From positions 1 to 33,555 of the forward strand of contig JAAOZP010000018.1 in assembly GCA_011605725.1 (NCBI GenBank): a DNA stretch of 33,555 nt. The letters are read 5' to 3'. The notes beneath the pieces were generated by a model, which was not told where the DNA came from, did not search any database, and saw only the letters and a list, made by a program, of their open reading frames with translations. Source of the stretch: Nitrososphaerota archaeon. Its GTDB lineage: Archaea; Thermoproteota; EX4484-205; JAAOZP01. Both the position numbers and the translations under genes were made by a program. Positions 1-33,555 of this stretch are shown here, piece by piece. Numbering within the stretch: the first letter of the stretch is position 1; each line of letters begins with the position of its first letter.

Positions 1-82
1 GCTTTGGGAGGAGGTTAAGCTGTTGAGAGAGGAGCAGAACAAGCTTTGGGAAGGTCAAAACAGGCTTTGGGAGGAGGTTAAG
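1..82 (+). repeat. Coding direct repeat GCTTTGGGAGGAGGTTAAG (1-19 and 64-82; partial copy ~43-51)
   Basis: Read directly from the sequence; encodes the LWEEVK repeats and probably caused the contig break. Confidence 0.85.
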
Positions 83-529
83 AGCATAAGAGGGGAAATG
101 AAGGCCATAAGGGCTGAGCTCAAGAGCTTTGGAAGAGCTGTCGGAAGGACTTTAGAGGACTACACCATGGGGTTCGTCGAAATTATCTTGGAAGAAAGAG
201 GCTACTCCAGGGAGAAAATAAGGCTTGGAAGGAGAAGAATAGAGCACGAAAAAGAGGAGGAGGAAATCAACATTTTTAACGAAGACCCGCTCGTAGTGGG
301 CGAAGTTACAACCTGCATACAGAGCGAGGAGAAAGCAATAGAGGAGATAGGAAAGGTGGTTAGGAGAATAAACCTTGTGCAGAAAAAGTTCAGGCGAAAA
401 GTAGAATACGCTTTCCTTGCCGTGGGAAACGTCTCTAAGGAGGTTCTGGAAAGGCTTAAGGAAGAGGCTGAAAGAAATGGGATTGAACTCATCTTCGGAA
501 GAACAATTGAAACGCAGGAGTTAATATAG
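2..529 (+). CDS. Archaeal coiled-coil repeat protein with C-terminal PD-(D/E)XK-like domain (paREP/DUF3782-like), 5'-truncated by contig end
   Basis: Frame is open from nt 2 (LWEEVKLLREEQNKLWEGQNRLWEEVK heptads), then a globular domain with an 'EEINIF...LVVGEVTT' restriction-endonuclease-like motif; stop at 527-529. Confidence 0.65.
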   Translation, partial: LWEEVKLLREEQNKLWEGQNRLWEEVKSIRGEMKAIRAELKSFGRAVGRTLEDYTMGFVEIILEERGYSREKIRLGRRRIEHEKEEEEINIFNEDPLVVGEVTTCIQSEEKAIEEIGKVVRRINLVQKKFRRKVEYAFLAVGNVSKEVLERLKEEAERNGIELIFGRTIETQELI

Positions 530-702
530 AACACTATATTTTAATGTAATATAAAATCAATACGTTGACAATTGATCCGGAACGTTCTGTTCAAAATCTT
601 TAAGGGATCTGAGTGAATTCTCTAAGATTTTATCTTTGTAACATTCCTTACTCTCGATCTCTTTTATAGGAATCCTTTTTTATACCGGTTTCTCGATATG
701 CT

Positions 703-960
703 TTAAGGAGGTTTTTTAGCATGCATTAGGTTTGCGAGAGCTACAAAAACTAGGACGAATACATAGGTCTCAAGAGGCGGCATGAATCGTCTTATGAAAG
801 GCCATGCAATAAGGAAGTCGGAAAGAGACAGGAATAGGAGAGCACCACACCCGGCTATTCTCATGTTGATATGAAACCGCTCCATTAGGAGTGCAAGAAA
901 GCCCGCAATGAGAGCAAAAAGGAGGGCTGCAATGATGTAAGTAAGATAAGCGATTTGAGT
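703..960 (-). pseudogene. Small membrane protein or membrane-protein remnant
   Basis: ORF 703..885 stays open upstream to 1080 without another ATG/GTG/TTG. 960-703 reads as ~3 hydrophobic helices (IAYLTYIIAALLFALIAGFLALL; IAGCGALLFLSL; YVFVLVFVALA). Lies in an AT-rich stretch. Confidence 0.35.
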
Positions 961-1297
961 AGCGAAAGATATTATTTTAATAATTAATATTAGTATAATT
1001 TCATTAATACTCCTATACGAAATACTAATAGCGAAATAAAAGTGTGCACTGGATTCGAGTTTCTTATTGGTATAGCGCGACTAACAAGACCACTATTATT
1101 CAACCCTCTCTTATCACTTCCTAAGTAAAGAGGAAAGGGGAGGTGTTTATTTATTTGGTATGTGTAAAAAGAAATTCCCTCCAGCTTATATGTTATGAAG
1201 TCCTGTCAAGAGAATCACACCTATTCCTTTCATTTTGTATTTTAAAACAGGGGGCTGGATAACGAAATGGGAACTTAAGCCTGGTTTACTGCTTCAA

Positions 1298-3073
1298 CTA
1301 GGCGAGTCCCAGTCTTTCAAGCGTTCTTCTCGTTGGGCGTCCTTCACTATCCCATCCTCTAGCTCTGTAATACTCGTCCAGCATCTGTTCTAGCTCTACA
1401 ACCTGCCCCTTAGTCGGCCCCATGGTCAAGGGCTCGCTCAGAAGCCTCCTTGGAAGAGTATCGTCTTTCCTGCCGAAACCTTCTCTAATGTTGAAAAGTC
1501 TCTCTAGGTTCCATATTCTCTCGCCCACAAGCATGAGGTCCTCAGCAGCATACTTTACCCCAGTTGCTGCCGAAAGCATTCTAGAGTAATACTCTTCGTC
1601 AAGCCCGTATCCGGTGAACCTGCAAGCTACAAGCGTATCCATGGCTGCGTAGAGGTTCTGCTGGTATATAACTAGGCCTGCCTTGTTAACTGTTGAAAAC
1701 CTGTCTATCCTCTTCGGAACCCCCAGTATTTCCAGGGCTATCATGTAGGACCTCAGGTGGCAGCCTCCTCTGTTGCTTGTAGCATACGCTAACCCTTGTC
1801 CTTTAGCTCCACGCGGGTCGTAAGCGGGCAACTCCAAGCCTTTAACCTGCATAGCTGCATCAGGATCCCCGTATTTCTCAGAGAGCCTACGCGACCCTTC
1901 TGCAAGATCGTTCCCGAAACCCTTCCTGTAAGCTGTTTTCTCAATCAGCTCAATCATCTTATCACCATCACCCCATTTTACTTTCTCAGGCGTCAAACCT
2001 TTCTCACTAAGCTCCATCGCGCAGGCTATTGTTACGCCTGTTGAAATAGTGTCCAGCCCAAGATCGTTGCATAAATGGTTCGCCCTCCAGATCGTCTCCA
2101 GATCCCAAAGCAGGCAGCATGAGCCAAGCGCATACACAGTCTCATACTCAGGTCCCTCGCCTCTAACACTGTCTAGACGAGTGTCCCTGCCACACGCGAT
2201 CCTGCATCCGAAGCACGCCTTAGGCTTAACCAGCAGTCTCCTAGTTATCTCCTCGCCAGCAATATTCTTAGCTTCAGGTAGGAAGGTTGCTTGAAAGTTT
2301 TTAGCAGGAAGCACGCCAAGCTCGTTCATAAGGTTTACGAGGACTGCGGTTCCAAACCTGGGTAGGGCTTTACTAGTAATAGGGTTTTGGCCGAAAACCC
2401 TGTTGCATTCTCCAACTACGAAGAGGAAAGTCTCCTTGTCAGCTATTTCAACCGTCTTACTTCCGTTTGCAACGATTGCCTTCAGCCTCTTTGAACCCAT
2501 TACTGCACCCACACCACCTCTCGCAGCAGACCTATAGTAGTCGTTCATTATACCCGCTATCCTCACAAGGTTTTCCCCAGCAGGACCTATGCACGCTACC
2601 CTTGCCTCTTTCCCGAATTTTTCAATCAGCTTGTCCGTGGTTTCAAACACTCTCATGCCCCAGTATTTCTCCCCATCTAAAACCTGTATATCCTTGTCGT
2701 CCATGTATATTATAACTGGGTTTTTAGCCGCTCCCCGGATTACGAGAGTGTCGACGCCACATGCTTTGAACTTGGTTGCGAAAAACCCTCCAGAGTTCGC
2801 GTCGAACACCGTGCCTGTCAACGGGGATTTGGTTGACACTGAAAACCTGCCTGACGTCGGTGCAGCTGTTGCCGTCAGCGGGCCGACTGCGAACACAAGC
2901 ACGTTGTCCTTGCTTAAAGGATCAACCTCTGGGCCCACGTTGTCATATATTATTTTAGTTCCTACTCCTCTTCCACCGATAAACCTGAGCTTCTCATCCT
3001 CGTCCCACTCGCGAAAAGTTATTTTTGAACTAGACAGGTCTACTTCTGCGATGGAGCCCATCCAGCCAGCCAT
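1298..3073 (-). CDS. aor: Aldehyde:ferredoxin oxidoreductase (W/Mo-bis-pterin, AOR family), copy 1
   Basis: 591 aa; KSPLTG, AARGGVGAVMGSKRLK, CFGCRIAC Fe-S motif, EGPEYET, GLDTIS, VKGLELPAYDPR, RGGCH, EYYRARGWD. Confidence 0.95.
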   Translation of the reverse strand: MAGWMGSIAEVDLSSSKITFREWDEDEKLRFIGGRGVGTKIIYDNVGPEVDPLSKDNVLVFAVGPLTATAAPTSGRFSVSTKSPLTGTVFDANSGGFFATKFKACGVDTLVIRGAAKNPVIIYMDDKDIQVLDGEKYWGMRVFETTDKLIEKFGKEARVACIGPAGENLVRIAGIMNDYYRSAARGGVGAVMGSKRLKAIVANGSKTVEIADKETFLFVVGECNRVFGQNPITSKALPRFGTAVLVNLMNELGVLPAKNFQATFLPEAKNIAGEEITRRLLVKPKACFGCRIACGRDTRLDSVRGEGPEYETVYALGSCCLLWDLETIWRANHLCNDLGLDTISTGVTIACAMELSEKGLTPEKVKWGDGDKMIELIEKTAYRKGFGNDLAEGSRRLSEKYGDPDAAMQVKGLELPAYDPRGAKGQGLAYATSNRGGCHLRSYMIALEILGVPKRIDRFSTVNKAGLVIYQQNLYAAMDTLVACRFTGYGLDEEYYSRMLSAATGVKYAAEDLMLVGERIWNLERLFNIREGFGRKDDTLPRRLLSEPLTMGPTKGQVVELEQMLDEYYRARGWDSEGRPTRRTLERLGLA

Positions 3074-3094
3074 TTTAATGTCGGGAAAGCATGT

Positions 3095-3145
3095 TTCGCA
3101 GTGTTTATAAGTGTGTTGCAGATGGAACTATAAACATATAAGCGT
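3095..3145. promoter_or_regulatory. Divergent archaeal TATA boxes for aor1 (-) and moaD (+)
   Basis: TTTATAA at 3104-3110 lies ~30 nt upstream of the aor1 ATG. TATAAACATATAA at ~3129-3141 lies ~26-38 nt upstream of the moaD ATG. Confidence 0.55.
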
Positions 3146-3166
3146 AAGGGGCTGGAGGGAAACGGG

Positions 3167-3409
3167 ATGAGGATTCTGGTTAAGTATTTCGCCTCCTACA
3201 GGGAGGCTGTGGGAAAGAGCGAGGAGGAGCTGGAGCTTACACCCGGCTCAACCATTAAAGAGGTTATTAGAGAAATAGTTTCCAAACATCCTGAAGTCGA
3301 GCTTGATAAGGAGGCGATACTTATTTTAAACCAGAATATAGTCAGGGATAATCCGGAAGTTAGAGACGGCGATGTTCTAGCTGTCTTCCCGCCGCTGGGT
3401 GGCGGATGA
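3167..3409 (+). CDS. moaD: MoaD/ThiS/SAMP ubiquitin-like sulfur carrier
   Basis: 80 aa; VKYFASYRE N-terminus, DGDVLAVFPPLGGG C-terminal di-Gly; divergent from an AOR. Confidence 0.9.
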   Translation: MRILVKYFASYREAVGKSEEELELTPGSTIKEVIREIVSKHPEVELDKEAILILNQNIVRDNPEVRDGDVLAVFPPLGGG

Positions 3410-3523
3410 AATACTGGGTTTACAGGCTGTGAGGCTCTACTCGCAGAGTTACTGCAGCGCGGAATAGCTGTAGTTTTACGTAAAGTAAAGTTAAAAAGTA
3501 ACTGGAGAGAGTAAGAGAGGCAA

Positions 3524-4309
3524 ATGAAGTTCTCAGTTCAGGAGAACCTTGTCCCAGGTGCAAACTTGGAGGAGAAACTGAGGAGGCTTGAGAACTATGG
3601 CTATGACGGTATTGAGCTTTGGGGTAGACAGGAGCTCGGTGGAGCTTTAAAGAATGTTTTGGACGCATTATCTACAGCCAGGGTTAAGGTGAGCACTATT
3701 TGTTCAGGATACTCGGGAAGCCTGCTTTCTCCAAGAAGAGAAGATAGGGAAGCAGCATTGAAAGGAATAAAGGAAAGGCTTGAGTGGGCCAATAGGCTTG
3801 GTGCAGTAGGGGTTATAACTGTGCCCGTCTTCGGGGAAGCTACTGTTCCAGATCTCTCCCCCCTTTTCAAGGACAAGTTTGAACTGGAGTGGAAGCTTGC
3901 TGTTGAGGAATACAGGATTCTAGGGAAGCACGCGAGGGATGTTGGAAGCATAGTGATTGTGGAGCCGCTTAACAGGTATGAGACCCACTTCCTCAAGACG
4001 CTTTCCCAAGCCGCTTCGCTATGTGAAGAAGTCGGCTTAGACGAGGTGAGAATAATGGCTGACTATTTCCACATGAGTATTGAGGAGGCTGATATCGGGT
4101 TAAGCTTAAAGAATCATCTTGACAAGATTGCCCACGTGCATCTTGCCGACAGCAACAGGCTGACGCCTGGAAGAGGACATACTGATTTCAGTTCTTTAAG
4201 GGTTTTGAGAGAAGGAGGCTACAAGAATTATCTTACTCTAGAATGCGGAATACCCGGCGATCCTGAGGAAGAGTTAAGAAGAACCCTGGGCTTCCTTAAA
4301 TCGTTTTGA
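3524..4309 (+). CDS. Sugar phosphate isomerase/epimerase (xylose-isomerase-like TIM barrel; ketose 3-epimerase/IolO-like)
   Basis: Metal-site motifs EPLNRYET, DYFHM, HVHLADSNRLTPGRGH, TLEC. Confidence 0.88.
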   Translation: MKFSVQENLVPGANLEEKLRRLENYGYDGIELWGRQELGGALKNVLDALSTARVKVSTICSGYSGSLLSPRREDREAALKGIKERLEWANRLGAVGVITVPVFGEATVPDLSPLFKDKFELEWKLAVEEYRILGKHARDVGSIVIVEPLNRYETHFLKTLSQAASLCEEVGLDEVRIMADYFHMSIEEADIGLSLKNHLDKIAHVHLADSNRLTPGRGHTDFSSLRVLREGGYKNYLTLECGIPGDPEEELRRTLGFLKSF

Positions 4310-4347
4310 TTAAAGCAATACTGGTTAAGCGGTATGCTAGGTGAAAA

Positions 4348-5379
4348 TTGAAGCCTGTTGACCGTGTGTTCACTACGCTTAATCATGAGGAGCCTGACAT
4401 GGTTCCTTGCCTCTGGGCTGTGGCAGACGGTCTCAGACGGCTTCAAGAAGCTTTTAGAAACAGGGAGCTGCCTCAAGACCTTGTTGGAGTCGGGAGTCTT
4501 CCGGAGACTAGGGTTGTGGAACAATGTTCTGAATACAGGCTTTTAGAATCGGTTTTCGGAGACGTGCACCGTATCTCTTATAAAGTGGATTACGGTTACA
4601 GGGAGTTGGTTAAGCCAGCTGTCTCTAAACCAGAGGATCTTGATAGGCTTGAAGAGTTGAAGCTCGAGTTATCCAGGGAACATGTTAAGAGGATTAGGGA
4701 GAATGTTGAGAGAAACAGCGACCGCTTCACCTTCATAAGTCACGAGAGTCCTTTCGGCTTCGCGGCATACTCTTTAAGGGGTTTCAAACGGTTTCTTACA
4801 GACATGGTCGTGAACCCGGGTTTCGCCAAAAAGATTCTCAGCTTCGGAGTTAAGAGGCTCATGGAAATGTCGAGGCAAATAATAGAGGAAACTGGTGTTA
4901 ACGCTGTCTGGGTTTCAGGCGACTTGGGGGATAGTAACGGCCCATTCGTGTCGCCGAGGCTCTACAGTGAAATTCTTGAACCTTTTGACCGTGAGCTTTG
5001 CAGGACATACCATAGGCTGGGAGCCTACGTTTTCCTCCATAGCCATGGTAACTTAAACCTCATTCTCGACAGGATTGTGAACGCAGGGTTCGACGGCTTA
5101 AATCCTTTGGATGAGGCTGAAAACATGGTTCTCGCTTCTGTGAAAGAAAGATACGGGGGCAAGGTGACTCTGATACCTCAACCATCCACTTATAAATTGG
5201 AAAAGATGCCTAGAAACCTGATAGAGGAATATGTTGCAAGCCAGCTTCACGCCGGGGCTCATGATGGTGGGTTCATTTATTACGGTGTCATCGTTAACAT
5301 GCTTCTTGAAAATGCTGACGAGTATGTAAAGGCGTTTTTAAAATTGAGGAGTTACCCGTTGCAGTGTTGCAGGCGTTAG
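4348..5379 (+). CDS. Uroporphyrinogen decarboxylase/MtaA-like superfamily protein
   Basis: N-terminal 'RVFTTLNHEEPDMVP', RGFKRFLTDM, GDLGDSNGPFVSP, FLHSHGNL, GFDGLNPL; lacks the HemE RQAGR motif. Confidence 0.8.
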   Translation: MKPVDRVFTTLNHEEPDMVPCLWAVADGLRRLQEAFRNRELPQDLVGVGSLPETRVVEQCSEYRLLESVFGDVHRISYKVDYGYRELVKPAVSKPEDLDRLEELKLELSREHVKRIRENVERNSDRFTFISHESPFGFAAYSLRGFKRFLTDMVVNPGFAKKILSFGVKRLMEMSRQIIEETGVNAVWVSGDLGDSNGPFVSPRLYSEILEPFDRELCRTYHRLGAYVFLHSHGNLNLILDRIVNAGFDGLNPLDEAENMVLASVKERYGGKVTLIPQPSTYKLEKMPRNLIEEYVASQLHAGAHDGGFIYYGVIVNMLLENADEYVKAFLKLRSYPLQCCRR

Positions 5380-5498
5380 CCGTATGCGCATTATGCTTAC
5401 TGATCAAAAGCCCAGCCTTAGCCTGCCTTAAAATCTTTAAGCATTTTTCAAAGCAAAAGGCTTAAAAGATTATTGAGGCTTTTTAAAACGACGTCTTC

Positions 5499-6077
5499 AT
5501 GAGCATGGTTGAGAAAAAGATAGTTTACTTCAACACGCCTGGGAGAAACAATACCGAGACTGTGCTAGCTTTAGCGAGGAGAAGGGCTGAAGAGCTCGGC
5601 ATAAGAAGCATTGTCGTCGCATCTACAACCGGGGAAACTGGTGTTAAGGCTTCCCAGATGTTTAAAGGCTTCAACCTGGTTGTTGTAACTCATCATACTG
5701 GTTTCAAAGAACCTGGTAAACAGGAGTTAACGGAGGAGAACCGCAGGATAATAGAGGCGAACGGGGCGAAGGTTTACACTGGGACTCATGTCTTCATGAA
5801 TGTTGAAAGGGCGATAAGAAGCAAGTTTGACACGGCCTATCCTGCTGAGATAATGGCTCAGACGTTAAGGCTTTTCTGCGAGGGCATGAAGGTGGCTGTC
5901 GAGATCGTAGCCATGGCTGCGGACGCTGGTCTAATACCTGTAGACAGGGATGTGGTGAGCATAGCTGGAACAGGTAGAGGCGCCGACACCGCTATTATTG
6001 TCCAGCCCGCTAACTCTTCTAGAATATTCGATATGGTTATTAAAGAGATTATTGCTAAGCCTCTGAGCAGAGTATGA
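5499..6077 (+). CDS. MTH1675/COG1751-family protein (pyruvate kinase C-terminal alpha/beta-like domain)
   Basis: IVYFNTPGRNNT, IVVASTTGETG, VTHHTGF, EGMKVAVEIVAMAADAG, GTGRGADTA. Confidence 0.88.
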   Translation: MSMVEKKIVYFNTPGRNNTETVLALARRRAEELGIRSIVVASTTGETGVKASQMFKGFNLVVVTHHTGFKEPGKQELTEENRRIIEANGAKVYTGTHVFMNVERAIRSKFDTAYPAEIMAQTLRLFCEGMKVAVEIVAMAADAGLIPVDRDVVSIAGTGRGADTAIIVQPANSSRIFDMVIKEIIAKPLSRV

Positions 6078-6141
6078 AGGGTAGATGGACAGATGTTTGA
6101 ACTGACACTTATGGTGAGTAGGCGTATGGAGGCGTAGCGTC

Positions 6142-6915
6142 TTGTTTGCCCAAATAGGGAAAGGACTTAGGTTAAGCAGGATTTTCTCTGGAGACGGGAA
6201 AACACTGATCATAAGTCTGGATGCTGCTTTCACGAGAGGACATGTTGAAAACGTGTTGGAAACGCGAAGCGTATTGACTAGTGTTTTAAAGTCTAATCCT
6301 GACGCTGTCCTACTTACCAGGGGCCAGGTTGTTAGGCTTGAAAGTCTTATTGGAGGCAGGGGACCCTCCATCATCTTAAGATCCGACTTCACGAATATTG
6401 TGGGGGGTTATACAGTATTGCCGCGTAAAAAACTCGAACACGTTAAGCTAGCTAGCCCTAGGGAGGCGTTGACCCTGGGTGTTGAAGGCGTTGCTGCTTA
6501 TCTTCTCGTGGGAGACGAGGATGCGGAGGCTGGAAGTATTAGAATTGTTTCAACACTTGTCTCTGGCTGCAGAAGACTCGGGCTTCCACTGCTCGTGGAG
6601 TCGATGGCAATAGGTGAACGGGTCACTCGGGCTAACCGTTTAGACTGTTTAAAGCTTGCTGTCAGGATGGCTGTTGAAGCGGGTGCCGATATAGTTGCAG
6701 CACCGTATGTTGGGGACGAGAAGTCCATGCGCGCAATCGTTGAAGTGGCTGGTGAAACCCCGGTTGTTGCTGTTGACGACCCCGAGATCCCCCTCTCGAA
6801 GCTTAGGGGTGCTCTATCGTCAGGATGCACCGGTCTCCTCTTAAGGGAAAGACTTGCCTCGGGCGGCGTGGAGGAAACCGTTGCGGAGGCCAGGCTTCTT
6901 GTCCACGGGTGTTAA
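6142..6915 (+). CDS. DhnA/class IA aldolase-like protein, predicted catalytically inactive
   Basis: Collinear paralog of the next gene, with GADIVAAPY in place of GADxxKxPY and DAA in place of DHG. GGAGG RBS at 6128-6132 precedes the TTG start. Confidence 0.8.
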   Translation: MFAQIGKGLRLSRIFSGDGKTLIISLDAAFTRGHVENVLETRSVLTSVLKSNPDAVLLTRGQVVRLESLIGGRGPSIILRSDFTNIVGGYTVLPRKKLEHVKLASPREALTLGVEGVAAYLLVGDEDAEAGSIRIVSTLVSGCRRLGLPLLVESMAIGERVTRANRLDCLKLAVRMAVEAGADIVAAPYVGDEKSMRAIVEVAGETPVVAVDDPEIPLSKLRGALSSGCTGLLLRERLASGGVEETVAEARLLVHGC

Positions 6916-6917
6916 GG

Positions 6918-8153
6918 ATGCGGACTGGAAAGAAGCTTAGGCTGAAAAGAATATTCGGCGGAGACGGGAGAGCTGTGGTTGTTGCTGCTGACCATGGGCT
7001 CATGCTTGGGCCGATAAGGGGAGTTGTCAACCTGAGGGAAACACTGACCAGGGTTATTCAAGGCGGTCCAGACGCTATTCTTCTAACCCCTGGGCAAGCA
7101 TCTAGCCTGATTGATCTTTTCTACGGGAGGGATGCGCCGGCACTTCTAGTTAGGGCTGATTGGACGAACGCTTTTAGGGATAAGACGTATACTCTTCCAG
7201 CCAGAGTTGTACGCGACGTGAACACGGTGAGAGTCGAGGATGCTTCAGCCTTAGGTGCCTCCGGAATAGTAGTGTATCTTTTCATGGGTTTAGGCGATGA
7301 GGATGAGGAGGCTAGAAACATTGAAACAGTATCAAGGTTTTCACGCGAATGCGAGAAACAAGGAATGCCCCTTATTGTCGAGCCTCTCCCAATGGGTGAA
7401 CGGGTGACGAAGGCAAACTATGTTGACCTGGTTGCTCTTTCAGTAAGGATTGCTGCAGAGCTTGGTGCAGATGCGCTTAAAGTCCCGTACACTGGCGACC
7501 CATACACTTTTGAAAAGATTGTAAAGGCTACTGACGGAATACCTGTGTTAGCCTTAGGCGGATACAGTGGAGTCACTGTGAGAGACTCGCTGGAGGTTGT
7601 TGAGGAGGTGATGCAGGCAGGTGGTTCCGGAATCGTCTACGGAAGGAATATAGTGCAGGCCCAGGATCCTGGAGAGATGGTGAGGCTCGTCAAGGCTGTG
7701 GTGCATGAGGGTAGAAGCGTCTTGGAAGTAGTGGGAGCCTCTAAGAAGGGGAGGATTTCCCTTACTGTGGATCCGGCTGCCTGCGTAGGCTGCAACCTGT
7801 GTGCCGCTGTCTGCAGCCTCTACCATGATGGAAAAATAAATATTGGGCGTGCGAGGCTCAGGATTATCCAGGAATGGCCGAGTGGAGCCAAACCGGTCAT
7901 ATGTGTTCAATGCGGAAAATGCATATCCGTCTGTCCAGCTGGAGCCTTAAAATGGGGCTTAAAGGGTAATGTTGAGCTTGTGGACGGCCTCTGCACGTCA
8001 TGCATGGCTTGCGTGGAAACCTGTCCTCAGAAGGTAATTAGGTTCGACGAGGAGAGGAGCGTTCCTCTTGTTTGCGACCTTTGCGGCGGAGTTCCACAGT
8101 GTTCAGAATGGTGTGGCACAGCAGCCATAAGGGTTGTTGAAAAAGGTGTTTGA
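6918..8153 (+). CDS. DhnA/class IA aldolase fused to a C-terminal 4x[4Fe-4S] ferredoxin domain
   Basis: Likely start is ATG 6918, 2 nt after the upstream stop (track start 6825 overlaps that gene). Motifs ADHG, GADALKVPY, LGG, YGRN, then 16 Cys in four groups from ~7780 to 8115. Confidence 0.88.
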   Translation: MRTGKKLRLKRIFGGDGRAVVVAADHGLMLGPIRGVVNLRETLTRVIQGGPDAILLTPGQASSLIDLFYGRDAPALLVRADWTNAFRDKTYTLPARVVRDVNTVRVEDASALGASGIVVYLFMGLGDEDEEARNIETVSRFSRECEKQGMPLIVEPLPMGERVTKANYVDLVALSVRIAAELGADALKVPYTGDPYTFEKIVKATDGIPVLALGGYSGVTVRDSLEVVEEVMQAGGSGIVYGRNIVQAQDPGEMVRLVKAVVHEGRSVLEVVGASKKGRISLTVDPAACVGCNLCAAVCSLYHDGKINIGRARLRIIQEWPSGAKPVICVQCGKCISVCPAGALKWGLKGNVELVDGLCTSCMACVETCPQKVIRFDEERSVPLVCDLCGGVPQCSEWCGTAAIRVVEKGV

Positions 8154-8154
8154 A

Positions 8155-9954
8155 ATGAAGGGTGGCTATGCAGGCAGGGTTCTAAGCTTCGACCTCTCCT
8201 CAAACAAGCCTAGGGTTGAGAATCTTGATGAGAAAGAGGCTTTCCTCCTACTTGGTGGAAAAGGTCTTGGAGCCCTCCATCTCTACAGGAGCCTAAGGGG
8301 CAAGGAGGATCCGTTTTCTCCTGAAAACCCAATCATAGTTTCGACCGGCCCGTTGACTGGAACAATTGCTCCAACAGGCACTAAGTTCAGCGTCGTGACT
8401 AAAAGCCCTCAGACCGGTGTTTTTCTAGATTCAAACTGCGGCGGAATGTTCGGGGTGCAGCTTAAGAGAGCCGGCTACGACATGCTTATCGTCAAAGGAG
8501 CCGCTGAAGAGCCTTCTATGCTAATAGTTGATGAAAATGGTGCTGAGCTTAGGCCTTGCAAACAATGGGGTAGGACTACGTTTGAAACCATCAGGGAGCT
8601 TAAGAAAGAGTTTCCAGACTACAGCTTTCTTATAGTTGGGCCAGCTGGTGAAAGGCTTGCTCCAATAGCGGGGCTGTTGACGGATGACGCGAGGTCCGCT
8701 GGCCGCGGAGGCTCCGGGGCAGTAATGGGCTCTAAAAGGCTGAAGGCAATCGTGGCAGGTGGCGGGAGACCAATAGAGGTTTATGATGTCGAAGGGATGA
8801 AAAGGGCCGCCTGGGTTGTTAGAAGGATGCTTAGGCTGCACGAGGTTACTGCGAGAAGCCTTCCTAGACATGGGACGGTGAACATAATAGAGGCTGTTAA
8901 CGAGATGGGTGCTCTTCCCACGAGAAACTTTCAGAAAGGAAGGTTTGAAGATGCAAGCGAGCTTTCAGGCGAAAAATGGAGGTCAAGCCTTTGGAAGACC
9001 GATAAGGGCTGCTATGGCTGCACTATAAGATGTGGAAAAATCGCTGTCTTGAACGACACGTGGGTAGACGGACCGGACTACGAGACCATATGGGCATTCG
9101 GCCCCAATTGTGGAGTCAAGGATGCTAGGGCGATAGCCATGGCTAACTATTTTTGCGACGCCTACGGCTTAGACACGATAAGCACGGGCGTAACCATAAG
9201 CTTCCTAATGGAACTCTATGAGAAAGGGTTCATCCAGGACCTGGACGGGTTAAAGCCTACTTGGGGGGACGACGAGGTCTTTCTCAGACTCGTGGAGAAG
9301 GCTTGCAAGGGCGAGGGTTGTGGAAGAATGATTGAGCAGGGTGTAGCTAGGGTAAGTAGAAAGTTCCCTGGCAGCGAGAGCTTCGCGATGCATGTTAAGG
9401 GGCTGGAGATGCCTGCTTACGAGCCTAGGGCTGCTAAAGGAATGGGTCTTGGCTACGCAACTAGTGACCGGGGAGCATGCCATCTTAGAGGATACACTGC
9501 TGGTCAGGAGCTGCTTGGATATGGTGGAGGTGTAGACCCGTACACTGTCGAGGGCAAGGCTAAGCTAGTAATGGATAGGCAGGATGAGAAGGCTGTGATA
9601 GACTCTTCAGGCCTATGCTTCTTCGCGTTCTACGCTATAACGCTTAAAGAGCTTCACCGCATGGTTGTTGCCTGCACTGGACAGCCATATAAAGACTGGT
9701 ATGAATTCATGAGGATAGGGGAAAGAATCTATAATCTGACGAGGCTTTTCAACGTGAGAGAAGGATTGACGAGGAAGGATGACACTCTGCCCGGCAGATT
9801 CTTAAACGAGCCCATGGCGGAAGGACCTGCGAAGGGGCAGGTGGTTGAGCTTGAACAAATGCTCTCCGAATACTATAGGCTTAGAGGCTGGAACGAGAAT
9901 GGTGAACCTATGAAGGAGACTATTGAAAGACTGGAGTTAAGCGAGCTACTGTGA
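8155..9954 (+). CDS. aor: Aldehyde:ferredoxin oxidoreductase (AOR family), copy 2
   Basis: ATG 8155 is 1 nt after the upstream stop, with AGGTG RBS at 8144-8148. Motifs KSPQTG, AGRGGSGAVMGSKRLK, CYGCTIRC, DGPDYET, GLDTIS, RGACH, EYYRLRGWN. Confidence 0.95.
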   Translation: MKGGYAGRVLSFDLSSNKPRVENLDEKEAFLLLGGKGLGALHLYRSLRGKEDPFSPENPIIVSTGPLTGTIAPTGTKFSVVTKSPQTGVFLDSNCGGMFGVQLKRAGYDMLIVKGAAEEPSMLIVDENGAELRPCKQWGRTTFETIRELKKEFPDYSFLIVGPAGERLAPIAGLLTDDARSAGRGGSGAVMGSKRLKAIVAGGGRPIEVYDVEGMKRAAWVVRRMLRLHEVTARSLPRHGTVNIIEAVNEMGALPTRNFQKGRFEDASELSGEKWRSSLWKTDKGCYGCTIRCGKIAVLNDTWVDGPDYETIWAFGPNCGVKDARAIAMANYFCDAYGLDTISTGVTISFLMELYEKGFIQDLDGLKPTWGDDEVFLRLVEKACKGEGCGRMIEQGVARVSRKFPGSESFAMHVKGLEMPAYEPRAAKGMGLGYATSDRGACHLRGYTAGQELLGYGGGVDPYTVEGKAKLVMDRQDEKAVIDSSGLCFFAFYAITLKELHRMVVACTGQPYKDWYEFMRIGERIYNLTRLFNVREGLTRKDDTLPGRFLNEPMAEGPAKGQVVELEQMLSEYYRLRGWNENGEPMKETIERLELSELL

Positions 9955-9987
9955 AAGTAAGACTCGTATTTGCTGGGAATGTTTAGC

Positions 9988-10005
9988 TTTTTTTAGCGCG
10001 CGCTA
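9988..10005 (+). terminator. T-tract (possible archaeal terminator) abutting palindrome TAGCGCGCGCTA
   Basis: Run of 7 T ~35 nt after the aor2 stop, in a convergent gap. Confidence 0.35.
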
Positions 10006-10037
10006 TACTGTTTAGAACTGTATTTCCTAATGATCCA

Positions 10038-11012
10038 CTAATCAAGTTTTTTAACAGCTTTAATCATTGTCTTAACGTTTTCTATCGGAGTTTTCGGATG
10101 TAGGGCGCAGGCAGGAGCCACTATTCTAATACCGTAGTTTAAGCATGAGAGCGAGGCTTCAGCAATACTCTTCCCGCTGCTTTCCAGGAGTAGAAACGTG
10201 CTTACCCCTCCGGCTAACGTTACGCCGCGAGCCAGGTCTACTGCAACACCTAGGTTGGTTTTAGGATCTATGTGGAAGACTTTAACGCCTGTCCTAGGTA
10301 TGTCGCTCAGGATCTTTAAAGTGTTTCCACAGATGTGAAGTATGCATGGAGCGTCCACCATGGATGTTAAACGTCTAAGAGGATCTACTTCAACCATTCT
10401 GAAGATTGTTGGGTTAAGCACGTCGGGTGATGAAGCCATGTCCTCGATCACAATAGCATCCGCGCCGGCTGAAACCATTTCTTCAGCGTAATTCGCTAAT
10501 GATACTGAAAGCCTGTCAGCGTAATTCCTTACGACACTCGGGTTCCTCCTGACCAGTAACATTGTTTTAGCGGGGCCAAGTAGATAGTTGATAAGGGTGA
10601 AAGGTCCTGCCACACCACCAAGTATAGGAAAATCCTGTCCCACTGCCTTCCTCAAATCTCTTATGGCGTCCAAAACCATCATTGTTCTGCCTTTCCCTAA
10701 AAAGTCGGGTTCGCCTATTCCCTCCACCAGCCTTCTCGGCTTCGGATAATAGCCTTCGAAATCGAGTTCAACGCCGAGAGCCTCGGCTTCAACACACTGG
10801 TCGAAAGGAACTCGAACTGTCTCAAAGCCTATTGCTGATTTAGCAGCTAGAGCTGCTTTAACCATGTGCTCCCGGCTTCTATGGGCTGAGGACCATGTGA
10901 ATCCGCACAGGCCGAGTAATTCTTCTGTCAAAGGGCTTGTTATCGCTGCCACTATGGGTTTCTCCGTGTCTTCACCTTGCGCGAGAGAGAGGAAGATGCT
11001 CCTCAGGTTCAA
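10038..11012 (-). CDS. MtaA/CmuA-family methylcobamide methyltransferase (MT2-like)
   Basis: VRVPFDQCVEAEALG, GPFTL, Zn-ligand HICG and C-terminal APAC (His-x-Cys...Cys), TPIENV. Confidence 0.85.
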   Translation of the reverse strand: MNLRSIFLSLAQGEDTEKPIVAAITSPLTEELLGLCGFTWSSAHRSREHMVKAALAAKSAIGFETVRVPFDQCVEAEALGVELDFEGYYPKPRRLVEGIGEPDFLGKGRTMMVLDAIRDLRKAVGQDFPILGGVAGPFTLINYLLGPAKTMLLVRRNPSVVRNYADRLSVSLANYAEEMVSAGADAIVIEDMASSPDVLNPTIFRMVEVDPLRRLTSMVDAPCILHICGNTLKILSDIPRTGVKVFHIDPKTNLGVAVDLARGVTLAGGVSTFLLLESSGKSIAEASLSCLNYGIRIVAPACALHPKTPIENVKTMIKAVKKLD

Positions 11013-11029
11013 AGCTGTCGAAGTAAGCC

Positions 11030-11785
11030 AGTTGGCTCAGCTATTATTCTTTTATGATGGTTTTCATGGGGCTACAGGTTGCAACATCCTTCGTCTCCTC
11101 CAGGGTTGCAGAGTTTCTTACTCCTCTCCCAGTTTCAAGCAGGGATGTATCCAAAATCCTCCTCGCGTGCTTCGTAAGGATTTTCGACATCCCGTTGATA
11201 GCGGCGCTCTTAATCGTCCCCTTAGCCTACGGGGTTTCATACTGCTCTATCCCGGGTTCTTTAACAGTTCTTCTGGGCGTTGTGATTACAGAGGTTTTCG
11301 CGTTGACAATAGCTGTTTTCCTAGCGCTCTCATTCTACTCTAAAGTGGTTAGGGGAGGCGGAGGGTCGGCGTGGAGGATGCTCATGAGGCTCTTCTACAT
11401 GTTGATCTGGGTTATCCCGATGTTTCTCATGTACATGGTTACGAGTTTCGCAATACAGATGGTTAGCCTGATGAAAGCCCTTACTCAAGCCTCTCATACC
11501 TGCTTATATTGCTGTATCCGTTTTCGCTCGGATTCCTTGCTTCACTAACCACTTTCCTCAACATCGATAACCCTAGGATAGTAGCCTTATCAGTAGGCTC
11601 CTTCCTCATCTATTTAGCGTTAGCCGCCTATTCTTTTAAATGGCTTATCAGAGAGGTTGTTGGAATAGGCTTTGAAAGCCTCGCCGCAGCCACTAGGACA
11701 GAGGTCAAAGAGGTTTCCATAAATCCTGGACCACCATGGCTCGGAATCGTTAAAAAGGATCTTAGAATGGCTTCAGCGCGCGCGC
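11030..11785 (+). pseudogene. Fragment of an archaeal multi-pass membrane protein (ABC-exporter permease-like) with two frameshifts
   Basis: Hydrophobic reading switches frame near 11050 (LAQLLFF/MMVFMGLQ) and near 11487 (LTQ/SLSYLLILLYPFSLG). It ends at GIVKKDLRMAS in a (GC)5 tract. Confidence 0.6.
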
Positions 11786-11876
11786 TAAAACTGTGGATAG
11801 ATGTTGAAAAGCTTCCATTCCCATATCTGAACATTACCACTGAGCTGATCAATTTAGGCATGGGTTTAACTCCTAA

Positions 11877-12602
11877 GTCGCGTTTACAGGCCTCGTAATA
11901 AGCGAGTTGGGGGGAGGCTACTTTTTCGGACTTTGCTCACTCCTCTACTTCGCCTCGCTCACCATAGTTCACCTCGGCTTAAGGGTTAAAGGCCATGCTT
12001 CGAATACGAGGAAGAGGATCGGAGGCGGTTCCGCGAGCCCCATCTCCAGGCTGGGAACCCCTTTTCTAGCGTTTCTCTCCGGAAGCATGCTCTTCTTCAT
12101 GGCTGATTTCACGAAGAACGTGTATGTGCCGATGTTCTACGCGTTTGAGCTGGGGCTCGGCATGGTGACAGCCACGCTGTTGCTGAGTCTCGCCAGCTGG
12201 CTAGAAATACCGCTTAACGTGTTTTTCGGCCACCTTTCGGATAGGCTTGGGCGTAAGACAATAGTGCTGGTCGCCTACGTGTTGTGCGCAACATACATGT
12301 TTGCCAACTCCACGGCCAGTGGCTTTGAAGGGGCTCTGCTCGCCATGGTGCTCTACAGCTTCGTCTGGGGGGCTTTCTCCGGGGCTAGTTCAGCATTTGC
12401 CTCCGAGCTTGTCGACCAGGATAAAAAGGGTTTTGCCATGGGCCTGTTCAACTCTTCCCGGAACATAGCGAGCATGCTCACCCCGATGTCGATCGGCCTG
12501 CTTAGCCAGGCCTACGGGTATAGGTTGACTTTCAGCACTATGGGTGTTTTAATGCTTATAGCGTGCCTCATCATCGTCATCGGGATAAGAAGGAAAGCTT
12601 AA
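11877..12602 (+). pseudogene. N-terminally truncated MFS transporter
   Basis: Frame opens only after TAA at 11874. Contains the C-terminal-half MFS motif GHLSDRLGRK and KKGFAMGLFN; ~240 aa versus ~400 for a full MFS. Confidence 0.7.
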
Positions 12603-12607
12603 CAGCC

Positions 12608-13336
12608 TCAGCGTCCTTCCAGCTCTTCCAGCTTTCTCCTAACCAGTTCAACCAGATGGTCCACTATGATGTCTACAGCCTTTCTTCCAAGCTCCCGCGA
12701 GGCAACAGTTCTAAGGTCCTCCCGCCACTCCCACACCGGGTTTTCACGATAATAGTTGTATGGCGCATCAGGATAGTTATGCACCTTAATCCTCCCGGGT
12801 TTGAAGTCCTCAAGCACCGTGAGGTGGGGATACATGTACCAGAACATCGAGGTCTCCCACTTGCCAGCATGATCCGCAGGCGTTTCCCCGTCGACCTCAA
12901 CGCCCTCATACTCAGGCTGGACAGTCACATGAATATCCGGGTGACACCTGTTAAAATCATCCGCCACTCCCTTTAGGCAGTCGACTTGACAGGGACCGTA
13001 GTGACCGGTTACGACGAGTATAAGCTTCGCCCCAACCTTCCTCAGCTGCTCAAAGAGCTCCCAGAAGAGCATTCGAATCAAACCGTCGCTGAACGTTAAG
13101 GTTCCTACGTATGTTGAAAAACCCGGTCTCCCCCAATAGTTAGGGGGGAGAACTATGCCGCCTCCAAGCTTCTCAGCGACCCGCAGACATATGCCGTAAG
13201 CTTTTAACGCGTCTTGTCCAAGGGGCAGATGGTCACCATGCCATTCGAGAAGACCCGTCGGAACTATGAAGACAGGCATTTTTTCAACAGCTTCTAGAAA
13301 TTCCCTAGGAGTCATCTCCTCATACCTAATCTTCAT
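12608..13336 (-). CDS. Creatininase-family amidohydrolase
   Basis: PTGLLEWHGDHLPLGQD, TGHYG, DHAGKWETS. Confidence 0.9.
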   Translation of the reverse strand: MKIRYEEMTPREFLEAVEKMPVFIVPTGLLEWHGDHLPLGQDALKAYGICLRVAEKLGGGIVLPPNYWGRPGFSTYVGTLTFSDGLIRMLFWELFEQLRKVGAKLILVVTGHYGPCQVDCLKGVADDFNRCHPDIHVTVQPEYEGVEVDGETPADHAGKWETSMFWYMYPHLTVLEDFKPGRIKVHNYPDAPYNYYRENPVWEWREDLRTVASRELGRKAVDIIVDHLVELVRRKLEELEGR

Positions 13337-13474
13337 AAGTGGATCCTTTTAGCATACTATACTTAAATTTTTAAGTCGGTTTGCAAATAATAGTTCCATT
13401 GCGACACGCAGCATGTACTTTACTGCCAATAGAGGTAACTTTAAATGAATCCTTTTAAGATTGCAGACTGAGAT

Positions 13475-14653
13475 TTGAAGGCGATGAGAGAACGGAAGGT
13501 GAAATGTGGAGTCGTGGGATGTGGCGTTGTTGCTAACGAGGCCTATTTCCCAGCCATAGTGGAAAAGGGTGAGCTTGTGGCAACGTGCGACAAGATTGAG
13601 GAAAGAGCTAGGAGAAGCATGGAGCTGTGGGGTGCTAAAGAGTACTATACGGATGTTGACGAGATGCTGAGAAAAGCCAATATCGAAGCTGTCTTCATAC
13701 TCTCAGGCATGGGTATGCATGCAGACCATGCAACGAGGGCAGCCAGGGCTGGGAAACACGTCTTGATTCAGAAGCCGTTGGCGACAACCATGAGGGATGC
13801 GAGGAAAGTTTTCAACGCGATTAAAAAGGCTGGTGTTAAGGCGCTTGTCGAGCCGAACGTGCAGATGAACCCTTTATACCTGAAGGCTAAAAGCATATTG
13901 GAGGAAGGAACCATAGGAGAGGTCTACTGGTTTAGAGCAGGACTGGGGAGAGGCCCACCCACTTGGGGCGAGGAAACCTTCTTCACTAGGCAGGCAGGAG
14001 GACCTCTTTTCGACCTTGGAGTATACCAAATAGCTGCACTAACCTTCCTTTTAGGCCCGGCTTCATCAGTGACTGGAATGGCGAAGATCTCGATACCGGA
14101 GAGGTTCATAGTTCCTGAAGAATTCTTTACGGAACACCTTTCCCAAAAGCCCTACGAGCCGTTCTGGAAGAAGCTTGCTACTGCAAAACCCACTAAACGG
14201 ATAAAAATGGAGGCGGAGGACAACACGTTCACGCTGTTAAGTATGAGGAGTGGAAGCCTCGGGTGTGTCATAGCCAACTTCGTTACTCCAGACGGTCTTA
14301 GGAATGGTGTTGGAAACATGCCTGATATAGAAATTTACGGTAGTGATGGCGCCCTATTCCTAGGCGGGTCGGCAGCGATATCCGTAATGACGAAGCGTAA
14401 GGATAGCAAGTATTATTCGCCGGAAGGCTGGTATTGTATTCCCAAGCAGGATTTCCCATCCTGGAACTACTATAGAGCGTCAACTGAACACTTTTTCAAC
14501 TGCATACTGAACGATGAGGAGCCTCTTCCAAGCCTAGAATGGGGTATGCATGTCAGTGAAATAATGATAAAGTCGATTCAGTCCTCGAGAACTGGAAACA
14601 GGCTGAGGGTTTTATCGAGTTTTAAGTGGAAGGGTGAAAGTGTTGAGTGTTAA
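13475..14653 (+). CDS. Gfo/Idh/MocA-family NAD(P)-dependent oxidoreductase
   Basis: GVVGCGVVA Rossmann motif, GKHVLIQKPLA, GGPLFDLGVY, EDN, IEIYGSDG; start may be ATG 13484. Confidence 0.92.
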   Translation: MKAMRERKVKCGVVGCGVVANEAYFPAIVEKGELVATCDKIEERARRSMELWGAKEYYTDVDEMLRKANIEAVFILSGMGMHADHATRAARAGKHVLIQKPLATTMRDARKVFNAIKKAGVKALVEPNVQMNPLYLKAKSILEEGTIGEVYWFRAGLGRGPPTWGEETFFTRQAGGPLFDLGVYQIAALTFLLGPASSVTGMAKISIPERFIVPEEFFTEHLSQKPYEPFWKKLATAKPTKRIKMEAEDNTFTLLSMRSGSLGCVIANFVTPDGLRNGVGNMPDIEIYGSDGALFLGGSAAISVMTKRKDSKYYSPEGWYCIPKQDFPSWNYYRASTEHFFNCILNDEEPLPSLEWGMHVSEIMIKSIQSSRTGNRLRVLSSFKWKGESVEC

Positions 14654-14669
14654 AGGCTGGGCAATCCGG

Positions 14670-15500
14670 CTAGTATTTTTCTAAGAATGCTTTGCCACGC
14701 CTAATGGATTCGACAACGTCAATACCGGTTTCATCCTCGATCGCGAACCATCCTGAATAGTTTATCGACTTTAACGCGTTTACGTAATCATCCCAGGGCA
14801 CTAGGCCTTCACCCACTGTTGCACGCTTCGTCACCGGGTTGTAATCCTTAGCATGAGTATGTACAATCCATGGGGCTAGGGTCCTCACACCCTCAACCAC
14901 ACCGTAGCGAAGCATGTTTGCAGGATCATAGTTAACCTTCAGTCCTTCGCTGCCAACTTCCTCCAGCAGACGCCTAAGGACCTCAGCCGGCTCCTGCCCT
15001 GTCTCTATGCAGAATGCGGCGCCAACCTGTTCAGCATGCTTAGCAAGAATCCTGCAGGAATTGAGCATCACTCTATACTTATTGCTCGACGCGTCCGAAG
15101 GGATTTCACCGGGATGGGTCGTAACCACTTTCGAACCCATGTCTGAAGCCAGCTCCAGAGCCCTCATGGTTTTCTCAATCCTCTTCTCAAGACCCCTCGG
15201 GTCTCCGAGAGCGGAGCCTGGCCATGGCATACCGGGGTCCATTGGTCCTGTGAGTTGAGCGCAGAACCCGGTTATCTCAAGCCCATATGACTCCACAAGC
15301 TCCAGAATCCTCCTCCTTTCAACGCCTACACACCTATCCGGGTCCAGGAAGCATGGTTCCGAAGACGAGTAGTCGACGCAAAAGAGTTGCACGCCTTTGA
15401 CGCCGATTCTACTTGCTGTTTCAAGAGCCGCTTTAAACTCTGGCTCGTTCCTAGTTAATCCCAACGACCATAATGCTACACCTATTTTCAGGCTTCCCAT
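14670..15500 (-). CDS. Sugar phosphate isomerase/epimerase (TIM barrel)
   Basis: IETGQE, VNYDPANM, HTHAKD, GEGLVPW, AIEDE. Confidence 0.88.
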   Translation of the reverse strand: MGSLKIGVALWSLGLTRNEPEFKAALETASRIGVKGVQLFCVDYSSSEPCFLDPDRCVGVERRRILELVESYGLEITGFCAQLTGPMDPGMPWPGSALGDPRGLEKRIEKTMRALELASDMGSKVVTTHPGEIPSDASSNKYRVMLNSCRILAKHAEQVGAAFCIETGQEPAEVLRRLLEEVGSEGLKVNYDPANMLRYGVVEGVRTLAPWIVHTHAKDYNPVTKRATVGEGLVPWDDYVNALKSINYSGWFAIEDETGIDVVESIRRGKAFLEKY

Positions 15501-15669
15501 TTTTAACCGTTTTTAGAGAGAAGTTAAAGAATATTAGTCTTTTCCTCGTGAACCGTCCCCTCTCTCCGTTCGGATGAAAAGTCCGGAGCCTTCTAATTCT
15601 TCTTCAAACAGTGTAAAGCATTTAAGGATGAGACTGGTTGAAATACTGAGACTGACGGGGGCCGTTGAG

Positions 15670-17088
15670 ATGGGTGAAAAAGAGCAGCTTTACCAGGAAA
15701 GGTTAAAACGCTATTTAACCGCTATGCGTAATGAAAAACCTGATCGCATCCCGATTCGCCCTTTCGTCGCCGAGTTTACTGCGAAGTATGCCGGCTATAC
15801 GTGTCAGGAGGTGACGCATGACTACAGGAAGGCTTTTGAAGCAGTGTTGAAATGCGCCAGGGATTTCGACTGGGATGCGATGGTCGCCAACATGGTATAC
15901 GTCTGGACAGGTTTAACACAGGCCTTGGGCTTGAAGTACTATGCTACACCCGGCGTAGACATTCCTCCCAACACGGCGTTCCAATATCTTGAGCCTCCTG
16001 AGGAGAAAGCTTTTATGAAGCCGGATGAGTATAACTTACTGATTGACGACCCGACGGCTTTCCTGTACAACGTCTGGCTGCCACGCGTCTCAAGCGAAGT
16101 AAGTGTGGAAGCATCAGGCTCCCAGTATAGAAGCAGGCTTGCGCTAGTAAAGGGAGCCATGGCGATGAGTGAATACTTTAACGCGTTTGGACACCAAGTG
16201 GAGAGAATGCGAAGGGAGGCTGGAACCGTATCCGCTATAGCAGGTATTCTCAAAGCCCCTCTCGATATTATTGCTGATAAGCTGCGCGGCTATGTCGGCT
16301 TAGCTAAGGATCTGCACCGGCAACCTGAAAAAGTGCTTGAAGCCTGTGAAGCACTTGCTCCACACTTGACAGAGGTCGCACGAATGACCGCCGACCCTGA
16401 GAAGAAAGTGCCAATAGGCTTCTGGATGCATCGCACCTCTATACCATTCATCAGCATGAACCATTTTAAAAACATTCACTGGCGCACTCTGAAGCCTATC
16501 ATAGAGGAGCTCTGGGCTCATGGATATCGAGTTCTTTTCTACGCTGAAGGAGACTGGACGCCGCACCTAGACAGTTTTGCTGAACTTCCCGAGGGCAGCA
16601 TAGTCTTCCACATAGATAGAAGCGACTTCTCTGAAACGCATAGGAAGCTGGGCCGTAGGTTCTGTTTAAGCGGAGGCCTGCCGAACTGGCTGCTTACCAT
16701 CGGGACGCCTGACGAGGTTTGCCGCTACTGTAAGAAGATCATTGACACCATTGCTTCAGACGGGGGATACATTATGGATGCGTCAGCAATTATTCAGAAC
16801 GATGCCAAGGTGGAAAACGTGAAGGCGATGACTGATTTTACACGCAACTATGGTAAGTATGAACGGGGCTCGGAGGGTTTGGAGCATTCTAGTCAGGAAA
16901 CAGTTGCTAATAGGCCGAAAGCCATTTTGAAAAAGCCGGGTGTGAAACCTGGTTCCTGCATTCCTTGGGATGAGAAACGTAGAGAGATTCTAGGGATCTC
17001 TGGGGATGAGGGTCTGTTAAAAAGGATCTGGGAGGAGATCGATTCACTCGGATACTTATTCATCTGGCAGGTGTTACTGTCTTTCTAA
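15670..17088 (+). CDS. URO-D/MetE-like superfamily protein, long type (possible corrinoid-dependent MT1-like methyltransferase)
   Basis: ERLKRYLTAMRNEKPDRIP, LRGYVGL, FYAEGDW, LSGGLP, GTPDEV, DGGYIMD, ENVKAM plus ~75 aa C-terminal extension. ATG 15670 is preferred over 15574. Confidence 0.78.
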   Translation: MGEKEQLYQERLKRYLTAMRNEKPDRIPIRPFVAEFTAKYAGYTCQEVTHDYRKAFEAVLKCARDFDWDAMVANMVYVWTGLTQALGLKYYATPGVDIPPNTAFQYLEPPEEKAFMKPDEYNLLIDDPTAFLYNVWLPRVSSEVSVEASGSQYRSRLALVKGAMAMSEYFNAFGHQVERMRREAGTVSAIAGILKAPLDIIADKLRGYVGLAKDLHRQPEKVLEACEALAPHLTEVARMTADPEKKVPIGFWMHRTSIPFISMNHFKNIHWRTLKPIIEELWAHGYRVLFYAEGDWTPHLDSFAELPEGSIVFHIDRSDFSETHRKLGRRFCLSGGLPNWLLTIGTPDEVCRYCKKIIDTIASDGGYIMDASAIIQNDAKVENVKAMTDFTRNYGKYERGSEGLEHSSQETVANRPKAILKKPGVKPGSCIPWDEKRREILGISGDEGLLKRIWEEIDSLGYLFIWQVLLSF

Positions 17089-19847
17089 ACTTGTTTGCCC
17101 GTGCAAAACTTATCAGCTGAGCTTTCCCATGAAGCCATTAGGTCAACCAGCGAGCAGAATAATGCGGTTGAAACAGGGTCTTTAACAAGGTTCTTCATCA
17201 GCCTGAAAGTGCATAGGACGGCGAGGCCGAGGCCCAGTTTAACGGGAACAATCGTAGCAGCCGGCTCCCGCATCCAGCCGGTGAAAATCCCGCCTAGAGC
17301 ACTCCTCATGTCGCGGGGGCTTAGAGCTTCTAAAACCATGCTTGGAACACATTCTATAAACGGCATTCCCAAGTGTCCCTCGTAAAAAAGCCTCCCTGTA
17401 AAAACATTCTTAAGCCAGAGGAATGATGTACACCAGTCGCCCCATCTTTCTTTCTCCCTCCTATCGGCCAGTCGGAACCTGCTGAACAATAGTGACCCTG
17501 GTTGAGACTCTTCCAGCAGAAAGAGCACCCTACCCCCCTTCTCAACAAGGCTAACAGCCTCTTCAACAAGACCTGAGGACACGGCTATGTTGGATTCGCC
17601 GGCTTCAACAATGGTTAAACCCGTCTCCTTAAGCCTCTTCACAATGTTCTCTTCTACTCCGAACACGCGGATTTCCCCACTGGTTCTGACGGACCAAGAG
17701 GGTAGGACCAGAAGCTTCTGATAGTTTCGAGAGATCTCTCTCCCACCTTTATCCAGCAGCCTCGCCCATATGGTTAGCTTGCCCGGATAGCGTGTTTCCG
17801 GAACCTTGAAACACACCTCTCCGACTTCAACGCAACCAGCTCTTTTAACCTCCACCTTTTTGAAGACACCGCTCAGAGGAGTGTTTTCAACCCACCATTC
17901 CACGGTCTTCGGCTCAACAGCTGAAAACCTTGAAACATATATTTTCACCCTGGCTTCCTCACCTTCAAGGTAACTCCATTTTCCAGGTCTTATTACGATA
18001 ACATCCTGCGCTTGGAAGAATTTCATGAAACGGTGTAGAAATTTTTCGCCCCTGCACATATCTATAAGACCGTTGCTCTCACTGTTTAAATCTGTAAACT
18101 GGGTTATTACGTAGCCAACAATCTCCGGATGAAGCCTCATTGTCTCTATCTCGAACTTCAAGGAGTCAAGCTGATGTTTTTGAGTGGCTTCCGCAAGCTT
18201 TTTCAAAGAACCGTAAGCTTCATCCAACCCTAGCTTAAAGAACTCGTTAACACCTGTGCGAATTGGCCCGCCGTAGCTCGCTTGGTTAAACCAGTACGGG
18301 TCCCGCCAGTCATAGTAACGTAGAATCTCCTCAACATCCGGAAGCCCCCAGTTGCCGAACTCTGAAACCATTAATGGTTCAAAACCTCTTCTAACGGACT
18401 CGGGGAACCTGAAAGTCCAAGAAGGATGTTTAGAAAACTCCTCCACCCAGTCTTCGAACTCCCGAGCATGATCAGGTATTGCCTTGTAGACATGCTGGTC
18501 TTCAATATCACTCACAACATGTCCAGCGTTTGCTGGAGAATTGTCAACAACAAGCCTAGTGGGGTCAAGCCTTTTAACCAAGTGCCACATCTCTTTAAGC
18601 CATATTCTTGCTGCTTCCTCGTTCGCAATCGGGACACCCCATTCCTCGTTCACTAGACACCAACAGAAGACCGACGGATGGTTAAAATCCCTCCAGACCC
18701 ATTCTTCAAGCTGCCTTCTCATCCTTTCCCTCGCCTTAACAGTGAACTTGTAGAAGCTTGGAAAATCTATCCAAAGCATTATTCCAAGCCTGTCTGCCCA
18801 TTCAAGATAGTTTGGACAAGGTATCTTAATATGCGTCCTAAGAAAATTAAGCCCTAGTTCTTTAGCTTTGAGAAACTGGTCGCGAAGCGTTTCGTCTGAG
18901 GGCGTGCCGTATATCGTGTCCGGGTAGAAATCTTGGTCAAGCGCCCCTGTAAGGTATATGGGTTCACCGTTGAGGAGAATCCTGTTCTCCCGAACCTCAA
19001 TCTTCCTTATGCCGAAAACTATAAAGCAGGAGTCGTAAATCCCTGCTCCGGAGAGAAGGATTTCAAGCCTATGGAGGAAAGGGGAGTCTGGAGACCATAG
19101 TCCCAGCCCATGGATAGGTATTTCGGCTTCGTAAACAGGCTCGTCCTTAACCACTTTAACGATTTTCTCCTCCCCGTTTGAAACAATCTTGAGAGTTAGT
19201 TTAAGTCCCTCTTCAGGAGCCTCCTCAACATGAGAGACGATTATGCGGACCCTAATCCTTGAATTGTCAACATCCGGTAGTATGAATGCCGAATGCACGT
19301 AAATCTTTTCCCTAATTTGGAGACTCACTCCCTGCCATAGGCCACCAATATTACAATAGTGAGACTGTTTACCGTTAGGGATTTCAGAGCAGTCCTGAGG
19401 ATCGTAAACTCTAACCATAAGCTGGTTCTCATCGTCGAATTTCACGATGCCTGTTACATCGAATTCGAATGGAGTGTAGCCTCCCTCGTGGGAGCCAAGC
19501 TCGACTCCGTTCAGCCATACTTTAGCTTCATAATCGGCAGCGTCAAATCTTAAAATAATCCTCTTACCCATCAGCACGCTCGGTATTCTAAAGCTGCGCC
19601 AATACCACACGGCTCCATCATAATCCACAAGGTCTGGAAACTGTGCTTCCCAAGGCAGGCCTGCCCTTGCTTTCCTAACCTCTTTAACAGAGTGAACAGT
19701 CTCCGGGGTGAGCTTTCCATCCGGGTCGGTTGCAAACATCCAGCCGTCATTAAGGTTAATAGTGCGTTTAACAGGAAGCTTAACGTTTGATGCAAAACCT
19801 TTAGCCCCAGTCCCAATTACCCAGTTCTCAGTGAGCAAGCTGATCAC
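17085..19847 (-). CDS. Glycoside hydrolase family 2 (beta-galactosidase/glucuronidase-like)
   Basis: HEGGYTPFEFD, GGLWQ, GLNFLRTHIK, WCLVNEEWG (acid/base), SEFG (nucleophile). Confidence 0.9.
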   Translation of the reverse strand: MISLLTENWVIGTGAKGFASNVKLPVKRTINLNDGWMFATDPDGKLTPETVHSVKEVRKARAGLPWEAQFPDLVDYDGAVWYWRSFRIPSVLMGKRIILRFDAADYEAKVWLNGVELGSHEGGYTPFEFDVTGIVKFDDENQLMVRVYDPQDCSEIPNGKQSHYCNIGGLWQGVSLQIREKIYVHSAFILPDVDNSRIRVRIIVSHVEEAPEEGLKLTLKIVSNGEEKIVKVVKDEPVYEAEIPIHGLGLWSPDSPFLHRLEILLSGAGIYDSCFIVFGIRKIEVRENRILLNGEPIYLTGALDQDFYPDTIYGTPSDETLRDQFLKAKELGLNFLRTHIKIPCPNYLEWADRLGIMLWIDFPSFYKFTVKARERMRRQLEEWVWRDFNHPSVFCWCLVNEEWGVPIANEEAARIWLKEMWHLVKRLDPTRLVVDNSPANAGHVVSDIEDQHVYKAIPDHAREFEDWVEEFSKHPSWTFRFPESVRRGFEPLMVSEFGNWGLPDVEEILRYYDWRDPYWFNQASYGGPIRTGVNEFFKLGLDEAYGSLKKLAEATQKHQLDSLKFEIETMRLHPEIVGYVITQFTDLNSESNGLIDMCRGEKFLHRFMKFFQAQDVIVIRPGKWSYLEGEEARVKIYVSRFSAVEPKTVEWWVENTPLSGVFKKVEVKRAGCVEVGEVCFKVPETRYPGKLTIWARLLDKGGREISRNYQKLLVLPSWSVRTSGEIRVFGVEENIVKRLKETGLTIVEAGESNIAVSSGLVEEAVSLVEKGGRVLFLLEESQPGSLLFSRFRLADRREKERWGDWCTSFLWLKNVFTGRLFYEGHLGMPFIECVPSMVLEALSPRDMRSALGGIFTGWMREPAATIVPVKLGLGLAVLCTFRLMKNLVKDPVSTALFCSLVDLMASWESSADKFCTGKQV

Positions 19848-20048
19848 CGGCTTGAAATGAAAATGTTAAAACGGACTTTTTAAAAATTTCTTTCTTCTCT
19901 GAAGCCTTCTCGTTAAACGGATTTCAAGCGGCAGACCTGTCTTCCTATTGTGAAATCCAGATTTATACTGTTTGGTTGACTGGTCTCCGGCTTTTTCAAA
20001 CAGCTACACTTAAATACTGTTTAAACAGGTTGAGACAGTGAAAGCAGC

Positions 20049-21195
20049 TTGAGGCTTTGGATGTTTGGAATCCCGCGTCTCGAATACGCTGATCTCCTTC
20101 TGGAAAACGGTTTTAAAGATATTGTTGTCAGTTATGATCCTGAATTGGTTAAAGGTCTTCTGGATAAAGGTTTTAACGTTCACATAGTCGTCGGGGCTTT
20201 TCGTTTGGACAATGAGTTTCGAGATCCAAGATTCTTAGCGGAAGATCCGTACGGCAGGAGACACATATGGTTTGGGTCAGGTTGCCCTAATAATCCTGAT
20301 ATAAGGCGTAGAACCCTACGCCAGATATCCGAGATCATTGAGAAACATAGTGTCAACAGCATTTTGCTCGATGGAATCAGGTTCGCATCCATGGGGAGCG
20401 GGATCGAGGCTTTTGCAACATGTTTTTGTGAAAATTGCAGGAATAAGGCTGAGGAATATGGTTATCGTTTTGAAGAGATGAAGCAGTCGGTTAAAAAAAT
20501 GCTTAACGCTTTCTACGATTTTAAACAGGCTTGGGATGTTTTGCAAGCATACCGTTCTTCTCCAGCAGGTTTCCTAGATCTTGCCAGGGGGAAGCATGGC
20601 TTGCTTGATTGGCTCGAGTTCCGGGAGCGCAGTGTTTCAGACTTCATCGTTGAAGTTAGAAACCTGATTAAGTCGTACAGTAGGAAGGCTAGCCTCGGCG
20701 CTTACGTTTTCACTCCTTCACTAGCCTTTCTAGTCGGTCAGAACTATCGAGAGTTCTGGCGCTACCTGGATTTCGTAAAACCCATGGTGTATAGGAAGGG
20801 GCGTGGAGTCGCCTGCCTAAACTTTGAACTGGCTAGAATCGCTGAGGACTTGCTCCGCTGGAATCCTTGGCTGCCGGAGGCTGAGCTTATAAGCCTGCTT
20901 TACCGGGTTTTTGGCTTGCAGGAAGAAGGTTTTCCAATAGCGCGCGCGCGCGCGCTTAAACAGGCTGTTTGAAGATTGCCTACCTTTATCCGTGCTTAAA
21001 GCCGAGTTTCAGGCCGCTAAAAGGCTTATAGCGGGGAGGAGTGAGCTCCACCCTATTATAATGCTGGATGACCCGCAAATAGAGCAGGCTGTTAGGCTTG
21101 CTTCTGAAACAGGGTTAGACGGGGTCGACTTCTTTTCCTTCAGAGAGGAGGAGAAAAACATGATTAGCAGGATTTCGGAGGCTATTGGAAAATGA
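20049..21195 (+). pseudogene. Putative glycoside hydrolase-like TIM barrel (GHL10-like), frameshifted in a (GC)8 tract
   Basis: GCPNNP, LDGIRF, CFCENC, GQNY, PMVY. Frame stops at 20972, but the +1 frame from 20941 (RARARLNRLFEDCLPLSVLK...) runs to 21195 and parallels the C-terminus of the next gene. Confidence 0.75.
20940..20955. repeat. (GC)8 dinucleotide microsatellite
   Basis: Read directly from the sequence. Confidence 0.95.
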
Positions 21196-22472
21196 AGCCC
21201 ATAGGTGCTTTCATCAGCCTTAAGGCTCTGAAGGAGTATGGAAACCGGCTTTTAGAGGAGTATGGTATAGAATACGCGCATACGCATCTACCTGTTTTCC
21301 CAGAGGAGGCTAGAGAGCTTTACAGTGGTGTAAAATGCCTCCCGGAAAACTTTGAGAAAGAATCGTATGGTGATCTTAAGAGGCTTCTCGAAGAGCTGCG
21401 TAGAATAGGCTTGAAAATCTTTGCCAGTTATCCTGTTTTCAGCAGGCCGGAGATAGCTAGAAGAGGAGCAGAGTACTCCGCATGGACAATCCTTGGAAAG
21501 CCTCATTATGCTCGTGCCTGCCCAACAAACCCTGATGTTTTAAGAAGAATAGTTGCTGATCTTCGAAGCCTCGTGAAACTATATGGGGTTGAGGGAGTCA
21601 TACTCGACTTCATCAGGTTTGAAAGCCCAATGGCTGGTTTAGACTATTTCTTAACATGCTTCTGCCCTAGTTGCTGCGAAAATATGAGGAGCCTAGGTTA
21701 TAACCCTGTTTCAATCAAGAGAGACTGGTTGAGAATGATGGATTTCCTCGGTAAAGGAGGCTTTCCAAAAGAGATAGTTAAACAGGGAACCCTGAGCACT
21801 CCAGACGTTCTGGATCTTTACAACGAGTTTCCCGGAGTTTTCGAATGGTTCAAGTATAGAAGCGAATATATCGAGAGCGTTGTTAAGATTTTTGCTTCAA
21901 CAGTTAAAGAGGAAGGAGGCCGTGGAACAGTCGTTGGCGCAAATCTTCTGTCACCCTGGTGGAGCCTTCTGGCAGGTCAAAGCTATAGGGCTTTGAGCAG
22001 GATTCTCGAAATTATTGAGCCGATGCTATATTTCGACTGGATGCAGTGGGAAGGCTTAACAGCAGTCAAGGAGCTCAGCCATGCTTACGGTGTCGACAAG
22101 AATCTTTTAAGCAAGTTTTACTACGTGGCTACTGGATTAAGCACTATAGTTGAGCCGCGAAACTATGATGAATCAAGGCTTTCAGGATTGCCTCCGGCTT
22201 CAATAGAAGCGGGTCTTGCGAAAATCTCCTACTGGAATATTGGAGGAGCTAGAATATGGCCAGTCGTACTGATCCTCCGCACCGACATCGTGCACCATCT
22301 GCTTAATGAACGTATTTCGAACATCTCCATGGCTACGAGAGAGTTTTTCGTGGAGAGTGTTAAATCGGCGGCACGCGGCAACGCTGATGGATTAGTGTAC
22401 TGGAACTTTGACGGTGCTGAGAAAGATGTTGTACGAGAGCTTTACAATGTTTGGAGGGCTGAAAGCGGTTAA
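21192..22472 (+). CDS. Putative glycoside hydrolase-like TIM barrel (GHL10-like), paralog of upstream gene
   Basis: ACPTNP, LDFIRF, CFCPSC, GQSY, PMLY; ATGA overlap with the upstream stop. Confidence 0.7.
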   Translation: MKPIGAFISLKALKEYGNRLLEEYGIEYAHTHLPVFPEEARELYSGVKCLPENFEKESYGDLKRLLEELRRIGLKIFASYPVFSRPEIARRGAEYSAWTILGKPHYARACPTNPDVLRRIVADLRSLVKLYGVEGVILDFIRFESPMAGLDYFLTCFCPSCCENMRSLGYNPVSIKRDWLRMMDFLGKGGFPKEIVKQGTLSTPDVLDLYNEFPGVFEWFKYRSEYIESVVKIFASTVKEEGGRGTVVGANLLSPWWSLLAGQSYRALSRILEIIEPMLYFDWMQWEGLTAVKELSHAYGVDKNLLSKFYYVATGLSTIVEPRNYDESRLSGLPPASIEAGLAKISYWNIGGARIWPVVLILRTDIVHHLLNERISNISMATREFFVESVKSAARGNADGLVYWNFDGAEKDVVRELYNVWRAESG

Positions 22473-25411
22473 GAACACTTTTCACGTATTTTTAAAGTGA
22501 TTATTTCCCTGTTGCGATACGTGAATTCGAGGCTTCCTCCATCTATCTTAACGTCTCTGTTAATCTTGTTCAATTCAAGTATATCCATAGATTCTACGCT
22601 ATCCACCTCGGTGGCAAGATCAATACGCGTCTTACCCCTTGCATTGTAAAACTCGTAAAGCCTTAAAATAATGCCGTCACCATCCTCCGCGGCTTTCAAA
22701 GCTTCAAGCATCAAGTTTTCAGAGCCTATTTTCAGGAAGCTTTTACTGCTTTCTCTTCCTTCAGCTACTTTCAATGGAATATTTAGCTCATATGCCCTCC
22801 TTAACACTCCTGCTTTCTTCCAGTCTCCAACATGAGGGTAGATGGAGTATGTGAAGGTTGTCTCCTCAAGGTCTGTCGACGGGTCTGGAAAGACGGGTGT
22901 TCTTGTTAATGAAAGCCCTATTGAAGAGCCTTCTACAGAGACCCCGTATTTCCCATTGTTTAACAATGCTACTCCATAGTCGTGCTCAGAAAGATCAACC
23001 ATTTTCTGCACCGCCACCTCGTATTTTGCTTTCTCCCACGAAGTATTCCTAGTCGTGGGTCTCTCAACAACTCCGAAAGGAACGTCTGAAACAGCTTTCT
23101 CCGTGTTCACGTCGAAGTCAAACCAGGTTTTAACCAGAAGCTCCCTATCCTTCATGTTAATGGTGTTTTCGAAATCAATCCTTCTAGAATCGCAGAAAAT
23201 CCTCACCTCCTGCTTGATCTCAGACCTTCTGAACGGGTAGGTGAAGCATATAGACACCATTAGCGGACCATTGCTAACGATCCAACTCTTGGAGGCAGTT
23301 ATTTCGAAAAACGTTTCCTTATAGCCCTTCTCAACGTTCCAAGCATCAGCCCATCCTGGGATATTCTCGTAAGCAACTAGTCTGTTCCCCTGGTTTTTCA
23401 AAACCTCTCTACCGGCTTCCTTATCCCATATGGAAATCAGCCTTCCGGTTTTTGAAATCCTAATTGTGAAAAACCTGTTCTCAACCAGGTAGGAATCATC
23501 TTCCTCAAAAATTTTCACGCGAGAAGTCGCCGGGATTGCAGTGAGCGGAGCATAACCGACTGGAGGTGCCCTCGCCTTCAGCAAGAAGCCTTCAGGAACC
23601 TTCTGAGACCCGTCTACTTCCTCCCCTATAATAACGTAGTCCTCCCTCTCCCAGGGCAGTGAGTTGAAAACCAGTTTTGTACGTCCTTCTCCAGCTATCT
23701 TACTCATAGCTTCTCCAGAAATCCTCTCCGCCTCAGAGATCACTTTCTCAAGCTCAGGATAAACCTCACTGTAAACCTCTCTTATGGAGGAACCCGGTAA
23801 AACGTCGTGAAACTGGTTTTTAAGCAGGGTTTTCCAAAGCCTTGAAAACTTTTCTTTATCATAGGTTCCGGCGAAAGTTGCCCATGTTTCCGCTTCTCTT
23901 AAAGATAGCTCTGCCCTCCTGTTTAACAGCTTCATTTTAGAATGCGACGTGAAAACACCTCTATGATCCTCAAGATAAAGCTCCCCCCTCCATTCTTCAG
24001 AAACAGGGTCCCGTACAACCGATTCTAAAGATCCCTTAAGCTCTACCCTGGGTAGAACTGGAAGCAAGTCAACTGCCTCTGCCCTCAGAAGCATTTCTTC
24101 AGTGGGACCCCCGCCACCATCTCCATAGCCGTACGAGTAAAGCATGGGATGATCCTTGTTAACCCAGTTTTGCCACTGCTCGTAAACACTATCTGCCGTG
24201 AAATCAGAGTTGTAGCCTCCCTTCCCGTGGCCGAATGCCACTGCCTTAAGCCTGCTGTTATCCGGGCTGATCCAGAGGAACACGTTGTAAGGGAAAGTAT
24301 TCGTATCGTTCCAGAAGACTTTATGAGTCGCAAAGACTTTAACTCCTCCAAGCCCAGCTGCTTGGGGGAGTGTTTGTGAAAACCCGAATGTGTCTGGAAG
24401 CCATAGTATGTCGGCAGTTCTTCCAAAGTTCTCCAGGTAAAACCTTTGAGAATATAAGAGTTGTCTAGCCAGAGATTCGCCGGATATCATTTGAGTGTCA
24501 AACTCCACCCAGCCTGCTCCAAGCATCCATTTCCCCTCTGCGATTTTCTCCTTAACTCTTTCGAAGATTGAAGGTTCCTCGCTCTTAATCCAGTCGTAAT
24601 ATATAGCGGCGCTCTGAATATACTTAAAATCATAATGTTCCATCAGGGTTAACACGGTTGAGAATGTTCTGAAAACCTTTCTCCTAGTCTCTTCAAAAGG
24701 CCAGAGCCATGCAGTGTCTATATGTGCATGAGCAAGCGCAACCATGCTTCCCCTTTTACCGTATTTTTCAACAAGACTGTTCAGACTGTTCTTAAGCAGG
24801 CTGAGTGCTCTTCCATATTTCTCCGTATTCTGCTCTTCCAAAAAAACCGGAAGAATATCGTCTGACAACAGTCTTGGAACACTGTCAAGCCCCCCTATCA
24901 TTGTCTTGAAAGCAGTAGCTAGTGAAACTTGCTCCCTAGAGACAGTTTCAAAAGGGGCTTCTCTAAGAGCATCGCTCAAAACTCTTAGAAGATCCTCTTT
25001 AAGTTCCTCGTCCTTTGTTACGCGAGCCAGTTCTAGGACAGATTTCCCATACACCCAGAGTCTTAGAGCATTCATGTTTCTATTAACGCTCACGGGCTTG
25101 CCCGGGTTAACATCCGCTTTTTCACCGAATGCTAGAAAAGGCGAGAACTCGGCCTCCAACAAGTGACGGCCCTGTGGAACCGGTATGGCATGATGATAGC
25201 CGTCTAAGGCAAAATATGGTTTCGAATCTAGCTTTACTAAGGCAGAGCCCTTGTAATCAAGAACTAGAAGCTGAAAGTTTTCTCCTGCAGCGTTTAAGGC
25301 TATCGTCGCCTTGTTATTAGTGAAAGAATCCCATTCCAGTATTCTGACATTCCTGAAGGATACGGCATGCAAGAGGGCCAGCCTTGCCTCAAGTTCCTGG
25401 ATAGTCCGCAT
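22469..25411 (-). CDS. Alpha-mannosidase, glycoside hydrolase family 38
   Basis: HAHIDTAWLWP, WLPDTFG, GYGDGGGGP, GELYLEDHRG, NQFHDVLPGSS. Start ATG 25411 is preferred because TATA-like TTATATAAAT (25440-25431) lies 20-29 nt upstream. Confidence 0.95.
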   Translation of the reverse strand: MRTIQELEARLALLHAVSFRNVRILEWDSFTNNKATIALNAAGENFQLLVLDYKGSALVKLDSKPYFALDGYHHAIPVPQGRHLLEAEFSPFLAFGEKADVNPGKPVSVNRNMNALRLWVYGKSVLELARVTKDEELKEDLLRVLSDALREAPFETVSREQVSLATAFKTMIGGLDSVPRLLSDDILPVFLEEQNTEKYGRALSLLKNSLNSLVEKYGKRGSMVALAHAHIDTAWLWPFEETRRKVFRTFSTVLTLMEHYDFKYIQSAAIYYDWIKSEEPSIFERVKEKIAEGKWMLGAGWVEFDTQMISGESLARQLLYSQRFYLENFGRTADILWLPDTFGFSQTLPQAAGLGGVKVFATHKVFWNDTNTFPYNVFLWISPDNSRLKAVAFGHGKGGYNSDFTADSVYEQWQNWVNKDHPMLYSYGYGDGGGGPTEEMLLRAEAVDLLPVLPRVELKGSLESVVRDPVSEEWRGELYLEDHRGVFTSHSKMKLLNRRAELSLREAETWATFAGTYDKEKFSRLWKTLLKNQFHDVLPGSSIREVYSEVYPELEKVISEAERISGEAMSKIAGEGRTKLVFNSLPWEREDYVIIGEEVDGSQKVPEGFLLKARAPPVGYAPLTAIPATSRVKIFEEDDSYLVENRFFTIRISKTGRLISIWDKEAGREVLKNQGNRLVAYENIPGWADAWNVEKGYKETFFEITASKSWIVSNGPLMVSICFTYPFRRSEIKQEVRIFCDSRRIDFENTINMKDRELLVKTWFDFDVNTEKAVSDVPFGVVERPTTRNTSWEKAKYEVAVQKMVDLSEHDYGVALLNNGKYGVSVEGSSIGLSLTRTPVFPDPSTDLEETTFTYSIYPHVGDWKKAGVLRRAYELNIPLKVAEGRESSKSFLKIGSENLMLEALKAAEDGDGIILRLYEFYNARGKTRIDLATEVDSVESMDILELNKINRDVKIDGGSLEFTYRNREIITLKIREKCS

Positions 25412-25477
25412 GAAGCCTTTCAGTTGCGGCATTTATATAAATCTTTTGAGAATATGCATACTGAGTTTCATGAGGCC

Positions 25478-26245
25478 TTATGAAACGTTATTTATTATGA
25501 AATGGCCTGCTCCCACTCTGAACATTCTCATGGGTTCCACGAATCTCCCTTTTTTCCGATTTCTTTTTCTCAACCACCTCACCATCTCCCTCTTTACTTC
25601 CTCTAAGCCTTTCTTCACCAGATCCTCTGGAAACGATAGGGATAATTGGCTCTCGTGCTTCATAATGGCCTCAGCCTTTTTATCTATAAACCTTGTGATG
25701 TCGGTGAAAAAGTTTGGGCTGCCTGTAGCGAACAAGAGTATGAAATCAGGCTTATGGGCTTCGATTCCTGAAAGGATCTGCTCCTTGTGGAAACTCGGCA
25801 TACCGGCGAAAACTGTTGCTTCAGAAGCCATAAGCCCGGTAACCCTGTGATCAGGATGAACCTCATACGGAAGCCAAGCGTCAAGCGTCATAACAATTTT
25901 CGGCTTGACTTTTCTTATTATTTCCACAAGCTTACCCCTTAATTCGAGAGACGGATATAAGTCGCCGTCAGGATAGTCTAGGAAAAACAGGTCTTTCACT
26001 CCCAGCACGTCTGCCGCCGCCCTCTGCTCCCTTTTCCTAGTCTCGCTCAAAGCCTTAGGATCCATGTTCACGTTGAAAGTCCCTTTGCTTCCATCAGTTA
26101 CGGTAACATAGTTCACAACACATCCTTCTTCAACCATTCTTGCAATTGTTCCACCAGCATGATACTCCGCATCATCAGGATGTGCCTGTATGACTAAAAC
26201 CCTGTCCCCTTTGCTCCATATCTTTTTTGATCCGGCTCTCACCAT
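25478..26245 (-). CDS. PIG-L/LmbE-family deacetylase
   Basis: AHPDDAE, TDGSKG, HPDH, HESQ; likely start ATG 26245. Confidence 0.92.
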   Translation of the reverse strand: MVRAGSKKIWSKGDRVLVIQAHPDDAEYHAGGTIARMVEEGCVVNYVTVTDGSKGTFNVNMDPKALSETRKREQRAAADVLGVKDLFFLDYPDGDLYPSLELRGKLVEIIRKVKPKIVMTLDAWLPYEVHPDHRVTGLMASEATVFAGMPSFHKEQILSGIEAHKPDFILLFATGSPNFFTDITRFIDKKAEAIMKHESQLSLSFPEDLVKKGLEEVKREMVRWLRKRNRKKGRFVEPMRMFRVGAGHFIINNVS

Positions 26246-26329
26246 GATTATTGTCAACACAGGGTAGATAAAAAATCTTCCCTCTTTGGCTGAGCTCAAG
26301 CTTAAATAAGACTTTAAAATCGAAAAACC

Positions 26330-28288
26330 ATGGGAAAGCTAATACTGTGCTGTTCGCCTGAAAACGATCTTTACATTGTGCTTGGAGAAAACGGGAGAAC
26401 TCCGGTACGTTATGACTGCTTAAACGAGGCGGTTAACAATGCTTCTCCTGGCGACGGGATACTCGTCTTATCTGACTCGTATCCTGTTCCAAGCCTGGTA
26501 GTGGAACCCACCCTGCTGGAGAAGATTGAAGAAAAAGATTTGAAGTTCTACATAGAGTATCCGTCAGTTCTTCCAGATATTGTGCTGGGTGAACCGCGGA
26601 CTGTGGAGTGGGAAAGACTGGTTGTCACTTCAAGGTTTTTCGAGCCGGAGCTTCCTCGAATGAGCATATTGAATATGCATGACTGCTGGTTTCTGCCTGT
26701 TGAAAAAAGAGGTTCCCACTTAATGTTAGCCAAGGTTGCGGGTTATGATAAAGCGGTTTTCGGCCTTCCTGAGGACCCGTATCCTGTTCTATTCGAGTAC
26801 TCCAGTAACATAATGATCTCAACAAGTAAACTGAGCCAGTTTAAAACAGGAAGGTACGCGCCTAGTGAAGCTTGGAAGCAGTTATGGATTAAGCTGTTGA
26901 AATGGCTGACTGGAGAAAAGTATGATTTATCCTGGATCCCGACTGTTAGAACAGCATTCGGAAGAAACGAACCGTTGCCTGAGTACATTGAGAAAGAGGC
27001 TTACAGGAGGTCTGTAGAGTGGTTCCGTAAACATGTTCTTTTCGGTGTTGAGAGAAGCAGGGGGGTGATTGAGGGGTATCAGTCTAATATAGATTACGAG
27101 GGACATCAGCTTAAGAGAGTGCTGGTGCGTCCAGACTGCTTGGCTGAAGCAGCTATGGTGTTCGCCTACGACTGGAGGCTAACAGGAAACCCTAGGAGCA
27201 GGCTGATTGCTACTAAAATCCTCGACTACGTATGGTCTTTTCAACAGTCTGAGGAAAACAGCCCAGCATACGGATTGGTTAACTGGATGGAAGGGCTCCC
27301 TGTCTTCTATGGGGATGATAATGCGAGAGTCATTCTTTCAACACTCTCGGCCAGCAGCAGCTTGGAGGAGGACCGTTGGGACAGTTCTCTGGCTCTCTGT
27401 CTTCTCGCAAACTTCAGAACCACTGGTCCACTGGGATTCAGGAAAAACAGGATCGACCTTCCGGAGTTGATTAGAAACGGATGGGAATACTATTGGAAAA
27501 ACCCTGTCACCTCGTACTCGCCACATTACCAGGCCTACCTCTGGGCGTGTTTCCTATGGGGGTTTCTATTAACCGGGTACCGGGGCTTCTTCGAGAAAAC
27601 CGTTAAAGCAATCCGGATGACTGTTGAAAAATACCCGGATTGGCGATGGACTAATGGACTTACTCAAGAGCTAGCTAGAATGACTCTGCCTTTAGCATTC
27701 CTAATTCGAGTTGAAGACAAGCCTGAATACAGGACGTGGATTAATAAAATAGGTGGAGACCTTCTTTCCCAACAGCAGCCATGCGGTGCTATTAGAGAAC
27801 TGTTGGGTCCTGATGGTAATGGAGAATACCCGCCGCCTGCTTCAAACGAGCAGTATGGAACGACAGAAGCCCCAGTAATCCAGCATAATGGTGATCCTGC
27901 ATGCGACCTGCTTTACACCTCAAACTTTGCTTTTCTCGGCCTGCATGAGTTAGCTTCCGCATGCGGAATCATAAGGTTTAAACATGCTGAGGACCAGTTG
28001 GCGGAATTCCTGTGCAGAATACAGGTTCGTTCAAACAACCATCCCTATTTAGACGGTTGCTGGATGCGAAGCTTCGACTATGAGAAATGGGAGTACTGGG
28101 GAAGTTCTTCAGACACGGGATGGGGAGCTTGGAGCGTGGAGTCAGGCTGGACGAACAGCTGGATCGCCTCCGTCTTCGCAATGCGTCTGCTTAAAGAGAC
28201 TCTTTTCAGTTTAAAAAGGTCTAGCGAAATCAGGAAAAGCCTGCACGAGGCCGTGGACGAATTGCTTCCGCAAGAAGCTTCTGTGTGA
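26330..28288 (+). CDS. Hypothetical protein, 652 aa; C-terminal part probably a helical (alpha/alpha)-barrel
   Basis: Long intact ORF with TTAAATA ~28 nt upstream; repeated Trp/Tyr-rich amphipathic helices; motifs YGDDNAR, DLLYTSNF, WSVESGW. Confidence 0.7.
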   Translation: MGKLILCCSPENDLYIVLGENGRTPVRYDCLNEAVNNASPGDGILVLSDSYPVPSLVVEPTLLEKIEEKDLKFYIEYPSVLPDIVLGEPRTVEWERLVVTSRFFEPELPRMSILNMHDCWFLPVEKRGSHLMLAKVAGYDKAVFGLPEDPYPVLFEYSSNIMISTSKLSQFKTGRYAPSEAWKQLWIKLLKWLTGEKYDLSWIPTVRTAFGRNEPLPEYIEKEAYRRSVEWFRKHVLFGVERSRGVIEGYQSNIDYEGHQLKRVLVRPDCLAEAAMVFAYDWRLTGNPRSRLIATKILDYVWSFQQSEENSPAYGLVNWMEGLPVFYGDDNARVILSTLSASSSLEEDRWDSSLALCLLANFRTTGPLGFRKNRIDLPELIRNGWEYYWKNPVTSYSPHYQAYLWACFLWGFLLTGYRGFFEKTVKAIRMTVEKYPDWRWTNGLTQELARMTLPLAFLIRVEDKPEYRTWINKIGGDLLSQQQPCGAIRELLGPDGNGEYPPPASNEQYGTTEAPVIQHNGDPACDLLYTSNFAFLGLHELASACGIIRFKHAEDQLAEFLCRIQVRSNNHPYLDGCWMRSFDYEKWEYWGSSSDTGWGAWSVESGWTNSWIASVFAMRLLKETLFSLKRSSEIRKSLHEAVDELLPQEASV

Positions 28289-28293
28289 AACCG

Positions 28294-29637
28294 TCACTGT
28301 CTTAAGGCTACTCTCGCAGCAGTTATCAACGGATCCCAAACGGGGCTGAACGGGGGAGCATAAGGAATGTCTGAAAACACGATTTGCTTTACAGTAAGCC
28401 TGTTCATAATCGCTAATGATAATGCTACAATCCGGCTCCAAACCCCTTCGTAACCAACCATTTGTCCACCGATAACTCTCCCACTGGATTTCTCTACGAT
28501 GAGTTTAACCCATATGTCTCCACCCCCTGGAAAATAGCCTGCTCTCGACCTAGCCTTGATAAAAACACTCTTAGTTTCAAAACCGTGTTTCTCAGCCTCC
28601 TCCTCACCAAGCCCTGTCCTACCTACTTCAAGGTTGAAGACTCTAGTTATAGCGCTTCCAACAACTCCGGGAAACTCTTCGTTTCCTCCGGCAGCGTTTG
28701 CACCGGCAACGTAACCCATCTTGTTGGCTGTTTGAGCAAGAGGAATATAGACGGGCTTGTTCAACACAGCGTGTTGCGCTTCACAGTTATCTCCTGCGGC
28801 AAATATTCCTTTAACACTCGTTTCCATCCTGCTGTTAGTCTTTATCGCGCCGCTTTCACCCAGTTCAACACCTGCCTGCCTCGCTAAGCTGACATTCGGC
28901 CTCACGCCGACAGCTATAACCACAAGGTCAGTCTCATATTCAGCATCTTCAGTAACCACTTTCTCAACTCTTTCACTGCCCTTAAAACCGATAACCCTTT
29001 TATTAAGCTCGAGTTTCACACCGTTTATAGTAAGCTCCCTGCTTATTACTGCAGACAACTCCGGGTCGACATTAGGCATTGGACGTGGCAGTAGCTCGAG
29101 AATCGTAACCTCTTTACCGATCCTCCTAAGGTTCTCAGCTAACTCTAAACCTATATAGCCAGCACCTATTATTGTAACTCTCTTTGAATGGGTCAGGTCG
29201 TCTTTCAGCCTAACGGCACCCTCGAGAAAACGAACAGTATGGATACCTTTGAGACCAAGGCCCTCCATTTTTGGAACGAGTGGTTTAGCACCTGTTGCAA
29301 GAATAAGAACGTCGAAACCCATTTCCTTCTCTTCTCCTTTTCCAGAAACGTACACGAGGGTTTTCGACTTAGCGTTGACACTCTTTACATACGAGTTTAT
29401 CTGGACTTCGACTCTTCTGCTTCTTTTGAATTCTTCAGGAGTATAGGTCACGAGTCTTGAAACGTCTTCCACAAGGCCTCCTAGGTAATACGGGATACCG
29501 CATGATCCGTAGGAAACATGTCTGGAAGCCTCCAGCACGATTATTTCTGCACTTGGGTTAACTCTTCTGGCGCTGGCGGCGGCAGCCATGCCTGCAGCAC
29601 CACCGCCCACCACTACTATTTTCAGAGAATTACTCAT
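28294..29637 (-). CDS. CoA-disulfide reductase/NADH oxidase-family flavoprotein
   Basis: GGGAAG FAD motif, SYGSCG redox Cys, GAGYIG, AAGD, YAPPFSPVWDP; likely start ATG 29637. Confidence 0.92.
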   Translation of the reverse strand: MSNSLKIVVVGGGAAGMAAAASARRVNPSAEIIVLEASRHVSYGSCGIPYYLGGLVEDVSRLVTYTPEEFKRSRRVEVQINSYVKSVNAKSKTLVYVSGKGEEKEMGFDVLILATGAKPLVPKMEGLGLKGIHTVRFLEGAVRLKDDLTHSKRVTIIGAGYIGLELAENLRRIGKEVTILELLPRPMPNVDPELSAVISRELTINGVKLELNKRVIGFKGSERVEKVVTEDAEYETDLVVIAVGVRPNVSLARQAGVELGESGAIKTNSRMETSVKGIFAAGDNCEAQHAVLNKPVYIPLAQTANKMGYVAGANAAGGNEEFPGVVGSAITRVFNLEVGRTGLGEEEAEKHGFETKSVFIKARSRAGYFPGGGDIWVKLIVEKSSGRVIGGQMVGYEGVWSRIVALSLAIMNRLTVKQIVFSDIPYAPPFSPVWDPLITAARVALRQ

Positions 29638-29856
29638 AAACAAACATTTTGCCAATCATTATTAAGCTTTATTCGAATCCAGATCTTCAAAGCGCGCGCT
29701 ATCAGTAGCAAGAGTCTTGCATAATTCGGGTTAACACTTGTGTTAAATCGTATTTCTATTGTTCAATTTAAAATAGTCTTCTTGAGTTCATTAAAACCCG
29801 GAATAAGCCAAATCCTTGATTAAAATTAATAAATAAGAATTACTAAAATATCTGAA

Positions 29857-30975
29857 ATGACTCCTGCTATAAGAAGCTTAAAACCGGAGGAGTGGGATGA
29901 TTTCATGCGATTTCTTGAAAGAAGCTACGGGCATTCTAGAAACTATTTTCCCCGTTACTATCCACAGCTCTACAGGCAAGAGAAAGAGGCTCTTTCATCA
30001 TTCATAGTTCTGGAGGAAAACGGGAGAATAGTTTCACACGTGGGGCTGTTCCCCCTCGAGCTATTTAGCTTAGGGACCCGCATAAAGATTGGCGGAATAG
30101 GCGGCGTCGCAACCCTGCCGGAAGAAAGGAAGAAAGGCTACATGTCGATGCTTCTGAAGCATGTGGGCAATCTGATGAAGCAGAAGGGCTTACCGCTGTC
30201 AGTCCTCTGGGGGGACAGGCAAAGATACTATCCTTTTGGATGGGATATTGCTGGCTTAAAATACTCGTTAACAATAACGGCCCGTTCTCTTGAAAGAGCG
30301 CATGTGAAGCCTGTTAAAGTAGAGGAGGTTTCCCCTGAAGATGCCGTTCTCAACGTGGAGAAACTTCACGGTTTCCTCAGGATGAGGGTTGAACGTAAGA
30401 ATCATGCGTTCATTTTAAAGAAGGAAGGTATAAGAATATGGATTGGAAAAGAAGGATACGCTATTTCTTCCGGCGAAATCGGCTCGCCAAGGATACTTGA
30501 AGCTGCATCGCCAGAGGGAAAAGAGGCGGAATTAGTTGGAGGCGTTATGGAACGCTGCTTCGGAGACTCCGCCTCCATAGAGGTTAACGCGTTTGACACT
30601 GAAAGGCTTGAACGCCTGCTTAAAGCAGCCTCGTACTGGGAAATAGTTCCTGAAGGACTGTTTAGAATAATCGACATAACCGGCCTGCTTGAAGCCTTTA
30701 AAGAGTTTATGTCCAGCAGAGCAGAAATGGTGAGAGACTTCGAACTCTCCATTGGATTAAGGCTCGGCGATGATGTCGACACAGCCACAATTTATGTAAA
30801 CAACGGCAAGGTTGACATTGAAAAAGGCGTTTTTTCAAGAAACTACGTAGAGCTTGACGAGCGTGAAGCCGTACGCATCTTCCTCGGCGGTGCTGCAGTA
30901 AACATCGGGGATCTAAGGGAACTTGGCATGCTGCTCCCTTTACCGGTACACATACCTTCTTTAGACCATGTATGA
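29857..30975 (+). CDS. Eis-like GNAT acetyltransferase
   Basis: GIGGVATLPEERKKGYM, YYPFGW; 372 aa with an SCP2-like C-terminal region. Confidence 0.85.
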   Translation: MTPAIRSLKPEEWDDFMRFLERSYGHSRNYFPRYYPQLYRQEKEALSSFIVLEENGRIVSHVGLFPLELFSLGTRIKIGGIGGVATLPEERKKGYMSMLLKHVGNLMKQKGLPLSVLWGDRQRYYPFGWDIAGLKYSLTITARSLERAHVKPVKVEEVSPEDAVLNVEKLHGFLRMRVERKNHAFILKKEGIRIWIGKEGYAISSGEIGSPRILEAASPEGKEAELVGGVMERCFGDSASIEVNAFDTERLERLLKAASYWEIVPEGLFRIIDITGLLEAFKEFMSSRAEMVRDFELSIGLRLGDDVDTATIYVNNGKVDIEKGVFSRNYVELDEREAVRIFLGGAAVNIGDLRELGMLLPLPVHIPSLDHV

Positions 30976-31176
30976 AACAGCCCTAAAGCTTTTCTGAAAG
31001 ACGAAACATAATGCGCCTTAGAAACTAGCTGGTGCCCGTAGCGCGCCTGAAAGTTCCTCTATTCTTATCTTTAAACCCGGTTTTTTCAGATTTTTCTCGG
31101 GGTTCTTTCTGAAACGCGCGCTATGGCTCTAAAAGATTAATAGGCTTGATGTAATCGGGGGTAAAGTTGCTGGCAG

Positions 31177-32238
31177 GTGATGTCTTTGGATAAGGTTGAA
31201 AGAGTCTACCGGGCTTTAAACATTGAGGAGGCGGATAAGGTGCCTAAAGGAGAGCTAGGAATACATGATGAGCTTGTCTCCGCGCTTCTTGACGAGCCAG
31301 TTGGAAGCTCGTTCGAAGCCCAAGTAAAGGTCCGGAGACTGCTCAATATGGACCTGGTGAACCTAGGGTTGGAAGGCGGACCCAAGGTGGAGCTCGTAGG
31401 AGTCACGAAGGAGGGGTATCCAATATACAGGAACTGGCTTGGAGTAGAATGGGTTGAAAGCGGTAAAACTCGCCGCTACTTAAAACACGCTCTTTCCAGT
31501 GTGGAGGACATGGAGAACTTCTGCATGCCCAGCATAAACCTGTTCAATACTTCAAGCATAAGAAGATGGGTTGGGCAGACCGATTTCTGCGTGTTCGCTC
31601 AAGTAGGTGGAGTGTTCGACTCAATCTATCCCTATATGGGTTTAACAAATTATGTTAAAGCACTCTACTTATGTCCTAATGCTCTTAAGCATGTTATCGA
31701 AGAGGTCTACAGGTTCAACCTAGAAGTCATAAAAATGTTTGCTGAAGCAGGGGCGCACGTGATACTTGTTGGTGATGACCTAGCATATGACAACGGGCCA
31801 TTCGTTCCTCCGAGTCTTCTCAGAAAATACGTGTTCCCATATTTGACTGGAGAGGCTGAGGCTGCGCATCGGTTTAATCTTCCCGTAATACTGCATTCAG
31901 ACGGAAATATCACGCTACTAATGGAGGATATTGTTAAGGCTGGGTTCGACGGCCTACACAGTCTTCAACCGAGCGCTGGCGTAAATATAGTTGAGATTAA
32001 GAAGCATTGGGGAAGCCGGCTGTGTTTAATGGGGAACGTTGATTTAGACACTCTCCTACCATTCGGTAAACCGGAGGATATTGAGGCAGAGGTTAAGAGG
32101 CTTATGCGTGAAGTAGCTCCTGGTGGAGGCTATATTTTAAGCACGACTAATGTGTTAACGAGATATGTGCCGCCTGAAAACGCTTTAGCAATGTATAGGG
32201 CTGCTGAGAAGTACGGCAGGTATCCGATTAATATTTAA
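31177..32238 (+). CDS. Uroporphyrinogen decarboxylase/MtaA-like superfamily protein
   Basis: ERVYRALNIEEADKVP, GDDLA, ILHSDGN, GFDGLHSLQP, LMGNVD, GGGYILS, PPENALAM. Confidence 0.85.
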   Translation: MMSLDKVERVYRALNIEEADKVPKGELGIHDELVSALLDEPVGSSFEAQVKVRRLLNMDLVNLGLEGGPKVELVGVTKEGYPIYRNWLGVEWVESGKTRRYLKHALSSVEDMENFCMPSINLFNTSSIRRWVGQTDFCVFAQVGGVFDSIYPYMGLTNYVKALYLCPNALKHVIEEVYRFNLEVIKMFAEAGAHVILVGDDLAYDNGPFVPPSLLRKYVFPYLTGEAEAAHRFNLPVILHSDGNITLLMEDIVKAGFDGLHSLQPSAGVNIVEIKKHWGSRLCLMGNVDLDTLLPFGKPEDIEAEVKRLMREVAPGGGYILSTTNVLTRYVPPENALAMYRAAEKYGRYPINI

Positions 32239-32304
32239 CGCGAAAATTTCAGGTTAAACGAATCTGACTCAAACTTTATATATTAAGCTTATTATTGCGA
32301 GCTG

Positions 32305-33536
32305 ATGGCCGGGCAAAGTGAGGCTGAAAAGCTGAAGTTAAAGCTGGAGGAAACGTATCGAAGGCTTACCGACTACCGTTCTAAACTATCCTGGATATTC
32401 TATCAGGGAAACATAAGAGAGGCTCACAGGATGGATTTTGACGATTCCTCGTGGGAGGCTGTTTCACTGCCTTTTCAATGGGATCCTTTGAAAGGCGACG
32501 TATGGCTGAGATGTAAAATCAGGATTCCTGACGAGGTTGAGGGGATTAAGGTCTCAGGCTCGAAGGTTGAAATGTATTCCTCAGCAATGATAACCGGCGG
32601 CGAGGTCTATGTTGATTCCAGACTCGTCTTGAAGGAGGATTATTGGACTGATTTCCGGGGACCGAGAATAACTATTGCGGAGAAAGCGAGACCCGGAGAT
32701 ATTCATGTAGTGGCTATACACGCCTATGAAAAAAGACCATTTTCAAGGGGGGAGAAAAAAGGAATACCCTTGTTTCAACTAGGATATGATGTTGTCGACA
32801 ACATCGCGTTTGAAATAGAGTCTTTCATTCAAGAGTTGAGTTTTGCTCAAATCCTACCCGGTGGGCCTGAAACATTGAACAGGGTTGTTAAAGAATTCGA
32901 CTTCAATGTTTTTTCACGTGATGCCGAAAGCATCCTGATGGAAATAGAGAGGGCGAGGCAGAAGCTAAAGGCTCTCTCTAAGTATGCTAAAGAGTTTAAA
33001 GTTCACCTCGTAGCGCATGCCCACATAGATATGAATTGGCTCTGGCCTTGGGAAGACACGGTTAAAGTCATAGAAAGAGACTTTTCAACAATGGTGGATC
33101 TAATGGATCGCTATCCGGATTTCCACTTCTCTCAAAGCCAGGCAGTAACATACAAAGTGGTGGAGGAGAAGAACCCTGTTCTTTTCGAGAAAATAAGGGA
33201 GAAAATTCGTTCTGGAAACTGGGATGTTACGGCTTCGATGTGGGTTGAGGCGGATCTCAACATGATAGGGGAAGAGACACTGGTTAGACAAATAATGTAT
33301 TCAAAAAGATACGTGAAGGAGAAATTTGGCTTCGAAATAAAAGTAGGATGGGAGCCGGATACTTTCGGCCACATCTGGACGCTACCGCAGGTTTTAAAGA
33401 AAGCCGGAGTCGACTACTATTATTTCACGAGGTGTGGAAAAGGATATCCAATATTCTATTGGGAGGGGCCAGACGGCTCAAGACTGCTTGCCTTCAACAG
33501 TGTTTACAACAACACGATCACTCCTAGAAACATAGT
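32305..33536 (+). CDS. Second GH38 alpha-mannosidase, 3'-truncated (absent from the ORF track)
   Basis: Manually translated open frame from ATG 32305 (TTTATATA ~30 nt upstream). Contains DFDDSSWE, HAHIDMNWLWPW at ~33016 and GWEPDTFGH at ~33346. Confidence 0.92.
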
Positions 33537-33555
33537 CTGTCTCTTATACACATCT
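33537..33555 (+). other. Nextera/Tn5 mosaic-end adapter (sequencing artefact)
   Basis: Exact 19-mer CTGTCTCTTATACACATCT at the contig end. Confidence 0.98.

Follow-up and report, generated by a model that had tools for sequence, protein, structure and literature searches.

A conserved gene module joins an aldolase-ferredoxin fusion and a pseudo-aldolase to a clade of AORs

We identified a conserved three-gene module in a 33,555-nucleotide stretch of archaeal DNA (contig JAAOZP010000018.1, hereafter called the window). Gene A codes for a pseudo-aldolase, gene B for an aldolase fused to a ferredoxin domain, and gene C for an AOR/WOR large subunit (Table 1). The conserved unit is these three genes rather than four. 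Every part comes from a known family, and the three-gene combination is undescribed in the literature we searched. As an explanation of the whole, we favor on balance a complex of A, B, and C that cleaves a ketose 1-phosphate and oxidizes the resulting aldehyde. The studied genome shares its genus with a MAG that was deposited under the name Candidatus Brockarchaeota (G007, L025). The window also encodes GH2, GH38, epimerase, Gfo/Idh oxidoreductase, and UroD/MtaA-like genes.

Table 1. Coordinates of the module, its domains, and flanking signals within the window.
Feature	Position	Strand	Details
Putative archaeal promoter motif, BRE/TATA-like	5453..5471	+	ahead of first gene
PK_C-only (MTH1675-like) gene	5499..6077	+	192 aa, ATG start
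Gene A, pseudo-aldolase	6142..6915	+	257 aa, TTG start
Gene B, aldolase-ferredoxin fusion	6918..8153	+	411 aa, ATG start
B N-terminal domain, class I DhnA-type aldolase	6918..7742	+	D25, H26, E155, K188, G214-G215, G242-R243
B C-terminal domain, WorS/AorA-type four-cluster ferredoxin	7743..8153	+	16 Cys, H303, no nanowire helix
Gene C, AOR/WOR large subunit	8155..9954	+	599 aa, ATG start
T7 tract, candidate archaeal terminator	9988..9994	+	

The initial annotation of this DNA described four co-oriented genes with internal ribosome-binding sites, ending at a T-tract. The ORF coordinates confirmed four plus-strand genes separated by 64, 2, and 1 nt. The internal sites were also found: GGAGG lies 9 nt upstream of the TTG at 6142, and weaker GGTG motifs lie ahead of 6918 and 8155. 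The core of the promoter motif (GCAAAAGGCTTAAAAGATT) is identical in four relatives from the same genus. This conservation suggests that the four genes, including the MTH1675-like gene, are probably expressed as one transcript in the studied genome. The T-tract is present; a sigma-70/hairpin scan, whose model is unsuited to an archaeon, found no hairpin terminator there, and the sequence 3' of the operon differs among relatives.

We compared gene order among the best 80 of 154 GTDB matches, which come from genomes that are not independent of one another. C lies downstream of B in 75/75 loci where there is room for it, and A lies upstream of B in 73/76. The exceptions are two Asgard loci with A after C and a third with an N-gap. 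Archaeal carriers among these best 80 matches include Brockarchaeota, Bathyarchaeia, Thermoprotei, Hadarchaeota, and Asgard archaea; bacterial carriers include Chloroflexota (33), Bacteroidota, Ignavibacteriota, KSB1, Aminicenantes, and Planctomycetota. No cultured carrier was present among the best 80 of 154 GTDB loci or in 10 homolog clusters. Mirror-distance correlations between the three genes were 0.79-0.94; we considered them as a sign of co-evolution and put them down to shared ancestry.

The first gene of the operon contains PF02887 (PK_C) as its sole domain, and we take it to be MTH1675-like. It adjoins the module in 4/66 loci, all four from the studied genus. One further genome of the Brockarchaeota order may have this gene adjacent to the module across a contig break, and other module-bearing genomes carry homologs on separate contigs. 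The four-gene order that had been proposed as a new system is thus conserved for A-B-C and not for the MTH1675-like gene, which is a local passenger or accessory outside the conserved core.

Gene B has the hallmarks of a DhnA-type class I aldolase, including a TIM barrel, a Schiff-base lysine, and Asp-His-Gly and Gly-Arg motifs. The residues listed for this domain in Table 1 are invariant in 82/82 B copies. Homologs of B are currently annotated as FBP aldolase or 4Fe-4S protein, and B itself falls below all curated aldolase cut-offs. Its score against the archaeal class I FBP aldolase model NF040816 is 160 bits (cut-off 430), and it lacks the Tyr146/Arg148 motif. In an alignment with the FBP aldolase of T. 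tenax, Trp144, Tyr146, and Arg148 correspond in B to Glu, Leu (L157), and Met (M159). We take these three to be the acid/base and distal-phosphate positions, with Arg148 presumably binding the distal phosphate of FBP.

The nearest solved relative of B in both sequence and fold is the ADH synthase MJ0400, and AORs can reduce acids when given low-potential donors (PMC12096430). These observations raise the possibility that the module runs in an anabolic direction, with C reducing an acid and B condensing the resulting aldehyde in a reaction akin to the transaldol chemistry of ADH synthase. We consider this very improbable. B remains under the ADH synthase cut-offs (204 of 241 bits and 170 of 299 bits for the two models), the true ADH synthase ortholog lies elsewhere, on contig C19, where it is linked to DHQ synthase II, and the neighbors of the module are catabolic (glycosidases, isomerases, kinases).

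The C-terminal domain of B agrees with the initial description of an aldolase fused to a four-cluster AOR subunit. Small subunits from WOR5, AorABC, and WorABCSL are among its best PDB matches. The 16 cysteines are retained in 78-80 of 80 B homologs, as are the WorS motif residues H303 (80/80) and R313 (75/80). The structure model of B ends in a strand, with 12 residues past the last cysteine (mostly 8-23 in homologs), and B lacks the C-terminal small-subunit helix of nanowire WORs. Both domains are fused in 119/120 of the best homolog clusters. Fusion at this frequency, together with a gene order conserved across two domains of life, indicates that the arrangement is not due to chance. The fusion might nevertheless be genetic only, with the ferredoxin domain serving a general detoxifying WorSL as its small subunit and the aldolase acting independently. 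One contig encodes the aldolase and ferredoxin as separate overlapping ORFs, and three loci (L106, L108, and L109) contain close unfused aldolases without an AOR. We regard this explanation as quite improbable; the linker has a near-fixed length (26 aa from barrel to first cysteine in 68/80 homologs), the associated AORs form an exclusive clade that has invariant residues of its own, and the fusion has been retained across two domains of life.

Gene A is DeoC/DhnA-like and shares 40% identity with gene B. It was initially described as a dead aldolase, and our results agree: Ala186 occupies the position of the Schiff-base lysine, and none of the 77 A copies retains this lysine, which sets A apart from active class I aldolases. 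These copies also have degenerate forms of the Asp-His-Gly, Gly-Gly, and Gly-Arg motifs. The predicted fold of A is an intact TIM barrel (pLDDT 90). Frames of 614-687 aa that cover A in two genomes (G018 and G020) were set aside; in G020 the A ORF spans 275 aa, and in G018 a contig end truncates it. A quick tree places A, B, and a small number of unfused relatives together in a single starred group (48 rows), and A therefore arose within this aldolase family. Locus L109 pairs a Lys-less A with an adjacent active aldolase that is unfused, and neither a ferredoxin nor an AOR lies within 6 kb. This arrangement rules out that A is confined to AOR-fusion loci and argues that A partners this aldolase lineage rather than simply serving as an AOR spacer. 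The two other unfused relatives (L106 and L108) have no A nearby.

We predicted the structure of an A-B complex, and the pair passed with an ipSAE of 0.61 (best control 0.00). The ipSAE mark we applied was reached by 58/80 solved complexes and 2/110 mismatched pairs, and it is only a rough guide for the alignments of our own that were used here. Prediction runs agreed in at least 94% of contacts, and the partner pLDDT was at least 83. The predicted interface places A helices 123-145, 160-181, and 201-206 against B residues 25-111, an arrangement that we interpret as the ring face seen in DhnA pentamers. The invariant A residues G124, E179, and G181 fall inside this interface, whose mean conservation in A (0.53) is barely above the average for A (0.49). 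A mixed A/B ring is plausible from this model, in keeping with the aldolase ring suggested by the initial annotation. Because homo-oligomers of the DhnA family have already been solved (2qjg, 1ojx), the passing score may reflect likeness to, or memory of, these structures rather than specific binding. We infer a WorS-WorL (ferredoxin-AOR) contact from homology and strict gene linkage. Our view is that A, B, and C very probably form a physical complex. A sealed tunnel, rather than proximity, seems unlikely.

The assignment of gene C as an AOR was borne out. C contains AFOR_N and AFOR_C domains, retains the four cluster cysteines (C286, C289, C293, and C488), and has the second-shell Thr/Glu/Tyr/His residues (T241, E310, Y422, and H443) that were defined for aldehyde-oxidizing AOR/WOR enzymes (PMC12096430). 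Its best PDB match is 1aor (505 bits vs 218 to WOR5). The Glu332/His383 ligands of the Fe-bridged PfAOR dimer are absent, with M329 and L377 present in C, and across 66 members neither ligand is common at the corresponding alignment columns. Residues R224, R227, N243, W280, G458, K498, and D/E478 are near-invariant and specific to the clade. Position 478, which we take to line the substrate pocket, is acidic in 63/66 members, and the invariant R224 and R227 could bind an anionic aldehyde. The metal of C is assumed to be tungsten from family membership. We found no WtpA or TupA tungstate transporter in the studied genome, which is 93% complete, and WtpA is present in 1/26 genomes.

We performed a reciprocal test by retrieving AORs from metagenomes with an AOR alignment and placing them in a tree with C. 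The C clade comprised 43 rows (SH 0.975). B lay upstream in 9/9 metagenome members of this clade with upstream DNA and in 0/68 AORs outside it. C's AOR clade is tied to the aldolase fusion in both search directions.

The module could provide a glycolytic shortcut, with B acting as an FBP aldolase and C as a GOR-like GAP:ferredoxin oxidoreductase for heat-labile GAP or another phospho-aldehyde. In the studied genome, no GAPOR scores above its cut-off, archaeal GAPDH and FBP aldolase/phosphatase are both missing, and the other DhnA aldolase is the ADH synthase. Module-bearing members of the genus also lack a canonical class I FBP aldolase, and a WorSL-type GAP oxidoreductase is known (CbGOR, PMC13328260). 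However, a class II ketose-bisphosphate aldolase is encoded in 7/7 module-bearing members of the genus, and one genome (G023) holds both the module and the canonical class I enzyme; B is therefore not needed for FBP. Two full-length aldehyde dehydrogenases in the studied genome may fill a GAPN role. B lacks Arg148, and C is nearest to broad-range AORs and scores 56 bits against the GAPOR model NF040818 (cut-off 1300). Finally, the module is patchily distributed and has accessory sugar genes as neighbors. The clade-invariant R224 and R227 fit a phospho-aldehyde and are the reason that this explanation keeps its standing, but we judge it to be improbable.

We favor a ketose 1-phosphate route because B has no distal-phosphate Arg, C is of the broad-range AOR type, and enzymes for 2-hydroxy acids are encoded nearby. 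In the proposed mechanism, A, B, and C would form one complex in which active B and its dead paralog A build a predicted mixed DhnA-type ring, and the WorS-type domain of each B would dock an AOR large subunit by analogy with WorSL/AorAB. An accessory sugar or polyol would be converted to a ketose 1-phosphate, which B would split into DHAP and a neutral 2-hydroxyaldehyde; lact-, glycer-, and glycolaldehyde are the candidates. Oxidation of the aldehyde to a 2-hydroxy acid by C would pull the unfavorable aldol cleavage and clear the reactive aldehyde, and the electrons would travel via the four clusters to ferredoxin. The 2-hydroxy acid could then be racemized (LarA), oxidized (GlcDF-like), phosphorylated, or exported. 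That C oxidizes the product of B is likely, and the product aldehyde is probably, though with less confidence, a neutral hydroxyaldehyde. Reverse operation and the use of sulfo-sugars are possible but less favored by the neighboring genes.

We counted the genes surrounding the module in 82 loci. LarA occurs in 18 loci from three lineages, followed by ketose 3-epimerase-like (16), TauE (13), FGGY kinase (12), PfkB (11), XylA-like (11), GlcD-like (11, with GlcF-like in 9), and DUF4432 (8) genes. Arabinose isomerases, fucose isomerases, and galactosidases are also among the neighbors. Neighbors vary between loci, and many of the counts come from related Anaerolineae. The best models for the neighboring FGGY kinases are xylulokinase- or gluconokinase-like. 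Enzymes with these activities are not known to make ketose 1-phosphates, so the kinases do not confirm a 1-phosphate substrate. In 8/9 module-bearing genomes, LarA scores above or close to the cut-off; the single miss is a 70% complete genome. In the studied genus, LarA may belong to a nearby AOR1/class II aldolase pair. Lactate racemases act on glycerate too (PMC11770544), and a glycerate kinase is encoded in the studied genome.

A variant for sulfoglycolysis or sugar acids would begin with a sulfo- or carboxy-ketose 1-phosphate, which would yield DHAP and sulfolactaldehyde or tartronate semialdehyde for oxidation by C and export by TauE. TauE directly follows C in 11 of the 13 loci where it is found, PfkB kinases, fucose-isomerase-family, and IolN/IolO-like genes lie nearby, and the basic clade residues in C are consistent with such substrates. 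On the other side, TauE was seen solely in Chloroflexota-type loci, known sulfo-aldolases show only 15-21% identity in fold matches, and the acidic residue at position 478 of C and the LarA and GlcDF-like neighbors, which point to a simple 2-hydroxy acid, fit this variant poorly. We give it a low probability.

We found no relevant paper on the fusion or the module, in a search that covered few subscription journals. The word "aldolase" is absent from the main text of PMC12096430 and PMC12318220 (both 2025) and of PMC13328260 (2026). The portion of the PMC13328260 neighborhood supplement that we covered holds no DeoC, and a member may be listed in that supplement. No aldolase occurs in the four types of clade 87 AORs (PMC12318220) or is mentioned for the five WOR classes of the 2026 classification (PMC13328260), and we found no precedent in the literature searched for a conserved pseudoenzyme subunit in a class I aldolase. 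A physiological role has been defined for members of only 5/92 WOR clades (PMC13328260). In this module, the fused aldolase identifies where the aldehyde comes from, which opens the function of an entire AOR clade to testing by standard assays of three genes. We tentatively propose, as a rather doubtful extension of the ketose 1-phosphate route, that the module represents an undescribed WOR class in which an active/dead aldolase ring scaffolds AORs via WorS and passes the sugar-derived aldehyde straight to the metal site, providing uncultured archaea and bacteria alike with a ferredoxin-reducing route for ketose 1-phosphates. If true, this would contribute an architecture that none of the five WOR classes has and a class I aldolase with a pseudoenzyme subunit, and would fill a sugar-fermentation gap in Brockarchaeota, Bathyarchaeia, Anaerolineae, KSB1, and others.

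We compared the module to known AOR/WOR systems and aldolases. Like Class II WORs (PfASOR/WOR5 6x6u and 6x1o; CbGOR), it combines a large subunit with a four-cluster subunit encoded directly upstream, and no flavoprotein partner is seen in it. Unlike these enzymes, which consist of two subunits with a separate small WorS, the module has its WorS fused to an aldolase and co-encodes a pseudo-aldolase, and C is closer to clade 87 AORs. The clade 87 enzymes (PfAOR 1aor, AorABC from Aromatoleum 8c0z, and WorABCSL from Acetomicrobium 9mqx) provide the closest solved large subunits to C and share all four second-shell residues and the WorS motif with the module. They differ in that C lacks the Glu332/His383 dimer site and the module has no AorC, WorABC, or nanowire helix, the C-terminal small-subunit helix that is required for nanowires (PMC12318220). 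B resembles the archaeal DhnA aldolases (MJ0400 2qjg, T. tenax 1ojx, and LsrF) in its fold (TM about 0.89 over target), Schiff-base lysine, Asp-His-Gly motif, and Gly-Arg phosphate site. It is distinguished from them by Glu155, rather than Tyr146, as the likely acid/base, by the loss of Arg148, and by its C-terminal ferredoxin and conserved dead paralog.

Besides the AOR associated with the aldolase-ferredoxin fusion, the window encodes a second AOR, which is 44% identical to the first and falls outside its clade. Four relatives (L024, L025, L027, L028) carry the second AOR, a class II (FucA-like) aldolase and LarA in that order on the same strand. The second AOR and the class II aldolase constitute another aldolase-AOR pairing, in this case unfused. 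The class II aldolase and LarA genes in the genome of the window (G000) lie at the end of a different contig, C16. An ORF built with short repeated units occupies positions 1-529 of the window, at the start of its contig, and this ORF likely caused the break between C16 and C14.

Coordinates of further features in the genome of the window
Feature	Location	Remark
Second AOR with MoaD/WorX gene	window 1298-3073 (-) and 3167-3409 (+)	
Class II (FucA-like) aldolase and LarA	C16:56034-57919	at contig end
Three UroD/MtaA-like genes	window 4348-5379, 10038-11012, 15574-17088	amid sugar genes
Short pieces of 12TM_1 membrane protein and half-size MFS gene	window 11054-11898 and 11907-12602	

As a guess, the UroD/MtaA-like genes possibly serve O-demethylation of methylated sugars. 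The 12TM_1 protein spans 452-562 aa in relatives; its pieces and the half-size MFS gene are probably decayed.

G000 contains four AOR-family genes. Neither WtpA nor TupA, both tungstate transporter proteins, was found in G000, and no WtpA was found in G000 and 15 same-genus genomes. No genome of the genus was found to carry both a class II ketose-bisphosphate aldolase and a canonical class I FBP aldolase; the G000 genes for the class II enzyme and for glycerate kinase are divergently oriented (C3:71069-72927).

At L109:5183-10110, a Lys-less pseudo-aldolase accompanies an unfused active aldolase; the two adjoin a 1097-aa fusion that is fucose-isomerase/GH63-like, and neither ferredoxin nor AOR lies nearby. 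On one Logan contig (L104:46-2659), the module's aldolase and ferredoxin are two overlapping ORFs, reflecting either a genuine split or an assembly error.

A conserved Anaerolineae cluster (L085, L088, L090, L092, L093, L112) comprises PfkB, XylA-like, GlcD/GlcF-like, IolO-like, UPF0261, creatininase/IolN-like and LarA genes, followed by the module and TauE. This cluster is the best target for identifying the module's substrate.

Follow-up and report, generated by a model that had tools for sequence, protein, structure and literature searches.

A lysine-less paralog of DhnA-type aldolases as the probable non-catalytic partner subunit of an archaeal aldolase-ferredoxin-AOR complex

The locus and its three-gene module

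In the window, that is, the whole stretch of 33,555 nucleotides analysed here (contig JAAOZP010000018.1, from a Nitrososphaerota archaeon), a gene for an aldolase-like protein devoid of the Schiff-base lysine is followed by a gene whose product joins a Lys-bearing aldolase domain to a polyferredoxin, and then by a gene of the aldehyde:ferredoxin oxidoreductase (AOR) family. The features discussed below are the following:

6128..6132, plus strand: Shine-Dalgarno-like GGAGG, as read from the sequence, 9 nt upstream of the TTG start
6142..6915, plus strand: Lys-less paralog of the DhnA-type aldolases (pseudo-aldolase), an uninterrupted open reading frame of 257 aa
6220..6228, plus strand: D27-A28-A29 (GAT GCT GCT), in place of Asp-His-Gly after beta-1
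6568..6705, plus strand: best-conserved block, residues 143-188 (end of alpha-4, beta-5, GERVT loop, alpha-5 and beta-6)
6697..6699, plus strand: Ala186 (GCA) at the Schiff-base Lys position, opposite Lys188 of the twin (AAA 7479-7481)
6775..6780, plus strand: D212-D213 (GAC GAC), in place of the phosphate-binding Gly-Gly after beta-7
6844..6852, plus strand: R235-E236-R237 (AGG GAA AGA), in place of Gly-Arg-Asn after beta-8, the Gly being deleted and the Asn replaced by Glu
6918..8153, plus strand: fusion of an aldolase domain that has the Lys with a four-cluster polyferredoxin of the type seen in AOR small subunits, starting with ATG at 6918
8134..9954, plus strand: AOR-family gene, third of the module (AFOR_N 4.7e-64, AFOR_C 5e-136)

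The TTG at 6142 is the first start codon past an in-frame TGA (6115-6117); the start of the fused gene lies 2 nt beyond the stop codon of the Lys-less paralog, and the AOR gene may start either at TTG 8134 or at ATG 8155. Most of the congeneric orthologs of the Lys-less paralog (L027-L031) also begin with TTG, while its partner begins with ATG in five of six cases; the TTG start might lower the translation of the paralog relative to that of the partner.

The 257-aa protein scores 37.8 bits against the Pfam family PF01791, above the cut-off of 23.8, and is matched by phmmer to 2qjg_A (5.6e-19), but it reaches none of the NCBIfam equivalog cut-offs for ADH synthase, archaeal fructose-bisphosphate aldolase (FBPA) and LsrF (111 bits vs 241, 96 vs 299, 71 vs 430 and 63 vs 297). 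Judged by its sequence, it is a homologue of the DhnA-type class I aldolases and not a functional member of the group, while in the databases the family goes under the names 'hypothetical protein' or 'class I fructose-bisphosphate aldolase'. The fused twin scores 120.3 bits against PF01791, and it too remains under every NCBIfam equivalog cut-off.

The polyferredoxin domain of the fusion matches the Fe-S subunits of the AOR family (8c0z_C, 6.9e-20; 6x6u_B, 3.2e-20), and the AOR gene thus adjoins a four-cluster ferredoxin homologous to AorA and to the small subunit of WOR5; the module's third conserved member codes for the Lys-less aldolase paralog rather than for AorC, an FAD protein. The original prediction spoke of a catalytically stripped aldolase paired with its active twin. 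The second half of this statement stands in part: the aldolase domain of the fusion retains the Lys, DHG, GG and GRN, but a Leu occupies the position of Tyr146 of the T. tenax FBPA and of the catalytic Tyr of MJ0400 (EPLPMG, 7380-7397, vs MMYPRG in MJ0400), and the word 'active' is therefore an assumption. A Met is found at the position of T. tenax Arg148. The motif E-x-[LIV]-P-x-G-[EP]-[RK]-V-T is common to all proteins of the fused type, whose chemistry may differ from that of FBP aldolase; an aldolase activity of the twin is assumed in what follows.

Other genes surround the module. A second, divergent AOR gene, 44% identical, lies on the minus strand (1298-3073), and next along the window comes a ThiS/MoaD-like gene whose product ends in GG (3167-3409); there follow genes for a xylose-isomerase-like TIM barrel (3524-4309), a URO-D/MtaA-like protein (4348-5379) and a PK_C-like protein of 192 aa (5499-6077). 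The gene order from 1298 to 6077 is kept in the five congeneric genomes with long enough contigs and not outside the genus; indeed, beyond the three-gene module no gene is conserved between lineages. In one congeneric genome (G008, L031:7592-8582) the URO-D-like gene located upstream of the module is split into two open reading frames of 154 and 130 aa, by a frameshift or because the gene is broken.

Loss of the active site and predicted retention of the fold

By BLASTP, the product of 6142-6915 and that of the next gene are 40% identical over 212 residues (E 5e-48), the alignment covering the N-terminal 213 residues of the latter, i.e., its aldolase domain. The homology of the two genes, for which the original prediction had quoted four pairs of peptides, all of them present, is thus borne out, and so are its readings of the active site: the Schiff-base Lys is replaced by Ala at precisely the codons named, DHG has become DAA where the twin has kept DHG, and the phosphate-binding Gly-Gly and GRN are DD and RER. 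The frame was also correctly described as unbroken and endowed with a ribosome-binding site of its own, all 257 codons being open behind the GGAGG. A deletion of five residues after beta-7 accompanies these substitutions.

The meaning of the lost residues can be read from solved relatives. The Schiff-base Lys is located on beta-6 (Lys177 in the T. tenax FBPA, Lys203 in LsrF), the Asp of DHG is catalytic, its His is hydrogen-bonded to the phosphate in LsrF, and Gly-Gly and Gly-Arg make up a main-chain phosphate site (PMC4881948, PMC2728841). In sequence alignments Ala186 falls opposite the Schiff-base Lys of both MJ0400 and the T. tenax FBPA; of the hallmarks of a DhnA-type aldolase, the Lys, the DHG motif and the Gly-Gly and Gly-Arg-Asn loops are all missing from the 257-aa protein. 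The Asp of DHG is kept within the genus (D27, in the Brockarchaeota family) and not across the Lys-less clade as a whole.

Despite the loss of the catalytic residues, the fold is predicted to be intact: the AlphaFold2 model obtained with the family alignment (pLDDT 85.4, pTM 0.87) has the eight strands of a TIM barrel, with Ala186 on beta-6, and in the Foldseek ranking the ADH synthase MJ0400 (2QJG) comes first with a TM score of 0.83, followed by the T. tenax FBPA and LsrF. Among 62 diverse members of the Lys-less clade, neither Lys nor Arg is ever found at column 186, which is occupied by Ala in 35 and, in the others, by Ile, Val or one of a few further residues, none of them basic. A compensating Lys, the finding that would have spoken against the original prediction, was sought in the same 62 members and no conserved one emerged: the column richest in Lys, in the N-terminal helix, reaches 58%. 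As to K102, which belongs to the genus-specific LEHVKL in the region of the beta-3/alpha-3 loop, its candidacy as a replacement was rejected at the level of sequence, since P0022 has a Met in its place and other modules a Phe or a Val.

The columns at least 85% identical in the 62 members consist of Gly, Pro, Ala or Leu, plus R10, D54 and E179, and contain no clade-specific polar constellation, D54 and E179 being invariant and R10 largely kept in the Lys-bearing aldolases too. This pattern of conservation, taken from the alignment, argues against both a relocated Schiff-base Lys and a new conserved chemistry, and it bears directly on the idea that the paralog is a neofunctionalised enzyme, carrying out on a substrate of the pathway a step independent of a Schiff base, such as an isomerisation or epimerisation feeding the aldolase. 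The intact barrel and the purifying selection described below would suit such an enzyme, as would the GERVT loop, kept at the catalytic face in both paralogs, the retention of D27 in the Brockarchaeota family and the presence of sugar-type genes (the xylose-isomerase-like barrel and the PK_C-like gene) in the genus-specific operon; yet the conserved polar residues are those shared with Lys-bearing aldolases, the former DHG is highly variable and both phosphate loops are destroyed, so that we regard this explanation as quite unlikely.

Dead paralogs often retain the ability to bind ligands, and the barrel might accordingly be a sensor which binds a metabolite and gates the complex allosterically, all the more since the small Ala strongly conserved at the Lys position could preserve a cavity. 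This too appears improbable: the phosphate binders of LsrF, MJ0400 and the T. tenax FBPA (His, Gly-Gly and Gly-Arg) have all been lost (PMC2728841), the acidic replacements found in the genus (DD and E236) would repel phosphate, and the loops which line the pocket vary more than any other part of the protein. Measured over 13 non-redundant modules, the conservation of the former catalytic loops amounts to 0.49-0.53 in the Lys-less paralog vs 0.82-0.86 in the partner.

The part best conserved is instead the block of residues 143-188; in particular, alpha-5 has a conservation of 0.70 vs 0.63 in the fused twin, though the Lys-less paralog is far more divergent overall. In the decamer of LsrF, helices 4-6 of one subunit pack, within the ring, on helices 1a-3 and on the large beta-3/alpha-3 loop of its neighbour (PMC2728841), and this loop is almost invariant in the partner (R-x-DWTN...Y-x-LP). 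Such complementary conservation suggests that a directional contact may exist between the Lys-less paralog and the partner, the argument being built on the published description of LsrF and not on coordinates of the 257-aa protein.

Distribution, single origin and selection

A word-indexed search retrieved 21 clusters of orthologs with identities of 56-98%; between these and the canonical aldolases, at about 30%, there is a gap. The Lys is absent in all 21, its place after an invariant Ala being taken by Ala, Val, Thr or Met, and D[SA]x, DD and R[ED]R are present in every one of them. Within the genus of the window, the gene occurs in 6 of 17 genomes, and its nine-gene context never varies. 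When 401 genomes drawn from across the phylum were searched with a profile, 18 of them turned out to encode ferredoxin-fused aldolases; where the upstream DNA was present, the condition for counting a module, 21 modules could be recognised in 17 genomes, two of which have two modules each. In all 21 the order is Lys-less paralog, fusion (408-421 aa), AOR, and the first two genes overlap or are separated by at most 10 nt. The upstream paralog is 253-289 aa long (one copy is cut to 191 aa by the end of the contig), its residue at the Lys position is Ala 20 times and Val once, and it has invariably lost GG, GRN and DHG, the last of which now reads DAA, DST, SHG, TGE, DWC, DYG, ERS, SGN or something else.

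The same gene order recurs in 19 complete metagenome modules, detected by a scan with a six-sequence alignment and including those of a distant Ile/Val-type subclade, in genomes of Bathyarchaeia, and in one bacterial contig assigned to Phycisphaerae. The clade, at least 49 clusters at 50% identity, ranges over Thermoproteota, Brockarchaeota and Bathyarchaeia included; Chloroflexota account for the nearest Atlas clusters and for one fused relative. Two reading frames are interrupted in this material, by a frameshift or an assembly error: that of the fused aldolase in the Phycisphaerae contig, which is spread over two overlapping open reading frames (L052:2323-3236), and that of the AOR in a metagenome contig, split in two (L069:6513-8455).

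Co-occurrence of the Lys-less paralog with a Lys-bearing one is the rule, with three exceptions. The first is an orphan of the Ile type on a metagenome contig (L059:2698-3525), which has neither a fused aldolase nor an AOR within 4.5 kb and is flanked by thiolase/ChsH2-like genes and a phosphodiester glycosidase gene. The other two are the second modules of genomes G124 (L036:1949-3175, minus strand) and G061 (L038:3787-5016, plus strand), in which the Schiff-base Lys of the fused partner is replaced by Glu (GADFLEIPY) and its DHG by DHN, with GG and GRQ kept, and neither protein of aldolase fold has the Lys.

When 1.8 billion representatives were searched exhaustively with a profile, the best 150 matches contained about 50 Lys-less clusters (at the level of 50% identity). 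In a FastTree phylogeny, 49 of 50 Lys-less representatives lie on one side of a single branch (support 98), the remaining one, P0131, being a separate and independent loss, and the Lys-less clade sits together with the ferredoxin-fused, Lys-bearing type in a group of 69 rows (support 95); in a subset of 74 rows analysed by IQ-TREE (LG+C20), the 31 Lys-less rows of the module type all form one clade (SH-aLRT 96). The Lys has therefore been lost essentially once, and the most economical scenario is that the AOR-linked aldolase was duplicated in tandem one time and that its upstream copy then lost catalysis.

The copy so produced has been maintained. Pairwise Nei-Gojobori estimates over six congeneric genomes give a median dN/dS of 0.15 (range 0.10-0.22) for the Lys-less paralog, to be compared with 0.06 for the aldolase domain and 0.14 for the ferredoxin domain of the partner, and stop codons and frameshifts are absent from it in the 21 genome modules. 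Its divergence is about 1.45 times faster than that of the twin, and the pairwise distances of the two correlate closely (Mantel r 0.92-0.94, 0 of 2000 permutations). What had been foreseen at the outset, namely a Lys loss conserved among orthologs and a dN/dS below 1, has thus been found, and the picture of a retained, non-decaying and non-catalytic paralog has held up, the loss being ancient. With catalytic residues lost, the fold intact and purifying selection at work, the protein resembles a prozyme-type paralog in these respects, and it co-diverges with its partner.

It could be objected that a gene which has lost all of its catalytic residues and evolves faster than its twin is simply a functionless duplicate on the way to decay. 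The selection and phylogenetic-depth data exclude this explanation, to which we grant next to no probability: the dN/dS is 0.15, the reading frame is kept in every genome module, and the clade has survived in a number of archaeal classes as well as in some bacteria. A recent decay into a pseudogene was rejected on the same two grounds. The upstream gene therefore belongs to a monophyletic, selected, Lys-less clade, and this is what the present analysis contributes.

Proposed role and comparison with known systems

The Lys-less paralog is probably a non-catalytic, 'prozyme'-like subunit of an aldolase-ferredoxin-AOR complex, in which it would assemble with the aldolase domain of the fusion; the physical hetero-oligomer, its stoichiometry and its effect on the activity of the partner are the parts of this reading that we infer. 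In this reading, a folded, catalytically dead copy of the neighbouring aldolase domain arose by one ancient tandem duplication and, along with the aldolase-polyferredoxin fusion and the AOR, has since been passed on as a translationally coupled three-gene unit of fixed composition; the dead subunit would join its fused counterpart by means of the subunit contacts which hold together the rings of DhnA-type aldolases and, by stabilising, activating or spacing the catalytic subunits, would set the architecture of the whole complex.

DhnA-type aldolases form D5 decamers, composed of two stacked pentamers. The spacer put forward in the original prediction, which would limit the number of ferredoxin-AOR units carried by a hetero-ring, is a guess compatible with the subunit reading; a strictly alternating arrangement is, however, impossible in a five-membered ring, and two stacked rings, one made up of dead and the other of fused subunits, would be easier to reconcile with the D5 decamers. 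Proteins longer than 450 aa and the top 120 relatives of the fused gene (all of 275-445 aa) were examined for a natural fusion joining the Lys-less paralog with either its partner or the AOR; none was seen in either set, two weak negatives.

Some observations count against a role as partner subunit: the orphan L059, the two modules whose partners are devoid of Lys, and the absence of the catalytic Tyr from the partner itself. In L036 and L038 the partner has no Lys, and the dead paralog therefore cannot activate a Schiff-base enzyme there; this is a hint that in at least some of the complexes the aldolase fold may be structural. Carried further, the hint leads to a more speculative and rather unlikely proposal, in which the aldolase fold would have been exapted as a scaffold for a tungsten-type enzyme, a dead pentamer being stacked on the fused ring in a Janus-faced hetero-decamer with all five ferredoxin-AOR arms on one face. 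Were this true, aldehydes released by the ring would be oxidised at once, and in L036 and L038 the ring would be a pure scaffold.

The paralog might, on the other hand, be only transiently involved, as an assembly factor or chaperone for the fusion or the AOR, acting in the manner of GatZ and not as a stoichiometric subunit. The TTG start could indeed provide sub-stoichiometric expression; nevertheless, translational coupling and co-divergence fit a stable partner at least as well, and, while these data do not distinguish the two readings, we give a low probability to the transient factor and prefer the stable, non-catalytic partner subunit.

The recognition of the family as non-catalytic corrects those metabolic reconstructions in which its members are counted as FBP aldolases. 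It further provides a testable hypothesis as to which subunits make up an aldolase-ferredoxin-AOR complex, so far undescribed, of anaerobes that are abundant and uncultured, and a natural case in which to study how homo-oligomeric rings evolve into hetero-oligomers. Literature searches on aldolases combined with AOR and polyferredoxin, on Brockarchaeota and AOR, and on pseudoenzyme paralogs of aldolases returned no description of the family; the paper on the Brockarchaeota mentions AFOR only for the oxidation of formaldehyde and makes no mention of an aldolase.

Partnerships between a dead paralog and an active twin are well documented in eukaryotes; to our knowledge, they have rarely been recognised in prokaryotic operons. 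The closest structural relatives of the 257-aa protein are the T. tenax FBPA (1OJX), the ADH synthase MJ0400 of M. jannaschii (2QJG) and LsrF of E. coli (3GKF), which share its fold and are clearly homologous to it; unlike them, it lacks the Lys, the His and Gly of DHG, both phosphate loops and the catalytic Tyr. As regards function, the closest parallels are the deoxyhypusine-synthase-type and decarboxylase-type pairs of trypanosomatids, DHS (PMC3663545) and the AdoMetDC prozyme (PMC6221367), in which a dead paralog activates its partner. The likeness lies in a paralog deprived of catalytic residues (in DHS, of the catalytic Lys) and yet retained under selection, which in those systems enters a heteromer with its active or impaired counterpart; the differences are that DHS and AdoMetDC are eukaryotic, have unrelated folds and are biochemically proven, whereas the heteromer proposed here is one that we infer, and that the aldolase pair is encoded in a prokaryotic operon together with a tungsten-type oxidoreductase. 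Another precedent is offered by GatZ and KbaZ of E. coli, non-catalytic proteins encoded in the same operon as the tagatose-bisphosphate aldolases GatY and KbaY and needed for their full activity (PMC9720028); that system, however, is of class II and metal-dependent, the kinship between GatZ and GatY is not that of close paralogs, and neither a ferredoxin nor an AOR is associated with it. With AorAB(C) of Aromatoleum aromaticum (8C0Z) and WOR5 of Pyrococcus furiosus (6X6U), finally, the module shares an Fe-S subunit that matches the C-terminal domain of the fusion (E about 1e-20); unlike in those complexes, the polyferredoxin carries here an N-terminal aldolase domain, and the place of the extra subunit is taken not by AorC but by the dead aldolase.

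What the first reader, a model, noticed from the sequence alone, without database searches (positions are those of the whole stretch)
6918..8153. Class I aldolase fused in frame to a four-cluster ferredoxin, with an atypical acid/base position
Seen: one ORF with a ~270-aa TIM barrel, a short linker and 16 Cys (CVGCNLCAAVC, CVQCGKCISVCP, CTSCMACVETCP, CDLCGGVPQCSEWC), the DmsB/CooF/AorA-type pattern. The barrel has IVEPLP where archaeal FBP aldolase and ADH synthase have YPRG. Inference: a Rosetta-stone fusion tying a non-redox lyase to an electron-transfer subunit, with a substrate other than fructose-1,6-bisphosphate.
Basis: partly seen in the sequence, partly recalled or inferred. Interest (0 to 1): 0.75.

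Follow-up and report, generated by a model that had tools for sequence, protein, structure and literature searches.

The report
Aldolase fused to tungsten-enzyme electron subunit
A sugar-phosphate-splitting enzyme is fused to the iron-sulfur "wire" subunit of a tungsten aldehyde oxidoreductase, in a fixed three-gene unit found in at least 100 uncultured archaeal and bacterial species; this points to an undescribed complex that releases an aldehyde and oxidises it at once.

Summary
ORF 6918-8153 (+) encodes 411 aa: a DhnA-type class I aldolase barrel (aa 1-273), a short linker, and a 16-Cys four-cluster domain (aa 282-408). That domain is closest to the small subunits of tungsten aldehyde oxidoreductases (WOR5-S, AorA). 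The fusion is not an artefact: it recurs in 100 GTDB species (Brockarchaeota-like kin, Bathyarchaeia, Hadarchaeota, Asgard, Chloroflexota).

An AOR gene follows it immediately, and a Lys-less aldolase paralogue usually precedes it. In 71 of 71 fusions the Schiff-base Lys, the general-base Asp and all phosphate-binding residues are invariant. The Tyr of archaeal FBP aldolase and ADH synthase is always aliphatic, and a Glu two residues upstream is invariant. This "atypical" position is the hallmark of a large, mostly unfused subfamily.

The genome has its own ADH synthase, class II FBP aldolase and GAPDH. A complex prediction docks the Fe-S domain on the AOR (0.92 against 0.00 for controls; like complexes are solved).

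Best reading: a DHAP-releasing aldolase tethered to an AOR that oxidises the aldehyde product. The substrate is unknown. I found no paper on it. This scan has met the same trio before on other DNA.

The parts
6142..6915 (+). Lys-less aldolase paralogue ('par', 257 aa), probably a non-catalytic partner subunit
   Evidence: PF01791 at 2e-9 and 37% identity to the fusion. The Schiff-base Lys is Ala, the GG loop is deleted and GRN is changed. Across 67 par proteins the Lys is lost in 63. It is the sister clade of the fusion's barrel. Its stop codon lies 2 nt before the fusion's ATG.
6918..7736 (+). Aldolase domain of the fusion (aa 1-273). Key residues: Asp25, His26, Glu155 (7380-7382), Leu157 (7386-7388), Lys188 (7479-7481), Gly214/215, Gly242/Arg243
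   Evidence: Best solved relatives are 2qjg at 2e-38, 1ojx at 2e-31 and LsrF at 4e-18. The AF2 barrel is confident, and the top fold hits are ADH synthase, FBPA and LsrF. The catalytic and phosphate-binding residues are invariant in 71 of 71 fusions.
7737..7760 (+). Short linker (aa 274-281)
   Evidence: The frame is continuous. Linker length is conserved among relatives.
7761..8153 (+). Four-[4Fe-4S] ferredoxin domain (aa 282-411), with Cys motifs at 7782-7814, 7902-7937, 7992-8027 and 8073-8114, plus the stop codon
   Evidence: Matches are WOR5-S 6x6u_B at 3e-20, AorA 8c0z_C at 7e-20 and 9mqx_E at 2e-18. Of 71 fusions, 63 carry 16-17 Cys in this pattern. It is predicted to dock on the AOR through motifs I and IV.
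8155..9954 (+). Tungsten-type aldehyde:ferredoxin oxidoreductase. The ATG at 8155 is 1 nt after the fusion's stop; an in-frame TTG at 8134 would overlap the fusion by 20 nt
   Evidence: AFOR_N at 5e-64 and AFOR_C at 5e-136. Solved relatives are 1aor at 1.7e-150, 9mqx_D and AorB 8c0z_A. An AOR lies immediately downstream of the fusion in 7 of 7 looked-up loci and 52 script-called loci.
3524..6077 (+). Upstream same-strand genes: an IolO-like xylose-isomerase-fold epimerase (3524-4309), a URO-D-like protein (4348-5379) and a PK_C-domain protein (5499-6077)
   Evidence: Pfam and NCBIfam assignments. The same order is seen only in the closest kin, L008-L012, so this is lineage-specific context and not part of the core unit.

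Best explanation
The gene encodes the middle subunit of a three-part enzyme. Its C-terminal four-cluster domain is the small electron-transfer subunit of the AOR encoded directly downstream. It docks next to the AOR's own [4Fe-4S] cluster, as AorA does on AorB and WOR5-S on WOR5-L. Its N-terminal barrel is a catalytically competent Schiff-base (class I) aldolase that binds a phosphorylated ketone of the DHAP type. Glu155 serves as acid/base in place of the Tyr used by archaeal FBP aldolase and ADH synthase. The aldolase cleaves a ketose phosphate (not FBP) into DHAP and a non-phosphorylated aldehyde. The tethered AOR oxidises that aldehyde to the acid. Electrons leave through the four clusters to ferredoxin. 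The Lys-less paralogue is a structural partner of the barrel. Shown here: the architecture, conservation of the catalytic residues, fixed synteny, and homology of the Fe-S domain. Inferred: physical coupling of the two active sites, direction of flux, and the substrate. Candidate aldehydes are lactaldehyde, glyceraldehyde, glycolaldehyde, sulfolactaldehyde, or malonate/tartronate semialdehyde.
For: Domain calls and solved relatives support the two-domain reading.

The fusion occurs in more than 100 protein clusters and 100 species. An AOR lies directly downstream in 7 of 7 looked-up loci. In 52 script-called loci the fusion-AOR distance is -151 to +75 nt, within -20 to +16 nt in 44 of them, and par lies upstream in 45 of those 52.

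In 71 of 71 fusions Asp25, His26, Lys188, Gly214/215, Gly242/Arg243 and Glu155 are invariant. These map onto the general base, Schiff-base Lys and phosphate binders defined for LsrF, FBPA and ADH synthase (PMC2728841).

Par and the fusion barrel are sister clades with mirrored topology.

Complex prediction of AOR with fusion aa 274-411 scored 0.92, against 0.00 for the best of 3 controls. That mark was reached by 58 of 80 solved complexes and 2 of 110 mismatched pairs. The runs agree in at least 97% of contacts, and partner pLDDT is at least 87. The interface joins the AOR stretch 288-299, which holds the Cys293/296/300 motif, to fusion motif I. Like complexes are solved (8c0z, 6x6u, 9mqx), so this pass shows likeness, not that this copy binds.

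The AOR pocket keeps the aromatic residues of AOR sensu stricto: F497 and Y500 align with AorB F511 and F514.

Neighbours are sugar kinases (FGGY, PfkB), xylose-isomerase-fold isomerases or epimerases, LarA (456.7 bits against a cut-off of 460), GlcD-like oxidases and TauE.

The nearest unfused relative sits in a polyol-dehydrogenase / FGGY-kinase / ABC-transporter operon.
Against: No biochemical data exist. The substrate could not be fixed: the flanking genes differ between lineages, and only par, the fusion and the AOR are constant. Eight Chloroflexota loci and two archaeal loci already carry another aldolase beside the unit, so the fused barrel need not be the pathway's only aldolase. No model shows that the aldolase active site faces the AOR substrate channel. 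The AOR's nearest solved relative (P. furiosus AOR) works without a small subunit. No aldolase-FeS-AOR triple fusion was found (weak evidence).
Confidence: 0.6

Rival explanations
1. Same complex, opposite direction. The AOR reduces a carboxylic acid with low-potential ferredoxin, and the tethered aldolase traps the unstable aldehyde by condensing it with DHAP, which pulls an uphill reaction towards a sugar phosphate.
For: AORs are the only known enzymes that reduce non-activated acids (PMC9295118 abstract). In a coupled assay, removing the aldehyde doubled acid reduction by a bacterial AOR (PMC10816221). The nearest characterised aldolase relative, ADH synthase, works in the condensing direction.
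Against: The neighbours are catabolic: kinases, LacI regulators, glycoside hydrolases and sugar ABC/MFS transporters.
Confidence: 0.12
2. The fusion serves assembly only. The barrel, with par, forms a DhnA-type ring that organises several AOR / Fe-S units, perhaps replacing the AorA filament. The aldolase and the AOR act on chemically unrelated substrates.
For: All solved DhnA-type enzymes are D5 decamers (PMC2728841 and PMC4881948). The fusion lacks the C-terminal tail of about 23 aa that AorA uses to polymerise. A catalytically dead paralogue is conserved. R79, D81 and R87 are conserved in par as well, which suggests a structural role for them.
Against: All catalytic and phosphate-binding residues are invariant in 71 of 71 fusions, so the barrel is under selection as an enzyme. 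An aldolase product is by definition an AOR-type substrate.
Confidence: 0.15
3. It is an ordinary glycolytic pair: an FBP aldolase plus a GAPOR-like oxidoreductase that converts FBP to DHAP and 3-phosphoglycerate.
For: Public annotations call relatives 'fructose-bisphosphate aldolase'. A bacterial GAP oxidoreductase clade with an AorA-like subunit is known (PMC10413684).
Against: The aldolase scores 160.5 bits against the 430 cut-off of NF040816, and the AOR scores 56 bits against the 1300 cut-off for GAPOR. Tyr146 and Arg148 are replaced. The AOR pocket is of the aromatic AOR type. The genome has a class II FBA and a GAPDH.
Confidence: 0.05
4. The fusion is an assembly or frameshift artefact that joins two separate genes.
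For: One 3-kb read-assembly contig (L090) has overlapping separate DeoC (275 aa) and Fer4 (137 aa) calls.
Against: The fused frame recurs in 100 species and more than 100 clusters from independent assemblies, including contigs longer than 1 Mb. L090 also has a truncated AOR, which fits sequencing errors.
Confidence: 0.01

Closest known systems
AOR-family enzymes with a separate four-cluster small subunit: AorAB(C) of Aromatoleum aromaticum (PDB 8c0z), WOR5-L/S of Pyrococcus furiosus (6x6u, 6x1o) and the 9mqx tungsten oxidoreductase
   Same: It has a catalytic AOR subunit plus a 16-Cys subunit of about 130 aa, encoded next to each other. The Fe-S domain matches these small subunits at about 1e-20. 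It is predicted to dock beside the AOR [4Fe-4S] cluster.
   Different: Here the small subunit carries a complete class I aldolase at its N-terminus and lacks the C-terminal tail that AorA uses to form filaments. No AorC-like FAD subunit lies in the locus. A dead aldolase paralogue is part of the unit.
Archaeal class IA FBP aldolase (T. tenax, 1ojx) and ADH synthase (M. jannaschii MJ0400, 2qjg)
   Same: It has the same barrel (TM-score about 0.88 on the target) and 30-34% identity. The Schiff-base Lys, general-base Asp and phosphate-binding His/GG/GR are the same.
   Different: The proton-shuttle Tyr is Leu, Arg148 is Met, and Glu sits at the Trp144 position. It scores far below both curated cut-offs. 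The genome has a true ADH synthase in an aro operon.
LsrF (3-hydroxy-5-phosphonooxypentane-2,4-dione thiolase, 3gkf/4p2v)
   Same: It is a DhnA-type barrel that also lacks the Tyr. It shares the xRAx strand-3 motif. Both are associated with an FGGY-family kinase.
   Different: LsrF's proposed substitute residue, Asp251, is Val here. The match is only 110 bits against a cut-off of 297. LsrF has no redox partner.
DmpFG/BphIJ aldolase-dehydrogenase complexes (from my own knowledge, not tested here)
   Same: Functional analogy only: an aldolase is physically coupled to the enzyme that oxidises its aldehyde product, so a toxic aldehyde is not released.
   Different: There is no homology. Those use a class II pyruvate aldolase and an NAD/CoA-dependent dehydrogenase as separate subunits. 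This one would use a class I aldolase, a tungsten enzyme and ferredoxin.

Membership tests
DeoC/LacD (DhnA-type) class I aldolase superfamily | TIM barrel matching PF01791, with a Schiff-base Lys on strand 6 | tested here: met
   The match is 120.3 bits against a cut-off of 23.8. Lys188 aligns with Tt Lys177 and LsrF Lys203 and is invariant in 71 of 71 fusions.
DeoC/LacD (DhnA-type) class I aldolase superfamily | Phosphate-binding His, GG loop and GR motif, and a general-base Asp | tested here: met
   His26, Gly214/215, Gly242/Arg243 and Asp25 are invariant in 71 of 71 fusions. Their roles are as described in PMC2728841.
Archaeal class IA fructose-bisphosphate aldolase (NF040816) | Score above the curated equivalog cut-off | tested here: not met
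   160.5 bits against a cut-off of 430.
Archaeal class IA fructose-bisphosphate aldolase (NF040816) | Proton-shuttle Tyr146 in the motif WSYPRG | tested here: not met
   Leu157 occupies that position. The position is Leu, Ile, Val or Met in 71 of 71 fusions.
ADH synthase (TIGR01949) | Score above the cut-off, and placement in an aro/DKFP pathway context | tested here: not met
   169.9 bits against a cut-off of 299.45. The genome's true ADH synthase (324 bits) sits in an asd-ADHS-DHQS II-aroD operon elsewhere.
AorA/WOR5-S-type small subunit of AOR-family tungsten enzymes | About 130 aa with 16 Cys in four motifs, and sequence similarity to solved small subunits | tested here: met
   Matches are 6x6u_B at 3.2e-20, 8c0z_C at 6.9e-20 and 9mqx_E at 2.2e-18. 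Of 71 fusions, 63 carry the full pattern.
AorA/WOR5-S-type small subunit of AOR-family tungsten enzymes | Encoded beside, and binding to, an AOR catalytic subunit | tested here: met
   Adjacency holds in all loci examined. The docking prediction scored 0.92 against a best control of 0.00; this is likeness to solved complexes, not proof of binding.
AorA sensu stricto (filament-forming subunit of AorABC) | Conserved C-terminal helix of about 20 aa that mediates polymerisation, and an AorC FAD subunit | tested here: not met
   The fusion ends 3 aa after the region that aligns with AorA 38-169 of 192. Tails after the last Cys are 10-20 aa in most relatives. The helix's role is from PMC10413684. 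No AorC-like gene lies in the window's cluster.
Aldehyde:ferredoxin oxidoreductase (for the partner gene 8155-9954) | AFOR_N plus AFOR_C domains, the [4Fe-4S] Cys motif, and AOR-type aromatic pocket residues | tested here: met
   One search gives the domains. Cys293/296/300 are invariant in A3. F497 and Y500 align with AorB F511 and F514. The metal (W or Mo) cannot be tested with these tools.

The most novel reading that the evidence does not exclude
The unit is a ferredoxin-driven carbon-carbon bond-forming machine. The AOR reduces a free carboxylic acid, and the tethered aldolase immediately condenses the aldehyde with DHAP. This would give anaerobes an undescribed route from organic acids into sugar phosphates, with the tether overcoming the unfavourable acid/aldehyde potential. 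A second unexcluded variant is that the barrel eliminates phosphate from DHAP to give methylglyoxal, which the AOR oxidises to pyruvate: a ferredoxin-linked bypass of lower glycolysis.
Probability: 0.1. Interest if true: 0.9.

Novelty: new variant of a known kind. Interest (0 to 1): 0.7.

Why it matters
AOR-family tungsten enzymes are abundant and highly expressed in uncultured anaerobes, but their physiological substrates are mostly unknown. A covalent link between an aldolase and the AOR's electron subunit gives a rare direct clue: the aldehyde comes from cleavage of a sugar phosphate. If confirmed, this would be the first class I aldolase / tungsten-enzyme coupling complex. It would be a ferredoxin-yielding alternative to NAD-dependent aldehyde dehydrogenases in sugar catabolism. 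It would also correct a common annotation: relatives are labelled 'fructose-bisphosphate aldolase' in Bathyarchaeia, Brockarchaeota, Asgard and Chloroflexota genomes, and those labels are used to infer glycolysis. It further exposes a large uncharacterised Glu-type branch of DhnA aldolases.

Tried and rejected
FBP aldolase and ADH synthase membership are rejected, because the scores fall below the cut-offs, the Tyr is absent, and the genome has its own enzymes.

An artefactual fusion is rejected. The one split form, L090, looks like a frameshifted low-coverage contig.

A search for longer proteins (721-2055 aa) that would also include the AOR found none. This is weak evidence.

I tried to identify the substrate from neighbours. 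Clustering 1137 ORFs from 80 loci, plus Pfam and NCBIfam scans, gave recurring themes. These were FGGY and PfkB kinases, AP_endonuc_2, LarA, GlcD-like, TauE, creatininase/IolN-like and GFO_IDH_MocA proteins. No single pathway emerged.

Contexts of two more unfused relatives lay on contigs too short to help.

Eight literature searches and five papers read found no description of the fusion. The primary T. tenax and MJ0400 structure papers are not held. So the role of Arg148 as the 6-phosphate binder rests on my memory only.

No FBPase_3 (FBP aldolase/phosphatase) was found in a genome that is 93% complete.

Full report
**Observation.** The frame from ATG 6918 to the stop at 8151-8153 is open and encodes 411 aa. 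A longer frame from 6825 exists, but every relative begins at the Met of 6918. The upstream gene stops 2 nt before that Met. Pfam finds a DeoC/LacD aldolase (1.3e-34, aa 20-247) and several 4Fe-4S families over aa 282-408.

HMMER alignments to solved structures pair LIVEPLPMG of this protein with LVVWSYPRG of T. tenax FBP aldolase and LIAMMYPRG of M. jannaschii ADH synthase. So Trp144 becomes Glu155, Tyr146 becomes Leu157 and Arg148 becomes Met159.

**What the two halves are.** The barrel's best solved relatives are ADH synthase 2qjg (2e-38), T. tenax FBPA (about 1e-32) and LsrF (4e-18). The Fe-S domain's best relatives are the small subunits of tungsten oxidoreductases: WOR5-S 6x6u_B (3e-20), AorA 8c0z_C (7e-20) and 9mqx_E (2e-18).

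The next gene (8155-9954) is an AOR: 1aor at 1.7e-150, 9mqx_D, and AorB 8c0z_A. Its ATG is 1 nt after the fusion's stop. The previous gene (6142-6915) is a 257-aa paralogue of the barrel (37% identity). In it the Schiff-base Lys is Ala, and the GG and GR phosphate motifs are gone.

An AlphaFold2 model of the fusion is confident (pLDDT 84, pTM 0.78). One loop is disordered at aa 87-96, inside a family-specific insertion. Foldseek ranks ADH synthase, FBPA and LsrF first, followed by a sulfohexulose-1-phosphate aldolase and LacD.

**Recurrence.** A search of 5.8 billion proteins lists 120 best hits, nearly all 403-444 aa with both domains. Sources name Bathyarchaeota, Brockarchaeota, Thermoproteota, Loki/Promethearchaeota and Chloroflexia. 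A scan of one genome per GTDB species found 100 species; 80 loci were kept. The nearest (84-90% identity) are Brockarchaeota-like archaea, which places the window's organism.

In all seven loci looked up by identity, an AOR follows the fusion directly. My own ORF calling and clustering on the 80 loci plus the window gave further counts. There were 71 fusions. In 52 loci the fusion is followed on the same strand by an AOR of 595-650 aa. The distance is -151 to +75 nt, and within -20 to +16 nt in 44 loci. In 45 of those 52, par lies immediately upstream. In one Promethearchaeota locus par lies after the AOR instead. The remaining loci are truncated contigs or artefacts of my crude ORF caller in GC-rich Chloroflexota.

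**Is the barrel an enzyme?** The LsrF structure paper defines the shared active site of this family (PMC2728841). It comprises a Schiff-base Lys, an Asp general base, and phosphate binding by a His, a GG loop and a GR motif. The residue that dehydrates the carbinolamine differs between lineages: Glu in rabbit FBPA, Tyr in T. tenax FBPA and ADH synthase, and possibly Asp251 in LsrF.

In 71 of 71 fusions, Asp25, His26, Lys188, Gly214/215 and Gly242/Arg243 are invariant. The Tyr position is always Leu, Ile, Val or Met. Glu155, two residues earlier on the same strand (strand 152-158 in the model), is invariant. T. tenax entry 1w8s differs from the wild-type 1ojx at exactly these positions, reading VVESFPRG. 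Glu mutants of LacD are among the fold hits. I therefore infer that Glu155 is the acid/base.

In par the Lys is lost in 63 of 67 sequences and the GG loop is deleted in 52 of 67. Arg79, Asp81 and Arg87 are mostly kept, which argues that these three residues are structural.

**The Glu-type barrel is not special to the fusion.** Among the 150 nearest representatives of 1.84 billion 50%-identity clusters, 111 are single-domain proteins of about 260-290 aa with Glu155 and Lys188 and no Tyr. Only 12 are Tyr-type. Ten of the single-domain proteins, scanned against NCBIfam, all fall below the equivalog cut-offs. So this is a large uncharacterised branch of DhnA aldolases.

The closest unfused member (51% identity) lies between a Zn-dependent polyol-type dehydrogenase and an FGGY kinase. 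A sugar ABC transporter and a LarA-like gene are nearby. Two archaeal loci have a further unfused Glu-type paralogue beside an FGGY kinase, next to the unit.

**Not FBA, not ADH synthase.** The fusion scores 160.5 bits against 430 for the archaeal FBA model and 169.9 against 299.45 for ADH synthase. The window's genome is 2.23 Mb and 93% complete. It has a true ADH synthase (324 bits) in an asd-ADHS-DHQS II-aroD operon, a DERA, a class II FBA and a GAPDH. It also has four AORs.

**History.** In a tree of 28 barrels, 28 pars and outgroups, par and the fusion form reciprocally exclusive sister groups (SH-aLRT 94 and 92). Par has longer branches. In both halves the Chloroflexota form one clade (support 100). 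That clade groups, weakly (82-83), with the same Bathyarchaeia-like archaea. One old duplication, followed by transfer of the pair as a unit, is the simplest reading.

**Link to the AOR.** A complex prediction of the AOR with fusion aa 274-411 scored 0.92, against 0.00 for the best of 3 controls. That mark was reached by 58 of 80 solved complexes and 2 of 110 mismatched pairs. The runs agree in at least 97% of contacts, and partner pLDDT is at least 87. The interface joins AOR residues 288-299, which hold the cluster motif Cys293/296/300, to fusion residues 290-311 and 398-401 (Cys motifs I and IV). That is the geometry expected for electron transfer. Like complexes are solved (8c0z, 6x6u, 9mqx), so the pass shows likeness rather than binding.

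The fusion ends 3 aa after the stretch that aligns with AorA, while AorA has 23 more residues. According to PMC10413684, those residues mediate filament formation. The same paper lists AorA-like subunits only for the AOR(Aa), GOR, WOR5 and Bam clades.

AorB's substrate-contacting Phe511, Phe514 and Tyr468 align with F497, Y500 and Y454 here. F497 is at least 90% conserved among the unit's AORs. That fits an uncharged aldehyde better than glyceraldehyde-3-phosphate.

**Context and substrate.** Only par, the fusion and the AOR are constant. The counts below are loci out of 80.
- LarA-like: 22 loci. A Brockarchaeota copy scores 456.7 bits against the 460 cut-off for lactate racemase.
- Xylose-isomerase-fold proteins: three clusters, in 20, 18 and 6 loci. 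The best hits are the IolO epimerase, psicose epimerase and xylose isomerase.
- TauE: 20 loci, directly after the AOR in Anaerolineae.
- PfkB kinase: 17 loci, with IolC as the best hit.
- FGGY kinase: 17 loci.
- UPF0261: 16 loci.
- GlcD-like FAD oxidase: 12 loci.
- Creatininase/IolN-like: 12 loci.
- GFO_IDH_MocA: 10 loci.
- Fucose-isomerase-like plus a class II ketose-bisphosphate-type aldolase: 8 loci.

In archaeal loci the commonest flanking families are URO-D-like, AP_endonuc_2, GT4 and FGGY. A Promethearchaeota locus adds a GlcD-like oxidase and Etf genes, and a Bathyarchaeota locus adds a lactate permease.

The window itself carries an IolO-like epimerase, a URO-D-like gene and a PK_C-domain gene upstream. 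Downstream it carries a creatininase-family gene, a GFO_IDH_MocA gene, another AP_endonuc_2 gene, GH2 and GH38 hydrolases and an MFS transporter.

The theme is sugar catabolism that produces 2-hydroxy acids. Lactaldehyde to lactate is the single best guess. Glyceraldehyde, glycolaldehyde, sulfolactaldehyde and malonate or tartronate semialdehyde are not excluded.

**Verdict.** The fusion is real, ancient and widespread. Its Fe-S half is the AOR's small subunit, and its aldolase half is almost certainly active on a DHAP-type phosphoketone that is not FBP. The coupling of aldol cleavage to tungsten-dependent aldehyde oxidation is the most economical explanation, but it is inferred. Direction, substrate and quaternary structure are open.

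I found no paper on it. Earlier notes of this scan describe the same trio in at least 24 other genomes and reach the same reading. I read them after forming my reading and did not use them as evidence.

Noticed in passing
window 1298-3073 (-): There is a second, divergently oriented AOR paralogue (591 aa) about 3.8 kb upstream of the unit. It sits at the same place in the closest kin (L008, L009, L012). The genome has four AORs in all.
   Followed up: partly
window 12608-17088: This stretch holds a creatininase-family gene (-), a GFO_IDH_MocA dehydrogenase (+), an AP_endonuc_2 gene (-) and a URO-D-like gene (+). With the IolO-like gene at 3524-4309, this echoes the enzyme families of the Thermotoga inositol route (IolG/IolM, IolN, IolO). 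The same families flank the unit in Anaerolineae.
   Followed up: partly
window 5499-6077 (+): A stand-alone 192-aa protein consists only of a pyruvate-kinase C-terminal (effector-binding) domain. It lies directly upstream of par and is conserved in the five closest loci only. It may be a sugar-phosphate-binding regulator.
   Followed up: no
P0028, P0061, P0067, P0082 (Bathyarchaeia relatives); alignment A1 columns 340-375: Some fusions have lost two Cys of motif II and carry a 15-21-aa insertion there, so they probably bind three clusters instead of four.
   Followed up: partly
L003/L033 7332-9154; also L066, L073, L083: In several long-read Chloroflexia MAGs the AOR after the fusion is called as two ORFs (AFOR_N and AFOR_C). 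This is probably a set of frameshift errors and not a real split.
   Followed up: no
L025:6369-7208(-), L030:2295-3164(-): A third, unfused, Lys-bearing Glu-type DeoC paralogue (motifs AADHRQRG, LEPLY, ALKIPY) lies next to an FGGY kinase, divergent from the unit, in Hadarchaeota-like MAGs.
   Followed up: partly
window 17085-19847 (-) and 22469-25432 (-): GH2 and GH38 (alpha-mannosidase-type) glycoside hydrolases, and an MFS transporter fragment at 11907-12602, show that the surrounding region is a carbohydrate-utilisation island.
   Followed up: no
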